Positions 1 to 64,000 of a stretch of 64,000 nucleotides of DNA are shown piece by piece; position 1 is the stretch's first letter, and every line of letters starts with the position of its first letter. Source of the DNA: an uncultured bacterium. Lineage in GTDB: Bacteria > Edwardsbacteria > CAYGWX01. A program made the position numbers and the translations under genes. The stretch spans positions 7,120 to 71,119 of the forward strand of contig CAYGWX010000005.1 in NCBI GenBank assembly GCA_964353855.1, given 5' to 3'. The notes beneath the pieces were generated by a model. The model saw nothing but the letters and a program-made list of their open reading frames with translations. It ran no database searches and was not told where the DNA came from.

Positions 1-687
1 CTACGCATCCTTCCGCTCCAGCTTGAAGCTCCCTTCCTGAAGCTCCAGAATCTTGGCCAGGGCGCTCTCGCCCTCCTCCTTCGCCCACTTGGCCTTGGCG
101 ATGGCCCCGTTCTTGAACTGGACCACCCCGAAGGTGCCCCGCCGGGCCAGGTCAATGCGCCCGGTCCAGCCCCCGGCCAGGAACATGTCCACCAGCCCCT
201 GGATGGACGTGGTCTGCAGGGCCCCCTCCATCACCGGCTCGTGCTCCCCTAAGAGCATGCGGATGGACTCCGCTTCCAGGAGGCAGTCCGAGACGGCCTT
301 CATCAGATGCTTGCGGACCTCGGCCTTGACCAGGTAATGCCGGCAGCCCAGCAGGAGCCCCCGGGCTCGGCTCGCGAGGTCCCCCTTGGAGGTGAGGAAC
401 AGAAACGGGATGTTCCGGGCTTCGGGGTGCGCCTTGACCTTTTCGCAGAAGGCGAATCCGTCCATCCTCGGCATCAAGATATCCGAGACGATGAGGTCCG
501 GAAATCCCTTCTCCCCCCAAGCCGGATCGGTGTACATCCTGATCAGGCCCGCCTGCCCGTCCTCGGCGCCAACGACCGTGTACCCCGCCTCGCCGAGCTC
601 CTTGAGCACCAGGTTGCGGGTGAACTCATCGTCCTCAACCACCAGGATGGTTGGGCCCTGGGGGTCGGAGGATTCTTCTTTGGTCAC
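1..687 (-). CDS. Response regulator: N-terminal CheY-like receiver (REC) plus C-terminal DUF4388 (PATAN-like) domain
   Basis: REC motifs present: VVEDDE, phospho-Asp context SDILMP, LFLTSKG, then K. The C-terminal ~100 aa match the DUF4388 pattern also seen at 32926-33585. Probable GTG start at 685-687. Confidence 0.7.
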   Translation of the reverse strand: MTKEESSDPQGPTILVVEDDEFTRNLVLKELGEAGYTVVGAEDGQAGLIRMYTDPAWGEKGFPDLIVSDILMPRMDGFAFCEKVKAHPEARNIPFLFLTSKGDLASRARGLLLGCRHYLVKAEVRKHLMKAVSDCLLEAESIRMLLGEHEPVMEGALQTTSIQGLVDMFLAGGWTGRIDLARRGTFGVVQFKNGAIAKAKWAKEEGESALAKILELQEGSFKLERKDA

Positions 688-777
688 GGGGAGACCATCA
701 TGACAGGGATCAGGGATCCATGATTTTAGATTTTGAGTTTTGGATTATCGATCCCTTATTCCAAAATCCAAAATCCT

Positions 778-1449
778 TCAGGTGCGCTCCGCGCAGAAGT
801 TCCCCTCGGTCAGGCAGAGGATCGCGGTCAGGGCCTCCTGGCTTTCGATCCGCCCCCAGGCCACCCGGGATATCCGCCCTTCCGAGAATTCCACGCGCCC
901 TTCCACCCCTCTCCGGGAAACGCTCAGGATTCCGCTCCTCTCTCCCACCAGGAACTGGTCCACCAGGCTCTGGATGGAAACCTGGGTGAGGTCGCCCTCG
1001 ACCTTTCCGGAGTGCTCGGCCAGGAGGACCCGGGTCTGGCCCGCGTCCACCAGGCACTGGCTGACGACCCGGAGCAGGTCCATCTTCCGGAACGGCTTGA
1101 CGAGATAGCGCTGGCAGCCCAGGAGAAGACCCTCGGCCCGGTCGGCCACCCCGGAGCGGACGGTGAGGAAGAGGAAGGGGATGGGCCGGGTGCGGGGGTC
1201 CCCCTTGACCCGCTTGCAGAATTTGAAGCCGTCCATCTTGGGCATCATCACATCCGAGAGAATGAGCCCCGGCAGCCCTCCGCTCCCCCACAGAGACGGG
1301 TCACCCATCCTGGCCAATGCCTCTTCTCCGTCGGGCGCGCCTACCGTCTTGAACCCGAACTCCTCGAGGGCCCGCTGGATGACCTGGCGGACGGAAACCT
1401 CGTCCTCGACGACCAGGATCGTGGACTCTTTGGCTCGGAATGCGTTCAC
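778..1449 (-). CDS. Response regulator REC-DUF4388, tandem paralog of the 1-687 gene
   Basis: Same architecture (ILVVEDEVSVR, SDVMMPKMDG, FLFLTVRSG) with a C-terminal DUF4388-like region. Overlaps the SPFH stop by 4 nt. Confidence 0.7.
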   Translation of the reverse strand: MNAFRAKESTILVVEDEVSVRQVIQRALEEFGFKTVGAPDGEEALARMGDPSLWGSGGLPGLILSDVMMPKMDGFKFCKRVKGDPRTRPIPFLFLTVRSGVADRAEGLLLGCQRYLVKPFRKMDLLRVVSQCLVDAGQTRVLLAEHSGKVEGDLTQVSIQSLVDQFLVGERSGILSVSRRGVEGRVEFSEGRISRVAWGRIESQEALTAILCLTEGNFCAERT

Positions 1450-2351
1450 TGCCCTCCCAGGATCAAGGGCAGCCCGTTCTTGGGGTTGCCAATGACCACG
1501 ATCTTGGAATTCGGGGAAGCGGCCAGTTTCTCCGTGGCCTCGATCCCTTTCCAGTCCAGAAGTCCCTGGGTGACTCCGGCGGACACGATGGCCTGGAAGT
1601 CCGCGATTCCCTTGGCCTCGATACGCTTGCGGTCGGCCTCCGACCTCTCCTTATCCAGGACGAACTTCATCCGCTCGGCCTGCTGCTCCGCGGCCATCTT
1701 CTCGTTGATCGCCTCGGACACGGCCTCGGGCAGGGTAATGCTCCGCAGCAGGACGCGCTCCAGGATGAAGCCCCGGGCGAGCAAGGAATCGGAGAGCTCC
1801 TTGTGGATCTCCGAGGCCACCAGCTCGCGGCTCGAGGTGTAAAGCGCCTTGGCCTCGTACTTCACGGTGGCCCCCCGGCTGGCTGAGCGGGTCTGGGGGA
1901 TGAGGAAGACGTTGTCGTAATCTTTTCCGATGCCCTTATAAACTGAGACCGCCCGGTCCGGGGAGACGTGGTAGAGCACGGAGACGTCCAGGTGGACGTT
2001 CAAGCCCTCCGATGAAGGAACATTCATGATCTCCTGGACCTGGGTCGTCCGGGTGGGGGTCATCACCAGTTTGGAGAACGGGATGACGAAGTTCAGCCCT
2101 GGATACTTGGGGCCGGAGACCCAGCCGTAGAAGTCCATCACGCCCACGTGCCCGGCCGGGACCGAGCGCACGAAGGTCCCGAGAAGCCCGATCACCAGGG
2201 CGGCGAGGAAAGCCCGCAGGCCCCAGCGACGGAATTTGACCGGATCCACAAAGCCCCGGACCACTGCGGATTGAGCCGAGGCACTCCTTGCCGCGCTCAG
2301 GACAGCCCAGGCCACGACCCCGAGCACGAGCCAGAACCAGAACCACTGCAT
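1446..2351 (-). CDS. SPFH/Band-7 (prohibitin/HflKC-like) membrane protein
   Basis: N-terminal TM helix followed by an SPFH core (GHVGVMDFYG, long PHB-domain-like stretch, coiled-coil EQQAERMKF). RBS AAGAGGAG lies 7 nt upstream of the ATG. Confidence 0.8.
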   Translation of the reverse strand: MQWFWFWLVLGVVAWAVLSAARSASAQSAVVRGFVDPVKFRRWGLRAFLAALVIGLLGTFVRSVPAGHVGVMDFYGWVSGPKYPGLNFVIPFSKLVMTPTRTTQVQEIMNVPSSEGLNVHLDVSVLYHVSPDRAVSVYKGIGKDYDNVFLIPQTRSASRGATVKYEAKALYTSSRELVASEIHKELSDSLLARGFILERVLLRSITLPEAVSEAINEKMAAEQQAERMKFVLDKERSEADRKRIEAKGIADFQAIVSAGVTQGLLDWKGIEATEKLAASPNSKIVVIGNPKNGLPLILGGQ

Positions 2352-2391
2352 GGGTCAACTCCTCTTTTTAGGTTTATTCTCGAGAGAAACG

Positions 2392-3381
2392 TTAAGTGAG
2401 GTCGAACTCCCCGGCCAGGGGGAAAAGACCGAAGATGCCCCCGGTGTGCAGGAAGATGATCCGCTTTCCGAAACGCCGGTGGTCCTTCGCAAGTTCATGG
2501 GCCATGCCGTAGAAGGCCTTTCCCGTATAGACGGGGTCCAGGACCACGCCCTCCGTACGGGCCACTTCCCGAATCAACGCAAGCTCCTCGGGCCGGGTGA
2601 GGGCGTAGCCTCTTCCCACATAGCCGTCCTGGATCTCGATTTCTGAAGGAGTGAAGTCGAAGGATAACTTAAACCGGGCCCGCACTTTCTCCACGATGCC
2701 CGAGATGGTCTTCACGAAGTACTCCCGGTTGTCGCAGACGTTCACCCCCACGACCCGCCAGGGTAAGTCCAGAAGTTTGACCCCCAAAATGAGTCCCGCT
2801 CCGGTCCCCCCCGAACCGCAGGCGTAAATAAAAGTGGCTTCGCCTGACGGGACCTGATGTGCCAGTTCCTCAACCGCCTTGATGTAGCCCCAGGCCCCCA
2901 CCTCATCCGAGCCCCCCTCCGGAATCACATACGGTTTTCTTCCTGCTTTTAAAAACTCCTCTGCGGCCAGGCCCATGACCTCCATCCTGCGGCTGTATTC
3001 CTCGGGCGTGATCCAGCGGATCTGTGCACCCGCCAGCTTATCCAGGAAGATGTTCCCTTCAACGGAAGGAGGATTTTGCGGGTCCGGGACGCGCAAGAAC
3101 AGAAGGGAATCGAGGCCCCGTTGTCGTGCCGCGAATGCCACGGCCCGGCAGTGGTTGGATTGTCCCCCTCCGCAGGTGAGCACAACGTCGCACTCCCGGG
3201 CGGAAGCCTCGGCGATGAGGAACTCCAGCTTGCGAACTTTGTTCCCGGAGAGCTCCGCCCCGGTCATGTCGTCGCGCTTGACCCAGAGCTCCACGCCCAG
3301 CCGGTCGGACATCCGGTCCAGCCGCTGCAGGGGCGTGGGAAGGTGGGCCAGCTCGATGCGGGGCGGGTAAGGAAGCATCAT
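2392..3381 (-). CDS. PLP-dependent D-cysteine desulfhydrase / ACC deaminase family enzyme
   Basis: Family-typical KRDD, SGNKVRKLEFL (PLP lysine region) and GGxQSNH motifs. The ORF-track N-terminal 71 aa were trimmed to the internal MMLPYPP start, which overlaps the upstream stop in an ATGA arrangement. Confidence 0.75.
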   Translation of the reverse strand: MMLPYPPRIELAHLPTPLQRLDRMSDRLGVELWVKRDDMTGAELSGNKVRKLEFLIAEASARECDVVLTCGGGQSNHCRAVAFAARQRGLDSLLFLRVPDPQNPPSVEGNIFLDKLAGAQIRWITPEEYSRRMEVMGLAAEEFLKAGRKPYVIPEGGSDEVGAWGYIKAVEELAHQVPSGEATFIYACGSGGTGAGLILGVKLLDLPWRVVGVNVCDNREYFVKTISGIVEKVRARFKLSFDFTPSEIEIQDGYVGRGYALTRPEELALIREVARTEGVVLDPVYTGKAFYGMAHELAKDHRRFGKRIIFLHTGGIFGLFPLAGEFDLT

Positions 3382-4055
3382 CTCACGAAGCTCAAAAAGT
3401 TCCTGAGCACCCGGTCGGCACCCGTGGGGGCGGAGGGAATCTGCGCCAGGAGAACCTCGGGCTCGAGCCCGTGCTGCCGCAGTTTCTCCCACTCGTCGAG
3501 CACGCACTTCCGCCCTCTCTCGATCTCGATCTCGGGATGGAACTGCAAGCCCACCACGGGCTTGGTCTTGTGCACCATCGCCTGGATCGCACAATCCCGG
3601 GTGCGCGCAACGGCTTCGAATCCCTCCGGGAGCCGGCTGACCTGATCATAGTGCGCGGACATGACCCAGAAGGGATTCGGCAAGCCGTGGAACAGCGGGT
3701 GGGGTTTGGTGACCTCGACCGAGGTATAGGTCATCTCCGGGACCAGCGCCTTGGAAACGGCCCGGCGACCGTGAAGCGCACGAACGATGAGCTGGTGGCT
3801 GTAACAGACCCCTAACATGGGCTTGCCGCTTTCAAAGAACCTTCGGACATAATCAAGGAGGGGCTCAAGCCAGGGGTAGTCTTCGGTGACCGAATACTCC
3901 GAGCCCGTGAGCACCAGGATTCCAACCTCCAGGGGATCGGGGTAGCGATCCTTGAACCCGTTGATATAGATGCACTCGTGATCCGGCCCGAAGTCCCGTT
4001 TGAACCGGGGATAGCTTTCCTGGGTCTTGCTCAGGTCAATGATGTGAATGCGAAT
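3378..4055 (-). CDS. Class I glutamine amidotransferase-like protein
   Basis: Catalytic GVCYSHQ cysteine motif and the LQFHPE histidine motif. The open frame continues upstream of the track's GTG (3914) to LKIRIHIIDL with no ATG/GTG/TTG. GGAGG sits 7 nt before an ATT at 4053-4055; a CTG at 4059-4061 overlaps the upstream TGA stop. Confidence 0.6.
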   Translation of the reverse strand: MRIHIIDLSKTQESYPRFKRDFGPDHECIYINGFKDRYPDPLEVGILVLTGSEYSVTEDYPWLEPLLDYVRRFFESGKPMLGVCYSHQLIVRALHGRRAVSKALVPEMTYTSVEVTKPHPLFHGLPNPFWVMSAHYDQVSRLPEGFEAVARTRDCAIQAMVHKTKPVVGLQFHPEIEIERGRKCVLDEWEKLRQHGLEPEVLLAQIPSAPTGADRVLRNFLSFVR

Positions 4056-4057
4056 CT

Positions 4058-4270
4058 TCAGACCTCCTCGAGAAACGCCTGGGGCGCTGACGGGGCGCAG
4101 CCTTGAGGATGGCCGGACATCCAGTATTTTGGATTTTTGCTTTCAGACTTTAAATAGCCGGGGTCGGCCGAGATGACCTCTTGTAATTCGGATTGCACGG
4201 GCCCTAATCCAAGCCCTAACAATCCCAGGAAAGCCATTCCCGCAGCTTTCAGAAACGAACGTCTCTCCAC
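4058..4270 (-). CDS. Small (70 aa) protein with a twin-arginine (Tat) signal peptide
   Basis: MERRSFLKAAGMAFLGLLGLGLG is a canonical RRxFLK Tat motif plus h-region. The GTG start overlaps the pmbA stop by 1 nt. Tightly coupled within the tldD/pmbA operon. Confidence 0.5.
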   Translation of the reverse strand: MERRSFLKAAGMAFLGLLGLGLGPVQSELQEVISADPGYLKSESKNPKYWMSGHPQGCAPSAPQAFLEEV

Positions 4271-5607
4271 TAGTCCCCCTTCGTGAGCTTGAAGTTCCCG
4301 ACCTTGACCAGCGGAACCAGAAGATTGGCCCCGTACTGCTGGTACAGGGACAGGTCTTTCCCGACCATCTCGACGTGGCTGAGCATCTCCAGAATGCTTT
4401 GCTCGATGCGCATATCCCGCACGGCCCGGGTGATCTTGCCGTTCTCGATCAGGAAGGTGCCGTCCCGGGTCGTCCCGGTCACCTCGGTCTTCATCGGATT
4501 CAGGTAGTTCACGTACCAGAAATGCGTGATCAGGATACCCCTGTCCGTGGAGGCGATGATCTCCTCCCGCGTCTTTTCCCCCGGCATCATCACTAAATTC
4601 TTCGGGTATGGCCCGAAGGTGTTCCCGGGCTGGAGCGCGTGGCCGGTGGAGGTTACCTTGGCCTTGTTCGCATAATAGGTGTCAAAGACTACCTCCTTGG
4701 CTGCGCCCTTCTCGATCAAAACGACCTTTTGCTTAGGGACGCCTTCGTAATCAAAGGGCCGTCCGATCTGGAGAGGGTGATAGGCGTCGTCTACCAGGGT
4801 CACGTTCTCCCCGGCGATTTTCTGACCGATCTTCCCGGCCATGAAACTGCGGCCGGAGAGAAAGGTCTTGGCCCCGAATCCAAGGAATCCCAATAGGAGC
4901 AGCAGATGCCCCAACGCCCCCTCCTCCAGGATGACCGTGTAGAGGCCTTCCGGGAGTTCTACTTTATTTTTAGACCTCCGGGCCTTCTCTGCTGCAAGCT
5001 TGGCGCATGCTTCCACCCCCAGCTTGGCGGCATCCCGCCCCACCGCCTGGCCCCAACCCGAGGTGGTGTCATCCGCGCTCACGGTCAGGGAAAACGAGGC
5101 CGCGGTATCGCGAAAGCTCCGGTTCACGCCCAGGGAATTCACTACGGCCAGAAGCGTGATCGTCTGGTCGAATGCTCCGAAAGTCGTAAACCCGGAGGCT
5201 TTCGCCTCTTTTACCGCAATCCCAGCAGCCCTGGCCCGGTCATCCGGCGAGAACTTGGCAGTCCGTTCATTGTAACCGGGGAGCGAAGGCGGGTTCACGG
5301 AGGAAGGGTGGGCGAGGCTCACGAAATCCTTGTCCTCAGGGCTTTCCCTCGCAATGCTGCCGGCTTGCTCCACGACCCTCGTGAGCGAAGCGTCGTCCAG
5401 GGCATTGGTCTGGGCGATCCCGATGCGCTTGCCCAGGACCGTCCGGACGGTCAGGGTATGATCGTGCTGTTCAAGGTTCTGGTGGATGGCGTTTTCAGCA
5501 AACCGAGTCAGCGCCCGGGTGGTCTCCTCGAGGACCGCCTCGGTCTGGTCCGCCTTGGAGAGAGACAGGGCTTGATGGAGGATCTCGAGGGCTTTTTTCT
5601 CGTCCAC
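4270..5607 (-). CDS. pmbA: PmbA/TldE family metalloprotease partner subunit
   Basis: 445-aa TldD/PmbA-fold protein lacking HExxxH, immediately downstream of tldD with 0-nt spacing. Confidence 0.8.
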   Translation of the reverse strand: MDEKKALEILHQALSLSKADQTEAVLEETTRALTRFAENAIHQNLEQHDHTLTVRTVLGKRIGIAQTNALDDASLTRVVEQAGSIARESPEDKDFVSLAHPSSVNPPSLPGYNERTAKFSPDDRARAAGIAVKEAKASGFTTFGAFDQTITLLAVVNSLGVNRSFRDTAASFSLTVSADDTTSGWGQAVGRDAAKLGVEACAKLAAEKARRSKNKVELPEGLYTVILEEGALGHLLLLLGFLGFGAKTFLSGRSFMAGKIGQKIAGENVTLVDDAYHPLQIGRPFDYEGVPKQKVVLIEKGAAKEVVFDTYYANKAKVTSTGHALQPGNTFGPYPKNLVMMPGEKTREEIIASTDRGILITHFWYVNYLNPMKTEVTGTTRDGTFLIENGKITRAVRDMRIEQSILEMLSHVEMVGKDLSLYQQYGANLLVPLVKVGNFKLTKGD

Positions 5608-7053
5608 TTATGTCCCTCCCACCTTGACCTTCCGGAACCGGCACGGCGCCGCACCCTGGCCGGTCCGCATGTTCTGTCCCGGCTGGCCTTTGCCGCAGCT
5701 CGGAGTGCCCCAGACCTTCCATTCCCTCTCCCCGGCGATTCCATCTAGGGCGTTCCAAAACTCCACGGTGTTCCCGGAATAAAGCGGATTTTTGACCATC
5801 GCACCCAGCTTCCCTCCATGGATCTCGTATCCGATCTCGCAGCCCATCTTGAAACTCTCCCTCCGGTCATCGATGCTCCAGGAGGAGTTCCCAAGCATCA
5901 GGATGCCGTGGTCGGTCTCGGCGATGAGCTTCTCAAGAGAAGAAATGCCAGGGAGCAGGTTGATGTTAGTCATTCTGATCAAAGGCAGGTTCTGCCAACC
6001 CTGGGCCCGCATCGCGCCGGTGCTCTGGCGACCGATCTTCGTAGCCATCTCCCGATTCGTAAGATAGCCCGCTAAGAGGCCGTTTTTGATGAGTTCAACC
6101 CGTTGCGCCGGAACGCCCTCGTCGTCGTACCCGAAGGTTCCCAGCCCAAAGGGCGAGGTGGCATCCGCGGTGACAGTAATCAGGTCCGAGCCGTACTTGA
6201 GCTTGCCCAGCTTATCGGTCGTGGCGAAGCTCGTACCTGAGAAATTCTTCTCGGCTCCGAACACCCGGTCCAGCTCTAGAGGGTGTCCGATGGATTCGTG
6301 GATGATGAGCGAAACCGCTGGCCCGTCCAGGATGAGTATCGTAATATCCGGAAAACAATCCTTAGCTGAGAGCAGGGCCACGGCCTCCTCCCCGATCCGC
6401 TGGCATTCCTTTTCCATCGCCAATAGGCTGAGTAATTCATAGCCCCGGGTCTCGAACTGTCCTCCCCCTTGCGGGAAACTCCTTGTTCCTACTTCCCGCC
6501 GGGACTTCATCGCTGTGGCCTCGATGCCGGCTCCGGACTGATAGATCGTCTGTTCGATCTCGCTCCCTTCCGTCGAAGCGAACCAGGTCCGGGTACGGTG
6601 AAATTCTGCCGTGGCCGTAGCCTTGGTGACCCCCCTGACCTTCTGAATCAACTCATCGAGATGGGATAAAAAGGATGCCTTCTCCGACAGCGGAACCGCG
6701 AACGGATCTTTCTCAATCGCAGTGGTATGGGTTCCTGCGACCTTTCCCAGCGGAGCCAGGTGGACGGCTTCTTTCTTCAGCTTGGCGCTGGCTTTGGCGA
6801 TTTCGAGTGCCTTCTCAACCTCCCGCTTTACGCTGTCCTTGTCGGTTTCCGGCGTAGCGGCATACCCCCAAGCCCCTTCAACGAGCACGCGCACCCCAAC
6901 CCCCCGGCTTGCGGTGCGCGAGATGCCCTCCGGAGTCATTCCTGAAACGGTTAAGGACTCGTCCTCCATCTCCTCGAAACGGCAGTCGGCATAGGAAGCG
7001 CCCCGGCTTCGCGCCAGGTCGCAGGCTGAGAGGACGAGGTCCTTGGGCTCCAT
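5608..7053 (-). CDS. tldD: TldD family zinc metalloprotease
   Basis: HESIGHPLE (HExxxH) motif with glycine-rich TldD signatures. The track's 86-aa N-terminal extension was trimmed to MEPKDLVLS at 7051-7053, 2 nt after the upstream stop. Confidence 0.8.
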   Translation of the reverse strand: MEPKDLVLSACDLARSRGASYADCRFEEMEDESLTVSGMTPEGISRTASRGVGVRVLVEGAWGYAATPETDKDSVKREVEKALEIAKASAKLKKEAVHLAPLGKVAGTHTTAIEKDPFAVPLSEKASFLSHLDELIQKVRGVTKATATAEFHRTRTWFASTEGSEIEQTIYQSGAGIEATAMKSRREVGTRSFPQGGGQFETRGYELLSLLAMEKECQRIGEEAVALLSAKDCFPDITILILDGPAVSLIIHESIGHPLELDRVFGAEKNFSGTSFATTDKLGKLKYGSDLITVTADATSPFGLGTFGYDDEGVPAQRVELIKNGLLAGYLTNREMATKIGRQSTGAMRAQGWQNLPLIRMTNINLLPGISSLEKLIAETDHGILMLGNSSWSIDDRRESFKMGCEIGYEIHGGKLGAMVKNPLYSGNTVEFWNALDGIAGEREWKVWGTPSCGKGQPGQNMRTGQGAAPCRFRKVKVGGT

Positions 7054-7055
7054 GG

Positions 7056-7913
7056 CTAATCCGACAGGGTCACGCTGTGCGGGATGAGGTATATCCAGAG
7101 GGTCAAAAGCGTCCCCAGGATGGTCAGCCAGGCAAAGGCCTTGGGTCGGATGAGGTCCCGGGTGGAATCCTTCTGGAAGAGCGAGCGGTAGACCAGGATG
7201 AGCAAGACGAACCAGTAACCGAAGGCCAGGAGAGTCTTGTTGTCCGTGATGTCCCATCCAAACGGAAACCCGCTCCAGGGCGTGCCGAAGGTCTGTGCGG
7301 CCATGATCCACCCCAGGGGAAATCCCCCGATGAACAGGAACAATAAGGCCCAGAGGATCGGCTTCAAGGCCTGATGCACCGGCCGCCTGCCACCCAGGAT
7401 GTCGAAGGAGTAGAAGAAGGCCACGAGCAGGATGAACACCGCCGCGAACATGCAGAGCACGTGTCCGATGGTCACGAAAGGATGGACCACACCCTTAAAC
7501 TTGAGCAGGAAAGACTTGGATCCCGGCGCCTGGGCATCCGGCAGCGTGACCACCTGGCCCTGGGGCGTTTCGACCTGCAGGTAGTAATAAGCTCTTTGGC
7601 CTTTCTCCTGGTGCGGCACGAACCCGGAAAAGGTGTCCCTCAGCGCGACGCGCTCCATGGGTGCCCAGGAGAGGTTGCCCTGCTTCCCGATTTTATAATA
7701 TAGCTTGACGTTTCCCGGGTAAAGCGGGTTCGTGGTTGTGATGATGGCCTTGACCGGCGCGTCTCCGTCCCCGATCCATTCGCTGGTCGTGACATGCACG
7801 ATCCTGGCCCCCAGTTTTTCAACCACCATCGCCTGGCGGCGGTGCGTGGAGCCCTTGGACAGGGCAAAGAGCAGAAACACCACCACGAAGGCGATCCCGA
7901 GCTTCCATTTCAT
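7056..7913 (-). CDS. Integral membrane protein of unknown function, first gene of the tldD-pmbA operon
   Basis: N-terminal signal/TM, then a soluble domain of ~130 aa, then 4 predicted TM helices rich in W/F/G. 2-nt gap to tldD. Confidence 0.5.
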   Translation of the reverse strand: MKWKLGIAFVVVFLLFALSKGSTHRRQAMVVEKLGARIVHVTTSEWIGDGDAPVKAIITTTNPLYPGNVKLYYKIGKQGNLSWAPMERVALRDTFSGFVPHQEKGQRAYYYLQVETPQGQVVTLPDAQAPGSKSFLLKFKGVVHPFVTIGHVLCMFAAVFILLVAFFYSFDILGGRRPVHQALKPILWALLFLFIGGFPLGWIMAAQTFGTPWSGFPFGWDITDNKTLLAFGYWFVLLILVYRSLFQKDSTRDLIRPKAFAWLTILGTLLTLWIYLIPHSVTLSD

Positions 7914-8069
7914 GGGCCGACTTCTCCTAAGTTCTCACGATTCTCAAACTTATCAGTTTAACACCTTTCCCCTTGAAAAGTCAAGGGAAGTTAAGCCCGG
8001 AGTTACCTCCTGGCCTGCTTCGTCGAAGCGAGATGGAAATGGGCCGGCTGCATTTTCCACACCTTGACC

Positions 8070-8098
8070 TTGACAAAATCCTTTATCCATAGTATCCT
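8070..8098 (+). promoter_or_regulatory. Candidate sigma70 promoter for the GGDEF giant (TTGACA-17-TATCCT)
   Basis: TTGACA at 8070-8075, a 17-nt spacer, and TATCCT at 8093-8098. The ATG at 8116 follows about 10 nt after the predicted transcription start, with no SD. Confidence 0.35.
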
Positions 8099-8115
8099 TA
8101 TAAGATTAGAAAACC

Positions 8116-11100
8116 ATGACTTCCGAGACCGAAACCATCGGACTCCCCAGTGAGGAAAAGGACCTGGCCTCCCTGGTCGGCAAGCGGGTCATCGAGGATA
8201 TGCTCGCGGCCATCATCGGTTATCTGCCGACCCGGGCTGCCCTGTTCGATCCCCAGGGCCGGGCTCTCGTCGAGCTCTCTCCCTGTGACTATTGCCAGGC
8301 CCTGAAAGAACGGGACGGTTCCCCGGTGTGCACCGGGTTTTACTCGTCCTTCGTACAGGATACCGCACGGACCCAGACCCCACTGGAGCGGTCTTGCCCC
8401 GGAGGCTGCCTGATGCACTCCGAGCCCGTTCTGTTCGGCGGCCACACCCTGGGCGTCCTCCTGCTCCGTCTCTCGGCTCCCCCCACGGATCCGGCCGCGC
8501 TTGCGCCCATCGCCGATGCGTTCTCTCTTCCCAGTGAGGTTTTGCTCCAAAAGGCAGGCCGGGTCCCGAACTTCCCCGAGCCTCTCGTGCTGGCTGCCCG
8601 GGACCATCTCGCTCAAACCGCACGCTTAATCCCCGAACTCTACCGGGCTGTGCTGGCCGAACGCAAGGCGCGGGAACTGGCCGCCATCCAGGCCATCGTC
8701 GCCACGGTCAGCCAGGCCAAGGACGCCAAGAGCCTGGCCAAGCGCGCCATGGAGACGATCCTGGAGCTCCTGCATCTGGAGATCGGGGGCCTCGCTTTCT
8801 ACGATTCCCAAAAGGGCGAATTGGTCACCGCCGCGATCATCGGACTTCCCCCGGAGTTGGCGGTCCATTATGCCCGGATTTCCCTCAAGACGGGTTCCGG
8901 CATCGCAGCCCAGGTCGCCAAGACCCACCAGCCTATTTTGGTGACGGATGTCTCCCAGCCTTCCTTCACGGTGGGCAATTCCCAGGAAGTGATCAAGCAG
9001 CTCCGCATCTCCTCCCTGGTGATCATGCCGCTCCTCGTAGCCGGGGAGTTCGTCGGCGGCATCGAGGTCGCGGCCCAGGGCGAGCGGCGCTTTACCCAGG
9101 AAGATCTCGACCTCATTTCCTCGGTCGCCACTCCCCTCGGCGTGGGCCTGAGGCGCCTCCGCCTGCAAGAGGACCTCCAGACCCGGAACCAGGAACTCCT
9201 GGCTTTGAACTCCATCACGGCCAGCATCAGCCGCTCCCTGAACCTCGAGGCCATCCTCCACGATTCCCTGGACAACATCATCGAGCTCTTCCAGGCCCAG
9301 GGCGGGACGCTTTATCTCGTGGACGAGGCCGGGGAACGCCTCATCCTCTCCGCCTCCCGCAATGCGCCGGACTGGTACCTGACGATGGCCGGGACCCTCC
9401 CCTTCGGCGCGGGCCTCGGCGGTAAGACCGCCAAGGCGGGCGGCCCACCCCGCGTCGGGAACATGGCCGACCTCTACCAGGACTATCCCGACATCCTCCG
9501 CCGCATGGAGGAGACCTACGGCAAAGGGGGGGAGACCCTCTATGTCGCGGCTCCCCTGCTCTCCCGGGACCGCGTCCTCGGGGTCATGCATCTCGTGTTT
9601 CGCGGGCCCCGGGAGTTCCGCCCCGAGGAGCTCGGCCTTCTCGGCTCCATCGGGAACCAGATCGGCCCGGCCATCGAGAACGCCCGGCTTTACGAATCCG
9701 AGCACCGCCGCCGGGCCCAGCTCGCCGGGCTCTCCGAGATCGTCCGGGCCCTTTCCGCGGAGCACGATCTCGGGACCCTGCTCAAGATGATCGTGACCCG
9801 CGCCGCCGAGGTCATGCACGCCCAGGCCACCAGCCTGATGATGTGGGACGAGGAGGAAGAGCATCTCCTCATCCGGGCCAGCCAGGGCCTCAGCCCGAGA
9901 TACGCTTCCGAATACCGCATTCCCCGGGAACGGACCCTGAATCTGGAGACCTCCCCCGACGGAAGGTTCGTTCCGATCATTCTCGCTGAACTCGCCGAAC
10001 AGCCCTTTGGAAAAATGGAGTTTAACAGGGAAGAAGGCCTCTGTTCGTTATTGACCATCCCCCTCGCCGGGTCCAGGACCCCAATCCATCGGGGAAGGAG
10101 GGCCGGGCTCTCCGGGCTCCTGAACATCTACAGCAAGGGCGAGCCCCGGGAGTTCCGTCCCGAAGAGGTGGAGCTGGCCGCCATCTTCGCCGACCAGGCC
10201 GCCGTGGCCCTGGACAATGCCCGCCTCCTCGCCGAGCGCGAGCGTCGCATCGCCCAGCTCGGGGTCCTGAACCAGATCAGCCAGGCGATCAGCGCCACCC
10301 TGCGCTTCGACCAGCTTCTGGATTTGATCTACTGGCAGGTCAGCCGAGTCATGGATACGGCCAACTTCTACATCGCCCTGGCCTATCCGGAGAAGAACCT
10401 CCTGACCTTCGAATATTTCGTCGAGGACCGCAAGCGTTCGGAGCGCCAGAGCCGGCAGATGGCCAACGGCCTGACCGAACACATCCTGCGCAGCCGGAAA
10501 CCCTTGCTCATCTCCGGAAACATCGCCGCAGCCTGCCAGGACCTCGGGGTCGAGCTGATGGGTCGCCTGTCTCAATCTTATCTCGGGGTTCCGATGACGA
10601 TCGGCGAGACCATCATCGGGGTCATTGCGGTGCAGAGCTATACCCGTGAAGATGCTTACGGCACGGACGACCAGGAGCTCCTGGCCACCATCGCCCACCA
10701 GGCCGCCATCGCCGTGGAGAACGCCCGGCTCTACGAGTCCACGAGCCAGCGCATGAAGGAGATCGGCATCCTCTATCGCATCGCCCAGAGCCTCTCCACC
10801 TCCCTGGACCTGGACAGCCTGCTGGCGAGCTTCCTCGAGGTCCTGAACCAGGAGCTCGGATACCGCTGGGCCATCCTGCTCCTGGTGGACAGGGAGAAGA
10901 ATGAGCTGTTCATCCGGGCCTGCCCTCCGGATTATCCCCAGGAGGTCCAGGAGAAGGTCCGGTTCAAAATCGGGGCCGAGGGGATCTCGGGGCACGTGGC
11001 CCTGACCGGCGAGCCCGTGGTCCTTTCCGACGTCACCCGGGATCCGCGCTATGCCCCCGGACTGATCCAGGCGCGCTCCGAGATCGCGGTTCCGCTGAAG

Positions 11101-12846
11101 ATCGGGGGGGAGGTCATCGGAGTCCTGGACATCGAGGACCCGGCTCCCGGAGCCTTCGGGGACCGCGACCTCCGCCTGCTCACCTCCCTCGCCGCCCAGG
11201 TGGCCATCGCCATCGAGAACGCCCGGCTCTACCAGGCCACCTCGGAGCGCGCCAAGGAGCTGGCCATCCTCTACGATATCGGGCGCAACCTTACCCTGAA
11301 CCTGGACCTGGATAGTCTCCTGGACCAGATTTTAGGCGCCATGCAGGAATCCTTCGGCTACCTGAACTGCGCCATCCTGCTCCTGGACAGGGAGAAGAAC
11401 GAGCTCTTCATCAAGGCGGCCCGGGGATACACCGAGGAGGTCATCCGGAACCGCCGCATCCGGATCGGGGAGGAGGGCATCACCGGCTGGGTCGCGGCCC
11501 GCGGGGAGCCCCTGAACGTCCCCGATGTGAGTCGGAACGGGCGCTACGTCGAGGGGGTGGTCTCCAGCCGCTCCGAGCTGGCCGTGCCCCTGCGCATCGG
11601 CCAGGAGGTGATCGGGGTCCTGGACGTGGAGAGCCAGGAGGTCGCCGCCTTCCAGGAGAAGGACCTGCGCATGCTCACCTCCTTCGCCGCCCAGGCCGCC
11701 ATCGCCATCGAGAACGCCCGGCTCTACGCCAACCTCGAGGAGCGGGTCAAGGAGCTGGACATCCTCTCCCTGATCACCGGTCGGATCAACGCCGGTATCT
11801 CCATCTCCGAGACCCTGGAGACCGTCGTGGACGAGATCCGCAAGGTCATCCCCTACGATACCGCCATCCTCTACTTCTCCGATTCCGGGGGGACGACGCT
11901 TCACCCCCAGATCGTGCGGTTGGCCTCGTCGGAATTCCCCCAGGATTACATCGACCGGCTCCGCACCTTTCCCGTGCCTTTCGGCAAGGGCCTGGTCGGG
12001 TGGTCGGCCCAGGAGAAGGAGCCCTTGAACTGCCCCAACGTCCTCCAGGACCCCCGGCGCCTTGACCTTCCCGAGACGCCCGCTCTTCTCTCGGTCCTGG
12101 CCGTTCCCTTCGTCGTGGAGCAGAAGACCATCGGGGCCCTGGCCCTGTCCCAGCTCGGAGAGCGGCGGTTCGCTTCCTCCGATCTCCGGCTCCTTCGGGT
12201 CCTGGCCGACGATTGCGCCATCGCCATCCACAAGGCCCGGCTCTTCGACGAGACCCAGCGTCTGGCCATCCTGGACGGCCTCACCGGCCTGGCCAACAGC
12301 CGGCACTTCTACAACGAGCTCAAGAAGGAGATGGAGCGCGCCGAGCGCTACAGCAAGCCTGTGTCCCTCATCCTCTTCGACATCGATGACTTCAAGAAGG
12401 TCAACGATTCCCTGGGCCACCAGGTCGGGGACAACCTGCTCCGCGAGATGGCTCAGATCCTGCCCACCCTCACGCGCAAGAGCGACCTCCTGGCCCGCTA
12501 CGGCGGGGAGGAGTTCGCCGTGTTGCTGCCCGAGACCAGCCGGGAGCACGCCCTGGCCACAGCCGAGCGCATCCGGGCCAAGGTGGAGGGCCATGTCTAC
12601 CCCGGCGTGGACCTTCCCCGGGGCCGGATGACGATCAGCCTGGGAGTCGCCACCTATCCCTACGATGCGGCCACCCACCGGGATTTCGTCCGCGCCGCGG
12701 ACATCGCCCTGTACGCCGCCAAGCGGGCCGGAAAGAACCGGGTCTTCTCCTATGAGACCTTGAGCCTCAAGCAGTCCCCCGCCCCCGGCGGGGCCGGGGG
12801 GGAGCCTGACACCGGCTACGAGTTCCGCGGCTCCCCGCCTGAATGA
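8116..12846 (+). CDS. Giant multidomain diguanylate cyclase: N-terminal Cys-containing sensor (PocR-like), about 7 GAF domains, C-terminal GGDEF
   Basis: GAF domains are delimited by recurring AIENARLYE linker helices (six ENARLY-type plus HKARLF). The C-terminus carries RYGGEEF (GGDEF A-site) with an upstream DxLT region, so the active-site motif is intact. Confidence 0.8.
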   Translation: MTSETETIGLPSEEKDLASLVGKRVIEDMLAAIIGYLPTRAALFDPQGRALVELSPCDYCQALKERDGSPVCTGFYSSFVQDTARTQTPLERSCPGGCLMHSEPVLFGGHTLGVLLLRLSAPPTDPAALAPIADAFSLPSEVLLQKAGRVPNFPEPLVLAARDHLAQTARLIPELYRAVLAERKARELAAIQAIVATVSQAKDAKSLAKRAMETILELLHLEIGGLAFYDSQKGELVTAAIIGLPPELAVHYARISLKTGSGIAAQVAKTHQPILVTDVSQPSFTVGNSQEVIKQLRISSLVIMPLLVAGEFVGGIEVAAQGERRFTQEDLDLISSVATPLGVGLRRLRLQEDLQTRNQELLALNSITASISRSLNLEAILHDSLDNIIELFQAQGGTLYLVDEAGERLILSASRNAPDWYLTMAGTLPFGAGLGGKTAKAGGPPRVGNMADLYQDYPDILRRMEETYGKGGETLYVAAPLLSRDRVLGVMHLVFRGPREFRPEELGLLGSIGNQIGPAIENARLYESEHRRRAQLAGLSEIVRALSAEHDLGTLLKMIVTRAAEVMHAQATSLMMWDEEEEHLLIRASQGLSPRYASEYRIPRERTLNLETSPDGRFVPIILAELAEQPFGKMEFNREEGLCSLLTIPLAGSRTPIHRGRRAGLSGLLNIYSKGEPREFRPEEVELAAIFADQAAVALDNARLLAERERRIAQLGVLNQISQAISATLRFDQLLDLIYWQVSRVMDTANFYIALAYPEKNLLTFEYFVEDRKRSERQSRQMANGLTEHILRSRKPLLISGNIAAACQDLGVELMGRLSQSYLGVPMTIGETIIGVIAVQSYTREDAYGTDDQELLATIAHQAAIAVENARLYESTSQRMKEIGILYRIAQSLSTSLDLDSLLASFLEVLNQELGYRWAILLLVDREKNELFIRACPPDYPQEVQEKVRFKIGAEGISGHVALTGEPVVLSDVTRDPRYAPGLIQARSEIAVPLKIGGEVIGVLDIEDPAPGAFGDRDLRLLTSLAAQVAIAIENARLYQATSERAKELAILYDIGRNLTLNLDLDSLLDQILGAMQESFGYLNCAILLLDREKNELFIKAARGYTEEVIRNRRIRIGEEGITGWVAARGEPLNVPDVSRNGRYVEGVVSSRSELAVPLRIGQEVIGVLDVESQEVAAFQEKDLRMLTSFAAQAAIAIENARLYANLEERVKELDILSLITGRINAGISISETLETVVDEIRKVIPYDTAILYFSDSGGTTLHPQIVRLASSEFPQDYIDRLRTFPVPFGKGLVGWSAQEKEPLNCPNVLQDPRRLDLPETPALLSVLAVPFVVEQKTIGALALSQLGERRFASSDLRLLRVLADDCAIAIHKARLFDETQRLAILDGLTGLANSRHFYNELKKEMERAERYSKPVSLILFDIDDFKKVNDSLGHQVGDNLLREMAQILPTLTRKSDLLARYGGEEFAVLLPETSREHALATAERIRAKVEGHVYPGVDLPRGRMTISLGVATYPYDAATHRDFVRAADIALYAAKRAGKNRVFSYETLSLKQSPAPGGAGGEPDTGYEFRGSPPE

Positions 12847-12895
12847 CATGTGAAAGGCCTTAACCCATTGTCCCAACTACGCTTGGGCATTAAAA

Positions 12896-13105
12896 CCACT
12901 CCCTGGAGTGGAGCTTCCACTCACCTGAGTGAAGCCGCCACTCACCTGAGTGAAGCCGTCGCTCCCCTGAGTGAAACCACCACTCACCTGAGTGAAGCCG
13001 CTACTCACCCCAGTGAAGCCGCCACTCACCTGAGTGAAGCCGTCACTCCCCGGAGCGGAGCCGTCACTCTTAGGAGTGGAGACATCACTCCCCCTGGTAT
13101 CGGGG
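12896..13105. repeat. Array of about 9-10 tandem 21-bp direct repeats (consensus CACTCACCTGAGTGAAGCCGC), each with a 7-2-7 inverted repeat TCACTCA-cc-TGAGTGA
   Basis: Read directly from 12896 to 13105. Units are contiguous with no spacers. The 21-bp period equals two helical turns. Sits between the DGC stop and the pilT start. Confidence 0.8.
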
Positions 13106-13161
13106 GGACCACCCCCTTGACCCTGAGGCCCTAAATCTGGTAAACTCTTAGCTAAATTACG

Positions 13162-14304
13162 ATGCCCGAAAACGACTTCACCCACGAATACGGCGAAGCG
13201 CCCCTGGTTTCGCTCGAGGCCCTGCCCATCGACCAGCTCCTCGAGGAGCTGGTCCTGCGCAACGCCTCGGACATCCACCTCCGGGTGGGCGAGCCCCCGG
13301 CCTACCGGGTGTTCGGCGAGCTCACCCGCTCCGAGCTGACCCCCCTCTCCGCCGACGAGCTCAAGAAGCTCCTCTACGCCGTGATGAACGAGGAGCGGCG
13401 CGAGCGCTTCGAGCGCACCTGCGAGCTGGACATGTCCTACGCCATCCAGGGCGTGGCCCGCTTCCGCATCTCGGTCTTCCGCCAGCGCGGGGAGATCGGC
13501 GCCGTGCTCCGGGTCATCCCGCTCAAGCTCAAGTCCATCGACGACTGGGGCCTGCCCCAGATCATCAAGCAGTTCGCCACCCTGCCCAGAGGGCTCATCC
13601 TGGTCACCGGGCCCACCGGCTCCGGCAAATCCACCACCCTCTCCGCCATGGTGGACTACATCAACGAGTCCCGCCGGAGCCACATCATCACCATCGAGGA
13701 CCCCCTGGAGTACGTGCACCACGACAAGCAGTCCGTGGTGGAGCAGCGCGAGATCGGGGTGGATACCCGTTCCTTCGCCTCGGCCCTGGCCCACGTCATG
13801 CGCCAGAATCCGGACGTCATCATGGTCGGCGAGCTCCGCGACCATGAGACCATGTCCCTGGCCATGTCCGCGGCCGAGACCGGGCATCTCGTCCTCTCCA
13901 CCCTGCACACCATGGACGCCTCCCAGACCGTGGGCCGGATCATCGACGCCTTCTCCCCTGAGGAGCAGACCCAGGTGAGGCTCCAGCTCTCCACCGTGCT
14001 CCAGGGCGTGGTCTCCCAGACCCTGCTCCGTCGGACCGACGGCCCGGGCCTGGTGGCCGCCTTCGAGATCATGACCTGTACCGGGGCCATCAAGAGCCTC
14101 ATCCGCGAGGGCAAGACCCCGCAGATATATTCCCTGATCCAGACCGGCAGCCGTTACGGCATGCAGACCCTGGACCAGTCTTTGAAGGAGCTTCTGTTCA
14201 AGGGCATCGTCTCGGCCGAGGATGCCCTGGCCCGCTCGGCCAACCCCCAGGAGTTCGAGGGCGCCATCAATGCCCTCCAGCCCCCCCGGGGCCCGGGGGG
14301 CTGA
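13162..14304 (+). CDS. pilT: Type IV pilus retraction ATPase PilT family
   Basis: Walker A GPTGSGKST, Asp box, Walker B DVIMVGELRD, His box, and the PilT signature AIKSLIREGK. Confidence 0.85.
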   Translation: MPENDFTHEYGEAPLVSLEALPIDQLLEELVLRNASDIHLRVGEPPAYRVFGELTRSELTPLSADELKKLLYAVMNEERRERFERTCELDMSYAIQGVARFRISVFRQRGEIGAVLRVIPLKLKSIDDWGLPQIIKQFATLPRGLILVTGPTGSGKSTTLSAMVDYINESRRSHIITIEDPLEYVHHDKQSVVEQREIGVDTRSFASALAHVMRQNPDVIMVGELRDHETMSLAMSAAETGHLVLSTLHTMDASQTVGRIIDAFSPEEQTQVRLQLSTVLQGVVSQTLLRRTDGPGLVAAFEIMTCTGAIKSLIREGKTPQIYSLIQTGSRYGMQTLDQSLKELLFKGIVSAEDALARSANPQEFEGAINALQPPRGPGG

Positions 14305-14309
14305 CGGGC

Positions 14310-14504
14310 TTGAAGGTTCGTGATATGATCAAGAGGATCGAGACGGATGGCTGGTTTTTAATAGCCACGAAAGGCAGCCACCGCCAATACAAGCATCCCA
14401 CGAAACTGGGACGGGTAACCATTGCCGGCCAGCCTAACCATGACTTGGCCGCCGGAACCTTGAACAGTATCCTGAAGCAGGCCCGACTGAAGGAGTTGAA
14501 CTAG
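14310..14504 (+). CDS. hicA: HicA-family mRNA interferase toxin
   Basis: 64 aa with a YcfA/HicA-like KGSHRQYKHP motif. 5 nt after the pilT stop. Local GC is about 52% against about 68% in flanking DNA. Confidence 0.75.
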   Translation: MKVRDMIKRIETDGWFLIATKGSHRQYKHPTKLGRVTIAGQPNHDLAAGTLNSILKQARLKELN

Positions 14505-14506
14505 CA

Positions 14507-14719
14507 ATGCACCGCTTCCTTATCGTCATCGAAAGGGCCGACGGGAACTATTCGGCCTATTCTCCGGATCTTCCGGGGTGCGCGGCCACCGGCGCGACCC
14601 GCGAAGAGGCCGAACGGAACATGCACGAGGCCATCGAGATGCACGTTCGGGGGCTTGAGGAGGACAAGCTTCCTGTGCCCGAGTCCAATTCCTTCGCCGA
14701 ATACTTAGCCATACCATAA
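14507..14719 (+). CDS. hicB: HicB-family antitoxin
   Basis: 70 aa with the UPF0150/HicB N-terminal fold signature (YSAYSPDLPGCAATGATREEA). 2 nt after hicA. Confidence 0.7.
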   Translation: MHRFLIVIERADGNYSAYSPDLPGCAATGATREEAERNMHEAIEMHVRGLEEDKLPVPESNSFAEYLAIP

Positions 14720-14802
14720 GGGCAGCTAACCAACGAACCGATGTTTCCGTCCACCCGTCTAAGCGTTCAACCGTCTAACTTTTGCAGGGTGGGTTGATCC
14801 CC

Positions 14803-15873
14803 ATGCAGATGCTGGACCTGCTCTACGCCACCTTCACCAAGAACGCCTCCGACCTCGTCCTGAAGGCCGGCAGCCCGCCCCTGGTCCGCATCCAGGGCGA
14901 GCTCATCCCCCTGGCCTATCCGCCCCTCACCGCGGACGAGACCCGCGCCCTGGTCCTCTCCATCCTCACCCGGGTCCAGGTGGAGAAGCTGGAGCGGGAC
15001 CTCGAGCTGGACATCGCCACCAGCCTGTCCAACCTCGCCCGCTTCCGGGTGAACGTCTTCCACCAGCAGGGAACCCTGGCCATGGTCGCCCGGGTGGTGA
15101 GGAGCAAGATCCCCAGCCTGGATGACCTCGGCCTCCCGCTCGCGGCCAAGGCCCTGGCCTTGAAATCCAGGGGCCTGGTCCTGGTGACCGGCCCGGCCGG
15201 GTGCGGCAAGTCCACGACCCTGGCGGCGCTCTTAGAGTTCCGCAACCAGACCCTGCCCTGCCACATCATGACCATCGAGGACCCCATCGAGTTCGTCTAC
15301 CTGGGCAAGAAGGCCCTGGTCAACCAGCGCGAGATCGGGGTGGACACCCTCTCCTACGCCGAGGCCCTGCGCAGTGTCCTGCGCCAGGACCCGGACGCCA
15401 TCATGGTCGGGGAGCTCCGCGACCGCGAGACCCTGGGCATGGCCCTGACCGCGGCCGAGACCGGGCATCTGGTCCTCTCCACGATGCACACCTCCTCGGC
15501 CGTGGAGACGATCGACCGCATGGTCGGCATCTTCCCGGCCCACCAGGAATCCCAGGTCCGCCTGCAGATCTCGGTGAACCTGGGCGGCATCATCTGTCAG
15601 CAGCTCCTCGCCCGGGCGGACGGCAAGGGCCGGCTCCCGGCCTATGAGATCCTGCTGGTCAACGCCGCCGTGCGTTCCCTGATCCGCGAGGGCAAGACGG
15701 CCCAGCTCCCCTCCGCCATCCAGACCGGGGCCAGGCTGGGCATGTCCACGATGAACGCCTACCTCGCCGAGCTCGTCAAGCGGGGCGTGGTGACCCTCGA
15801 GGAGGCCATGAAGAAGACCGAGACCCCGGAGGAGCTGAAGGGGATGGCCGGAAGCAAGCCTTCGGCTTCCTAA
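14803..15873 (+). CDS. Second PilT/PilU-family ATPase paralog
   Basis: Walker A GPAGCGKST, DAIMVGELRD, and AVRSLIREGK. Start moved to the ATG at 14803 (MQMLDLLY); the track begins at a TTG at 14782. Confidence 0.8.
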   Translation: MQMLDLLYATFTKNASDLVLKAGSPPLVRIQGELIPLAYPPLTADETRALVLSILTRVQVEKLERDLELDIATSLSNLARFRVNVFHQQGTLAMVARVVRSKIPSLDDLGLPLAAKALALKSRGLVLVTGPAGCGKSTTLAALLEFRNQTLPCHIMTIEDPIEFVYLGKKALVNQREIGVDTLSYAEALRSVLRQDPDAIMVGELRDRETLGMALTAAETGHLVLSTMHTSSAVETIDRMVGIFPAHQESQVRLQISVNLGGIICQQLLARADGKGRLPAYEILLVNAAVRSLIREGKTAQLPSAIQTGARLGMSTMNAYLAELVKRGVVTLEEAMKKTETPEELKGMAGSKPSAS

Positions 15874-15900
15874 AGAAAAGGATAATCCGCCAAAAGAAGA

Positions 15901-15928
15901 GGGCCGCCCAATGGGCGGCCCTTTAATT
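15901..15928. terminator. Bidirectional rho-independent terminator between convergent pilT paralog and antitoxin
   Basis: GGGCCGCCC-aat-GGGCGGCCC stem-loop followed by TTTAATT on the plus strand and a T-rich run (CTCTTCTTTTG) on the minus strand. Confidence 0.6.
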
Positions 15929-15952
15929 GCGGGGTGGGCTCAAGGTCTATTT

Positions 15953-16189
15953 TCAGGAGCTGCGTTTCCGGGGTCCGAGGCCGTGCTTCGCTCGCCCGGA
16001 CAGTCGCCGTTTGATCTCGGCCAACCCGATCGTCGCGGCCTTGCCTTCCCTTTCCTTGGCCTGGCGCAGACAGCGCAGGTCCTCGTAATCCTCCAGCTCC
16101 TCCCGGAGCCTTAGGAATTGAGCATAGGGAAGAACGGCAAAGGCCTTTCTCCCGTTTTTTTCGATGATCTGGGCTTCCATATGGCTCAT
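15953..16189 (-). CDS. Type II antitoxin (Phd/YefM or RelB-like) partner of the upstream RelE-type toxin
   Basis: 78 aa, acidic/basic with a predicted N-terminal beta-strand then helices (KNGRKAFAVLPYAQFLRLREELED). 9 nt downstream of the toxin gene. Local GC is about 50%. Confidence 0.55.
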   Translation of the reverse strand: MSHMEAQIIEKNGRKAFAVLPYAQFLRLREELEDYEDLRCLRQAKEREGKAATIGLAEIKRRLSGRAKHGLGPRKRSS

Positions 16190-16198
16190 GGCTTCTCC

Positions 16199-16447
16199 CT
16201 ATCGGTAGGCTTCTCTGCGGTGGCGGATGCGATAGACGATGATCGTTCTCCCGTCCACTTCGAACAGCACGCGGTATGCGCCGACTCGCATGCGGTATTC
16301 CGGAGTGAAGTTCGTGAGGTGCTTCACGTCTCCCCGCAGGTCTTTTAGCATGGTTTCGATCTTTTCCAGGATACGGCTCTGCGCCCGGGTCGAAAGACGC
16401 TCCAGATCCTTGACGGCTCCGGGCTTGAACCGGACCTCGTAGGCCAT
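16199..16447 (-). CDS. RelE/ParE-family toxin
   Basis: 82 aa ending ...RTIIVYRIRHRREAYR, the typical RelE/ParE C-terminus. Toxin-first gene order as in higBA. Confidence 0.7.
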   Translation of the reverse strand: MAYEVRFKPGAVKDLERLSTRAQSRILEKIETMLKDLRGDVKHLTNFTPEYRMRVGAYRVLFEVDGRTIIVYRIRHRREAYR

Positions 16448-16601
16448 GTCTTCCCCGTATTATGGGATGGGTTCTGTTGCCGGGCTGACCGCGGACATCA
16501 TCTTGCTCGTCATCCTGAACTTGGTTCAGGATCTCGTCGTTTCTTATCTCACCTAAGAGGATTATACTCGAAACCGGGCTGAAAATCAAGGGGCTCCCCA
16601 A

Positions 16602-16734
16602 AAAGGAGGCGATGAAGAAGACCGAGACCCCGGAGGAGCTGAAGGGGATGGCTGGCACCCATCCCGCGCCCTCATAGCCGCCCCCCGGCGCAATCTAAGG
16701 ATAAAGTAAAAAGGGCCGCCCAAAAGGGCGGCCC
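16602..16734 (+). pseudogene. Relic copy of the pilT-paralog 3' coding end plus its terminator hairpin (insertion scar)
   Basis: A 41-bp run (atgaagaagaccgagaccccggaggagctgaaggggatggc) is identical to 15809-15849. It is followed by ctaaggataaag and GGGCCGCCC-aaaa-GGGCGGCCC, mirroring 15873-15921. Confidence 0.7.
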
Positions 16735-16952
16735 TTGTGTTTGTGGGGCGGGGGCGAAGCCCCGCCCCCCTCCTGTTACAACTCATTACCATTTTTTACT
16801 ATTCATTACTCTTCTTTTCCTTCCGTCTCACTATCTCACCTTCACGATCCGCACAATCTCGTCATGCTGAACTTGTTTCAGCATCTCTCTTCCCGGCATC
16901 ATTGCGAGGAGCGTAGCGACGAAGCAATCTCGCCGTACCTCCTCACTCCTTT

Positions 16953-19079
16953 CTACCTCACCTTCACAATCCTCCCTAACCCGGCCTCCCTTTCCAGCCC
17001 TCTGAGGAAGTACACCCCCGGCGCCAGCCCCTCCCCGACCCGGTCTCCCCGGAAGGTCCCGACCCTCCGTCCCGCTATGTCGTAGAGCGCGAATCGCTCG
17101 GCCTCGTGGCCCGGCACCGTGGTGAACGAGACGAATGGATTAGGTATGATCTTCAACCGTCCAACCGTCAACCCGTCCAACGATCTAACCGAGGGTTGGT
17201 CTTCCACGAACGACGTTCCGCCGTCCGTGGTCTTCAAAATCGTGCCGTCCGTTCCGACGGCGTACCCTGTGTTGTTATCAACGGGGAAATAAACCGAGTG
17301 AAGGATGGTGGACGATCCCGGATCCTGGCCCGTCCAATGGCTTCCCCCGTCCGTGGTTTTGAGGATGGTGCACAGACCTCGACTGTAATCTCCTCCCACG
17401 GCATATCCGGTTTGAGAACTCACCGGGAAATAGATTGAGAAGATATAATGAGTTGAATCCTGCCTTGTCCAGCTTGTCCCTCCGTTGGTGGTCTTCGCAA
17501 TGGTGTTAGCCCCTGCGGCATAGCCCGTTTGAGCATTGATCGGAAAGTGCACCGACAGGAGAGAGGGGTACGTTGAACTTTGATACACCCAATTGCTCCC
17601 GCCGTTCGTGGTCTTGTAGATACCTCCATCTCCCGCGATGTAACCGGTATCTGCATCCACAGGGAAGTAGACCGACCAGAGGTAATTGTTCGTAATGATT
17701 CGTTGGTCCACCCAGGTTGAGCCCCCGTCGGTGGTCTTCACGACGGCGCCTTGGTCACCTACGGCATAGCCGGTCTGGACATTCACGGGGAAATGGACGG
17801 AGCGCAGTGGGCTAAATATTCCAGTGTTCTGTCGCGTCCAAATCGCCCCGCCATCCGTGGTCTTCAAGGCATACGCTCCATACCCATCCGCCCCTACAAT
17901 GTAGCCGGTTTGGGCGTCCACCGGAAAATGCACGGCCCGAGTATATGAAAAGGATGTGTCCGCAGTCGGGCTTGCCCAGACGGTCCCTCCGTTGGTGGTC
18001 TTTAAAATAGTACCCCAGGGGCTGACGGAATAGCCGGTCTGAGCGCCTGTTGGGAAGGAGACCGAGAGCAAATCATAGGTTATTCCCTGAGTTTTTCTCA
18101 CCCAGGTATTTCCGCCATCCGTCGTCTTTAGAACCGACCCGCCTTCTCCCGCGATGTATCCTGTCTGGGCGTTTTGGGGAAAACCAACGGATAACAAAGA
18201 ATCCTTTACTGAGAAAACTTGATTGGCCCAGGTAGCTCCGCCATCCGTCGTTTTTAGAATGACGCCGGAAAAGGCAACTCGTGCTCCCACAGCATAACCG
18301 GTTAAGGCATTCATGGGGAAATGGACTGCATAGAGATTGTGGGACGTGCCTGCACTCTGCGGAGCCCAGGTGGTTCCGCCATTGGTAGTTTTTAATATCC
18401 TTCCGTTGGAGCCCGTTGCGTACCCCGTGGTGGCGTCCACAGAAAAATGGACCGAATAAAGGTCGTCCGTGGTTCCAGAATGCAGCGTGTCCCAGACGGC
18501 TCCCCCGTTTGTGGTCTTTCGGATGGCGCCTCCGCGTCCCGCGGCGTATCCGGTCTGGGCGTTCCCCGGAAAGTAAACCGAGCGAAGGCCGGGGTTGTAA
18601 TACAACGGCTGCGGAGCCCAGGTCGCACCCCCGTTGGTGGTCTTGAGGATGGTGGTATTGCTGCCGTCGTCGTCCCTGGCGATGTACCCGGTATCCGCCC
18701 CTGCTGGGAAGTGGACGCAGTAAAGGCGTGTGGTGAACCCTGAGGTCTGCCGGACCCAGGAGGTTCCGCCGTTTACGGTCTTGAGTATGATGCCGGAATC
18801 CCCCACGGCGTAGCCAGTTTGGGGCCCTGCCGGAAAATGCACAGAACGTAGGGTGAAGGTTGTTCCCGAGGTCAGGACCCTCCATGTGGCTCCCCCGTCC
18901 GTAGTTTTCATCATTGTTCCATAGGCTCCGACCGTGTATCCTGTGTTTTCGTCCACGAAGCACTGTCCGGCCAGCGTGTTCCCCTGCGGCAGGGGGTTCT
19001 GCCAGAACCATCCGGCCTGCCCGAATCCGGGCAATAAAAATAGCACGGCCGGGATCAAGACGAGTCTCAAGTAACACAT
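16953..19079 (-). CDS. Secreted BNR/Asp-box repeat double beta-propeller protein with T9SS C-terminal sorting domain
   Basis: At least 14 repeats of ILKTT(D/N)GG(A/T)TW (BNR S-x-D-x-G-x-T-W). The C-terminal ~80 aa match por_Secre_tail style (KIIPNPF...GVYFLR...). Start set at the ATG at 19079, with AAGGAGG 6 nt upstream and a signal peptide MCYLRLVLIPAVLFLL. Confidence 0.75.
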   Translation of the reverse strand: MCYLRLVLIPAVLFLLPGFGQAGWFWQNPLPQGNTLAGQCFVDENTGYTVGAYGTMMKTTDGGATWRVLTSGTTFTLRSVHFPAGPQTGYAVGDSGIILKTVNGGTSWVRQTSGFTTRLYCVHFPAGADTGYIARDDDGSNTTILKTTNGGATWAPQPLYYNPGLRSVYFPGNAQTGYAAGRGGAIRKTTNGGAVWDTLHSGTTDDLYSVHFSVDATTGYATGSNGRILKTTNGGTTWAPQSAGTSHNLYAVHFPMNALTGYAVGARVAFSGVILKTTDGGATWANQVFSVKDSLLSVGFPQNAQTGYIAGEGGSVLKTTDGGNTWVRKTQGITYDLLSVSFPTGAQTGYSVSPWGTILKTTNGGTVWASPTADTSFSYTRAVHFPVDAQTGYIVGADGYGAYALKTTDGGAIWTRQNTGIFSPLRSVHFPVNVQTGYAVGDQGAVVKTTDGGSTWVDQRIITNNYLWSVYFPVDADTGYIAGDGGIYKTTNGGSNWVYQSSTYPSLLSVHFPINAQTGYAAGANTIAKTTNGGTSWTRQDSTHYIFSIYFPVSSQTGYAVGGDYSRGLCTILKTTDGGSHWTGQDPGSSTILHSVYFPVDNNTGYAVGTDGTILKTTDGGTSFVEDQPSVRSLDGLTVGRLKIIPNPFVSFTTVPGHEAERFALYDIAGRRVGTFRGDRVGEGLAPGVYFLRGLEREAGLGRIVKVR

Positions 19080-19300
19080 CGCTTCCTCCTTTCCGTACCT
19101 ATCGGGTGAACAGGCTTTATGCCTCTGTTCCAAAGACCCTTATATCATAAGGCGAACCCCCCGATTTTGTCAAGCCCTCATTTTGACTTTTTTCATGCCT
19201 TCCCGTCTGGGGGGTTAATCCCTTCCATCCGTGGTTCTCTCGGTCTTTCCCCCAGCCCCGCCCTCAGCCTGCCCCGCCTGTCTCCGCTCCCTGCGCCAAT

Positions 19301-19424
19301 AATTAGTGTGAAGTTAGCGTGAAATTAGAGAGAAGTTAGTGTTAAATTAGTGTTAAATTAGACTTAAATTAGTGTTAAATTAGACACAACTTAGTGTGAA
19401 CTTGGCGTGAAGATGGCGTGAGGT
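19301..19424. repeat. AT-rich tandem repeat of about 10 units with a 12-bp period (TTAGTGTTAAAT / GGCGTGAAGATG)
   Basis: Direct reading. Lies 170-290 bp upstream of the BNR cargo gene start. The last units grade into the GGCGTGAGGTG form seen elsewhere in the window. Confidence 0.7.
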
Positions 19425-19568
19425 GCTCCTATAGTGCGTTGGTTTACTGTGAGTTATGGCTAAAAGGGGGGAGCTTAAGGGTGGGCTTGAACTTGGAACT
19501 GTCGCTGTAAGTACTTGAAGAAAAATAGGTTGGATTTGTTTAGCGATTGCCGTCAGCTCATTTCAGCC

Positions 19569-22500
19569 CTAAAAGTACGCCCGGACCTCGGCCCTGGCCA
19601 GGACCTGGGGCCGGGCTCCCTCCCGGGTCCTTCCGGAATAGGACACCCGGCCGGTGATGTACTCGTTGAGCTTCATCTCCCCTCCTAAACTGAAGTCGCC
19701 CGAGAACCCCACGGGCCTCTCCGTGATCACGTCCGCGGGCAGGAGCTCTTTGGGAGTCCTGGTCGTCCGGCGGGTGAGCACCCCGCTGAGTTCAAACTGG
19801 CCTTTGGTCGCAAACGTCCGCCTGAGTCCCGGCCTTGCCTGCAAGGCGAACAGCTCCATCTTTCCCAGGTAGGGATAGAAGGCCGGCTCCTCCACCCAGG
19901 TCCACATCGCTCCCGGCGAAAGCCGTATCTCCCAGGGGAGAGACGGCCGGTGCACCCAGCCCGCTCTGAGTGAGCGGTCCAGGACCTTGTTTTCTATCCC
20001 GATCTCCGTGCTCCCGTTCCGCGAAAGGCTCTGGTCTCCAACCAGCTCAAAGGTCGTCCGCTCGGTGGCGGCCACCCGGTAGGTCCCCTCGTGCTCGATC
20101 TCGAACCGTTCCGCATGCCGCCCCTCCACCCGGTTGTCTTCCTCGTCGCTCCTCCGGATGCGGTAGATCCACTCTCCCTGGACCTGCTCCGTCTTCTGGG
20201 AAATACTCAGTCTGGCCTCAAGGTACGTCCTCCCGTACACCGTGGCCTCGTCCCTCTGGAATGTGCCGGGGTTTAGAAGATAAACCTTCAGCCGGTCCTG
20301 CTCCCGGCTCTCCTCCTCTACCGAGGCGAACACGTCCGAGGAGATGGCCGAGAGTCCCGCGCCCCGGCCCAGAAGGATGAGCCTCTGTGAGGCCTTGAGC
20401 GTGGTCACCGGGCTCTCTCCTCCCTGGTCCAGGAGCACCCTTCGCCAGTCCCCTCCCGGAGAGCGGTAGTATCTTCCGGTCGCAGGATCACGACGCCAGT
20501 CCCCCTGTCCCTCGGTAACCTGATAGAACTGCTCGCTCTTGAGCGCCGTGGCCGTGTTGGTGAACTCGTAGCTGGTGTTGGAAGTGAGCGCCCCCTTGCT
20601 CGGGGAATAATCTAACAGGGCCTTTCCCAGTTCGGTTATCACCCCGCTCCCCACCCTTCCCGGCTCCATGACCTTCCTTCTCCGGGTGTAGGACAGGTTC
20701 GTGGAATAGCCCCCGGTTGAGGAAAACCCTGCCGTTCCTCCGTACGTCCGCGTCCTGGAATCCAGCACCCATCCACCGGGCTCATAGACCCTGTCCTTCC
20801 TCAGGCCCCCGGTGAGCTCTCCGGTCAAGCCTCCTCCGGTCTTCGGCCCAAGGCGATAGCCGAGTCCCCCTCCCGGTTCCTCGTACTCGTAGCCAGAGCG
20901 CAGGAGCCCCGCCCCGTATCCGCTCCAGCGCTCATGGGCATAGCTCGCCCTGGGAGTGAGCCACCTGATCTTCTGGCCCAGGGAGTAAAACTGTCTCTCT
21001 CTTCTCCGCTCATTCACCGAATCCGGGGAGGAGGAAAGGGTATCTGCAGACCTGACCAGCTCGGCCTGGGCCTTGACCATCGTGTTTCCGGATAACTCCA
21101 GACCCCCGCTCCGTCTCAGCGCCCAGCGCCCGTCCGTCCGGGAGAGCCTCCCGGCCTCGCCGGTTAGCGACCAATTGGGCCTGGGCTTATAGACCAGGCT
21201 TGCCTCCGCGTCCTTCTGGCCCAGGCCGAGTCCCTGGTCCAGGTTCCACTGATAGCCGTGATCCAGGGACCGTTGCTGATAAAAGGAGGAAAACTCAGGG
21301 GCGACCCAGTTGCCCCTCCCTTTGAACTCCAGATCCCCAAGCCCCTTCCCCGCCAAGTTCATTCTCTTCGGGGTCCAATCCCAGCTTCCCCTGAATGCCT
21401 TTCCTCGGGAGACGTGTCCCGGAAGGTCGCTGAAGGTGTTCCGGTCCCTTCGCGAGGCCGCGAATTCAAAGCTCGCCCCCCCTGCATCCTTCACCTTGTA
21501 ACCCAGGCTGGCGCCCACGAGTTCCATCCGCTCGGGCAGGGGAAGGAATGTCCTCGGGGTGTATTCCCCGGCCCCGTTTCCCACGAAGACATACCCACCC
21601 AGCGTCCCGTCATAGCGGTATTCCCCCCTTCCGGGGCCGACCCGGGAGAAGCTCACCTGATAGTCCCCCCGGGGCCGGCCTGAATAGGTGAAGATGGAGT
21701 CGGTCCGGATATAATCCCCGTTTCCCGGGCCCACATAGCTGGCCCCGGAAATGACCGCTTTCTTGGGGTCCGTGCCCGCCGCCCTCAGGGCCTCCCTGGT
21801 GGAATCGCTCAAGGCGAAGCTCAAGGGCCTCTCCCTCTCATCCTCCTCCCTGAGCCCGGTGAGAACCAGGCTGAGCCTGTCCCTGAGCCCTAGAAGGGTC
21901 TGTCTTCCTCCCGCGAAATTCCTGCGGTACAGGTCGTTGGTGTACTCGAAGTCTGCCGCGATTCTGGACTGGCCCGTGATCAGCCTCCTGGGCGTGAAGA
22001 AGAGCTCCCCGTTGGTGTAGTCTATCGTGTAGTCGTTGTTCTCGCCCCTTCTCAGGAGCTCCCCGTCCAGCCAGACTTTCTCGGTCCCGCCCAGGATCAC
22101 GATCTCCCGGCGCCCGGTCTCGGACGTCAGGGGATAAGGCCCCTGCTTCCCTTCCGTGCCGGAGAATCGGTTCTCCGCGAACCGACCCTTGGGCACGGCA
22201 TAGGCCAGGGTCAGCGTCCCGGGCTTGAAGTTTAGGTCCACCCTCGCCCCCGTCAGGCGGCGCTCCAGCGCGGTCCAGACCCCGTCTTTCAAAGCGAAGT
22301 CGTAGTCCCCGACCAGGGCCTGGCCCCGGTTCCCCCGGACGGCCAGAGAAACCTTGTCTATCTCCTCCAGACGTTCGGTCGTTCCCTCGGGCTGGATGGG
22401 CAGGTTCTCGTCCGACAGGAGCCCCTCCATCTCAACCCCGGACGTCACCTGTCCCGAAAGCGAGAGCCTGAGCGATTGTTCCAGGGAAAGATCCTGCTGG

Positions 22501-22967
22501 GTTCCCACCGAAAGCCCGAAGGTCTTGCTTCCTCCGAACCGGAACTCCGCGGGGTTCTCCGCCCCCGGGGCTTTGGCCTGGCTGTCCGAGACAGCGACCA
22601 GGGCCTGAGCGGTGTCCTCCCTGACCCGGAAGTGCGTGTAGGACCTGTTCATCGAAAAGGGCAGGACCTCGTAGGAGACGACCGCCCTCCGGCTTGCCTC
22701 CAGTCTCCCGGCAAAGTAGATCTCTCCCCGCTCGAAGTCCAAGACATACTCCCGGTCTCGGACAAGAAGACTGTCCCCCTTGCCCTCGGACTTTCGGAGG
22801 ATGCGGACGCTCTCGCTCCCGATCAGGATACGACCCGGGGAAAGGGTATAAGGCCCCGCATCCCCTCGCCCCTCGAGCGTATCGGTCCTCGTCTCCCCCA
22901 GACACAGGGCCGGGAGGACAAGAACCACCAAGAAGAGGAGGACTACCCTATGGTCCTTCCAGATCAT
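19569..22967 (-). CDS. Large (about 1130 aa) outer-membrane beta-barrel protein of unknown family
   Basis: Signal peptide MIWKDHRVVLLFLVVLVLPALCLG. The mature protein is essentially cysteine-free and rich in alternating G/Y/R/S/T beta-strand patterns, and ends in ...VRAYF (aromatic C-terminal residue typical of BAM substrates). Confidence 0.5.
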   Translation of the reverse strand: MIWKDHRVVLLFLVVLVLPALCLGETRTDTLEGRGDAGPYTLSPGRILIGSESVRILRKSEGKGDSLLVRDREYVLDFERGEIYFAGRLEASRRAVVSYEVLPFSMNRSYTHFRVREDTAQALVAVSDSQAKAPGAENPAEFRFGGSKTFGLSVGTQQDLSLEQSLRLSLSGQVTSGVEMEGLLSDENLPIQPEGTTERLEEIDKVSLAVRGNRGQALVGDYDFALKDGVWTALERRLTGARVDLNFKPGTLTLAYAVPKGRFAENRFSGTEGKQGPYPLTSETGRREIVILGGTEKVWLDGELLRRGENNDYTIDYTNGELFFTPRRLITGQSRIAADFEYTNDLYRRNFAGGRQTLLGLRDRLSLVLTGLREEDERERPLSFALSDSTREALRAAGTDPKKAVISGASYVGPGNGDYIRTDSIFTYSGRPRGDYQVSFSRVGPGRGEYRYDGTLGGYVFVGNGAGEYTPRTFLPLPERMELVGASLGYKVKDAGGASFEFAASRRDRNTFSDLPGHVSRGKAFRGSWDWTPKRMNLAGKGLGDLEFKGRGNWVAPEFSSFYQQRSLDHGYQWNLDQGLGLGQKDAEASLVYKPRPNWSLTGEAGRLSRTDGRWALRRSGGLELSGNTMVKAQAELVRSADTLSSSPDSVNERRRERQFYSLGQKIRWLTPRASYAHERWSGYGAGLLRSGYEYEEPGGGLGYRLGPKTGGGLTGELTGGLRKDRVYEPGGWVLDSRTRTYGGTAGFSSTGGYSTNLSYTRRRKVMEPGRVGSGVITELGKALLDYSPSKGALTSNTSYEFTNTATALKSEQFYQVTEGQGDWRRDPATGRYYRSPGGDWRRVLLDQGGESPVTTLKASQRLILLGRGAGLSAISSDVFASVEEESREQDRLKVYLLNPGTFQRDEATVYGRTYLEARLSISQKTEQVQGEWIYRIRRSDEEDNRVEGRHAERFEIEHEGTYRVAATERTTFELVGDQSLSRNGSTEIGIENKVLDRSLRAGWVHRPSLPWEIRLSPGAMWTWVEEPAFYPYLGKMELFALQARPGLRRTFATKGQFELSGVLTRRTTRTPKELLPADVITERPVGFSGDFSLGGEMKLNEYITGRVSYSGRTREGARPQVLARAEVRAYF

Positions 22968-23820
22968 AGATGAGGACCCTGTGGTTTCCGGTGTCCGAGA
23001 CGTACAGTTTCGCCCCGGAGCAGAGCACGAACCCTGGACGGGCAAGCCCTTTGATCTCACCCATCTCCTCCCCGGCCTCAGAGAACGCCACGACCCGGTC
23101 GTGGCCTGTGTCCGCGACCCATATTCTTCCCTTGCCGTCCAGGGCCACGCTCTCCGGGGCTTTGAGTCTTCCCTTCCCGAGGATGCTCTGGGGTTCGCCC
23201 CAGGTGCTGAAGGACTGGATCCGGTTGTTCCCCCATTCCGCGACCCAGAGGGTTTTATCAGGTTCGCTTACCGCCACGCCCATGGGCTCGGAGAGGTTTC
23301 CGAGCCCTGTCCCGAACCCTCCGAACGAGCGTAACAGGCTTCCGGCTCCGGATAGGACCAGGACTCGGTGGCTCCCTTTTTCGCAGACCACCACGTCCCC
23401 GCTTCGGGCGACAACCAGGCCCTGGGGGAGGAATAGGACCTCCTCGGGTTTATAAAAGTCGCCTAACGAGACCCCATAACGGTCCAGACGCATCATCCTG
23501 CTTCCCGGAAGGTCCGAGACCAAAAGGCCCGAGGTCCCGGAGAGCGCCAGTCCGGTGATTCCCCTGAAAAGCCCTTCTCCTGGGATTTCCCTGAGATACG
23601 TCCCCAGGGAATCGAAGGCCTGGACACGGTTGTTGCCCGCATCGGCCACATAGAGCGTTCCGCGCTCATCCAGGGTCAATGCCCCGGGAGAGAAGAACTC
23701 CCCTGGTCCGGTCCCCTTTCTTCCGATCGTGGCCAGAAGCTTCGGGGAGAACGTCCCTCCGGGCATGGCCGGGAGTGGCTGGATGAGGAAGAGATATAGG
23801 CTTAGGAGGATTGCTGACAT
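22948..23820 (-). CDS. NHL-repeat beta-propeller protein with signal peptide
   Basis: Repeated (Y/W)VAD(T/A)GNNR(I/V)Q/F motifs across 6 blades. Start/stop overlap the barrel gene by about 20 nt. Confidence 0.7.
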   Translation of the reverse strand: MSAILLSLYLFLIQPLPAMPGGTFSPKLLATIGRKGTGPGEFFSPGALTLDERGTLYVADAGNNRVQAFDSLGTYLREIPGEGLFRGITGLALSGTSGLLVSDLPGSRMMRLDRYGVSLGDFYKPEEVLFLPQGLVVARSGDVVVCEKGSHRVLVLSGAGSLLRSFGGFGTGLGNLSEPMGVAVSEPDKTLWVAEWGNNRIQSFSTWGEPQSILGKGRLKAPESVALDGKGRIWVADTGHDRVVAFSEAGEEMGEIKGLARPGFVLCSGAKLYVSDTGNHRVLIYDLEGP

Positions 23821-23892
23821 GTCGTTTCGGTCAAAAGGCCGCCCCGATCAAGTCTCGGGACGGCCTTTCATCGTTTGGCCTTTTTTAAGAGG

Positions 23893-25398
23893 TTACCTCA
23901 GAATCGTGAGCCGGCGCGTGGTGTTGAAGGCTGGCTCGCCCCGCTCCCTGGCCTCGAAACGACAGAAATAAACCCCGTTGGGCACCGCGTGTCCTTCTCC
24001 ATCCCGACCGTCCCAGGCCACCCGCTTGCTCCCCGGCGAAGACTCTCCCTCCGCAAGTTTGCGGATCCTCTGTCCCAGACTGTTGTAGACCCAGACCGAA
24101 ACCCAGGCTCTTCGGGGAACCTGGAAGCGGACTTCGGTGCGTTCCCTCATCGGGTTGGGATGGAGGGAAAGGCCGTATTCCGAGGGAATAAGCTGGCTTG
24201 GACCCGCCTCCACCCCGCTTCCCGGCCGGGCCACGAAGCGGTAGGTGATGCTCTCCGGCGCAGCGATCGGGTCCGTGTTCCAGATGTTGATCCCCTTGGC
24301 TACGCTGAAGCTGTCCGTGGCCCAGAGGAAATAGCGGATGGTGCAAGCCTGGGCCACGGAAGGAATCGTGTAGTAGTAACGATTCCCCCGGACGCTATCC
24401 CTGCTGACTCCGTGGTACAGGGTGTCCGGATCCCCGGGCCGCTTGTTGTAGAACAGCGAGTCCCGCCAGACTCCTCCGCTGTAGGTCGCGGTATCCGTAA
24501 TCGTGCTCGCCACACTGAACGGTCCTGAGAACTGGGTGTCCGGCCAGACCGTGGAGTTGGCGAAGTCCGGAAGGTAGAAGTTCCAGGGCCGACCGCTGAC
24601 CGTGTCCGCGGCCTGGATCCGGCGTTGCAGGAACATCTTGTCTACGACCACGAAGTTACTGTCCGCGCCGTTGGCCCCCATGACCGCGGCCACCCCGTTC
24701 CCCCCGCAGAACCGCCCGGGCGTGTCCCACTCGTAGATCACCCGGGTCTCGTTGGTCCCGAAGTTGTCGGTGAAAGTGTAGCGGTCGCGCAGGATGACGC
24801 AGGGCCAGAACTTGTTCCCGCTGAAGGGAACCTTGACCTTCCCACGACCCACGATCCTCTTGCGGTGTCCCTCGTTAAGTTCGTAGGGGAATCCCCCTAA
24901 GTCGTAGGACGCGGTGACGATCCGTTGCCAGCTGTCTCCGGGGCGCATCGGGAAGCGGTACATATCTACCCCCGGGGAAGGTTTGTAAACCATAAGAAAC
25001 CTGAATCCCCCCTGCTCCTGGTCGAAGCCCATGTTCCAGGTGGCGAAAGTATCCCGGCGTTCATAGACCCAGCTTTCCACCCCGGAGAGGGTATCCAACT
25101 CCACGAGCTGGGCCGTGGGAAAGGAATCCGGGGCCGGGGGCCTTCCCTGGGTGCGAGGTCGTAGGGAGGCCGGGACGCGGACCACGCCCGGCCAATTCAA
25201 CGTATCCGCGCACAGGTCCCAGACCCGCCGGTTGGGGTTGAACTCGTCCCAGAAGAACTGGTCCGAGTTCTGCATGTAGTCTCCGGAGACCCCGCGGAGG
25301 AAGGGTTGGGTTGTCCAGATCGTGAAGTTGTTATAACCTCCCGCCAGGGCCCCGTGGGCGCAGGCGAGAACGAGAAGGGTTCCCAAGACTGTACGCAT
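23893..25398 (-). CDS. Secreted protein of unknown function with T9SS C-terminal sorting domain
   Basis: C-terminus ...VWVYNSLGQRIRKLAEG...GVYFCRFEA...RLTILR is por_Secre_tail-like. Signal peptide after the internal M (MRTVLGTLLVLACAHGALA). Confidence 0.6.
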   Translation of the reverse strand: MRTVLGTLLVLACAHGALAGGYNNFTIWTTQPFLRGVSGDYMQNSDQFFWDEFNPNRRVWDLCADTLNWPGVVRVPASLRPRTQGRPPAPDSFPTAQLVELDTLSGVESWVYERRDTFATWNMGFDQEQGGFRFLMVYKPSPGVDMYRFPMRPGDSWQRIVTASYDLGGFPYELNEGHRKRIVGRGKVKVPFSGNKFWPCVILRDRYTFTDNFGTNETRVIYEWDTPGRFCGGNGVAAVMGANGADSNFVVVDKMFLQRRIQAADTVSGRPWNFYLPDFANSTVWPDTQFSGPFSVASTITDTATYSGGVWRDSLFYNKRPGDPDTLYHGVSRDSVRGNRYYYTIPSVAQACTIRYFLWATDSFSVAKGINIWNTDPIAAPESITYRFVARPGSGVEAGPSQLIPSEYGLSLHPNPMRERTEVRFQVPRRAWVSVWVYNSLGQRIRKLAEGESSPGSKRVAWDGRDGEGHAVPNGVYFCRFEARERGEPAFNTTRRLTILR

Positions 25399-25414
25399 CT
25401 CCTGTTCCTCCTTT

Positions 25415-26191
25415 CTAAAAGCCTCTTCCCACGGACAGAGAAACCCCGGGTTCAAGGTCCGGAGCCATGCCCAGCCTCCATTCCCAACGCTCCGGGGCTG
25501 CGCTCAAGCTCCGGTTGTGCTTGCCAGCAACCCGGGCCGCGTCCAGTCCCGACAGGATGCGGTGCACGATGGCCCATCCCATCACGTAGCTCGCCCGGTG
25601 CCTTGCCTCCAGGCTCCTGAGCCTCTGGTCCCGATAACTGAACCAGGCCGCTTGGTCTCTCCAGGCCCAGGTCCGGTCCCCGGAGTAAATCCGCGTGTTG
25701 ATGTATTCCTCCTGCTTCGCCTTGTCGTTGGGATACTGCTCCCGGGCCTCGCGGCGGATCCACTCGTTGGCCGAGTCGCTGGAGAAGAACTGCCCCAGAT
25801 CCTTGAAGTACTGGTCCGGTGCCCCGGAGGGATTCGTGCTCGCGTTGCCTGCGGCGAAAGCGGTATACCCGCCCCGGAGAATTCCCTCCTGGGATTTGCT
25901 CACCAGGAAATAGGTCCACAGACCGGCTTCTATCGTAAAATAGAGCTTGGCTGCTCCCTTGGACTCTGCATACCACTGCCCCATCCCCGGCAGAACCAGG
26001 GAGTAAAGCATGGCCCGCTTGGGCGACTTCCAGCCTGCGGGGTGGCCCGGAAGAGCAGGTTCCTTCATCTTAAGGGTATCATTTTCCTGAACCAGAAGGA
26101 GCGAATGGGATTCCAAGTAGAGGCCGGATGCTTTCGCTGCAGAAGGAAGTAACCCGACCGCAACGATCAGCAGGATAATCTTCCTCATCAT
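25415..26191 (-). CDS. Hypothetical secreted/periplasmic protein
   Basis: Signal peptide MMRKIILLIVAVGLLPSAAKA. No domain recognised with confidence. Confidence 0.4.
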   Translation of the reverse strand: MMRKIILLIVAVGLLPSAAKASGLYLESHSLLLVQENDTLKMKEPALPGHPAGWKSPKRAMLYSLVLPGMGQWYAESKGAAKLYFTIEAGLWTYFLVSKSQEGILRGGYTAFAAGNASTNPSGAPDQYFKDLGQFFSSDSANEWIRREAREQYPNDKAKQEEYINTRIYSGDRTWAWRDQAAWFSYRDQRLRSLEARHRASYVMGWAIVHRILSGLDAARVAGKHNRSLSAAPERWEWRLGMAPDLEPGVSLSVGRGF

Positions 26192-26196
26192 CGCTC

Positions 26197-29100
26197 CTAT
26201 TTAACCACCGCTATCTTCTTGATCCTGACCTCGCTCTTTCCGCCCGCTTTGGCCTCCACCCGGAAGAAGTAGACCCCGCTGGCGAAAGGCCCGGCGTCCC
26301 AGACGACCTCGTTCTCGGTCCCCGGAAAGCCCGTCCCGTCCATCTTGCTCACCAACTCCCCGGCCAGGGTATAGATTTCCACCTTCACCTGAGCCGCCTG
26401 TCCCAGCGAGTAGCGGATTTTAGTGCTCGACCGTACGGGATTTGGGTAGGCATAGACGCTGGAATTGGGCAGGAGCTCTCCCGAGGCCGCGGGGGCAGGT
26501 GGATAGAGGGCCGCGGGGTACAAACCCGTATGCTGGATGTTCTGGTGAATCATCGGCCAAGGAAACTCGGGAGGACCCTCAGTAGAGTAAGGCAAATGAT
26601 AAACATAGAGATAGCCGTCATCGCAACCGATAGCTAATCCAACGTGGGAATAGAGGCTTATGGGAGCTGGGTAAAAGGTAAAGATCGTTGGGGAAGATAG
26701 GACCGGCCCGCCCACCGTGAGAGGGAATCCATCCAGAGACTTCCCTTTGCCGTTGAACGCATATATCTTGGCGTCCGGCGAGCCCACCACGATGTCCAGT
26801 TTCCCGTCTCCATCCACGTCCCCGAGCGCCGGAGAGGATTGCACCGAGGTGGAATCGGAAATCTTGATCGGGAAGTTCGTGCAGATAGAGCCGTTGTAGT
26901 TGAAGGCGTACAGGTGACGCCCGGCGCTCACCACGGCCTCCAGATAGCCATCTTGGTCTATGTCCCCGAGGGCCGGTGTGGCGAAGGGGTCGTTCCCAAG
27001 GCTCGCAGGCCAGCCTGCAACCATTGAGCCATCGGGCTTGAAGGCGTAAAGCTTCTTCTCAAGGGTATTGACCGCGGACGCAACCACGATTTCCTGTTGT
27101 CCGTCTCGGTCAATGTCTCCGATGACCGGAGAAGTGTAGCCGTACCCCAGGCGTTCAACGATTTTAGGCCAGCCCGGTTTAGCCTTTCCATCAGCGCCCA
27201 ACACAAAAAGCCGACCATCTCCCGAGAGGAAAACGATCTCTTTCTGACCATCGCCGAAGAGGTCGGCCGCTGCCGGGGAGCTGAACACCTCAACCCCTAT
27301 GTCCACCGGGAATCCCGGCATCTCACGGAAGGTATCTCCGACGCTCGGACTCCACCAAGCATGGAGCTTTCGGTCATGCGATCCGAACACGATGTCCAGG
27401 TGGTTGTCTCCGTTCAGGTCCACCAGGAGCGGAGAAGACTCCACGAAGTCCCCGACGCGTTTGGGAAATCCTCGTACCGGCTCGGCCAGGGTATCTCTTC
27501 GGACAGGGTCCCATCGGGGCTTTGGCTTCAGGGCATATAAATAGCCGTCATTAGACCCGAACACGATTTCCAACGTATCATCCCCATTGATATCTCCAAT
27601 GGCTGGAGTAGAATACACGAAGCTGTCTGTCTCGGCGATGATCGCAGCCGGGGCCAAGACTTTGATGCTGTCCTTGCCCTGCTTTTCGTACCAGTAGAAG
27701 GAGTCCGGGTTGGAGATGAGTTTGCTTCCGTCCAGATGCCAGGCGTAGCACCGGCCGTCCGTGGAGGTCAGCACGATCTCCTTTTGTTCGTCCCCTTTAA
27801 GGTCCGCGACCATCGGCGAGTTCCAGTCCACAGCGTTTCCTGTGATTTGTGGAAACCCCGGCTGGGCCCAGTCCAGGGAGATATGCATGGGCATGACCGT
27901 GTCCGAGGCGCCGATGTCCGTGACCGTGATGTGGCTGAACGTTCCGTTGTTGGCTTTGGAGCTTGGGGTGGTTCCGTCCGCGAACCGAGGGTTGTTCGTC
28001 GCGCTGAAGGCGTCCGCGGAGTCCCCGTTCCAGAAGGGCGAGTCTGTCCAGTGCTGCAGGTCCATGATCCCGTCAGCCTCCATCAGGGCCACGGCCTTGG
28101 GCAGGCCGACCATGAGTTCGTTGTTCTTCCAGCGACTCCGGATGAGATCCTCGTCCACATGATAGATGAGCAGCCCCGAGCCCGGCAGGAAGGAGTCGAA
28201 CTGGTCAACGCTCACTTCCACTCCGTTGCGGATCGTCGCGCCCACGGTGTTGTTCTTGAGGAGGTCGGTCTGCTTGTTCTCCAGGAGGAAATATTCGTGC
28301 GAGTTGATCAGAACCTGAAGGATTGTCTGCGGCAGGTTCTCCACGGCCCGCAGAGAGTAGAGATCGTTCCTCTGGACGACCTGGGGCTTGACGAAGCCCA
28401 GGAACTTCTTGGGCCAGGCCCCCAGCTGGCAGGGGAAGAAACCCGGGGGATCGCCGTTGTAGCCCCCGCCGGACATCACCTCCCAGTTTCCCAGGCCCGC
28501 GGACTCGTAGTAGACGTCGTAGAGGTCCGGCAGTCCGAGCTGGTGACCGAACTCGTGGACGATGGTTCCCTGCAGGCCGGTGACCGCCTCCTCGTAGCGG
28601 TTCGTCTCCCCGATCACTGAACCTCCCGGCACCGTGTCCGTCCCGTGGTGCACCACGAAGGGGTCGGAGAGGAGGTCGAAAGTCAGGTTCGCCGCCGGGA
28701 TGTCCCAGGGGGCATAGCCAGCCTGGATGGCGAAGCCCGCGGAGATTTGGAGGTTCACCCCGGCATGGAATACAAAGAGGCCGTCGTAGTTCTGGAACCG
28801 GGGGACATCGGCCTCTGCGCCATGGATCGCGTCCACGAAAAGCTGGCCCAGACCCCAGCCCAGCTTGTTGGTTCCCTGCGTGTACCAGCTTCCGTAGTCG
28901 CTGTAATAGCCCATCTGATGCGGCACGGTATACGCCGCCCAGCTGTCCAGGCTGTCCGCGTCTTTGGGATAGATGTCCCACAGGATCTCCACCTTTCCGC
29001 CCTCATACCCCGTGGAGTCCGACTTCAGGCGTCCCCCGGCGTTGGCCAGGTAGAAGTTCCTCAGAAACTCCATCTGGCGGTGAAAATACCGGGTGTTGTG

Positions 29101-29481
29101 GACCGGGTCGTGGAGGATGTTCTTTTTGCCCGAAGCGTCCAGGGACTCCTGAAAGGCCGTGCGCTGGAACCGTCCGTCCCCGTAAGAGTTAATCTCCGCA
29201 TCCGGTTGGAACTCCACCTTGAGGACCAGAACCCGGAGGGTATCCCCCAGCGCATCGGCAGAGGGGCCCATCAGGTGCCGTCGCCGCGACCGCTTCTGCT
29301 CCAGGAGGTTCACGCCCCGCACCTGGTCCTTGGGGAACTTGGCCCAGGTGCTCATCGGGACCTTTGGAATGCGCGGGGGAGCGGAAGGGCCTAAGCTGAC
29401 CTTTACCCTGTCCCCTGCTGATACGTTGCCGGCCCAAAAAAAGCCCAGCAGTATAAAAATCTTATAGGTTTTCCCTGTCAC
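26197..29481 (-). CDS. M6 (immune inhibitor A-like) zinc metalloprotease with FG-GAP/VCBS repeats and T9SS C-terminal domain
   Basis: TIVHEFGHQLGLPDLYD (HExxH plus a downstream acidic residue). At least 5 repeats of D(I/L/V)(N/D)(G/R/Q)DG..(E/D)IV.GS.D. A sorting-domain-like C-terminus ending ...GVYFFRVEAK...IAVVK. Signal peptide present. Confidence 0.75.
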   Translation of the reverse strand: MTGKTYKIFILLGFFWAGNVSAGDRVKVSLGPSAPPRIPKVPMSTWAKFPKDQVRGVNLLEQKRSRRRHLMGPSADALGDTLRVLVLKVEFQPDAEINSYGDGRFQRTAFQESLDASGKKNILHDPVHNTRYFHRQMEFLRNFYLANAGGRLKSDSTGYEGGKVEILWDIYPKDADSLDSWAAYTVPHQMGYYSDYGSWYTQGTNKLGWGLGQLFVDAIHGAEADVPRFQNYDGLFVFHAGVNLQISAGFAIQAGYAPWDIPAANLTFDLLSDPFVVHHGTDTVPGGSVIGETNRYEEAVTGLQGTIVHEFGHQLGLPDLYDVYYESAGLGNWEVMSGGGYNGDPPGFFPCQLGAWPKKFLGFVKPQVVQRNDLYSLRAVENLPQTILQVLINSHEYFLLENKQTDLLKNNTVGATIRNGVEVSVDQFDSFLPGSGLLIYHVDEDLIRSRWKNNELMVGLPKAVALMEADGIMDLQHWTDSPFWNGDSADAFSATNNPRFADGTTPSSKANNGTFSHITVTDIGASDTVMPMHISLDWAQPGFPQITGNAVDWNSPMVADLKGDEQKEIVLTSTDGRCYAWHLDGSKLISNPDSFYWYEKQGKDSIKVLAPAAIIAETDSFVYSTPAIGDINGDDTLEIVFGSNDGYLYALKPKPRWDPVRRDTLAEPVRGFPKRVGDFVESSPLLVDLNGDNHLDIVFGSHDRKLHAWWSPSVGDTFREMPGFPVDIGVEVFSSPAAADLFGDGQKEIVFLSGDGRLFVLGADGKAKPGWPKIVERLGYGYTSPVIGDIDRDGQQEIVVASAVNTLEKKLYAFKPDGSMVAGWPASLGNDPFATPALGDIDQDGYLEAVVSAGRHLYAFNYNGSICTNFPIKISDSTSVQSSPALGDVDGDGKLDIVVGSPDAKIYAFNGKGKSLDGFPLTVGGPVLSSPTIFTFYPAPISLYSHVGLAIGCDDGYLYVYHLPYSTEGPPEFPWPMIHQNIQHTGLYPAALYPPAPAASGELLPNSSVYAYPNPVRSSTKIRYSLGQAAQVKVEIYTLAGELVSKMDGTGFPGTENEVVWDAGPFASGVYFFRVEAKAGGKSEVRIKKIAVVK

Positions 29482-29651
29482 GCGCTTTCCTCATTATTAG
29501 CTATGAAATTAAAAAGTTCCCTTCTGGCTTTTAAAGTGGCCCTGAGACACGCTATCAAGGCTGCAACAGATCATGGGTTTGTATCGGCTTGCTATCGTGG
29601 CACTTAGGCCATGCCGGTTAAAGCGGTTATGCCTAAAGACATCTTTCTATG

Positions 29652-29683
29652 GCTAAAAACACATCACTAACTGTGTTTTTAGC
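29652..29683. promoter_or_regulatory. Perfect 12-bp-arm inverted repeat GCTAAAAACACA-N8-TGTGTTTTTAGC upstream of the M6 protease gene
   Basis: Read directly. AT-rich stem (not a GC terminator) about 170 bp upstream of the 29481 start, so a candidate operator. Confidence 0.4.
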
Positions 29684-29696
29684 TAACAGGATGTGG

Positions 29697-29737
29697 GGAG
29701 GGCGTGAAGTGGGCGTGAAGTGGGCGTGAGGTGGGCG
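29697..29737. repeat. 3.5 tandem copies of the 12-bp unit GGGCGTGAAGTG
   Basis: Read directly. 215-255 bp upstream of the M6 protease start. Confidence 0.7.
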
Positions 29738-29953
29738 GAAACCCCTCTTGGATTGCGGAGCTTTGTTGGCCCTCCCCCTCGGGAGCTTGTCCCGTCGGAG
29801 GACGGGATAACTGAGCTTTGTCTGCCCTCTTTACGCGCGAAAGTTAAAGCCTCCGGCTTGCCCCGGATTTTTCGGAACCTGCCCACCACCCGCTCTAAAC
29901 CCGGATGAACCTGAAAAGGAACCCGACTCACTGAAGGTTCCTTTTCGTTTGCT

Positions 29954-30949
29954 TTAGAATTTTACGGACAGGGAGAACTTCTGATTGTACTTCTGGAGTT
30001 CGCCCCCGGGCTCCATGCCGTAGTCGAAGCTGAAGCGCTTGACCAGGACCCCGCCCCCGAAGGTCGGGCCCTTGATGTGCCCGGCCTCGTCGGTCACGTA
30101 GCCTGTGCGCAGGGCCAGGAGGTCGGAGTAGACGAACTCCGTGCCCAGGTGGGTCACGACCTCGTAGAGCTGGGTTCGCATCGGGTCATTCAGGTTCAGG
30201 AGCATCTTCGTCGCGTCCGCGGACAGGACCCATTTGCTCACCCGGTTGTCCATCAGGCGGTAAGCCGTGCCCACCCGCAGGTTTCGGGATAGAGGATCGG
30301 CGTTCTCGGCCTCGAGGTAGACCAGCTTCGGGCCGATGTTCTGCACGGTGACGCCCCAGCTCATGCGCTTGAACGGCCCCTTGTAGAGCATCCCGAAGTC
30401 GAAGGCCCAGGTCGTGGCCACCCCAGTCCCGCGGCTCCCGTCAATAGTCCCGGAGTAGAGATGGCTGTAGATGAGCTTGAAGTTTCCTCCCAGCCCCAGT
30501 TTCTTTCCCACCTTGGTGCCGTAGGAGAGGTGGGGGGACATCTCGTAGCTCGAGAACTCTCCCAGGACATTTCCTTCAGGGTCTGTCCGCAGGCTCCGGC
30601 CCTCGGAGAGAAAGATGAGGCTCCCGCCGACCGTCCCCCATCCCTTCACCGGCTGGACATAGGCTGCGAATTCGTAGTACAGGTCTCCGACGTCGCGCCA
30701 GATGTTGTTGAGCCAGGGGGAGTGCATCAGGGCCAACTCCCGGCGGTTAAGGAAGGCCAGACCTCCGGGATTGTAGTAAATCGCCGTGGCATCGTCCGCA
30801 ATGGCCACGAAGGCGCTGCCCATGCCCGCGGCCCGGGCCCCGGGTCGTATCATCAGGAAGATCGCTCCCCCCTCCGAGATCGCCCAAGCCCCGGAGGCCA
30901 GGGCTATAAAGAGGAGGGCCGTCAACCCAACCGTTAACCGTCTTACCAT
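29954..30949 (-). CDS. PorQ/PorV-like (UPF0164/FadL-like) outer-membrane beta-barrel
   Basis: Signal peptide, then IRPGARAAGMGSAFVAIADDATAIYYNPGGL matching the family motif AR..GMG.A..A..DD..A...NPAGL. Ends in F. 331 aa is the PorQ size class. Confidence 0.6.
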   Translation of the reverse strand: MVRRLTVGLTALLFIALASGAWAISEGGAIFLMIRPGARAAGMGSAFVAIADDATAIYYNPGGLAFLNRRELALMHSPWLNNIWRDVGDLYYEFAAYVQPVKGWGTVGGSLIFLSEGRSLRTDPEGNVLGEFSSYEMSPHLSYGTKVGKKLGLGGNFKLIYSHLYSGTIDGSRGTGVATTWAFDFGMLYKGPFKRMSWGVTVQNIGPKLVYLEAENADPLSRNLRVGTAYRLMDNRVSKWVLSADATKMLLNLNDPMRTQLYEVVTHLGTEFVYSDLLALRTGYVTDEAGHIKGPTFGGGVLVKRFSFDYGMEPGGELQKYNQKFSLSVKF

Positions 30950-30979
30950 AAACTTACATTCCTTTCTTAAGTCAAAAGT

Positions 30980-32899
30980 CTATCGAACGAGGAGGACTTT
31001 TTTTACATCGTGACCGAACCCGCTCTTCAAGAGACATAAGTAGGTACCACTAGCCACCGCCTTCCCCGATTCATTCTTTCCATCCCACAGGGGAATCAGG
31101 TTGCCGCGGTCGTAACGCCCTGGAAGCAGGTTGGTTCCCACCTCGAGTTCTCTCACTAAATCCCCGGTGGAGGCGTAGATATAAATCCTGACATCCCCGC
31201 CTTTGGTCAGATAAAAGGGCATGCGGAGCGGACCCTTGGCCGGCTCATAGGGATTGGGGAAGGGCTCGAAGAGAGCCTCTTGCTCCACCCCCGTCTTGGG
31301 AGGATAGGGATACCCCTGAGGAGTGTAATTCACCGCCCTCACCCCGTCCGGAATTCCCCAGCCTATTTTGTTGTCCGGTGCGCTGGCCTGGTTCGCGGTC
31401 ATCATCAGGGCCTCTCGGACTTGTTTCGGTCCCCAGGAGCGGGAGGGGTTGAGCGAATCTGTGTGCGCCTCCAAGAGCAGAGCCGCCAGCCCTGCAACGA
31501 TTGCTGTTGCGGTGGATGTCCCTGTGCCGCCGACTAAATGGTCGTATTTGCCTGTGGTGTCGTTAAAAGAATTACTGGCCATTATGACTAAATACGCTAA
31601 AGCTGAAACTTCTGGCTTCATGCGTCCGTCGGCGGTAGGCCCCACACAGGACTTGGACCACCAGCTTCCGTCCAGGGAACATCCCCCCACCGCCACGATG
31701 TTAAAGGCATCCGAAGGAGCCTTCAACCACGTCTGCCCGTCGTGGACGTTCCCGATGGCGTTCACGACCAAGATCCCGAAGCTGTCCGCGGCAATAGAGG
31801 CCATCTTGCTCGTCACCGCAGTCCGTCCATCCATGCTGTCCCGGGTATATTGCTGCCCCGTGTCCCCAGGGAAAATAGCATAGCCCAAGGAGCTCGAAAC
31901 GATATCCGCGCCGTTGGCTTCGGCCCACCTCATCGCCTCCACCCAGCGATGCTCTTCGATTTTCGTGTCGAATTCCCCCACGGACTTGTTGTGCTCGGTT
32001 TTGGCTAAGAGGAAATCCGCCCCGAACGCCGAGCCGATAAGGCGTCCGTATGAATATCCACCTAAGATGGAAAGCATCGCGGTCCCATGCTGAGTCTGTA
32101 TCCGGGTATACGGAGGGTTTTCACCCCATGTCGTGTCTTGGTTCTCATCGAAAGACGTGTGGTTGTCGTTATATAGGAAGTCCCACTCCTTAATTATCCT
32201 CACCCGCTTCAAGGATTCGTGGCCGGGGTATCGGTTGCCTAGTGAATCAACCCAGTCATGGTCGAACCCCGTGTCGAAAATCGCCAGCCTCACTCCGGCA
32301 CCGGTATAACCCATCTGGTGAAGGCCGGTAACGTTCACCTGTCGGAGCTGGAAGTCTGAAAGGCCGTAATCCAGGCCCGCAGGGCCTGGTATCCCTTGCC
32401 GTTCCGCCTGTTTCACGATAGGTTCGGCCTTGCGGATATAGACCGCTTCAGGGCGCAGTTCCCGAACGAAAGGAAGGCCCTCGATCTCTAACAGCGCCCT
32501 ACCGGAAGCTTCGACACATACTCCGTTCAACCATTCGGTCTGAGCCAGAATCCGGGCACCCCTGCCCTCTAGTTCCCTCATATATCGAGCCTCCAGGGGC
32601 AGGTCCAGAAAGGAGACAACGTTTTCCGTTCTCCGAACCTTGAGCCGCCGCTTCAGGGCATGCGGGTCAAGCCTCTTCTTAAAGGATTCTTTTTCCCCCT
32701 CAAAGGTTGCTTCGTCCGTGAAGCCCTTGTCCGTGAAAAAGACCCAGGCCCTCACCGGGGCATCGGGATCAGCAAGAAGGTGCGCTTTCCAGGCCGGGGA
32801 AGACTTCGGATTGGAAGGCGGGGTCACATAATCAGCCCCTGCCGCCCAGGAGACTACGAAAAGGACCAGGGCTCCCGCGATCAGCCCGATCCTGCTCAT
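30980..32899 (-). CDS. Subtilisin-like S8 serine peptidase with T9SS C-terminal sorting domain
   Basis: D-H-S triad contexts FDTGFD, HGTAMLSILGG and GTSTATAIVAG. C-terminus ...GTYLCLLKSGFGHDVKKVLLVR after a beta-sandwich-like tail. Signal peptide. Confidence 0.8.
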   Translation of the reverse strand: MSRIGLIAGALVLFVVSWAAGADYVTPPSNPKSSPAWKAHLLADPDAPVRAWVFFTDKGFTDEATFEGEKESFKKRLDPHALKRRLKVRRTENVVSFLDLPLEARYMRELEGRGARILAQTEWLNGVCVEASGRALLEIEGLPFVRELRPEAVYIRKAEPIVKQAERQGIPGPAGLDYGLSDFQLRQVNVTGLHQMGYTGAGVRLAIFDTGFDHDWVDSLGNRYPGHESLKRVRIIKEWDFLYNDNHTSFDENQDTTWGENPPYTRIQTQHGTAMLSILGGYSYGRLIGSAFGADFLLAKTEHNKSVGEFDTKIEEHRWVEAMRWAEANGADIVSSSLGYAIFPGDTGQQYTRDSMDGRTAVTSKMASIAADSFGILVVNAIGNVHDGQTWLKAPSDAFNIVAVGGCSLDGSWWSKSCVGPTADGRMKPEVSALAYLVIMASNSFNDTTGKYDHLVGGTGTSTATAIVAGLAALLLEAHTDSLNPSRSWGPKQVREALMMTANQASAPDNKIGWGIPDGVRAVNYTPQGYPYPPKTGVEQEALFEPFPNPYEPAKGPLRMPFYLTKGGDVRIYIYASTGDLVRELEVGTNLLPGRYDRGNLIPLWDGKNESGKAVASGTYLCLLKSGFGHDVKKVLLVR

Positions 32900-32925
32900 C
32901 GGACGCGCCTTCTCCCAAAGATCAT

Positions 32926-33585
32926 CTATTTCTTCCCTTTACCGCCGCCGAAAAGCTTGAACCCGCCCGCCTTGGCCTTATCGTCGCTCGCCGCAGCAGC
33001 CGCCGGGCTGGGGGGAACATAAGCTGGAATCGGTTCGGCCTTGGGCTTCTCCGTAACCTTGAGAAGACCCAGGGCCACGAGCTCATAAACCACCTTGCAG
33101 ACCTCGAACTCGGTCATCGCGCACTCCTCGCATATCTGCCGGATCGTCCGGGTGCCCTCCACCAGGGCCAGGACCTTCCACTCGTGGGGCTCTAACTTGA
33201 TGTTCTCCAGCTCCGGGCTGGGCTCCGGGACGATGGTGACGAGGAGGTCGATGTGCGGGACGAGTTTCTTGATCTCGGCCCACTCGTCCGTTTGCCGGGC
33301 CACCTCCAGGACGAGCTGCTGGATCGAGGACTCCACGCTTTTCAGGTTAGCTTTGAGATCGGGCTCGAACACGAACCGTCCGGAGTGCCACTGCAGGACC
33401 CGGCAGATCGCTTTGTCCCCTACCAGGGTCGAGGAGGTGGCGTGCACTGCGATCCCCTCTTGGAAGTAGATGGTCCCGTCGCCGTCGTCCGTGTTGACTT
33501 TCAGGGCGCCGTTTTTCTTGCCCATATGGACGAGCTGGATCACATCCGTGAGCACAAAATCCTGAAGATTTCCTTCTAAGGCCAT
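32926..33585 (-). CDS. Stand-alone DUF4388 (PATAN-like) domain protein
   Basis: N-terminus LEGNLQDFVLTDVIQLVHMGKKNGALKV...GRFVFE aligns with the C-terminal halves of the two REC-DUF4388 regulators. 26 nt upstream of the S8 peptidase gene. Confidence 0.6.
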   Translation of the reverse strand: MALEGNLQDFVLTDVIQLVHMGKKNGALKVNTDDGDGTIYFQEGIAVHATSSTLVGDKAICRVLQWHSGRFVFEPDLKANLKSVESSIQQLVLEVARQTDEWAEIKKLVPHIDLLVTIVPEPSPELENIKLEPHEWKVLALVEGTRTIRQICEECAMTEFEVCKVVYELVALGLLKVTEKPKAEPIPAYVPPSPAAAAASDDKAKAGGFKLFGGGKGKK

Positions 33586-33625
33586 GGCTGCTCCTAACCT
33601 GGGGTTATGCTACCAGAAAAAAACT

Positions 33626-34588
33626 CTATGGAGTGGCCGCATAGCGGCCCATACTGGCGAATTTATCGCTGCGCTGGGCGATAAGTGACTCCGGCGGGAT
33701 CTCCTCCAGATCCTCGAAGGCGGAAAGGATCTCGCGCTTCAGGGTCTCGGCCATCGCGTCCGGGTTCCGGTGCGCACCGCCCAAGGGCTCCGGGATTAGC
33801 TTGTCCACGATGCCCAACTCCAGACAATCTGCTGAGGACAGCTTGAAGGCCTCGGCGGCCTCGGGAGCCCGTCCGGCGTCACGCCAGAGGATGGAGGCGC
33901 ACCCCTCGGGCGTGATGACCGAGTAATACGCATGTTCCAGCATCAACACCCGGTCCCCGACCGCAATCGCGATCGCCCCGCCCGAGCCTCCCTCCCCGAG
34001 GATCACCACCACGATGGGCACCGGAAGCCGGGCCATGATGAACTGGCTCCTCGCAATGGCCTCGGCAATCCCCCGTTCCTCGGCCTTGTCACCGGGAAAG
34101 GCTCCCTGGGTGTCCACCAGAGAGAGGATGGGAAAGTGGAACTTGGCCGCCAACTGAAACAGCCGGTAAGCTTTGCGGTAACCCTCGGGGTGAGCCTGGC
34201 CGAAGTTCCGCCTAAGTTTCTCCTTCGTATCCCGGCCCTTTTGCTGGCCAACGATCATCATTCGCTTCCCCTGGATTAGGGCCAAACCGCCGACGATCGC
34301 CTGGTCGTCACGGAACAGGCGGTCGCCGTGCAACTCGAACCATTCCTCAGCCATTCGTCCGATGTAGTCGAGGGAGTAAGGCCGCTGCGGATGCCGGGCC
34401 AGAAGGACGCGCTGCCAACGGGTCATATGGCTGAAGATATCCTGTTTGAGATGGACCGCTTTCGCTTCCAGCCGTCGGATTTCGTCCCGGGCATCCAGGT
34501 TCCCGGCTGCGGCCGCGGCCTGGAGCTCCCGGATCTTCTGTTCCACTTCGGCGATCGGCTTTTCGAACTCGAGATAGTGGTCTGACAT
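33626..34588 (-). CDS. accA: Acetyl-CoA carboxylase carboxyltransferase alpha subunit
   Basis: Full-length AccA signature (RLFQLAAKFHFPILSLVDTQGAFPG, GEGGSGGA). Confidence 0.9.
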   Translation of the reverse strand: MSDHYLEFEKPIAEVEQKIRELQAAAAAGNLDARDEIRRLEAKAVHLKQDIFSHMTRWQRVLLARHPQRPYSLDYIGRMAEEWFELHGDRLFRDDQAIVGGLALIQGKRMMIVGQQKGRDTKEKLRRNFGQAHPEGYRKAYRLFQLAAKFHFPILSLVDTQGAFPGDKAEERGIAEAIARSQFIMARLPVPIVVVILGEGGSGGAIAIAVGDRVLMLEHAYYSVITPEGCASILWRDAGRAPEAAEAFKLSSADCLELGIVDKLIPEPLGGAHRNPDAMAETLKREILSAFEDLEEIPPESLIAQRSDKFASMGRYAATP

Positions 34589-34591
34589 CTT

Positions 34592-34960
34592 CTAACGCGT
34601 CGTGAAAGCCGCGATGCCCGCCCCGCACCCCAAGGCGTCCGCCACCAGGTCTCTTTTTGAGAACCCCGTGGGAGACCGCTTGCGATCATAAACCTCTTTT
34701 CCAAGGCCGATGGACAGGGTCACCCCGGACGAGGCCGCCCGGGCTTGCTCTTTTCGCATCCCCATCTTCTTGTAGGCGACGTAGTATCCTGCCCCGGCCA
34801 GCGCTAGGGAAACCGCAAAATGTTTGAGCTTGTCTTTACCGAACCACGGGGCTTTGGGTTTCTTCTTGACCTCTTGGGCAAATCCTCCGCCCGTCAGGAG
34901 GGACACGGCCAATAACAGAACGAGGCCGGGTTTAAACTCGCTTCTAAAGCTTGGAAGAAT
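34592..34960 (-). CDS. Small YfiM/DUF2279-like lipoprotein-type protein
   Basis: Signal-like KPGLVLLLAVSLLTGGGFA, then DKLKHF...GFSKRDLVADALG. The only start candidate between the upstream stop (34974-76) and the signal peptide is ATT at 34958-60, preceded by AGGAAAAG. Confidence 0.4.
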   Translation of the reverse strand: MLPSFRSEFKPGLVLLLAVSLLTGGGFAQEVKKKPKAPWFGKDKLKHFAVSLALAGAGYYVAYKKMGMRKEQARAASSGVTLSIGLGKEVYDRKRSPTGFSKRDLVADALGCGAGIAAFTTR

Positions 34961-34973
34961 GTGACTTTTCCTG

Positions 34974-35867
34974 TTACCAGGAATAGCCCAACCCCGCCCG
35001 GTGGGTCGGCCCGAGCCGGTTCGGGACGAAGGCGTAATCCAGGATAATCTTCCCAACCCGGAATCCCACACCGGTGGACAGGTTTTCCGTGTCCGAACGG
35101 AACTTGTATCCCGCCCTTAATGCCAATTTCTCTCGGTACCAGTACTCCCCGCCGAGTTGGACTTTAAGCGGGATATCCACGGCTTTGACTAAGTCCATCC
35201 CCGCCGATCCTCGTCCTCTCCAAATCCTCCGCTCGGGCTCGTATCCCATGCCCAACTTGAAAGTCGTAGGTAGCTTGTAGCCCTCCCTAACTAGCTTGAA
35301 CTTCGGTCCGAGGTTGGCGACGACCCCTGCGGCCCTGAGACCCCTGAACGGCGTATTGTAGGCCACCCCGAGGTCCCAGGCCCAGCCTGTGCCATGGTCT
35401 ACGTAGATGCGTTCGTAAAGCCGCTTGTAGGTGAAACCCGCCTCCAGATTCTCGCCGAACTTCATCGCCAAGCTGGCACCGAAGGCGAAGTCATAGGCGG
35501 AGAAGGTTTCTAAGGGAAACTCCGTGGCCTCGTCCCTGAGTTCCAAGCCACCCACATAAAGCCCGCCCAGCGAAAGCCCCAAGGCCATACCCCCCGTGCT
35601 CGCCCCCCAGGCTACCTGTTCATAACGCACATCTTGCATCCACTCGTTGTGTCCCAAGGCGATGTTCTGTCCCCGGAACCCCAAAAGCCGGGCCGGGTTC
35701 CAGTAGGTTGCAGAGGCATCCCGGGCAAGGGCTGTCCCGCAGTCCCCCATGGCCGCGCTCCGCGCCCCCGCTCCGATCTTGAGGAAGGAAAGCGCCGTCG
35801 TTCCCGGGGCGGAACTCCAAGCCAGAACCGGGATTAACAGCAGAACGAATGGCCAGGTTTTATTCAT
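34974..35867 (-). CDS. Second PorQ/PorV-like outer-membrane beta-barrel paralog
   Basis: IGAGARSAAMGDCGTALARDASATYWNPARL motif after a signal peptide. Ends in W. Confidence 0.6.
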   Translation of the reverse strand: MNKTWPFVLLLIPVLAWSSAPGTTALSFLKIGAGARSAAMGDCGTALARDASATYWNPARLLGFRGQNIALGHNEWMQDVRYEQVAWGASTGGMALGLSLGGLYVGGLELRDEATEFPLETFSAYDFAFGASLAMKFGENLEAGFTYKRLYERIYVDHGTGWAWDLGVAYNTPFRGLRAAGVVANLGPKFKLVREGYKLPTTFKLGMGYEPERRIWRGRGSAGMDLVKAVDIPLKVQLGGEYWYREKLALRAGYKFRSDTENLSTGVGFRVGKIILDYAFVPNRLGPTHRAGLGYSW

Positions 35868-36022
35868 CGCAACCTTTCAAGCGCAAGATAGTTATTATAA
35901 ACGAAAGGAACTCTAAAGTCAATAGCCTAAGGATATGTTCCTGCGGGATTTGACGCAATCGCTTGACTTCTATGGCGTTACAGCGAAACATCCTTGCGGC
36001 CTTCTTCGCCTTCATTCCCCTG

Positions 36023-36051
36023 TGATCCCACCCCGTAGGGGTGGGATCACG
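36023..36051. terminator. Perfect 13-bp-arm GC-rich hairpin GTGATCCCACCCC-gta-GGGGTGGGATCAC
   Basis: Read directly. 136 bp downstream of the PAP2 gene stop at 36187 (the end of the rnf-tatC operon), about 180 bp upstream of the PorQ-like gene. No clear U-tract. Confidence 0.45.
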
Positions 36052-36075
36052 GATCAGCAACCCGCCTCGGAGCTG

Positions 36076-36146
36076 AGGGAGGTAACAGGGAGGGATCAGG
36101 GAGGAAAGAGGGAGGGATGTGGGCGTGCAATGGGCTTTTAATGGGG
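36076..36146. repeat. Four tandem 11-bp AGGGAGGnnnn units followed by a GTGGGCGTGCAATGGG motif
   Basis: Read directly. 210-280 bp upstream of the PorQ-like gene. The GTGGG(C/T)GT(G/T)CAATGGG motif recurs at 50059-50075. Confidence 0.65.
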
Positions 36147-36186
36147 GAGCGGTGGGCGTTCAACCCTCCCTCACACCTCCTCTCCT

Positions 36187-36759
36187 CTACAGTTCGAACC
36201 TCAGGATCGGTCCCTGGAACTTGATGACCAGTATCCCTGACGCGACCCCCAGCGCCGCCCCCGCAGCCACATCCGAGGGGTAGTGCCTCCCTAAGTAGAT
36301 GCGGGAAAGCCCGATAACCGTTGCCCCCAGATAAGCAGGTATAGCCAATTTCCGGTACCTCGCAGCAACGACCGTGGCCAAAGAAAAGGCTCCAGTCGCA
36401 TGTCCCGAGGGAAACGAGGAATTCCAGCGTCCGGATTCATCTCCGTCCGGCCTGGTGCGGTTCACCATCCCTTTAAGTCCCTCGACTACTAAACCGCTCC
36501 CGCCCAGGGCTATAGCCGCCAGTTTCGCGCTGTCTTTCTCCCGCCTCTTTCCGAAAGTCTCTCCGGCCAGGCAGAGCGCCATCCCTGCCGACGCCTCCCC
36601 GGCCTTGGAAGCTCCCTTCATCACCGGGTCAAGGGTCGACGAATGCCACCGCTCGTGGATCTGCCGATACCATTTACTATCCAGGCTTTCTGCTTGAGCA
36701 ACATCGGTCACCGACAGGAGCAACAGCAACACGAGAACTCCTCGAACGATGGGGTTCAT
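36187..36759 (-). CDS. PAP2-family membrane/periplasmic phosphatase
   Basis: KxxxxxxRP, SFPSGHA and SRIYLGRHYPSDV motifs. Start trimmed to MNPIVRG, which overlaps the tatC stop in an ATGA arrangement. Confidence 0.75.
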   Translation of the reverse strand: MNPIVRGVLVLLLLLSVTDVAQAESLDSKWYRQIHERWHSSTLDPVMKGASKAGEASAGMALCLAGETFGKRREKDSAKLAAIALGGSGLVVEGLKGMVNRTRPDGDESGRWNSSFPSGHATGAFSLATVVAARYRKLAIPAYLGATVIGLSRIYLGRHYPSDVAAGAALGVASGILVIKFQGPILRFEL

Positions 36760-37514
36760 GCCGCCCGCGCCTCGCCTAACTGGGTTGCGGTCTTCTCCTT
36801 TTTCTTCACCGCCAGATAAGAGATCCAAATCCCCATCTCGTACAGGATGATCAGGATTCCCGCCTGGATGAAAAGCGAGAAAATGTCCTGGGTCGGGGTC
36901 AGGGCCGCGATGGTGAAGGCGATGACGATGGCGAAGCGACGCTGCTTTCTCAGGGATTGCGGGGTCACGATCCCCAGGCGCACCAGGAAGACGATGACCA
37001 CCGGAACCTCGAAGATCAGCCCGCAGGCTAGCATGAACCAGAACACGAAGCCGAGATAGCTGTTGGCCTCCAGCAGGGGCTCCACCTGTCCGGTCCCGAA
37101 CAGGAGGAGCATCTTGATCCCTAGGGGCAGGATACCGTAGTAGCAGAACAGGACCCCTAGAATGAAGAGGATTGTGGAGGCAAAGGCCGCCGGAATGATG
37201 TTGCCCTTTTCTCGCCGGTTCAGAGCCGGGGAAACGAAGGCCCAGAATTCGTAGAACAGGATGGGGAGGGCCAAAAGGACGCCCAGGCCCAGCCCTACCT
37301 TAAAGCGTACCAGAAACCCTCCGGCCACGCCGAAGAAGTAGAGCTTGGTGTCCGGCCGGAACGCCTTGAGGGGAATGACCAGCCAGTCCAGGACCCGGGG
37401 GAAAAGGAAGAAGCCGGCGATGGAGGTCGTCCCCAGCGCCGCGAGGCAGACGATCAGGCGCCCTCTCAGCTCCTCGAGGTGTTCGAGAAAGGGCATCTCT
37501 CGTTCTTCGGGCAT
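36756..37514 (-). CDS. tatC: Twin-arginine translocase subunit TatC
   Basis: Six-TM TatC with N-terminal FLEHLEELRGRL and conserved loops. No tatA visible nearby. Confidence 0.85.
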   Translation of the reverse strand: MPEEREMPFLEHLEELRGRLIVCLAALGTTSIAGFFLFPRVLDWLVIPLKAFRPDTKLYFFGVAGGFLVRFKVGLGLGVLLALPILFYEFWAFVSPALNRREKGNIIPAAFASTILFILGVLFCYYGILPLGIKMLLLFGTGQVEPLLEANSYLGFVFWFMLACGLIFEVPVVIVFLVRLGIVTPQSLRKQRRFAIVIAFTIAALTPTQDIFSLFIQAGILIILYEMGIWISYLAVKKKEKTATQLGEARAA

Positions 37515-37518
37515 CGCT

Positions 37519-38481
37519 CTATAACCGGAACTCCAGATGGCCCAGCGCCCCGAAGATGGTCACCGCCCTGGGCTTGCAGACCTCGAAGCACAGACCACAC
37601 CCGATACAGGCCTCCCGGGTGATCTTGTGCTGCTTGTCGGGCTCGCCCACGATGCAGTGCGTGGGGCAGACCACGAGACAGTCCCCGCAACCCGTGCAGG
37701 TCGTCCCGATGAATGCCGTGGGCCGCACCGGCACCCGATCCACGAAGGACCGGGGAGGGCAGAGGTGGGCGCAGATTCCGCAAGAGCGGCAAGCCTTGAA
37801 GTCGATGACCGGCAGGTTCCTTTCAAACGAGATGGCCTTATCCGGGCAGACCGGGGCGCACTTCCCGCAAGTATCGCACCCCCGGGAACACTTTTGAGTA
37901 ACCATTTCACCCGCCTCTTCGGCCCGGCAGGCGATGTAGACCTTCTGAGGGCTGGGGATCATCACGAGGACATCGTTCGGACAGATGGCCACGCAGAGCA
38001 TGCATCCGGTGCAGGTGGACTCCTCTATCCGGGGAAGTCGCTGTTCATCCATGCGGATCGCATCCTCCGGGCAGACCGCCACGCAGGTCGCCATCTCCAG
38101 ACATCCGAACAGGCATGTCCTCTGACCCCCGCCTAGGAGCATCGCGGCCCGGCAGTCCGGAATCCCGTCGTAGCGGTAGCGTTCGTGGCACTCCTCCTTC
38201 CCGCCCTGGCAGGCTAAGACTGCGATCGCTTGTTTCTCCTCGGGTACGAAGTCATCCAGGAAGACCCGATCCAGTTCCCTCAGGAACACTTCACCCAGGA
38301 ACGGGCAGGCTTTGGGCTTAACCTTGTGATCGGTAAGGGAGACGGCGAATCCAATACATCCCCTCTCCTCGCCGCACAGGCCGCAGTTGCTTCCCGGAAG
38401 AAGGTCGAGGATCCTTTCGGTTCTTTGTGATGGAGTTGTTTTCGAAGATTCGCTATCGATGGTTTCGATTTCTGTATTCAT
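37519..38481 (-). CDS. RnfB-like soluble polyferredoxin (N-terminal Cys4 Fe-S domain plus about five [4Fe-4S] CxxCxxCxxxCP motifs)
   Basis: N-terminal CGLCGEERGC...C resembles the RnfB FeS domain. Five ferredoxin-type motifs follow: CSRGCDTCGKCAPVCP, CRSCGICAHLCP, CTGCGDCLVVCP, CIGCGLCFEVC and CTGCMLCVAICP. No N-terminal TM helix. Start trimmed to M14. Confidence 0.6.
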   Translation of the reverse strand: MNTEIETIDSESSKTTPSQRTERILDLLPGSNCGLCGEERGCIGFAVSLTDHKVKPKACPFLGEVFLRELDRVFLDDFVPEEKQAIAVLACQGGKEECHERYRYDGIPDCRAAMLLGGGQRTCLFGCLEMATCVAVCPEDAIRMDEQRLPRIEESTCTGCMLCVAICPNDVLVMIPSPQKVYIACRAEEAGEMVTQKCSRGCDTCGKCAPVCPDKAISFERNLPVIDFKACRSCGICAHLCPPRSFVDRVPVRPTAFIGTTCTGCGDCLVVCPTHCIVGEPDKQHKITREACIGCGLCFEVCKPRAVTIFGALGHLEFRL

Positions 38482-38491
38482 GTCACCTTTT

Positions 38492-39064
38492 TCAGGGGTA
38501 GAGGCGAAACGCCCGGGCAAGACCCATCAGGACCATCGAGAATAGGCCGAGGAGGATTAGGACCGAGGGAAGGCCATTCAATGATTTCGGGATCGGCGCC
38601 CCCTTAAGCCTTCCGCGGAAAGTCGCCAGAAGAAAGAGGATAAGGCCATAGCCCAGGGTTGCCCCCAAGCCCTTCGCAGTCATTGAAAGAAAGCCCTCAG
38701 GCTCGGAAAGGATCAGGAGAATCGTGCCAAAGAAAGCGCCGTTCGCCGGAAGCAGACTGAGGTGAGACGTAAAGCCTTGCTCCGGAAACCACTTCAGGGA
38801 TACCGCTCGTTCCCCCCATATCACCAGGCTCGCCGCCCCCAGGAAGAGAATCCACTTAAACCCGTCGAGGAAACCAAGAAAAGGAGCGATCACCCAGCAG
38901 ACCCAGAGGCTTGGCAGGAGCGCGAGGAAGTATGCGGCGAAGTGGGGGCGAGCGGTTCGGTACTTCTGAGTGAACCCCAAGGCCGCGCCGGGGACGACGA
39001 GCCTGTCGGTGAGAACGTTCCAAGCCAGTCCGGCCGAGAGGAGCGCGAATCCTATTTCACGCAC
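38492..39064 (-). CDS. Divergent RnfA-like membrane subunit
   Basis: C-terminus ...APIPKSLNGLPSVLILLGLFSMVLMGL matches the RnfA/NqrE tail. The N-terminal GLCPF motif is not conserved. Confidence 0.5.
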   Translation of the reverse strand: MREIGFALLSAGLAWNVLTDRLVVPGAALGFTQKYRTARPHFAAYFLALLPSLWVCWVIAPFLGFLDGFKWILFLGAASLVIWGERAVSLKWFPEQGFTSHLSLLPANGAFFGTILLILSEPEGFLSMTAKGLGATLGYGLILFLLATFRGRLKGAPIPKSLNGLPSVLILLGLFSMVLMGLARAFRLYP

Positions 39065-39659
39065 GGCGCCTGACCCTCCCCAGGAATCCCAAGCCTAACC
39101 CGACCACAAGAAACGCACCAAAAGGCAGAGCGAAGCCCGAGGCCGCATGGGTATGCCATTTCTCGCCCAAGATCGGGAACCCCCAGACCGTTCCCAGGCC
39201 TAAAAGCTCGCGCAGGAAGCTCATCGCGATCATGAGCCCGCTGAATCCGAGGCCCATCCCCAGCGCGTCCACCGCCGAATGACCAGCCGTCTGGTGCCTG
39301 GCGAAGGCTCCGGCCCTTCCCAGAACGATCTCGTTCACGGCTAAAAGGGGAAGGAATATCCCCAGGCGCATCGCCAAACCGCCCCACAGGGCATGGGTGG
39401 CCGCTTGAGCCAGAGCCGTGTAGACCGTGGCGACGATGATGAACGCCGTCAGCCGATAATGGGCTCCGAGGAACGCCCGAAGGAGGGAAACCGTGAGGTT
39501 TGTTGCCAGGAGCACGGCCACCAGGGCTGCGGAAATGAGTGCCGCTTCTCTGAGGGTGGTCGAGAGGGCCAGTAGTGGACAGAGCCCGGCGATGCCCCGA
39601 ATCAAGGGGTTCTCGGAAAAGAATCCTTTGGTCAATATCTCGCCCGAGGTTAGCTTCAT
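39057..39659 (-). CDS. RnfE-like membrane subunit
   Basis: NPLIRGIAGLCPLLALSTT matches the RnfE/NqrD GLCPLLA motif. Six-TM profile. Confidence 0.6.
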   Translation of the reverse strand: MKLTSGEILTKGFFSENPLIRGIAGLCPLLALSTTLREAALISAALVAVLLATNLTVSLLRAFLGAHYRLTAFIIVATVYTALAQAATHALWGGLAMRLGIFLPLLAVNEIVLGRAGAFARHQTAGHSAVDALGMGLGFSGLMIAMSFLRELLGLGTVWGFPILGEKWHTHAASGFALPFGAFLVVGLGLGFLGRVRRRA

Positions 39660-40576
39660 CGCCTACGGTCTCCGAGCCGATCCAGGAGCGGAGTAGCCAG
39701 GCTGACCGCCAAAGGCAAAACGAAAAGCCCTTCGGGGTCCCCTCCCATTCCTCGCAGGAGGGCAATCAGGGCTCCCAGGGAGAGCCCGAAGACCCACTGA
39801 CCTCCGTGCGCCAGGGGAGTCGTTAGCGGATCCGTGGATAGAAAGACGATCAGGAAGTAAAGCGAAGGCATGCACAGGACTTGCCGGATGTCTCCGTGAA
39901 ACCAGACGTGGGACCCATCCCCCAGACGCGTTCCGAGTCCGACAAGGAGGAGAGCGCCCATGGCGATCCTCCATTTTATGCCCTGACCAAGAAGGAAGAC
40001 GGCGCCCAGAACCAGGAGTGCCGCCGAGGCTTCTCCGTTCAGATGCCCCGGACGGAAAAGGAAATCGTTTACCGAGGCCAGCCCGATGCCGTGCCAGGTG
40101 TCGGGAAGGGTTAAAGGAAAGTCGGCTTTTATCGGGGTGCGGTGAAAATAGTTGGGCCAGGAAAGATAGACAAAGAGCCTCCCGGCCAGGGCCGGATGGA
40201 GAAAGTAGAAGCCGTTTCCTCCGAACGCCTCCTGTCCGATGAGGATTCCGAAAGCGGTTCCCGCACACGCCAGCCAGGGAGGGGCGCCGGAAGGAAGCGT
40301 GAGAGCCATAAGACAGCCCATGAGAGCGCCATGGCCGTTCGTAATCCTCAAGGGAAGGCCGCGCATTCGGCAACACAAACTCTCGGCCAGGATGGCCGTT
40401 AGGATCCCCGAGACAAGAAGGACGAAGCTCTCCAGGCGCCAGAGGAAGAGGGCGCCAGCAACGGCGGGGAGGAGGGCCAATCCCCAGCTGAGATGATAGG
40501 ACGACAGCGACGCCCCGGAAAACTCATGAGGGGAGCTTGAGACGATCACTCCCTTTAGCCTCATGGGGAGCGCCAT
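39656..40576 (-). CDS. RnfD-like membrane subunit
   Basis: IVSSSPHEF (cf. RnfD IASSPYTH) and FYFLHPALAGRLFV (cf. NPAMIGYVV). Start set at MALPMRLKG, 1 nt after the rnfC-like stop. I could not find an SGAT-type FMN-attachment motif. Confidence 0.55.
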   Translation of the reverse strand: MALPMRLKGVIVSSSPHEFSGASLSSYHLSWGLALLPAVAGALFLWRLESFVLLVSGILTAILAESLCCRMRGLPLRITNGHGALMGCLMALTLPSGAPPWLACAGTAFGILIGQEAFGGNGFYFLHPALAGRLFVYLSWPNYFHRTPIKADFPLTLPDTWHGIGLASVNDFLFRPGHLNGEASAALLVLGAVFLLGQGIKWRIAMGALLLVGLGTRLGDGSHVWFHGDIRQVLCMPSLYFLIVFLSTDPLTTPLAHGGQWVFGLSLGALIALLRGMGGDPEGLFVLPLAVSLATPLLDRLGDRRR

Positions 40577-40577
40577 T

Positions 40578-41867
40578 TCAAGAGGCAGGAACTCTGTCTC
40601 TACCTTCGCCACGCTTCTCCAATTCCTTTTTCGCAAACCGGAACCCATGGACCAGCTTGAGGTGCGAGGGGCAAGTCCAGGCGCAAGCTCCGCATTCGCT
40701 ACATTCCTCCAGCCCATAGGCCCGGGCGACTTCCCAATCCTCTAACTGGCAGGCCTCGAAGAGGCGGGCGGGATTTAGATCGTGAGGGCAGGCTTCCAGG
40801 CACCAGCCGCAACGGAGGCAGGGTTCCTCCCTCAGGATCTCAGCGTCTTCGCGTTTGATGAGGAAAATGCTGTGCGTTTCCCTTCCGATCCCGGCCCGGT
40901 CATCGAACTGCGCCCAGCCCCGCATCGCATCCCCGGCCACGACTTTCCCCAGACTCTCGGGCTCGACACCGCAAAAGGAAAGGACCGCTGAGAGCGGAGT
41001 CCCGATCCGCACCCTCAGGTTGCGGGAAGAGGAAATTCCGCTTCCGGACACCGTGATCAACCTTTCAAGAACAGGATGCCTCCAGATCATCGCCTCAGCA
41101 AGAAGAAAGATGCTTTCGGCCTCTACGATAAGGGCGAATCCTGCATCGTCGACCAGATCCTTCAGCACCCTTCGAGGCAGGATCGTGGAGAGCAAAATAT
41201 CTTCCTCAGCCTGGGGATAGAGCCCGGAGACGCAAACCAGCGCAATGTTCTCCATAGCCTTCACCACTCGTTTCCAGGCCGCAAAGACCTGGGCAGGTCT
41301 CGGTTCCACAGCGATCAAGACTCTCTGGCAGGCATAGAGGCGCTGGAGGATTTCCAGGCCTGCCCGAATCGTATCCGAGAACTCCAAGACCAGCCTCTGT
41401 GCTCCTGCCGAATAAGGGTCGTCATGAAAGCCGGTGACCACCAGAACTTCTACGGCCCTCTCCGGGATGGGTGGCAAGTTCAAGCCCTTTCCCCAAACGG
41501 TCTTAAGAAGTTCCGCCTGTCCGAGCCTGCGAAAATCACGGGTCGGCTCAAAGACCTCCTTTTCGTCCAAGCGTTCGATCCTGACCGATGGCTCCTGGAA
41601 CCCCGTGAGGTGCGGTAAAAGCTCTATCGCTTCCACTCTTCCGGAGATCGGCGCCAGCAAAGGCACCTGGTCCTCGGCCAACAGGTCTCCGGCCTTGACC
41701 TTGCTCCCCTTTTGGACCGCGGGTTTCAACGCTCTTCCATCGAGGGCAAGGAGGGGGACCACGACCCAGTTGGGAACCGGAATGGTTTCGATAGGAGTCT
41801 GCCAGGCAGGCTCTTTGGAAAGGGGAATCCCCCCCCGGAACGGGCGCCCCCGCAGGATCCTTTTCAT
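40578..41867 (-). CDS. RnfC-like subunit with two [4Fe-4S] motifs but lacking the canonical NADH/FMN-binding signatures
   Basis: Collinear with RnfC: N-terminal GGIPL (cf. GGIHPP), a VKAGD SLBB-like region, and C-terminal CLRCGWCLEACP and CSECGACAWTCP. The position of GLGGAGFPT reads GKGLNLPPI, and CEPY reads HDDPY. Confidence 0.55.
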   Translation of the reverse strand: MKRILRGRPFRGGIPLSKEPAWQTPIETIPVPNWVVVPLLALDGRALKPAVQKGSKVKAGDLLAEDQVPLLAPISGRVEAIELLPHLTGFQEPSVRIERLDEKEVFEPTRDFRRLGQAELLKTVWGKGLNLPPIPERAVEVLVVTGFHDDPYSAGAQRLVLEFSDTIRAGLEILQRLYACQRVLIAVEPRPAQVFAAWKRVVKAMENIALVCVSGLYPQAEEDILLSTILPRRVLKDLVDDAGFALIVEAESIFLLAEAMIWRHPVLERLITVSGSGISSSRNLRVRIGTPLSAVLSFCGVEPESLGKVVAGDAMRGWAQFDDRAGIGRETHSIFLIKREDAEILREEPCLRCGWCLEACPHDLNPARLFEACQLEDWEVARAYGLEECSECGACAWTCPSHLKLVHGFRFAKKELEKRGEGRDRVPAS

Positions 41868-41936
41868 CCCGACAGACCGATGCCCTCCGGAAGGCGATGT
41901 TCCAGAGGGCGTTCCGTAATTCGCGGATCTCTCATC

Positions 41937-42392
41937 TTACTTATGTTTCTCTAACAGCCTGCGCAGTTCCTCCATGAACTCCTTGCTGTCCTTGAAGGAG
42001 CGGTAGACCGAGGCGAAGCGGACGTAGGCCACGCCATCCAAGTCCTTCAGGGCTTCCATGACCAGTTCCCCCACCTCCTGGCTCGTGACCTCGCTTTTGC
42101 CCGTGGCGGTCAGCTCCCCTTCCACGCTCTCCACGATCTTCTCCAGGGCGTTGATTCCGATCGGCCGCTTCTCGCAGGCCTTCCGCATGCCCCGCAGCAG
42201 CTTCTCCCGGTCAAAGGGCTCCCGCCTTCCATCCTTCTTGACCACCACCAGGGGTGGCTCCACGTACTCGTAGGTCGTAAAGCGCCGCTTGCAGGAGAGG
42301 CATTCCCGCCGGCGGCGGATGGCGTCTCCGTCCCGGGACAGCCGGGAATCGATCACCCGGTCCTTCTGGAATCCGCAAACCGGACAGCGCAT
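41937..42392 (-). CDS. nrdR: Transcriptional repressor NrdR
   Basis: MRCPVCG...C zinc ribbon plus ATP-cone. The track's 44-aa N-terminal extension was trimmed. The ATG overlaps the upstream stop by 1 nt. Confidence 0.85.
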
Positions 42393-42871
42393 TACTTGGC
42401 CTTCGGCTTGAACAGCTCCACCTTGAGCTTCGCCTCCTTGAGTATCTGTCGGGAGAGCTCGTCGGGGTACCCTTTCCGTACCACGATCCTCTTGATCCCT
42501 GCGTTGATGACCATCTTCGTGCACAGGACGCAGGGGTGATGCGTGGAATAAAGCGTCGCGCCCTGGATGTTCACGCCCGAGGTCGCCGCCTGAATGATGG
42601 CGTTCTGCTCGGCATGGATGGCCCGCGAGACCTCATGCCTTTCTCCGGAGGGAACGCCCAGGCGATCCCGTAGGCAGCCCCCCAATTCATCGCAGTGCAG
42701 CAGCCCGGCCGGCGGGCCGTTGTATCCCGTGGCCAGGATCCTCTTGTCCTTGACCAGGAGGGCCCCCACCGACCGGCGCAGACAGGTGGAACGCCGGGAC
42801 ACGAGGTCGGTGATGCCCATGAAATACTCGTCCCAGGAGGGTCTACCGTCTGTTTTCTTGCTTCGCTTCAA
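42392..42871 (-). CDS. dCMP/CMP deaminase (ComEB-like), zinc-binding
   Basis: HAEQNAI and [15 protein letters not shown] motifs. Confidence 0.85.
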
Positions 42872-42877
42872 AAAGGC

Positions 42878-43288
42878 CTATCTCGGAGGCAGGCCTGCCC
42901 CCTCCTGGAAGGAGAGCTCCCCTTTGACCTCGGTCAGGCAGTCCGAGAGCACGTTCATCTGGTGCAGGGCGATGGTCTCCTCCAGGGCCTGGCGGGCGAT
43001 CAGCCCCATATCCACCAAGATGTCCCCCAGGCGTGTGGCCCCGGCGGACTCTCGCTGCTTGCTCAGGGCCTGCTTGAGCTGCTCGCGGTCGATCTTCCCG
43101 GCCTCGGTCAGGATGTCCCCGATGAGCTTCTTCCTCTCGTCCGAGGAAAAGCTTACCACCTCCCCGTGGGCGAAGGCCACGTGCTCGCATACCTCCGCGC
43201 TCTCGATGGTCAGGGTCCCTGTCCAGCGCTCGGCCTTGGCTTTGGAAACCACTTCGTTGAAGGTCATCAGTCCCAACTTCTTTGCCAT
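42878..43288 (-). CDS. DUF4388-like domain followed by two tandem T2SSE_N/MshEN-like motifs
   Basis: WTGTLTIESAEVCEHVAFAHGEVVSF (DUF4388 pattern), then KKLIGDILTEAGKIDREQLKQALSKQ and TRLGDILVDMGLIARQALEETIALHQ, which follow the RLGxxLxxxGxxxxxxLxxxLxxQ motif. Start trimmed to MAKKLG after the glyA stop. Confidence 0.45.
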   Translation of the reverse strand: MAKKLGLMTFNEVVSKAKAERWTGTLTIESAEVCEHVAFAHGEVVSFSSDERKKLIGDILTEAGKIDREQLKQALSKQRESAGATRLGDILVDMGLIARQALEETIALHQMNVLSDCLTEVKGELSFQEGAGLPPR

Positions 43289-43304
43289 GATAGCCTCCTC
43301 CCTC

Positions 43305-44558
43305 TTATAGGCGGTTGGCGTAGAGAGGAAAATGTCTGCAGAGCGACCCGACATCGCTCTTCACCTCGGTCGCAACCTTCTCATCTCCGGGATGAGAAAG
43401 CACCTTGTCCAACAAGCCGGCGATGGCGACCATCTCGGGTTCCTTCATGCCCCGGGTGGTCAGGGCCGGGGTGCCCAAGCGGATCCCGCTCGTCACCGTG
43501 GGCTTCTGGGTTTCAAAGGGCACGGTGTTCTTGTTCACCGTGATCCCGGATGCCCCCAGGACGTCCTCGGCCTGCTTTCCGGTGATCCCCTTGGTCGTGA
43601 GGTTCACGAGCAGGAGGTGGGTGTCAGTTCCCCCCGAGACCAGGTGGTAGCCCCGCCGTTTCATCTCCTCGGCCAGGGCCCGGGCGTTCTTCACCACCTG
43701 GGACTGGTAGGTCTTGAACTCCGGCTCCAGGGCCTCCTTCAGGGCCACGGCCTTGGCCGCGATGCAGTGCATCAGGGGTCCGCCCTGCATCCCGGGCATC
43801 ACGGTCCGGTCCACATCCTTGGCGTACTTCGCCTTGCACATAATCATCCCGCCACGCGGCCCCCGCAGGGTCTTGTGCGTGGTCGTGGTCACGAGGTCGG
43901 CGTAGGGGACCGGGGAGGGGTGCAGGCCGGTGGCGACCAAGCCGGCGATGTGGGCGATGTCCACCATGAGCGTGGCCCCCACCTCGTCGGCGATCTCCCG
44001 GAACTTGGCGAAGTCCAGGGTCCGGGGATAGGCGCTGGCCCCGGCCAGGATCATCTTGGGTTTGTGGACCTGGGCCATTTTGCGGAGCTCGTCGTAGTCG
44101 ATGGTCTCGGTCCGCTGGGACACCCCGTAGGAGATGCAGTTGTAGAACTGGCCGGAGAAGTTCACCTTGTACCCGTGGGTCAGGTGCCCGCCGTGGGAGA
44201 GGTCCAGGCCGAGGAAGGTGTCCCCCAACTTCAGGAGGACCATGTAGGCCGCCATGTTGGCCTGGGCCCCGGCGTGGGGCTGGACATTGGCGTGGTCGCA
44301 CCCGAAGAGCTGTTTGGCCCGCTCCCGGGCAAGGTTTTCGGCCACGTCTACGAACTCACACCCTCCGTAGTAGCGCTTTCCGGGAAGCCCCTCGGCGTAC
44401 TTGTTGGTCATCACCGAGCCCAGGGCCTCCAGGACCGCGTCGGAGACGAAGTTCTCCGAGGCGATGAGCTCCAGGCCGTCGGCTTGGCGCCGGGTCTCAT
44501 TTAGGATGGCCTCGTAAATGTCCGGATCGTACTGTCTCAGGGGCAATGAATTCATCAT
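43305..44558 (-). CDS. glyA: Serine hydroxymethyltransferase
   Basis: Full-length SHMT with the [14 protein letters not shown]-lysine motif. Confidence 0.95.
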
Positions 44559-44568
44559 ACCTCCAGGG

Positions 44569-45018
44569 CTATCTTTCGATCTGTTTTATTTTATCGATCC
44601 TTCTCCCGTGCCGCCCGCCCTCGAAGGAAGAGTCCAGCCAGGCCTCGGCGATCACCTTGGCGGTCTCCTCGGAGACGAAGTCCGCGGCCAGGACGAGCAC
44701 ATTGGCATCGTTGTGCGCCCGGGCCAGCCGGGCCATCTCGGGAGAGAAGCACAGGGCGGCCCGGATGCCCTTCACCTTGTTGGCCGACATCGCCATGCCG
44801 TTCCCTGTGGCGCACATCAGGATCCCCTGGAAGGCCTGGCCCCCGGCCACGGCCTGGGCCGCCGGGATCCCGTAGTCCGGGTAATCGCAGGACTCCTGGC
44901 TGTTCGTGCCGAAGTCCTTGACCTCGTAGCCCTTGGACATAAGCAGGGCCTTCAGGGTTTCCTTGAGGTGGAGCCCCTGATGGTCCGCGGCCAGAGCGAT
45001 GAGCTTGCCTTTATCCAT
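44569..45018 (-). CDS. rpiB: Ribose-5-phosphate isomerase B (RpiB/LacAB family)
   Basis: 149 aa with the [17 protein letters not shown] motif. Confidence 0.85.
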
Positions 45019-45027
45019 AACCTTTAA

Positions 45028-45056
45028 AGTATAAAGGATTTCCCATATTTTTTCAA
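45028..45056 (-). promoter_or_regulatory. Near-consensus sigma70 promoter (TTGAAA-17-TATACT) driving rpiB-glyA-...
   Basis: On the minus strand, TTGAAA is the reverse complement of 45051-45056. A 17-nt spacer follows, then TATACT (reverse complement of 45028-45033), then AAGG and the ATG about 9 nt downstream. Confidence 0.5.
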
Positions 45057-45167
45057 GGGGAAAAGGTGCCCCTGGTGTCTATAAAAGAGGGCAAGGGCAA
45101 GGACATCGGATGATCAATAGAAATCAGAGGAGAATATCAGCTAACTTACGCCCCGGGAATGGCGCGA

Positions 45168-45962
45168 TCAAACCTCTGCCAACTCTCCGCGAAAGATCGT
45201 TACGGCTTCTCCGCCTAATCGCACCCGATCCCCCTCGACGCGGACCCGCACCATCCCTCCCCGGGCTGAAGCCTGATAGGCTACCATCTCTTTCTTGCCC
45301 AGACGTCCTATCCAGAACGGCCCCAGACAGCAGTGCGCGGACCCGGTCACCGGGTCCTCCGGAACTCCGGCCCCGGGGGCAAAGAACCGCGACACGAAAT
45401 CAAATCCCGGTGTGGAGGCCATGCTCGTGACGATGACTCCCCGAACTTCGATCCGCTTGAGCTTTTCGTGATCGGGCTTGAGCCTCCGGACCATCTCTTC
45501 CGATTCCACCTCCACGAGGTAGTCGAACCGGCTCTTGCCCACCGTCTTGGGGACCACCCCCAAGGCCTCGCTCAATCCCTTCGGTGCCTTCGCCGGAGAA
45601 GGGGGTGTGGCCGGGAAATCCAGCTCGATCTCCTCCCCCACCTTCCGGGCCGTGAGCAGGCCGCTTTTGGTGTGAAACCGCGCCTCCTTGTCCCCCGCCA
45701 GCAGGCCGGCCTCCCAGAGCACATGGGCGCTCGCCAGGGTCGCATGCCCGCAGAGGTCCACCTCCACCGCCGGGGTGAACCAGCGCAGGCCGTAACCATC
45801 CTCCCGGGGAACGAGAAAAGCCGTCTCGGAGAGGTTCATCTCCCGGGCCACGTTCTGCATCCAGCCCACCTCCCGCTCTTCGGGAAGCAGACAAACCCCG
45901 GCCGGATTCCCGGCAAACGGCTTCTTCGTGAAGGCATCCACCTGATAGATTTTTATTCCCAT
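45168..45962 (-). CDS. PhzF-family (phenazine biosynthesis-like) isomerase/epimerase
   Basis: MGIKIYQVDAFT..PFAGNPAGV N-terminus and DAP-epimerase-like fold signatures. Confidence 0.8.
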   Translation of the reverse strand: MGIKIYQVDAFTKKPFAGNPAGVCLLPEEREVGWMQNVAREMNLSETAFLVPREDGYGLRWFTPAVEVDLCGHATLASAHVLWEAGLLAGDKEARFHTKSGLLTARKVGEEIELDFPATPPSPAKAPKGLSEALGVVPKTVGKSRFDYLVEVESEEMVRRLKPDHEKLKRIEVRGVIVTSMASTPGFDFVSRFFAPGAGVPEDPVTGSAHCCLGPFWIGRLGKKEMVAYQASARGGMVRVRVEGDRVRLGGEAVTIFRGELAEV

Positions 45963-46164
45963 TAAGAAACTCTAAATGTCCGCGCAATGCTACGATGCAA
46001 GCCTTTCTGGTCCTCCTTGGAAATCAGGGGCAACCACTATATATTGTGGTCCCCTCGGAATTGTCTCGTAAGCAGCGCCGATAAAGCTCGGTTACGTCTG
46101 TTGAACCAAAACAGCCCGCAGAATGGGGATCTCCGAAAGGCCTCCGAAATCCGAGAGGGGTTCC

Positions 46165-46212
46165 CGCCTACCTCACGCCTACCTCACGCCTACCTCACGC
46201 CTACCCCACCCC
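46165..46212. repeat. 3 tandem copies of CCTCACGCCTAC (reverse complement GGCGTGAGGTAG)
   Basis: Read directly. Opposite orientation to the copies at 29697 and 47495. Confidence 0.7.
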
Positions 46213-46214
46213 CT

Positions 46215-46275
46215 TTTGGATACCCGACCACTATATATAGTGGGTGTTCCCTTTTTCACAATGAACGGCTGATTT
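46215..46275. repeat. Copy B of a 55-60 bp repeated element whose core is the perfect palindrome CCACTATATATAGTGG
   Basis: CCGACCACTATATATAGTGGGTGTTCCCTTTTTCACAATGAACGGCTGATTTTGGAGG. Related copy A lies at 46024-46060 and copy C at 46915-46975 (CCGACCACTATATGTTGTGGTGGTCCCCTATTTCACAAGGAGAGGCTGTTGTGAG). Confidence 0.7.
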
Positions 46276-46334
46276 TGGAGGTTGAGCCAGTGGATTAGAA
46301 CAAACATGCGTCGTGCTTATTTGCACCTAAAGTT

Positions 46335-46787
46335 CTATTCGGTTATTCTTAAGATAAATACACCCTTCGGATCAACCTGTTTTACTATTTCAAATACATG
46401 TTCTTTCTCGGGCTGTTTTGTCGAGTAAGAACGTCCATCCCTCGTATTCAAGTCGACGGTGCCATCGTGAGACGTGGTGACTGCAAACACTTTCCCTTCC
46501 ATTATTAATTGTTTCGCTTGGTACCATTCTATTTTCTCTTTTGGGGAATTGCGAACGATCTGCCAAAAAAAGGGGCGTAGAAAGGAGAGGTCAGAGAACG
46601 CAAGCAAGATTCGATGAGAATCACGTAAAGCCTCTTTCTCACGCTGGGTTATTGCAAGCTCATTAGATTTAAAACAGGGGACTAGTTGATCAACAAATTC
46701 GTCTGCCGGCATTTTCTTCGGATTCTCAGCCATCGCGATGCAAACGAATCCTATAAAGAAGGAAACTACCAAAGGCAACCGCATCAT
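46335..46787 (-). CDS. Hypothetical secreted protein encoded in a low-GC (about 40%) cassette
   Basis: Signal peptide MMRLPLVVSFFIGFVCIAMA. Codon usage and GC differ sharply from flanking DNA. Flanked by repeat copies B and C. Confidence 0.5.
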   Translation of the reverse strand: MMRLPLVVSFFIGFVCIAMAENPKKMPADEFVDQLVPCFKSNELAITQREKEALRDSHRILLAFSDLSFLRPFFWQIVRNSPKEKIEWYQAKQLIMEGKVFAVTTSHDGTVDLNTRDGRSYSTKQPEKEHVFEIVKQVDPKGVFILRITE

Positions 46788-46859
46788 TTTACACCTCCTG
46801 AGATAATAACCAGTTCAATTATCTAATGCCGCATGGCATGCATCGCTGGCGATGCTCTT

Positions 46860-46915
46860 CCTCCAAATAATCATCCCCAAAAGCAACATGATCACCCCAA
46901 CGGTCTTCAAACCCC
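46860..46915. pseudogene. About 55-bp relic fragment of the lspA 3' coding end (about 90% identical to 50278-50335)
   Basis: ctcttcctccaaataatcatccccaaaagcaacatgatcaccccaacggtc aligns with ctcttcctccaaataaccatccccaaaagcaacataatcacccccacggtc inside lspA (codons VTVGVIMLLLGMVIWRK). Same orientation. Confidence 0.7.
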
Positions 46916-47380
46916 GACCACTATATGTTGTGGTGGTCCCCTATTTCACAAGGAGAGGCTGTTGTGAGATAAATCATAGCATAATCAGCCCCATAAGGAC
47001 AAGGGGGCAGGCAGGAGCGGGAAGAAACCCGTTGCCATCTTCGGTTCGACAAAAAGGTCAGGGCTAAGAGCCCTGGCCCAAAGGAGGAGGCGATCCGGTC
47101 AGGATGCTCCCCCCATCCACTCCCGCTCTTTTCACCGGCATTGCACTGGCTTTACCCCGGCTTTACACCCTCTTTACACCCATTTAGCACCCTTCGGGAG
47201 GCTATACAAGGAGAGATCGTGCTGCGTGCGCCCGGAAGAGAGGCTTCGGAAGGATTTAGATCGGCACCAGTCTACTGATCGGATGTCGTCTGCCAACAGA
47301 AGGATGTCTGCATCTCCGTTAAAAGCCAAGGGGTTCCCCTTGTACAAGAGACACCCCTATGGCCTTTCTGATGTTACAAG

Positions 47381-49666
47381 CTACCTCACCACCACCATCT
47401 TTCTGGTGAGGGTCTGATCACAACCTTCGGCCCTCAGAAAGTAAACCCCGCTCCTCACCTCCTTTCCACTTCCATCTTTTCCGTCCCAATACACCTCGTG
47501 AGGCGTAAGGCGTGAGGCGTAAGGTGCAAACGACCTTACGACCCGGCCCGTAACATCGTAAACGCTCAGACGAACCGGCCCCAGAGCCACTGGCCCGAGT
47601 CGAATCGTACATCCCCCTTTTACCGGATTAGGGCTGATCGAAACATCAAATGACTCGGCCTTAAATGGATGGGCAACTTCCTGACCGACCCCGGATATGA
47701 TGGAATCCACGCCGAAGACCAGAAGATTTCCCAGATAGGCTCCGCCATAAGCTACGTTGAAGTTCTCGCCCCAGACATCCGTAATCGTCCAACCAGATTC
47801 ATAATGCCGGACAGACTGCGCCGGGTGAGGATTGCTTACATCCACCAGGTCCATCCGTCCACAGTATTCCACGGACTGATAATAATAGGTTCGCCCCCCT
47901 ACCCAGACATAGTGAGGGGCGAAGTAATGCAGCCCATACAGGGCATCCTCCCCGATTGAATGACTATACCATCCCGCTGTATCCGGACGCACCGGGTTGG
48001 CTACGGTAATGATATAGAGCCCATCCCCAGGATTCCGGAAATAGGCTAAGATATAGCCCAAGGTATCCGCAAACTCTACGTCTTTTCCGCCAGGTGCAGG
48101 CCAGTCCCAGTCATATGCGTTGCGCGGACTACGCGGATCGCTCACATCAATCACATGAAACGTCCAAGGCAACCCGTCCGGCACATAGGCGTATTGCCCA
48201 CGAACCCACAAATCGTAAACTCCATCGCCAGGACCCCGCCACCTCCCTAAAAAGTAGGGATTCCGGGGATCCGCCACATTCACAGTCCACAAATTGTCAC
48301 CGAAATGTCCCGAAAGATAGACCAGCGTGTCCTGCACAAAGATGCCGTAGGCCACCCCGGTCTGCAATCCAGACCAGCGCCCGATCACCGTAGGCTGGGC
48401 CGGATTCCGAATGTCCACAATAACCAGTCCGCTATCTCCCTCGGCGGCGTAAAGCAGAGAGTCCTTCAACATGATGTCAAGCGTCCTCCAGGGTATCTCC
48501 AAGTGGCCAAGCTCAACAGGCTGAGAGGGGTTAGACACATCCAGCACCCGAAGCCCGTCCATGCCGTGGGCCACATAGAGATAATTCCCCTGCTTCACCA
48601 ACTCCCAGCAGGCATCCCCGGTAGGATAATGAGTAATCTCCCGAGGCTGGGAAGGATTTCGAACGTCCATCACCCGAAGGCCCTTGCCGCCGTCGGCAAA
48701 GTAGACCAAACTGTCTTTGGCAAAGACATCACCCCCTGAGCCTGGTGTCTCGTAACGACCCAGCTCAACAGGATTTGCCGGATCTGTGATATCAATAACC
48801 CACATGTGGCTGAGACTGCTTGGGGGATAACGATCATATTCAAAATAGTCCTCGCAGAGGTAAGCAAGGTTGCCAGAGACGGTAACGCTGCGAGGAAAGA
48901 CATATTGACCGCTGGGACGGAAGCATTTTATTTTCAGAGGGACTTGGGGATTCTTTACGTTTACTATACAGAGGCCGCTATCCAATGCCGCAACATAAGC
49001 TAGCGTATCACGGATGATGAGATCCATCGTACCACCAAGCCCCGTACATCGTCCCACTTTACGAACATCAAAGGGATCGCGGATATTATACACTGCGAGT
49101 TCAGAAGTCCACCCCGCACCGACAACATAAGCCAGCGTGTCCACCACTTGTATTTTCTTCCCCCAACTGGTATCGTAACCCGCTACCACAAAGGGAGAAG
49201 CAGGGTCGTTCACATTGATCACGAACAAATCCGAGGAATCCTGCATCCCACCGCTCCCAACTACGTATGCGAGAGAATCTTTAACCCAAACTCCATGCAT
49301 ATGATACCCGCACCTCACCTTCCCCACCACCCTCGGAGCCCTCACATCCCGCACATCCACAATCGCCAGACCGTTATAAGCATCTACCAGATAGGCATAG
49401 CCGTTCTGGACGAAGAGGTCCTCTATGATGGAGAAATTCACATCATACGCCCTGCCCATCTCCACAGGATTCGCCGGGTCCGAAACATCCAAAATAAGCA
49501 GGCCGCAGCTCACTCCCACATAGGCGTAGTCCCCTTGCACCACTACCTGACGGGCAGGGCCTAAGAGGGTCTGGCCCAAAAGCCGCATCCCCAGGCTGTC
49601 CCGAGGGAAAGCCGAGGAAGTTCCTGCAATGCAAACAAGGACAAAGATTAAAAATAGGATGCGCTT
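47381..49666 (-). CDS. LVIVD-repeat beta-propeller protein with T9SS C-terminal sorting domain
   Basis: At least 12 repeats of G(L)x(I/V)(V/I)D(V)S(N/D)PxxP. C-terminus ...GVYFLRAEG...KMVVVR. Signal peptide MKRILFLIFVLVCIAGTSSA after the internal start; the track's longer start is 49735. Confidence 0.75.
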   Translation of the reverse strand, partial: KRILFLIFVLVCIAGTSSAFPRDSLGMRLLGQTLLGPARQVVVQGDYAYVGVSCGLLILDVSDPANPVEMGRAYDVNFSIIEDLFVQNGYAYLVDAYNGLAIVDVRDVRAPRVVGKVRCGYHMHGVWVKDSLAYVVGSGGMQDSSDLFVINVNDPASPFVVAGYDTSWGKKIQVVDTLAYVVGAGWTSELAVYNIRDPFDVRKVGRCTGLGGTMDLIIRDTLAYVAALDSGLCIVNVKNPQVPLKIKCFRPSGQYVFPRSVTVSGNLAYLCEDYFEYDRYPPSSLSHMWVIDITDPANPVELGRYETPGSGGDVFAKDSLVYFADGGKGLRVMDVRNPSQPREITHYPTGDACWELVKQGNYLYVAHGMDGLRVLDVSNPSQPVELGHLEIPWRTLDIMLKDSLLYAAEGDSGLVIVDIRNPAQPTVIGRWSGLQTGVAYGIFVQDTLVYLSGHFGDNLWTVNVADPRNPYFLGRWRGPGDGVYDLWVRGQYAYVPDGLPWTFHVIDVSDPRSPRNAYDWDWPAPGGKDVEFADTLGYILAYFRNPGDGLYIITVANPVRPDTAGWYSHSIGEDALYGLHYFAPHYVWVGGRTYYYQSVEYCGRMDLVDVSNPHPAQSVRHYESGWTITDVWGENFNVAYGGAYLGNLLVFGVDSIISGVGQEVAHPFKAESFDVSISPNPVKGGCTIRLGPVALGPVRLSVYDVTGRVVRSFAPYASRLTPHEVYWDGKDGSGKEVRSGVYFLRAEGCDQTLTRKMVVVR

Positions 49667-49988
49667 CATTTGAAATGCTCCCATTGATGCAAAAGGAGAC
49701 CTATGCCCCTTTCTCAGGGGTGTCTCCTTTCTCATCTTCCAGCTTCAACCCGACCGAACCGAACCATCCGAACCACATCTTCACCTAACCCTCCTCAACC
49801 GAATAAGGAGCCCGAAAGCCAACTCACGGAAGAGAAACGATGGTGCGCTGCTTGCCTGGCTGTTAAAGCATAACAAATTCAGGCGGCGACGTCAAGCTCA
49901 AAATCAACGAAGGCAGATAAATCCCTTGAAATGAGTGCTCAATTATATACTTCCATCCCCAATCCGCATTAAAAAACCCCTGAAATAC

Positions 49989-50075
49989 GTGGGGTGGGTG
50001 TACAGTGGGTGTTTGGTGGGTGTTCAATGGGTGTTCAATGGGCCCCCAAAACGAAGGTCTGGGTGGCCCATAGGA
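49989..50075. repeat. Tandem 12-bp GGTGGGTGTTCA / ATGGGTGTTCA repeats
   Basis: Read directly. 320-400 bp upstream of the LVIVD cargo gene. Confidence 0.65.
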
Positions 50076-50243
50076 AACCCACTCACAATTTTGGGGTGGC
50101 CCACCCTCTCCTTTTTGCCCTTTCCGTCAATTCCTCGTAACCCCTTGAAGATGGCCCTGATTGCGTAAAATTGGCTCATTTCACCCAACCAAGAATAAAA
50201 TCATGTTTACTTAATAGACGACATAAGGAACAAAAGGAGGGAG

Positions 50244-50810
50244 CTACAGAATGTGGGAAGTCAAAACCTTCGCTTTTTCGGACGTAATACTCTTCCTCCA
50301 AATAACCATCCCCAAAAGCAACATAATCACCCCCACGGTCACCCCGGCATCCGCCAGGTTGAACACCGGCCAGCGATCGAGATGATAACTCCCGATATGG
50401 ATATCGGGAATATTCACATCGATGAAATCCCGCACCTCGCCCCAAAGGAGCCGGTCGATGAAGTTCCCGATGGCCCCGCCCAGGATCAGGGCAAAAGCCA
50501 GAAGGTTCCAGGGAGAACGATCTTTAATTTTGAAGTAGTAAAGGAGGATGAGGAGGATAGCGATGAGGGAGAAAACAAGAAAGGCCGCATTCGAGCCCAT
50601 CTTCAGGCTGAACGCGCCATGCGGATTGCGGATGTAGGTCAGACGGACCGCATCGCCCAGGACCGGAAGGGAGGACCCCAGGGCCATCCGGGCCGCCACC
50701 AGGGCTTTGGTGAGCTGGTCCAGCAGGACCCAGAGCGGACTGAGGATGAGGAGGAAGCCGAGGCCGCGAACCCGGAGACTATCGGATCTTCCGGGCCTCT
50801 CGGGCCTCAT
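50244..50810 (-). CDS. lspA: Lipoprotein signal peptidase II
   Basis: LspA motifs FNLADAGVTVGV and NPHGAFSL. Conserved ileS-lspA synteny. Confidence 0.85.
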   Translation of the reverse strand: MRPERPGRSDSLRVRGLGFLLILSPLWVLLDQLTKALVAARMALGSSLPVLGDAVRLTYIRNPHGAFSLKMGSNAAFLVFSLIAILLILLYYFKIKDRSPWNLLAFALILGGAIGNFIDRLLWGEVRDFIDVNIPDIHIGSYHLDRWPVFNLADAGVTVGVIMLLLGMVIWRKSITSEKAKVLTSHIL

Positions 50811-51183
50811 CTTCCTCTTTGCGGCACTTCATGCACAGCCGGGCGTGAGGCATCGCCTCCAGGCGGGTCTTCTCGATGGCCTTGGTGCACTTCTCGCACT
50901 TCCCGAAGCTCCCCTCATAAATCTTGCGCAGAGCGTCGTCCACCTCCAGGAGCAGCTGGCCCTCGCTGGAGGCCAGCATGTACTCCCGCTCCCGGTCGAT
51001 GGCGTCCGTGCCCAGGTCGGCCATGTGGAAGGAGTAGGCCGAGAGGTCGCCCGAGGAATCCCTGGACGTGCGCTCGAATATCTCCTTTTTCATCACGTCC
51101 AGGATCCCATTCAGGCGCTTGTGCTCCTCCATGAGATTCTTCTCGAACTTCTCCATCTCCTTCTTCGTCAACACGTAGTTCAC
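50779..51183 (-). CDS. DksA/TraR-family C4 zinc-finger regulator
   Basis: CEKCTKAI...CMKC C4 finger with an N-terminal coiled coil. Confidence 0.75.
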   Translation of the reverse strand: MNYVLTKKEMEKFEKNLMEEHKRLNGILDVMKKEIFERTSRDSSGDLSAYSFHMADLGTDAIDREREYMLASSEGQLLLEVDDALRKIYEGSFGKCEKCTKAIEKTRLEAMPHARLCMKCRKEEDEAREARKIR

Positions 51184-54100
51184 CCCCCTCCCTCCCGCGA
51201 TAAGATGATCGTGGCTTTCTCCCCGTTCACGATTTGTTCCTTGGCGATGTCCCCGCCCCCGTCCCCCTCGGAAAGGGTCAGGGCCAGGGTCTCGCGCTTG
51301 ACGTACTCCGTCTGCCTGGCGAGGGCCTGCATGAGCCGCTCGGTCGTCCGGTATCGTATGTGGATGCGGTCCGTGACCCGGAAGCGGGCCTCCCGGCGCA
51401 TCGCCTGGACCAGGTGCACGAACTCCCGGGCCAGACCCTCGTCCTCCAGGGCCTCGCTGCGGGTGAGGTCCAGGGCCAGGGCCAGCCCGTCCTGCTCCCG
51501 GACCGCCCAGCCCGGCTTCTCCTTCTTCAGGATCTCCACGTCGTCCCGGTGGACCTTCCCGGTTCTCATCTCCACGAAGGCCAGTTCCCCGTTGGCCAGC
51601 TTGACCACCACCTCGGCTTTCACGCCCTCCAGCTCCTCGGCCACGGCTTTAGCCTCCTTGCCGAACTTCGGGCCCAGGCGGTCGTAGCGGGGCTTCAGGG
51701 TGAACGTCCAGAACCCGTCCAGGTTCGACCGGACCTCCAGGGCCTTGACATTCAGCTCCTCCCGGATCAGGTCCCCCAGATCCGCCAGGGCCTGTTTTTC
51801 GCTCTCGCTTGCGGCAACGACCGCGAGGAGGGGAAGCGGCTGGCGGACCTTAAGCTGGCGGTCGTTCCGGATCGAGCGGGCCAGGGCCACCACCCGGCGC
51901 ACGAAATCCATCCTTTCCTCCAGGGACGGGTCCAGGACGGCCTCGTCCCAGGCCGGGAAGTCCGTGTGGTGCACGCTCTCCGGGGCACGTGAGTCCACCG
52001 AGCGCACCAGGTTCTGGTACATCTCCTCAGCCAGGAAGGGCAGGATCGGAGCGATGAGCTTGACCATGGAAACCAGGCCCTCGTACAGGGTCTCGTAGGC
52101 CATGCGTTTGTCCTGGTCATCCTCGGACTTCCAGAACCGCCGGCGCGAGCGGCGCACGTACCAGGTGGAGAAGTCCTCCAGGAAGACCTCGACCCCCCGG
52201 ACCAGGGGTGCGAGGCTGTAGGCCTCGTAGAGCTGGTCGGCCTCGCGGATCAGGCCATGCAGACGGGAGAGGATCCAGCGGTCCAGCAGGGGACGTTCGC
52301 CCTTGGGGCTCGACCCTTCACCCGGCACGAACCCGTCGATCCCGGCGTAGGTCACGAAGAAGGAATATACGTTCCAAAAGGTCAGGAGCTTGCGCTTGAC
52401 CTCCTCCCCGGCCGAGTACCCGAAGTTCAGGTTCAGCTCCGGGTTGTGGCCGACGAACATCCAGCGCATCACCTCCGCGCCCATCCTCTCTGCGGCCTCG
52501 TCGGACAAGATGGCGTTGCCCTTGGACTTGTGCATCTCCTCGCCCCGCTCGTCTTTCATCGTAGCGAAGCCGAGGAGCTTCTTGAACGGGGCCTTCCCCT
52601 CCAGGACCGTGCTCATCGCCAGGATGGAATAGAACCAGTTGCGGAACTGGCCCGGGAAGGACTCGGTGATGAAGTCCGTGGGGAACCACTCCTGCCAGTA
52701 GGTTCGGTCGAAGGGATAGCCCTTGGCCGGGTCGTTCCGCTCCACTACCGGGCGCACCGTGGAATAGGGCACTATCCCGGCGTCCAGCCAGACGTTGCCC
52801 ACGTCCGGGATGCGGGTCACTTTGGCCCCGCATTTGGGGCAAGCGATCTTGACCGCATCGATGTGCGGGCGATGCGGAGAGTGACCGTGGAAGGCTTCCC
52901 AGCCTTCCACGGCCCGGCTTTTCAACTCTTCCCGCCCGCCGAGGACGTCGAAGCCTCCGCAGGCGCACTCGTAGATCGGCAGGGCCAGGCCCCAGTAGCG
53001 CTTCTTGGAGATGCACCAGTCCGCCATGTTCCGGAGCCAATCCAGCTCCCGCTCCTTGCCGAAGGCCGGGATCCAGGTCTCGACCTGCTCCACGGCCTCC
53101 ATGATCTCGTGGCGCAGGTCCTTCATCGAGATGAACCACTCATCCACCAGACGGAAGATGAGCTCGCTGTCGCAACGCCAGCACACGGGGTAACGGTGGT
53201 GGTGGTCCTCCACCCGGAAGAGGAGCTCCTTCTCCCCCAGGTTCTCGATGATCGCCTCGGCGACTTTCTGGACATCCTGGCCCGTGAGCCAATCGAAGCC
53301 CGCACCATAGATGCCGAACTCGTCCAGGGGGGCGACCACGGCCAGGCCTTCCTCCTTACCCAACAGGAAATCCTCTTTCCCGCATCCCGGGGCGATGTGC
53401 ACCATACCGGTTCCCTCGGCCTCGCTCGTTTCCTCCCAGGCTACAACGCGGTGTTCGATCCCCACTTGAGCCGGAAGCTCGTCGAAGGGGCCGCGGTAGC
53501 GCCAGCCCACCATCTCTTTCCCCGAAAGCTCTCCCAGAACTTCATAGGGACCGTCCAACTGGCTCGTCAGGCTCTTCGCCAGATAGTAGACTTGGTCATT
53601 CTGCCTCACCTTGGCATAGGTTATCTCCGGATGCACGGAAACCGCTACATTGGAGGTAAGGGTCCAAGCCGTGGTCGTCCAGACCAGAAGAAATTCCTTA
53701 TCCCGTCCCAAGATGGGAAGCTTGATCGTCACCCCGGGGTGGGTGAGATCCTGGTAGCCCTCGGTCGCGATCTCCATGTCCGAGATCGCTGTGCCGCAGC
53801 GCGAGCACCAGGGCATCACGTCGTGGCCCTTGTAGATCCAGCCCCGCTCGTGGCAGCGCTTCAGGAAGTGCCAGATGGTGTAGTTGTTCTCCTCGGCCAT
53901 CGTGAAATAGGAGTGCGCTTTGTTCAGCCAGTCGGGGTCGTCCAGGGGGGTGTCCCACTCCCCCCAATCCATCCACATCCCAAGGCGGATGGAGCTGGCC
54001 GTCTGGAGCTTGGAATACAGGTGCACCCGCTGCTTGCATTTCTCGACGAAGGCGTCCACCCCGAAGCGGTCGATGTCCCGCTTGGAGGTGAACCCTAGCT

Positions 54101-54398
54101 CCTTCTCGACCTCCACCTCGATCCACAGCCCTTGGCAGTCGAACCCGTTCTGGAACCTCTGGTTGAAGCCTTTCATCGCCCGGTAGCGCTGGAAGACGTC
54201 CTTGTAGGACCGCCCCCAGGCGTGGTGCACGCCCATCGGGTTGTTGGCCGTGATCGGACCGTCCAGGAAGGCCCAGCGCTTACCGCTCTGGGCGAGCTTT
54301 TCGACCAGCTTCTCGAACGAGCGGCTCTCCTGCCAGAACCGCAGGATCTCGTTCTCCAGCTTGGGAAAGTTCAGATCTTGGGGGACGGGCTTGTACAT
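51180..54398 (-). CDS. ileS: Isoleucyl-tRNA synthetase
   Basis: 1072 aa with HIGH-type (GVHHAWG) and KMSKS-type (KSKGN) motifs and a zinc-finger C-terminus. Confidence 0.95.
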   Translation of the reverse strand: MYKPVPQDLNFPKLENEILRFWQESRSFEKLVEKLAQSGKRWAFLDGPITANNPMGVHHAWGRSYKDVFQRYRAMKGFNQRFQNGFDCQGLWIEVEVEKELGFTSKRDIDRFGVDAFVEKCKQRVHLYSKLQTASSIRLGMWMDWGEWDTPLDDPDWLNKAHSYFTMAEENNYTIWHFLKRCHERGWIYKGHDVMPWCSRCGTAISDMEIATEGYQDLTHPGVTIKLPILGRDKEFLLVWTTTAWTLTSNVAVSVHPEITYAKVRQNDQVYYLAKSLTSQLDGPYEVLGELSGKEMVGWRYRGPFDELPAQVGIEHRVVAWEETSEAEGTGMVHIAPGCGKEDFLLGKEEGLAVVAPLDEFGIYGAGFDWLTGQDVQKVAEAIIENLGEKELLFRVEDHHHRYPVCWRCDSELIFRLVDEWFISMKDLRHEIMEAVEQVETWIPAFGKERELDWLRNMADWCISKKRYWGLALPIYECACGGFDVLGGREELKSRAVEGWEAFHGHSPHRPHIDAVKIACPKCGAKVTRIPDVGNVWLDAGIVPYSTVRPVVERNDPAKGYPFDRTYWQEWFPTDFITESFPGQFRNWFYSILAMSTVLEGKAPFKKLLGFATMKDERGEEMHKSKGNAILSDEAAERMGAEVMRWMFVGHNPELNLNFGYSAGEEVKRKLLTFWNVYSFFVTYAGIDGFVPGEGSSPKGERPLLDRWILSRLHGLIREADQLYEAYSLAPLVRGVEVFLEDFSTWYVRRSRRRFWKSEDDQDKRMAYETLYEGLVSMVKLIAPILPFLAEEMYQNLVRSVDSRAPESVHHTDFPAWDEAVLDPSLEERMDFVRRVVALARSIRNDRQLKVRQPLPLLAVVAASESEKQALADLGDLIREELNVKALEVRSNLDGFWTFTLKPRYDRLGPKFGKEAKAVAEELEGVKAEVVVKLANGELAFVEMRTGKVHRDDVEILKKEKPGWAVREQDGLALALDLTRSEALEDEGLAREFVHLVQAMRREARFRVTDRIHIRYRTTERLMQALARQTEYVKRETLALTLSEGDGGGDIAKEQIVNGEKATIILSREGGG

Positions 54399-54408
54399 GA
54401 TTAAAAGA

Positions 54409-55329
54409 TTATTTCGCGTCCAGCGGGTCGAAGTGACAGATCTTCTGGAACTCCTTGAACCGGGCCACGATCTCCTCCGGGGCCAGGGTCTTGAACCGCT
54501 CCAGGCCGAACCGTTCCACGCAGAACGAGGCCATCACGCTTCCGTAAATCATGGCCTGGCGCACACTGGCCTCGTCGGCGCTCCCCTTCCGGGCGAGCGA
54601 GCCCACGAAGCCTCCGGCGAAGCTGTCCCCGGCGCCGGTGGGGTCCTGGACCTCCTCCACCGGATAGGCCGGGGCCGAGAAGATGGAGTCTTCGTAGAAC
54701 ATCAGGGCCCCGTGTTCGCCCTTCTTCACGATCACGATCTTGGGCCCGAAGAGCTGGATGGCACGGGCCGCCTTGACCAGATTGGGCTCCTGGGTGAGCT
54801 GGCGGGCCTCGGCGTCATTCAGGATCATCACGTTCACCCGGGACATGGTCTCGAACAGCTGCGGCCGCTTGGATTCGATCCAGTAGTTCATCGTGTCGCA
54901 GGCCACGAGCTTGGGCTTCCGGACCTGGTTCAGGACCTCCATCTGCAGTTCGGGATCGATGTTGGCCAGGAAAACATAAGGGGCGTCGCGATAGGCCTCC
55001 AGGACCACGGGATGGAAGTCCTGGAAGACCCCCAGCTCGGTCTTCAACGTCTCGGCGTCGTGCAGGTCGTAGTCGTAACGCCCCTGCCAGCGGAAGGTCT
55101 TTCCTCCCGGGACCACGGCAAGCCCGCGCAGGTCCCCGCCGCGCTCCTCCAGGAAGGCCAGGTCCCCGCGGGGGAAATCGTCGCCCACCACGGCCGTGAC
55201 CTTGAGCGTGCTGAAGAAGCTGGCGCTGGCCGAGAAATAAGAAGCCGAGCCGCCGACCACCTCGCTGGCATGGCCGAACGGCGTGCGGATGTTGTCCAGG
55301 GCCACCGAACCTACGACCAGGATGCTCAC
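54409..55329 (-). CDS. PfkB-family carbohydrate/nucleoside kinase
   Basis: Ribokinase-like fold with the TGAGDSFAGGF anion-hole motif. Confidence 0.8.
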   Translation of the reverse strand: MSILVVGSVALDNIRTPFGHASEVVGGSASYFSASASFFSTLKVTAVVGDDFPRGDLAFLEERGGDLRGLAVVPGGKTFRWQGRYDYDLHDAETLKTELGVFQDFHPVVLEAYRDAPYVFLANIDPELQMEVLNQVRKPKLVACDTMNYWIESKRPQLFETMSRVNVMILNDAEARQLTQEPNLVKAARAIQLFGPKIVIVKKGEHGALMFYEDSIFSAPAYPVEEVQDPTGAGDSFAGGFVGSLARKGSADEASVRQAMIYGSVMASFCVERFGLERFKTLAPEEIVARFKEFQKICHFDPLDAK

Positions 55330-56153
55330 GGAAGCTTCTCCGCGATCCGGGTGATGAGCCGGCGGAGCCTGGGCTCGGCCTCGGCGGCGATGGCCAGGAC
55401 CTCCTCGATCCGGGTCGGCTTTAAGGTTTCGGGAAGGCCCATGTCCGTGATCAGGGAGAACCCCAGGACCCGCAGGCCGGAATGACGGGCCACCAGGACC
55501 TCCGGGATCGTGGACATGCCCACCGCATCCGCCCCGATGATGCGCAAAAACCGGTACTCGGCCGCGGTCTCCAGGTTCGGCCCGGTGACCGCGGCATATA
55601 CCCCTTTGACCAGAGTGATGCCTTCTTCCAGGGCGGCTTTCTCGGCCAAGCTTAAGAGTTTCCTATCGTAACATTCGAACATGTCCGGGAACCGCGGGCC
55701 CAGGCGGTCGTCGTTCTCCCCGATAAGAGGGTTCTGGCCCAGGAGGTTGATGTGGTCCGTGACCGCCATGATGTCCCCGCTCTTGAACAGGGGGTTCAAG
55801 CCCCCCGAGGCATTGGAGACCACCAGGATCCCGGCCCCCAAGGCCCCCATCACTCGGACCGGAAATGTAATCTGCTCCGGGGAGTAGCCCTCATAGAAGT
55901 GGAACCGCCCCTGCATGGCCACCACCGGCTTTCCGGAGAGGGTCCCGAACAGGAGCTTTCCGGCATGGCTCTCCACTGTGGAGGCCGGGAAATAAGGGAT
56001 CTCCTCGTAGGGGATGGTCGCCTCCAGGACGATGTCTTTGGCCAGCCCACCCAGCCCGGTCCCCAGGATGATCCCTGCGACGGGACTGGTCGCTACTTTC
56101 GCTTTCAGAGCGGCTGCGGTCTCTTCGATTCTTTTCTTGAGTTGGGTCATCAT
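55326..56153 (-). CDS. Purine nucleoside phosphorylase (PNP/MTAP family)
   Basis: GTGLGG and ADAVGMSTIPEV motifs. 275 aa. Confidence 0.85.
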   Translation of the reverse strand: MMTQLKKRIEETAAALKAKVATSPVAGIILGTGLGGLAKDIVLEATIPYEEIPYFPASTVESHAGKLLFGTLSGKPVVAMQGRFHFYEGYSPEQITFPVRVMGALGAGILVVSNASGGLNPLFKSGDIMAVTDHINLLGQNPLIGENDDRLGPRFPDMFECYDRKLLSLAEKAALEEGITLVKGVYAAVTGPNLETAAEYRFLRIIGADAVGMSTIPEVLVARHSGLRVLGFSLITDMGLPETLKPTRIEEVLAIAAEAEPRLRRLITRIAEKLP

Positions 56154-56452
56154 CTCCCTTTGCTCAGGGCCAGTAGCGCCCGTTCGGCGTCCCTTTGGCT
56201 GATGCCGGCGACCTCTATCGTTTTCTCTCGGGAGCGCTCCCCATGCGCGATCCTCACCGCCCTGCGGCGGAGGCCCAGGACTTCAGCCAGGAAGGCGATG
56301 AGGTGTGCGTTGGCCACCCCCTCCACCGGCGGCGCGGTGACCCGCACGGCGAAGACGCCGCCCGGGCGGATCTCGGCGACCTCCTCCCGCCTGGCCCGGG
56401 GGATCACGTGGATCCGGAGCCGAGCCACAGGGTGCTGGTCGGGCTTCTCCAT
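56150..56452 (-). CDS. YggU/DUF167 family protein
   Basis: 100 aa with a UPF0235 pattern (IHVIPRARREEV...GANAHLIAFLAEVLG). Confidence 0.75.
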   Translation of the reverse strand: MEKPDQHPVARLRIHVIPRARREEVAEIRPGGVFAVRVTAPPVEGVANAHLIAFLAEVLGLRRRAVRIAHGERSREKTIEVAGISQRDAERALLALSKGR

Positions 56453-56958
56453 TAGAAATCTTCTTCCAGGGCCTCGGCCTTAGGGGGGGACGAAGGAGCC
56501 GCCACTCTGCCGGAATGCATCTCCTCCAGAAGGTTGAGCTGGGACTCCACCAAACTCTTGAACTGGGCGATGAAAGCATTCCGCTGCTGTTCCAGGACGG
56601 CCACATCCCGTTGCAGGCCCTGGGCCCTGTGGCGCGCCTCGGTCACGATCCCATCGGCCTTGTGCTGGGCCTCCCTTAGCAGGAGGTCGGCCTCGGCCCG
56701 GGCGTTCTCCTTGATTCCCTCCGTGGTCTGCTGGGCCGCGAGCATGGTTTCCCGGAGGGCTTTCTCCATCTTGCGGTAATCCTCGATCTGGGCGTCCAGG
56801 CCGGCCATGCGCTCCAAGAGGGCGGCGTTCTCCCGGGCCAACTCCTCGAACTCCTTGGCGACCATCTCCAGGAACGCCTGCACCTCGCCGGTCTCGTAGC
56901 CCCGCATGCCCTTCTTGAATGTCTGTTTGCGAATGTCCAACGGCGTTACCTTTGCCAT
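56452..56958 (-). CDS. divIVA: DivIVA domain cell-division protein
   Basis: N-terminal MAKVTPLDIRKQTFKKGMRGYETGEVQAFLE followed by coiled coil. Confidence 0.8.
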   Translation of the reverse strand: MAKVTPLDIRKQTFKKGMRGYETGEVQAFLEMVAKEFEELARENAALLERMAGLDAQIEDYRKMEKALRETMLAAQQTTEGIKENARAEADLLLREAQHKADGIVTEARHRAQGLQRDVAVLEQQRNAFIAQFKSLVESQLNLLEEMHSGRVAAPSSPPKAEALEEDF

Positions 56959-56967
56959 CGCTCCCTC

Positions 56968-57663
56968 TTAATTCCTCGCTCCAAAGATCGCCGTGCCGAT
57001 TCGGACCATCGTAGCCCCCTCCTCGATGGCGACCTCGAAATCGTTCGTCATGCCCATCGAAAGATGTTCCATCGCAACGTTGGGGAAAGCACACCTTGCG
57101 ATCTCATCCCGGAGTCTCCTCAAGTTCCGAAAGCAGACCCGGGCCTCCTCCATGGGGCCGAACGACCCGACCGTCATCAAACCCTTCACGGAAAGGCCTT
57201 CCACCGTTGCGATGCGCTCCAGCTCCTCCCCGGCCCGTTCGGGTGAGAGGCCGTATTTCGTGACTTCCCCAGAGGTGTTCACCTCCACGAGCACCGGTAC
57301 CGACTTTCCCAACTCCCTCGCCCGCTTCCCCACGGCCTGGGCCAGGTGCAGGGAATCGACGGCATGGATCCAATCGAAGATATCCACCGCCTTCCGGGCC
57401 TTGTTCGTCTGCAGGTGGCCGACCAGGTGCCAGGCCACCTGGTCGCGGATCTCGCGGATCTTCTCCTCGGCCTCTTGGACCCGGTTCTCGCCCAGGGCAC
57501 TGATCCCTGCCCGGATGACCTCCTGGATCCTCTCCGCCGGAACGGTCTTGGTCACAGCCACGAGCAGGATCTCCTCGGGCTTACGACCGCTCCTTCGGGC
57601 TGCGCCGGCGATGCGCTCCCGGACCTCGGCCACAGCCTCGGCGATCTCAGGATAACTTTTCAT
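56968..57663 (-). CDS. yggS: YggS-family PLP homeostasis protein
   Basis: LVAVTKTVP, HLVGHLQTNKARK and alanine-racemase N-domain fold signatures. Confidence 0.85.
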   Translation of the reverse strand: MKSYPEIAEAVAEVRERIAGAARRSGRKPEEILLVAVTKTVPAERIQEVIRAGISALGENRVQEAEEKIREIRDQVAWHLVGHLQTNKARKAVDIFDWIHAVDSLHLAQAVGKRARELGKSVPVLVEVNTSGEVTKYGLSPERAGEELERIATVEGLSVKGLMTVGSFGPMEEARVCFRNLRRLRDEIARCAFPNVAMEHLSMGMTNDFEVAIEEGATMVRIGTAIFGARN

Positions 57664-57721
57664 TATAACGAAATCCTTCGCCGGAATGCAAGTGCCATCG
57701 GACGTTTTATGGAAGCGAATC

Positions 57722-57796
57722 TGGTGGGCCCTCTGGGATTCGAACCCAGGACCGACGGATTATGAGTCCGCTGCTCTACCCTTGAGCTAAGGGCCC
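57722..57796 (-). tRNA. tRNA-Met (anticodon CAT); elongator type, possibly tRNA-Ile2 if lysidinylated
   Basis: The reverse complement reads GGGCCCTTAGCTCAAGGGTAGAGCAGCGGACTCATAATCCGTCGGTCCTGGGTTCGAATCCCAGAGGGCCCACCA. It has a 7-bp acceptor stem, a T-loop GGTTCGAATCC, an anticodon loop CTCATAA and an encoded CCA. The G1-C72 pair argues against an initiator tRNA. Confidence 0.85.
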
Positions 57797-57799
57797 CCG

Positions 57800-58276
57800 T
57801 TATCTCAGATTGACGGCCACCGACCCCAGGTACCCGGTGCATCCTACCGCGTCCAGCTGGCAGAATCGGAAATAGGAGAAGACGATCCAGTGGCTCCCCT
57901 GGGGAAGGTAGGTCAGGCTCGACCAGGTCCCTGTCCGGTTGAGGTCATTCGGCCCCAGGACCACAAGGGCGATTTCCAGCCGGTAAATGTCGTTCGCCGG
58001 CAGGTTTACGGCCAGGCTCTCGGTCTCCAACGAGGTGCTGTCGTTTACCCCTCCTGTGGCCAGGATTCCGAGAACGCTTCCATAGGTCGTGCGGGTGTCC
58101 GAGGATTTCACGCTGCACATCGTCTGCACCTGGTTCAAGCTCGTAGACGGGTTGTTCACCGCGAGCACGATAGGCGGTGGCATCGCCCGGTCTTCTGGAA
58201 CCGGCATGATCTCCACCGGACTGTTGATGCACCCGGCCAAGACGGCCAGGCATAAAACGCAGAGGATCTTCCACAT
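57800..58276 (-). CDS. Hypothetical lipoprotein
   Basis: MWKILCVLCLAVLAGC lipobox. No domain recognised. Its stop codon lies 3 nt from the tRNA 5' end. Confidence 0.45.
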   Translation of the reverse strand: MWKILCVLCLAVLAGCINSPVEIMPVPEDRAMPPPIVLAVNNPSTSLNQVQTMCSVKSSDTRTTYGSVLGILATGGVNDSTSLETESLAVNLPANDIYRLEIALVVLGPNDLNRTGTWSSLTYLPQGSHWIVFSYFRFCQLDAVGCTGYLGSVAVNLR

Positions 58277-58287
58277 GGCGCACCTCC

Positions 58288-59424
58288 TCACGCTTTGCGC
58301 TTCAAGACTGCGATGAGGCGGTCCACCTCCTCGTCGCTGTTGTAGAAATGCGGGGAGACCCGCACCCCACCCTCCCGGTAGGACACGATGATCTTCTCAT
58401 GCTCCAGGGCTTCCATTAGGGCATTATCCCTTTTGCCCGTGAAAGATATGATCCCGGAACGATGCTTGGCCGCAAGAGAGCTCCTGATTTTGTAAGGGCT
58501 ATCCCGGAGGTAGTCCAGGAGCCGGCCCGTGAGCCCCAGGATACTATTCTCAACCCTCTTCATCCCCACTTCGGCGAGCATCCCGAGGGCCTCCCGGAAC
58601 CCGTAAAGATCCTGATAGGGATGCGAGCCCAACTCGAACTTACGGACGTCGGAGAATGGTTTCCGCTGGTAATTCCGCAGGTTCTTCCAGTCCGTATTCC
58701 AGTCCACTCCCAGCCATCCCGCGAACCTGGGTTTGAGCCTGGGAAGCATCCGCTTGGAGATGAAGAAGAAGCCGGACCCGTGCGGCGAGAGGAGCCATTT
58801 GACCCCGCCCGCAGAAAGAAAGTCCACCCCGGCCTGCCTCACGTTCAGATCGAGCCCTCCCACGCCCTGCATCCCGTCGACCACGAAGAAAATCCCTCGC
58901 AGGCGGCAGAGATCGCTCGTAGCTTTCAAGTCCGTGCGGTATCCGTTGAAGTACTGCACCCAGGACAGGGCTAGGATCTTCGTGCGGCGGGTGAGGCCCC
59001 GCGCGATGCTCTCCATGTCCGCGAAGCCCTCCCGTGCTTTGAAGAAACGAACCTTAACCCCATTCCTTCTGAGGGCCAGCCAAGGATAAACGTTCGCGGG
59101 AAACTCCACATCCGAGAGCAGGACTTCATCCCCTGTCCGGAGGTCCAGTCCATGGGCCGCGACATTCAGCCCAAAGGTCGCATCGTAGCCCATGCCGATC
59201 TCCCCGGCTTCGCACCTGAGCATCCCGGCCAGCAGAGCCCGGCACTCGTCCATCTTCCGGAAGGAGGTCGCGTCATGGGCATGCTGGGTGTGCACCGCCC
59301 GATCGAGGAACCCGTCGATCGCCCGCCACACCCTGAGGCTCATCGGTCCGTGACTGGCGTGGTTCAGGTAGGTGAATCGCCGGGTTATGGGAAACTCGGC
59401 GCGGTACCGGGAAAAGCCTTTCAA
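58288..59424 (-). CDS. Class V aminotransferase-fold PLP enzyme (cysteine desulfurase / SufS-like or kynureninase-like)
   Basis: FTYLNHASHGP, VVDGMQGVGG and the SAGGVKWLLSPHGSGF PLP-lysine region. Confidence 0.75.
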   Translation of the reverse strand: MKGFSRYRAEFPITRRFTYLNHASHGPMSLRVWRAIDGFLDRAVHTQHAHDATSFRKMDECRALLAGMLRCEAGEIGMGYDATFGLNVAAHGLDLRTGDEVLLSDVEFPANVYPWLALRRNGVKVRFFKAREGFADMESIARGLTRRTKILALSWVQYFNGYRTDLKATSDLCRLRGIFFVVDGMQGVGGLDLNVRQAGVDFLSAGGVKWLLSPHGSGFFFISKRMLPRLKPRFAGWLGVDWNTDWKNLRNYQRKPFSDVRKFELGSHPYQDLYGFREALGMLAEVGMKRVENSILGLTGRLLDYLRDSPYKIRSSLAAKHRSGIISFTGKRDNALMEALEHEKIIVSYREGGVRVSPHFYNSDEEVDRLIAVLKRKA

Positions 59425-59428
59425 AAAG

Positions 59429-61162
59429 TTATCCTACGCCGTCGGCATATCCCCGGAGCTTCTGGCTCCGGCTGGGATGCCTTAGCTTGCGCAGGGCCTT
59501 GACCTCGATCTGCCTCACTCGCTCACGGGTTACGTTGAACATCACTCCGACCTCCTCCAGGGTGCGCGGATATCCGTCCCCGATCCCAAAACGAAGGCGG
59601 ATCACTCGCTCCTCCCGCTTAGTCAGGGTGGAGAGGACCTGTTCGATCTGGTCCTGCAACAAGAGGTAGGCCGCGGATCGGGTGGGCGAAGAGGCCGCGG
59701 GGTCCTCCACGAAGTCCCCGAAGTGGCTGTCCTCATCCTCCCCGATGGGCTTGTCCAATGAGATGGGCTCTTGGGCCACCTTCAGGATGGCTTTTACCCG
59801 TTCCGAGGCCATCTCCAGACGCTCCGCGATCTCTTCCGGAGAGGGCTCCCGGCCAAGCTCCTGGACCAGCTTCCGGGAGGCCTTCACCACCCGGTTGATG
59901 GCATCGATCATGTGCACCGGCACTCGGATGGTTCGAGCCTGGTCCGCGATCGCCCGAGTGATCGCCTGCCGGATCCACCAAGTGGCATAGGTCGAGAACT
60001 TGTAGCCCTTGCGGTAGTTGAACTTGTCTACGGCCTTCATTAAGCCGGAGTTTCCCTCCTGGATCAGATCCGAGAACTCCAGGCCGCGGTTGGCGTAGCG
60101 CTTGGCCGTGGAGATAACCAGCCGCACGTTGGCTTCTACCATCTCCCGCTTAGCCCGCTGAACGGCTTCCTCGTGCTCGGAGATGGTGTCCAGGATATGG
60201 CGGATCTCGAGGACCGACCGGCCAGCGTCGGTTTCCAGCAGGCGGATCTTCCTCTTGGCCACCCCGATCCTCGCCAGGTGTTCCCGACGGAGGCTCTCCA
60301 GTTCGCGGAGGTGCGGAGCCTGCTTTTTCTGCTCTGGCGCTCGCTTTCGAGCAATCGCCCCTCGTTCCTCCCAGACGTGGGCGATCTCCTGCTCGAAGCC
60401 CTGAATCTCCTCATAATGGGCATCAGCCTCCCTGATCATCTTTCGGAGCCAAACCACGGCCCCGTCCAGCAGACGGGGGTGGAGCCGGAGGGCGGCCATC
60501 TGGGTGGCCACCTCCTCGCGCTTCTCTGCGATCTTCGCCTGAAGAACGTCTAAGCGCCTTTCGGAGAGGCCGTCGCGGCTCTTTCGGGTCAGGCGCTCCA
60601 AGTCCTGGGTCGAGCGCCGGGCCTTGCGAATCAAGGCGAGGGCTCGCTGCCGCTCCCGCCAACCGGAGTACCGCGGGCTCCAGCCCCCCAGGTCGATCTG
60701 GATGAAATCCTCCAGCGGGATCTTGCCTTTTTCCACGCGTCGAACCTCCTCCAGGAAGTCCTTCATGCAGGAGTTGCAGGAGAAGACCAAGCGCACGACT
60801 TCCCGCTTGTTGGCGTCGATCCGCATCGCGATTTCGGTCTCGCGGTCCCGGTCCAAGAGCGGCACCCGACCGATCTCCCGCAGGTAGGTTCGCACGGGAT
60901 CATCGAAGCGGGTGATCGGCTCCGGGGGGCCCGGCTCCCGGCGCCGCCTCTTGACCTCGACCTTGACCGCAGCGACCTGCTCCTCGGAATCCACCACCTC
61001 GATTCCCATTTCCCGGAGCATCATCATGATGTTGTCGATCTCGTCCGGGGAGATGATGTCCTCGGGCAGGATCTCGTTGATCGTCTGATAGGTGATGAGC
61101 TTCTTGGCTTTCCCGATGGCGATGAGCTTGTTGATCCGTTTCTTGAGCATCGCCCGATTCAT
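59429..61162 (-). CDS. rpoD: RNA polymerase primary sigma factor (sigma-70)
   Basis: Regions 1.1 to 4 with [51 protein letters not shown]. Confidence 0.95.
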
Positions 61163-62889
61163 TTTCTCTCACCTCCTTTGAGCAGGCCTTGGTATTTCGA
61201 GGTTAGGCTCCGGGCAGCCGCTTGGTCCTTGGTACGTTCCGCCTCGGCGATGGCGCCCAGCAGGTCGTGCGAGCGCGCTTTCGTCCTCAGGTGCTTCAGC
61301 TCGTTCAGGCACTTTTCGAACAAGCGCTCCTCCTGTTCTTCTTTCTCCTGAAAGGCCCAGGAAGCCACCATTCGCTGGGATTCCTCGGATCCCAGCCAGC
61401 TCATGAAATCGGCGGAGTCCGTCCTTTTCCCCTTGGCGAGCAGGGCATAAACCTCCAGGACGACCCCGTCCCGGAAGGGGTCCTCGCCCAGAATCTCGCG
61501 GACCGGATCCATTCGCTCCGGCTGCTTGGCCAGTAAACGCAGAACCTCCCGCTCCAGCGCCATCTCACGTGTACTCCTTGCCTTGGGCGTTGGCATGGGC
61601 AGAGCCCCGCCTGTTTTCTTCGCCAGGCTCCGGGAGAGCACCGCCTCGGAGAGCCCGACCTTCCCCGCCAGTTTCTGCAGGTAGAGCCGCTGCCGGATTT
61701 CGTCCTTGAACCTCGCCAGCAGCTCCAGGAGTTCCTTCACCGCCCGGGACTTCCCCGCCGGGCTAGCCAGATCGTAGGTCTTGGCCAGCCGGTCCAGCTC
61801 GAAGTCGATCAGATCCCGTTTCTCGCTTAATGCCCGCTCCAGACCCTCCCGCCCTTCCTCCCGAAGGAGACGGTCCGGGTCCATTCCTGGAGGGGGCGTC
61901 GCCACATAGATATCCAGGTCAACTTCAAGGAGCGCCTCGAAAGCCCGGCGGACGGCTTTTTGGCCGGCCTCGTCGTTGTCGTAGAACAAAACCGCTTCGC
62001 TGGCGAACCGGCCGACCAGTCTGGCCTGGTCCGGAGTAAACGCCGTGCCCAACGTGGCCACGATGTTTTTGACCCCGGCCTGATAGGGAGATAGGAAGTC
62101 CAGATAACCCTCTACCACCACGGCGTTCCCGGCGTCCCGGATCGTTCCCTTGGTCTGAAACAAACCGTAAAGAAGCCGCCCCTTTTGGTAGATCGCTGTC
62201 TCCGGGGAGTTCAGATACTTCGGCTCCTCCTTCTCGTCCAGCCTCCGTCCCCCGAACCCCGCGACCTTGCCCGAGAGGTTTACGATTGGAAACATCAGGC
62301 GGTGCCGGAAGCGGTCGTAGAACCCCTCCTTCCCTTCGCGGGCCAGAACGAGGCCCGCCCTCTCCAGGGATCGAGGCTGATGGTTATCCGCCAGCGCAGC
62401 TTTGATTAGCCCATCCCAAGAGGGCAGAGCGTAACCCAACCCGAAGGTTTCCGCTACGTCCTCGCTGAGGCCGCGCTGGGCCAGATAGTCGCGCGCCTCG
62501 CGGCCCTGCGCTCCTTTCAGGTTCCGCTGGAAGCACCTCGCGGCATAAGCGTTGGCCGCATATACGGCCTCCGATTCCTCGCTTCTTCCCCCGTCCTCCC
62601 TGGGCAAGGACAAACCAGCCCGCTTGGCTAGGAACCGCACGGCATCAGCGAAACCCATTCGCTCGTGCTGCATGAGGAAACTGTAGACGTTCCCCCCCGC
62701 ACCACATCCGAAGCAATGATAAACCTGCTTCTCCGGGCTCACCACGAAGGAGGGCGTCCGCTCAGCATGGAACGGACAGCGGGCTTTGAAGTGGCGTCCG
62801 ACCCGCTTCAGGGGCACGTACATCGCAATCACGTCCACGAGGTCGTTCCGCTCTCTAATCTCCTCAATCAGGCGATCGGGAAAGCGCAT
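61159..62889 (-). CDS. dnaG: DNA primase
   Basis: [30 protein letters not shown] zinc ribbon with TOPRIM. dnaG-rpoD operon. Confidence 0.95.
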
Positions 62890-62899
62890 CCCCCTCCGG

Positions 62900-63991
62900 C
62901 TATCGCTCGTTAAGCGAGCTGTAGTTCCGGCCGCGCTTTCCCGGTGAGACGCGCACTTTTCCCCGTGCCACCAGACTGTCCAGGGTCATCTGCGCCGTGG
63001 AGTAACTTACCCCCAGAACCTTCTCCACCTGGCCGATCCCCATCGTACCGTGCTTTTTCATGTGCCGAACCAGAACCTCACCCCGCAGCCTGCGGCGGTG
63101 GTCGCCCTCCGCGATCATGCGCTCCCGCCAGGCCTCGGTCCGCTCCGGGGTCCAGAACCCTCCTCGCTGGGGAATGGGAATCCCCCGCGCCCTGCGGAAC
63201 TCCTCGATCGACCCCCAGATTTTGCGGATGCGGGGCAGGAGCTTCTTCCAGCGTCGGGAGCGGAACAGCTCGGTGCTGGAGGGGTCATGCCCGAATTCCC
63301 TGCGGCAGGCCTTGTATTCGGTCAGGGTTCTTTCCAGCCTGCTCTTCCGCCTGAGCTCGCCCATATCGATCTTGTAGGCCTGCATCAGGAACTTCACTTC
63401 CCAGCGCTTTAGGCGGTAGCGGTTCTTCAACTGCTCCACACTGCCCAGCTCCTTCAGGGCCGCCTTGAGCCTCCCCGGCGTCCACTCTCTGCGCAGGGTC
63501 TTCCTGCGGGCTGAGGAGGCCGGCTCCCAGTTGATCCAGCGCCGCTCCCGACCCCGCTCCAGGATCTGTCGCACCCGCTCCCGAGAGAGGTCCAGCTTTC
63601 GCCCCACCGCGGCATAGGTCCCCAGGGCATAGAACAGCTTGACGATGTGGTGGGTCCTTACGGTGTTCCGTTCGATCATCCGCCGGCTCTGCCCGGGCTG
63701 AGGAAGCGGCAGATCCCTCTTCCGGCAGAGGTAGCGTTCGGCCTCCTCCCGCAGAAGCCCCAGGGAGATTTTCCCCAAGTTCCGGAGCGACAACAGCGTG
63801 GTGGAGGGAGTGGCGAGAAGCTGCCCCATGTTTTTCACCTTGAGCGTCCGGAGAGCGTTCAGGCTTCTCCGGTTCAGCTCCAAGGCCGAGAGCGGAACCT
63901 CGTAAAGCCCCTCCGACCGGATCCACGCATCCTGTTCCGCCTCCAGCCTGCCCCGCCGGAAGAGCGGGCAGGAGTTCAACAGTCTCTGCAA
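62900..63991 (-). CDS. Predicted DNA-binding protein: RpoA alpha-CTD-like HhH module, sigma-70 region-4-like HTH, and a C-terminal winged helix
   Basis: LSALELNRRSLNALRTLKVKNMGQLL (alphaCTD-like), GRKLDLSRERVRQILERG (region-4-like), GIGQVEKVLGVSYSTAQMTLDSLVARGKVRV (wHTH). Occupies the rpsU slot upstream of dnaG. Confidence 0.45.
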   Translation of the reverse strand: MQRLLNSCPLFRRGRLEAEQDAWIRSEGLYEVPLSALELNRRSLNALRTLKVKNMGQLLATPSTTLLSLRNLGKISLGLLREEAERYLCRKRDLPLPQPGQSRRMIERNTVRTHHIVKLFYALGTYAAVGRKLDLSRERVRQILERGRERRWINWEPASSARRKTLRREWTPGRLKAALKELGSVEQLKNRYRLKRWEVKFLMQAYKIDMGELRRKSRLERTLTEYKACRREFGHDPSSTELFRSRRWKKLLPRIRKIWGSIEEFRRARGIPIPQRGGFWTPERTEAWRERMIAEGDHRRRLRGEVLVRHMKKHGTMGIGQVEKVLGVSYSTAQMTLDSLVARGKVRVSPGKRGRNYSSLNER

Positions 63992-64000
63992 TTCTTCGAG

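Follow-up and report, generated by a model that had tools for sequence, protein, structure and literature searches.

Probable stacking of two islet alleles behind a duplicated lspA 3′ end in an uncultured bacterium

In the window analysed here, a stretch of 64,000 nucleotides from an uncultured bacterium, the 3′ end of the signal peptidase II gene lspA occurs twice in the same orientation, and the 3.4-kb segment lying between both copies, whose sole gene encodes an LVIVD-repeat protein, was added to a locus that exists elsewhere without it. The duplicated lspA end is a genuine scar of recombination, ordinary and familiar in type, and gives no indication of a novel mobile element. Our preferred explanation, to which we give a probability of roughly 60%, is that two alleles of a variable islet between lspA and phzF were stacked through recombination anchored in lspA, together with a single join at 46906/46907 that is blunt and illegitimate.

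The Duplicated End of lspA and Its Empty Sites

The lspA gene (50244..50810, minus strand, as are all features below unless stated otherwise) is intact, encodes 188 aa (Pfam Peptidase_A8, E=6.9e-37) and is the final gene of an ileS-dksA-lspA block, the order of which is kept in all relatives. Conservation of the gene ends, next to the variable region, with R54 (50287..50340), which codes for the last transmembrane helix of the product (...VTVGVIMLLLGMVIWRKSI). An orphan copy of this 3′ end, R54′ (46852..46905), reads in frame as TVGVIMLLLGMIIWRKSIASDACHAALDN* and adjoins repeat copy C, the palindromic element PAL-C (46913-46961). Both copies of this direct repeat are identical at 50 of 54 positions (93%), with four mismatches spread across the 54 nt and a longest common run of 18 nt, and a 51-nt core, with 3 mismatches allowed, occurs twice in the window versus 0 times in 100 shuffles. 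An earlier note on this DNA had described the recurrence of the lspA end directly beside copy C; the alignment upholds the duplication and moves its coordinates by 5-10 nt. This is the one extra copy of R54 in the window, and the related loci have none, so there is no array of orphan tips. R54′ is itself a mosaic, its first 26 nt being of the common lspA type and its last 28 nt identical to those of two related metagenome contigs, L013 and L040, and this switch of type at about nt 26 indicates that homologous exchange does take place inside R54.

After the conserved ...IWRKSI, lspA ends in at least six distinct tails among strains, four families of which part at one shared codon after R54. Two of these tails are present in the window. 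Tail B (50244..50286; SITSEKAKVLTSHIL*), the variable C-terminus of the intact gene, is homologous, down to window 50256-50260, to the tails of intact lspA genes in L014, L015, L019 and L021. The displaced tail A (46816..46851; SIASDACHAALDN*), which carries its own stop codon, has exactly the sequence with which the intact gene ends in L013 and L040. In these last two contigs the empty site is exact: window position 50287 joins 46898, and the order runs from ileS-dksA-lspA to tail A and then to the small gene ORF150. The 3.4-kb segment was consequently added, as the earlier note had proposed from its bounding by direct lspA copies, and the empty site that it had predicted in relatives does exist.

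A Hypervariable Islet between lspA and phzF

The gap between lspA and phzF is occupied by at least seven alternative alleles among close relatives, which we name after their genes: ORF138 (L014, L015, L019 and L021), ORF109 (L017), ORF136 (L024 and L039), ORF163 (L016), a GIY-YIG gene plus ORF388 (L020; the P0138 tail), ORF150 (L013 and L040), and LVIVD plus ORF150 in the window. These cassettes are low in GC (0.37-0.54, versus 0.60-0.64 in the flanks), and the same alleles are carried by both lspA lineages. LVIVD and R54′ are missing from 12 out of 12 other related lspA loci, including L039 and P0138 of the same lineage.

The right border of the variable cassette is, in all alleles, a promoter-like palindromic element, represented in the window by the resident PAL-B (46223..46271). 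The right end of the added unit is formed by PAL-C (46913..46961), also promoter-like (TTGTGA...TATAGT), with the palindrome ACCACAACATATAGTGGT, which is 82% identical to PAL-B over 49 nt at a spacing of 690 nt, and a third such element, PAL-A (46020..46051), lies directly upstream of phzF. Three palindrome sites were observed against 0.01 expected. The elements are confined to the lspA locus, and as single-stranded DNA they fold weakly (-6 to -8 kcal/mol, z-scores -0.1 to -2.3). The flank of PAL-C, GGGGTTTGAA, is of the type that accompanies PAL-B in L015, L020, L024 and L039, unlike the flank of the resident PAL-B (GGGTATCCAA). This foreign allele type extends up to the junction, which argues that two different alleles were joined and not that resident DNA was duplicated.

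Between PAL-C and PAL-B lies the older cassette gene, ORF150 (46335..46787), which encodes a small secreted protein with no Pfam match. L013 has a 98.7% identical protein, encoded there immediately behind the intact lspA, and at the nucleotide level this cassette agrees with its L013 counterpart at 98-99% identity, with 93-97% in the flanks. Beyond the islet, a conserved non-coding element between PAL-B and PAL-A (46060..46209) consists of an 11-nt array (GGCGTGAGGTA x4) and a conserved tail; it is kept in all relatives, has a paralogous copy at 29700-29840, and showed no convincing RNA structure. The first conserved gene past the islet encodes a PhzF-family protein (45168..45962; Pfam E=3e-65), 93-95% identical at the amino acid level in relatives.

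The Added Segment and Its LVIVD Gene

The gene of the added segment (47381..49669) encodes an LVIVD-repeat beta-propeller protein of 762 aa, counted from MKRILF (Pfam LVIVD, E=1e-58), with a C-terminus that resembles a T9SS sorting domain weakly (Por_Secre_tail, 22.6 bits, under the cut-off), and it is probably a T9SS cargo; the window also includes PorV genes. Upstream of the gene, and separated from it by a leader of some 190 nt, is a promoter-like site (TTGACG-17-TATGCT with TG; 49867..49895) that is kept in the homologues of L030 and L037. About 100-150 nt upstream of this site lies an 11-nt tandem array detected by TRF (GTGGGTGTTCA x4.5; 49994..50042, plus strand). A second 11-nt array, downstream of the gene (47128..47193; GGGTGTAAAGN-like), is inverted with respect to the first one, and such arrays are also found singly elsewhere. 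The unit is closed by a terminator-like hairpin with a T-run (47059..47075).

LVIVD homologues at other loci share 62-73% identity, and the whole module (49897-47378) is 78-82% identical in nucleotides to the genes that open LVIVD-CARDB clusters at unrelated loci, a match that takes in the promoter and the leader too. Judging from these similarities, the LVIVD gene is a promoter-bearing copy from a chromosomal paralogue family.

The Novel Junction and Its Support

The left side of the insert is continuous lspA homology and the right side a novel, non-homologous join (46906..46907, no strand assigned), where the flank of PAL-C (...GGTTTGAA) is bluntly fused to the lspA fragment (GACCGT...) with a microhomology of 0-1 nt. 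The junction is reproduced by L012, a Logan contig from an independent assembly of run ERR3804373, which agrees with window 46176-47474 at 100% identity and covers the 3′ end of LVIVD, PAL-C, the orphan lspA fragment, tail A and ORF150. A concatenation of two co-occurring strain alleles by the metagenome assembler is highly improbable in view of this contig. Such an artefact would fit the polymorphism of the locus in the same kind of samples, the breaks of the Logan contigs at the arrays that flank LVIVD (contigs end at tandem arrays at 49994, 47474 and 46176, and both L010 and L011 stop at the 49994..50042 array), and the record of the exact LVIVD protein from the NCBI contig alone, the body of this gene being supported by the source assembly with no independent contig across it. 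However, the junction partners share no k-mer, so that a graph error is unable to create the join; R54 and R54′ share no stretch of at least 30 identical nt that might lead a k=31 graph astray; and no single normal allele would be expected to contain an orphan piece of lspA joined to a PAL flank.

Stacking of Two Alleles as the Probable Origin

The borders are duplicated on both sides of the islet (R54 with R54′, PAL-C with PAL-B), which is the pattern of two whole alleles in tandem. According to the stacking model, the islet is bordered on the left by R54, as the last constrained part of lspA, and on the right by PAL-B; the low-GC cassette in between, and the lspA tail that goes with it, vary from strain to strain. 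The first unit of the window would then comprise R54, tail B, an 11-mer array, LVIVD with its own promoter, the second array, the terminator and PAL-C, whereas the second would comprise R54′, tail A, ORF150 and PAL-B. We infer that the LVIVD allele was derived from a related strain and that lspA homology was used on one side. Two routes could have brought it in: a linear donor may have been anchored homologously in lspA or in the genes upstream (homology-facilitated illegitimate recombination, HFIR), or a circularised fragment may have been recombined in through one crossover inside R54, the route modelled for rhs tips. The sole non-homologous step by either route would be the blunt join of the donor PAL flank to the start of R54 at 46906/46907. 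The resident lspA end and ORF150 would have been shifted downstream, leaving lspA intact with a new tail, and ORF150 would now probably be read from PAL-C rather than co-transcribed with lspA. A dedicated integrase would be unnecessary.

Several observations weigh against this model. HFIR junctions usually carry a few bases of microhomology, whereas the one in the window is blunt, and 54 nt at 93% identity are short for a single crossover by RecA. The occurrence of two scars within 64 kb, at lspA and at pilT, could point to a process more systematic than illegitimate events, which are rare. The stacking model also predicts a donor allele (lspA, tail B, LVIVD, PAL and phzF, without R54′), and no contig carrying it was found.

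Alternative Explanations

The earlier note attributed the duplication to a site-specific integrating element. On such a reading, an element with an attP resembling the lspA 3′ end would have entered an attB in lspA and rebuilt the end of the gene, leaving R54 and R54′ as attL and attR, with the integrase later lost or acting in trans. The topology fits, given the direct repeats at both ends, one of them inside the lspA 3′ end, the restoration of lspA with a new tail, the existence of empty sites, and the divergence of the four tail families at a single codon. A second 3′-end duplication that the note had seen, of the pilT tail at 15.8-16.7 kb, is real as well, and surrounds a ParE/Phd toxin-antitoxin module. 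A duplicated gene 3′ end alone, however, is no evidence for an integrase. Neither the 3.4-kb segment nor the 17 window ORFs scanned with Pfam contain a recombinase gene, the copies of R54 hold no identical att core, and R54 shows no inverted binding sites and no fold (ssDNA z-score -0.18); near the segment there is no Rfam or tRNA target. The breakpoints of the other alleles are scattered (+0, +17 and +45 nt) instead of falling on one nucleotide, and the pilT and lspA scars have no site in common, PAL being absent from the former. Moreover, tail B and PAL-C are native to the lspA locus in other strains, LVIVD homologues at other loci lack both R54 and PAL, and the added segment resembles another allele of the lspA-phzF locus. 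An att-type duplication is therefore unlikely. The window also contains pilT genes. Insertion of a transposon was considered and rejected, as the duplication is 54 nt long and just 93% identical, and there is no transposase.

Tandem duplications are frequent in bacteria, and the resident segment from R54 to PAL-B could have been duplicated in situ, with the content of the first copy replaced later by the LVIVD allele through homologous exchange, which is evident at this locus. This would account for two units with both borders repeated, but two events are required where one suffices, and the foreign flank of PAL-C reaches the junction, so that the later replacement needs a right crossover within the last few bases; we regard this scenario as quite unlikely. 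We give very little credence to the opposite polarity, in which the arrangement of the window would be ancestral and L013 and L040 would have lost the segment when R54 recombined with R54′. Direct repeats as long as 54 nt can give rise to deletions, and the sequence of the empty sites is exactly the product expected, but the absence of LVIVD and R54′ from all the other related loci stands against it, and the first origin of the duplication would be left unexplained. It is very unlikely, finally, that the end of lspA, and perhaps that of pilT, is actively targeted, with a homing-type nuclease or a trans-acting recombinase cutting there and other alleles serving for repair. Bearing on this idea, the L020 allele (P0138 tail) has, 16 nt past R54, a small gene for a free-standing GIY-YIG nuclease with a 27-nt hairpin repeat around it in three copies, and three further rearrangement breakpoints lie at most 14 nt from PAL palindromes. 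Should it be true, targeting would amount to a recurrent 3′-end mechanism that drives the turnover and stacking of cassettes and seeds accessory genes without an integrase borne by the element.

Under the preferred stacking model, the locus offers a clean, sequence-resolved case of an accessory gene that was added, and not swapped, at a variable islet beside a housekeeping gene, and the duplicated promoter-like element is positioned where it may keep the displaced ORF150 expressed. The polymorphism of at least seven alleles is also a defined population marker, trackable in sediment metagenomes.

Comparison with Known Systems

The closest parallels are found among systems with a conserved gene core and variable 3′ tips, such as rhs and cdiA, where a laterally acquired tip is recombined in along with part of the core and the gene that follows it, and the old tip keeps a core fragment and its partner gene, displaced downstream as an orphan (here R54′, tail A and ORF150). 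For rhs, a homologous crossover with a circular intermediate has been put forward as the cause of the C-terminal displacement (Jackson et al. 2009, PMC2935791). The lspA gene, in contrast, encodes a housekeeping peptidase and not a polymorphic toxin, its variable tail of about 10-20 codons has no evident function, there is one orphan and not an array, and the right border, a promoter-like palindrome, is duplicated as well. The genes of the islet cassettes have no matches to toxin or immunity families and are not toxin/immunity pairs. In Vibrio cholerae, arrays of T6SS effector-immunity modules have been attributed to HFIR (Kirchberger et al. 2017, PMC5361080). As proposed here, a new module arrives there through an upstream homology anchor and an illegitimate join, without an integrase, the ancestral gene downstream is kept in a shifted position, and plain homologous replacement is commoner at the same locus; the gene class and the organism, here from an uncultured lineage close to Zixibacteria, are different, and the scar of the window includes an in-frame repeat, 54 nt long, of the anchor gene's end.

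Islands of the tycheposon type reportedly have direct repeats on either side, in which the target's 3′ end is duplicated, and some are said to contain cargo only. Integrase-borne genomic islands and tycheposon-type elements, which sit at the 3′ ends of tRNAs or other genes, are variable islands at a fixed site (bioRxiv 10.1101/2020.12.28.424599). The window shares with them this kind of variability and the duplication of a target 3′ end, but has no integrase, tRNA or tmRNA target or defined att core, and its cargo is an allele of the same locus. Integron cassettes are likewise promoterless or small, and are stacked at one site with the older ones displaced distally, although the islet has no intI, attI or attC, and its PAL elements look promoter-like. 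Replacement-type flexible genomic islands, in turn, also place many low-GC gene sets between the same conserved flanks and exchange them across lineages by homologous recombination in these flanks; plain replacement, however, leaves no duplication, and the window represents the rarer, additive outcome.

A duplicated lspA 3′ end and two stacked units

The claim of the earlier note that the 3′ end of lspA (50244..50810, minus strand; Peptidase_A8, E=6.9e-37) occurs twice in this stretch holds. A repeat of 54 nt, R54, which encodes the last transmembrane helix of LspA (50287-50340), recurs in direct orientation at 46852-46905 (R54′) with 50 of its 54 positions conserved (93%), and its 51-nt core, at three mismatches, occurs at two places in the window, with no occurrence in 100 shuffles. 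The orphan copy is in frame, reading TVGVIMLLLGMIIWRKSIASDACHAALDN up to a stop, and immediately adjoins PAL-C (46913-46961), the repeated palindromic element against which the note had also placed it, there as repeat copy C.

Two units sharing one design lie downstream of ileS-dksA-lspA on the minus strand. The first runs from R54 through a variable C-terminal tail, tail B (SITSEKAKVLTSHIL and a stop), an 11-nt tandem array (50042-49994), a promoter-like site (49895-49867), the LVIVD gene of a beta-propeller protein and probable T9SS cargo (49669-47381), a second, inverted array (47193-47128) and a terminator-like hairpin (47075-47059) to PAL-C. The second comprises R54′, tail A, the small ORF150 (46787-46335) and PAL-B (46271-46223), and is followed by a conserved element with an array, PAL-A (46051-46020) and phzF-rpiB-glyA. 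On either side the cassette has a duplicated border, formed by the lspA end (54 nt, 93%) and by the PAL element (49 nt, 82%), and GC content is 0.43-0.54 across 45963-50340 against 0.59-0.64 in the flanking genes. Low GC was rejected as proof of a foreign origin of LVIVD, since its paralogues, too, have a GC content of about 54% in the genomes that carry them.

An assembly chimera could leave the same stacked arrangement, and in its favour the LVIVD gene body has no independent assembly, since exact-protein look-ups (three start choices and P0001) returned no other contig; Logan contigs end at the tandem arrays flanking the gene. The junction itself, however, is reproduced by an independent Logan assembly, L012 (run ERR3804373), which is 100% identical to window 46176-47474 and covers the LVIVD 3′ end, PAL-C, the orphan lspA fragment and the next gene. 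As this contig crosses the junction, the latter is present in reads, and we consider a chimera very improbable.

Empty sites and alleles of the lspA-phzF islet

GTDB species representatives keep the order ileS-dksA-lspA and are too distant for defining an empty site (nearest lspA 47%, ileS about 35% identical); named GlyA homologues, at 71-73% identity, put the organism near Candidatus Zixiibacteriota. Close relatives were found among JGI and ENA metagenome contigs, with amino acid identities of 92-97% for ileS and at least 86% for lspA, and two of these, L013 and L040, show precisely the empty site that had been predicted, an ileS-dksA-lspA locus without the 3.4-kb insert. Long contigs with ileS at 90% identity or above also exist (P0123, 362 kb; P0125, 192 kb; P0127, 68 kb; P0128, P0134, P0122). 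In L013, positions 1-2413 correspond to window 52699-50287 and 2367-4349 to 46898-44945; in L040, 1-7929 correspond to 58214-50287 and 7883-10496 to 46898-44314. In a five-way alignment upstream lspA, R54 and tail A are contiguous in both, and with an empty site at hand the insertion itself is confirmed.

LVIVD is absent from the loci of the other relatives, and ORF150 mostly so too. Alleles found there include a 138-aa membrane protein (L014, L015 and L019, with a disrupted copy in L021), a 109-aa protein related to it (L017), a different 136-aa membrane protein (L024, L039), a 163-aa protein (L016), and a GIY-YIG nuclease with a 388-aa membrane protein (L020; P0138 has this tail too). Between lspA and phzF at least seven alleles occur, the same ones in both lspA lineages; the gap is a hypervariable islet in which cassettes are swapped through recombination in the flanking sequence. 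Window and L013 are 98-99% identical in the ORF150 cassette and 93-97% in the flanks, and R54′ changes type after about 26 nt, so that crossovers do happen inside R54. The gene lspA is itself mosaic, given a patch (50450-50560, encoding YYFKIKDRSPWNLLAFALIL) that is common to P0137 and P0138 and matches the sister lineage at only about 70-76% identity, against 90-100% in neighbouring lspA.

Proposed origin of the segment by 3′-end displacement

Tail B is the native tail of intact lspA in L014, L015, L019 and L021 (homology to window 50256-50260), and hence not element-specific. PAL-C copies PAL-B, an element of the locus itself, and the sequence flanking PAL-C as far as the junction (GGGGTTTGAA) belongs to a type seen in L015, L020, L024 and L039, unlike the flank of the resident PAL-B (GGGTATCCAA). 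The LVIVD module (49897-47378, promoter and leader included) shares 78-82% nucleotide identity with genes that open LVIVD-CARDB clusters elsewhere, at unrelated loci, such as those of L030 (after an argH-like gene), of L037, and of L033 with its tandem LVIVD genes. With a native tail, a PAL-B-type element and a paralogous module, the segment looks as if a related strain had supplied a further allele of the islet, and not like a dedicated mobile element. Genes of this LVIVD family are usually clustered (three in tandem with 29 nt spacing at L033 169-7319; L030 8001-13503), a CARDB-domain T9SS gene coming after the clusters; that of the window is a solitary first gene with its own promoter and leader.

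The simplest account of the stacked arrangement is 3′-end displacement, whereby an LVIVD-bearing allele would have been brought in by recombination via lspA homology, and the resident lspA end would have been kept, now downstream, together with its partner ORF150. The sole non-homologous step would be a blunt join of the donor PAL flank to the R54 start at 46906/46907, a junction without microhomology. Two routes are possible and are not separated by the data: a linear donor with a homologous anchor and an illegitimate end (homology-facilitated illegitimate recombination, HFIR), or a circularised fragment with a single crossover in R54; the mosaic R54′ fits the circle, and equally an earlier exchange. 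Duplication of the resident DNA followed by replacement is less likely, because donor-type sequence extends to the junction. PAL-B and PAL-C, which are conserved in all relatives, fit a sigma-70-like pattern (TTGTGA/GTGAAA ... TATAGT), and ORF150, apparently co-transcribed with lspA in L013 and L040, would after displacement be served by PAL-C as a predicted promoter. The arrangement is a recombination scar in a flexible islet, a known kind of event.

Site-specific integration and a possible hotspot

The earlier note had read the duplication as the att-type scar of a site-specific integrating element at the lspA 3′ end. The topology matches, and four tail families part at one codon after R54; selection, however, would also cluster breakpoints there, because the constrained part of LspA ends at that point, and the breakpoints of other alleles fall at +17 and +45 nt. 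The segment contains no recombinase, a scan of 17 window ORFs gave none either, and neither Rfam (gathering and E<=1) over 45900-50300 nor tRNA and tmRNA scans gave an RNA gene usable as an att target. The longest identical run between the R54 copies is 18 nt, and R54 and PAL have no att-like symmetry or fold, single-strand folds of PAL-A, PAL-B, PAL-C and both R54 copies being weak, with no attC-like or cruciform-prone structure. The integrase interpretation is therefore not borne out, and we regard it as unlikely. A hotspot at gene 3′ ends driven by a nuclease or a recombinase, to which the GIY-YIG allele beside R54 and the breakpoints near PAL elements might point, appears more doubtful still.

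A dif/Xer-like site in R54 was rejected by eye (TTATGTT is present, without the 11-6-11 palindromic architecture). The inverted 11-mer arrays were rejected as transposon ends, since single arrays of this kind occur at four other places.

The pilT scar, arrays and palindromes

The pilT-tail duplication, which had been taken as a second scar of the same origin, is real: the pilT2 3′ tail and terminator hairpin (15800-15935) recur at 16604-16745 (73 nt, 85% identical) with the same 3′-end displacement topology as at lspA, and the intervening insert (15936-16603) carries a ParE toxin (16447-16199) and a Phd-like antitoxin (16189-15953) on the minus strand. The two scars share no common site; two of them in 64 kb hint at a dedicated mechanism without proving it. 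By eye, homology between the surroundings of the insert's hairpin element and the native downstream flank came down to the hairpin repeat itself. A HicA/HicB toxin-antitoxin pair (14310-14719) stands between the tandem pilT paralogues (13162-14304, 14782-15873), so that each pilT gene has a toxin-antitoxin module after it, and a 21-nt tandem repeat (CCACTCACCTGAGTGAAGCCG, about 8 copies, 42-nt super-period) occupies 12896-13094, just upstream of pilT1.

Hairpin repeats of about 27 nt (GTCATCCTGAACTTGGTTCAGGATCTC) are dispersed at window 16509-16535, 16861-16887 and 16899-16930 and, as GTCATTCTGAGCGnAGCGAAGAATCTC, at L020 216-242, 271-300 and 636-668. In L020 these three copies flank the small GIY-YIG nuclease gene, which starts just after the lspA repeat, and together they may form a small selfish unit.

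Six intergenic arrays have an 11-nt period (19301-19421, 29700-29737, 36076-36150, 46165-46209, 47128-47193, 49994-50042) and related, G-rich units (GTGTGAA, GCGTGAA, GGTGTTCA, GGTGTAAAG). All except that at 47128, downstream of LVIVD, are found some 170-370 nt ahead of start codons, and phzF and T9SS-related genes (BNR, PorV-like, LVIVD) are among the genes below them; a spacing of one helical turn hints at a phased array that binds protein. An element made up of an 11-mer array and a conserved tail (GGAAACCCCTCTCGGATTTCGGAG...GAGCTTTGTC...TTACG), about 150 nt in all, occurs at 46060-46209 (minus) and 29700-29840 (plus), the two copies being paralogous (87% over 60 nt), and is kept between PAL-B and PAL-A in all relatives (L013-L040) at lspA-phzF. 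No structured RNA was accepted there, since RNAalifold gave -13.9 kcal/mol and its covariation term was unfavourable.

Where 0.01 copies of the palindrome ACCACTATATATAGTGGT are expected, the window has three (46033-46050, 46227-46244, 46917-46934), each within a promoter-like element; the palindrome is also present at L024 ~973 and L020 ~1982. Three independent rearrangement breakpoints fall within 14 nt of such a palindrome: PAL-C +14 in the window, PAL-A +6 in L024 versus L039, and the replaced left half of PAL-B in L020. Downstream of PAL-A, L024 973-2123 has an opposite-strand 379-aa gene in place of phzF; either a PAL element has again been the site of a rearrangement, or the contig is chimeric.

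Comparison with known systems

The closest parallel to the lspA case is C-terminal displacement at rhs loci, where new tips recombine in and old tips stay as orphans, for which circular intermediates were proposed by the authors (PMC2935791). A second is offered by the T6SS effector-immunity arrays, which have been attributed to HFIR, ordinary homologous replacement being commoner there (PMC5361080). In contrast to both, the gene affected here is a housekeeping peptidase, there is a single orphan, a toxin/immunity logic is absent, and the duplication extends to the promoter-like right border.
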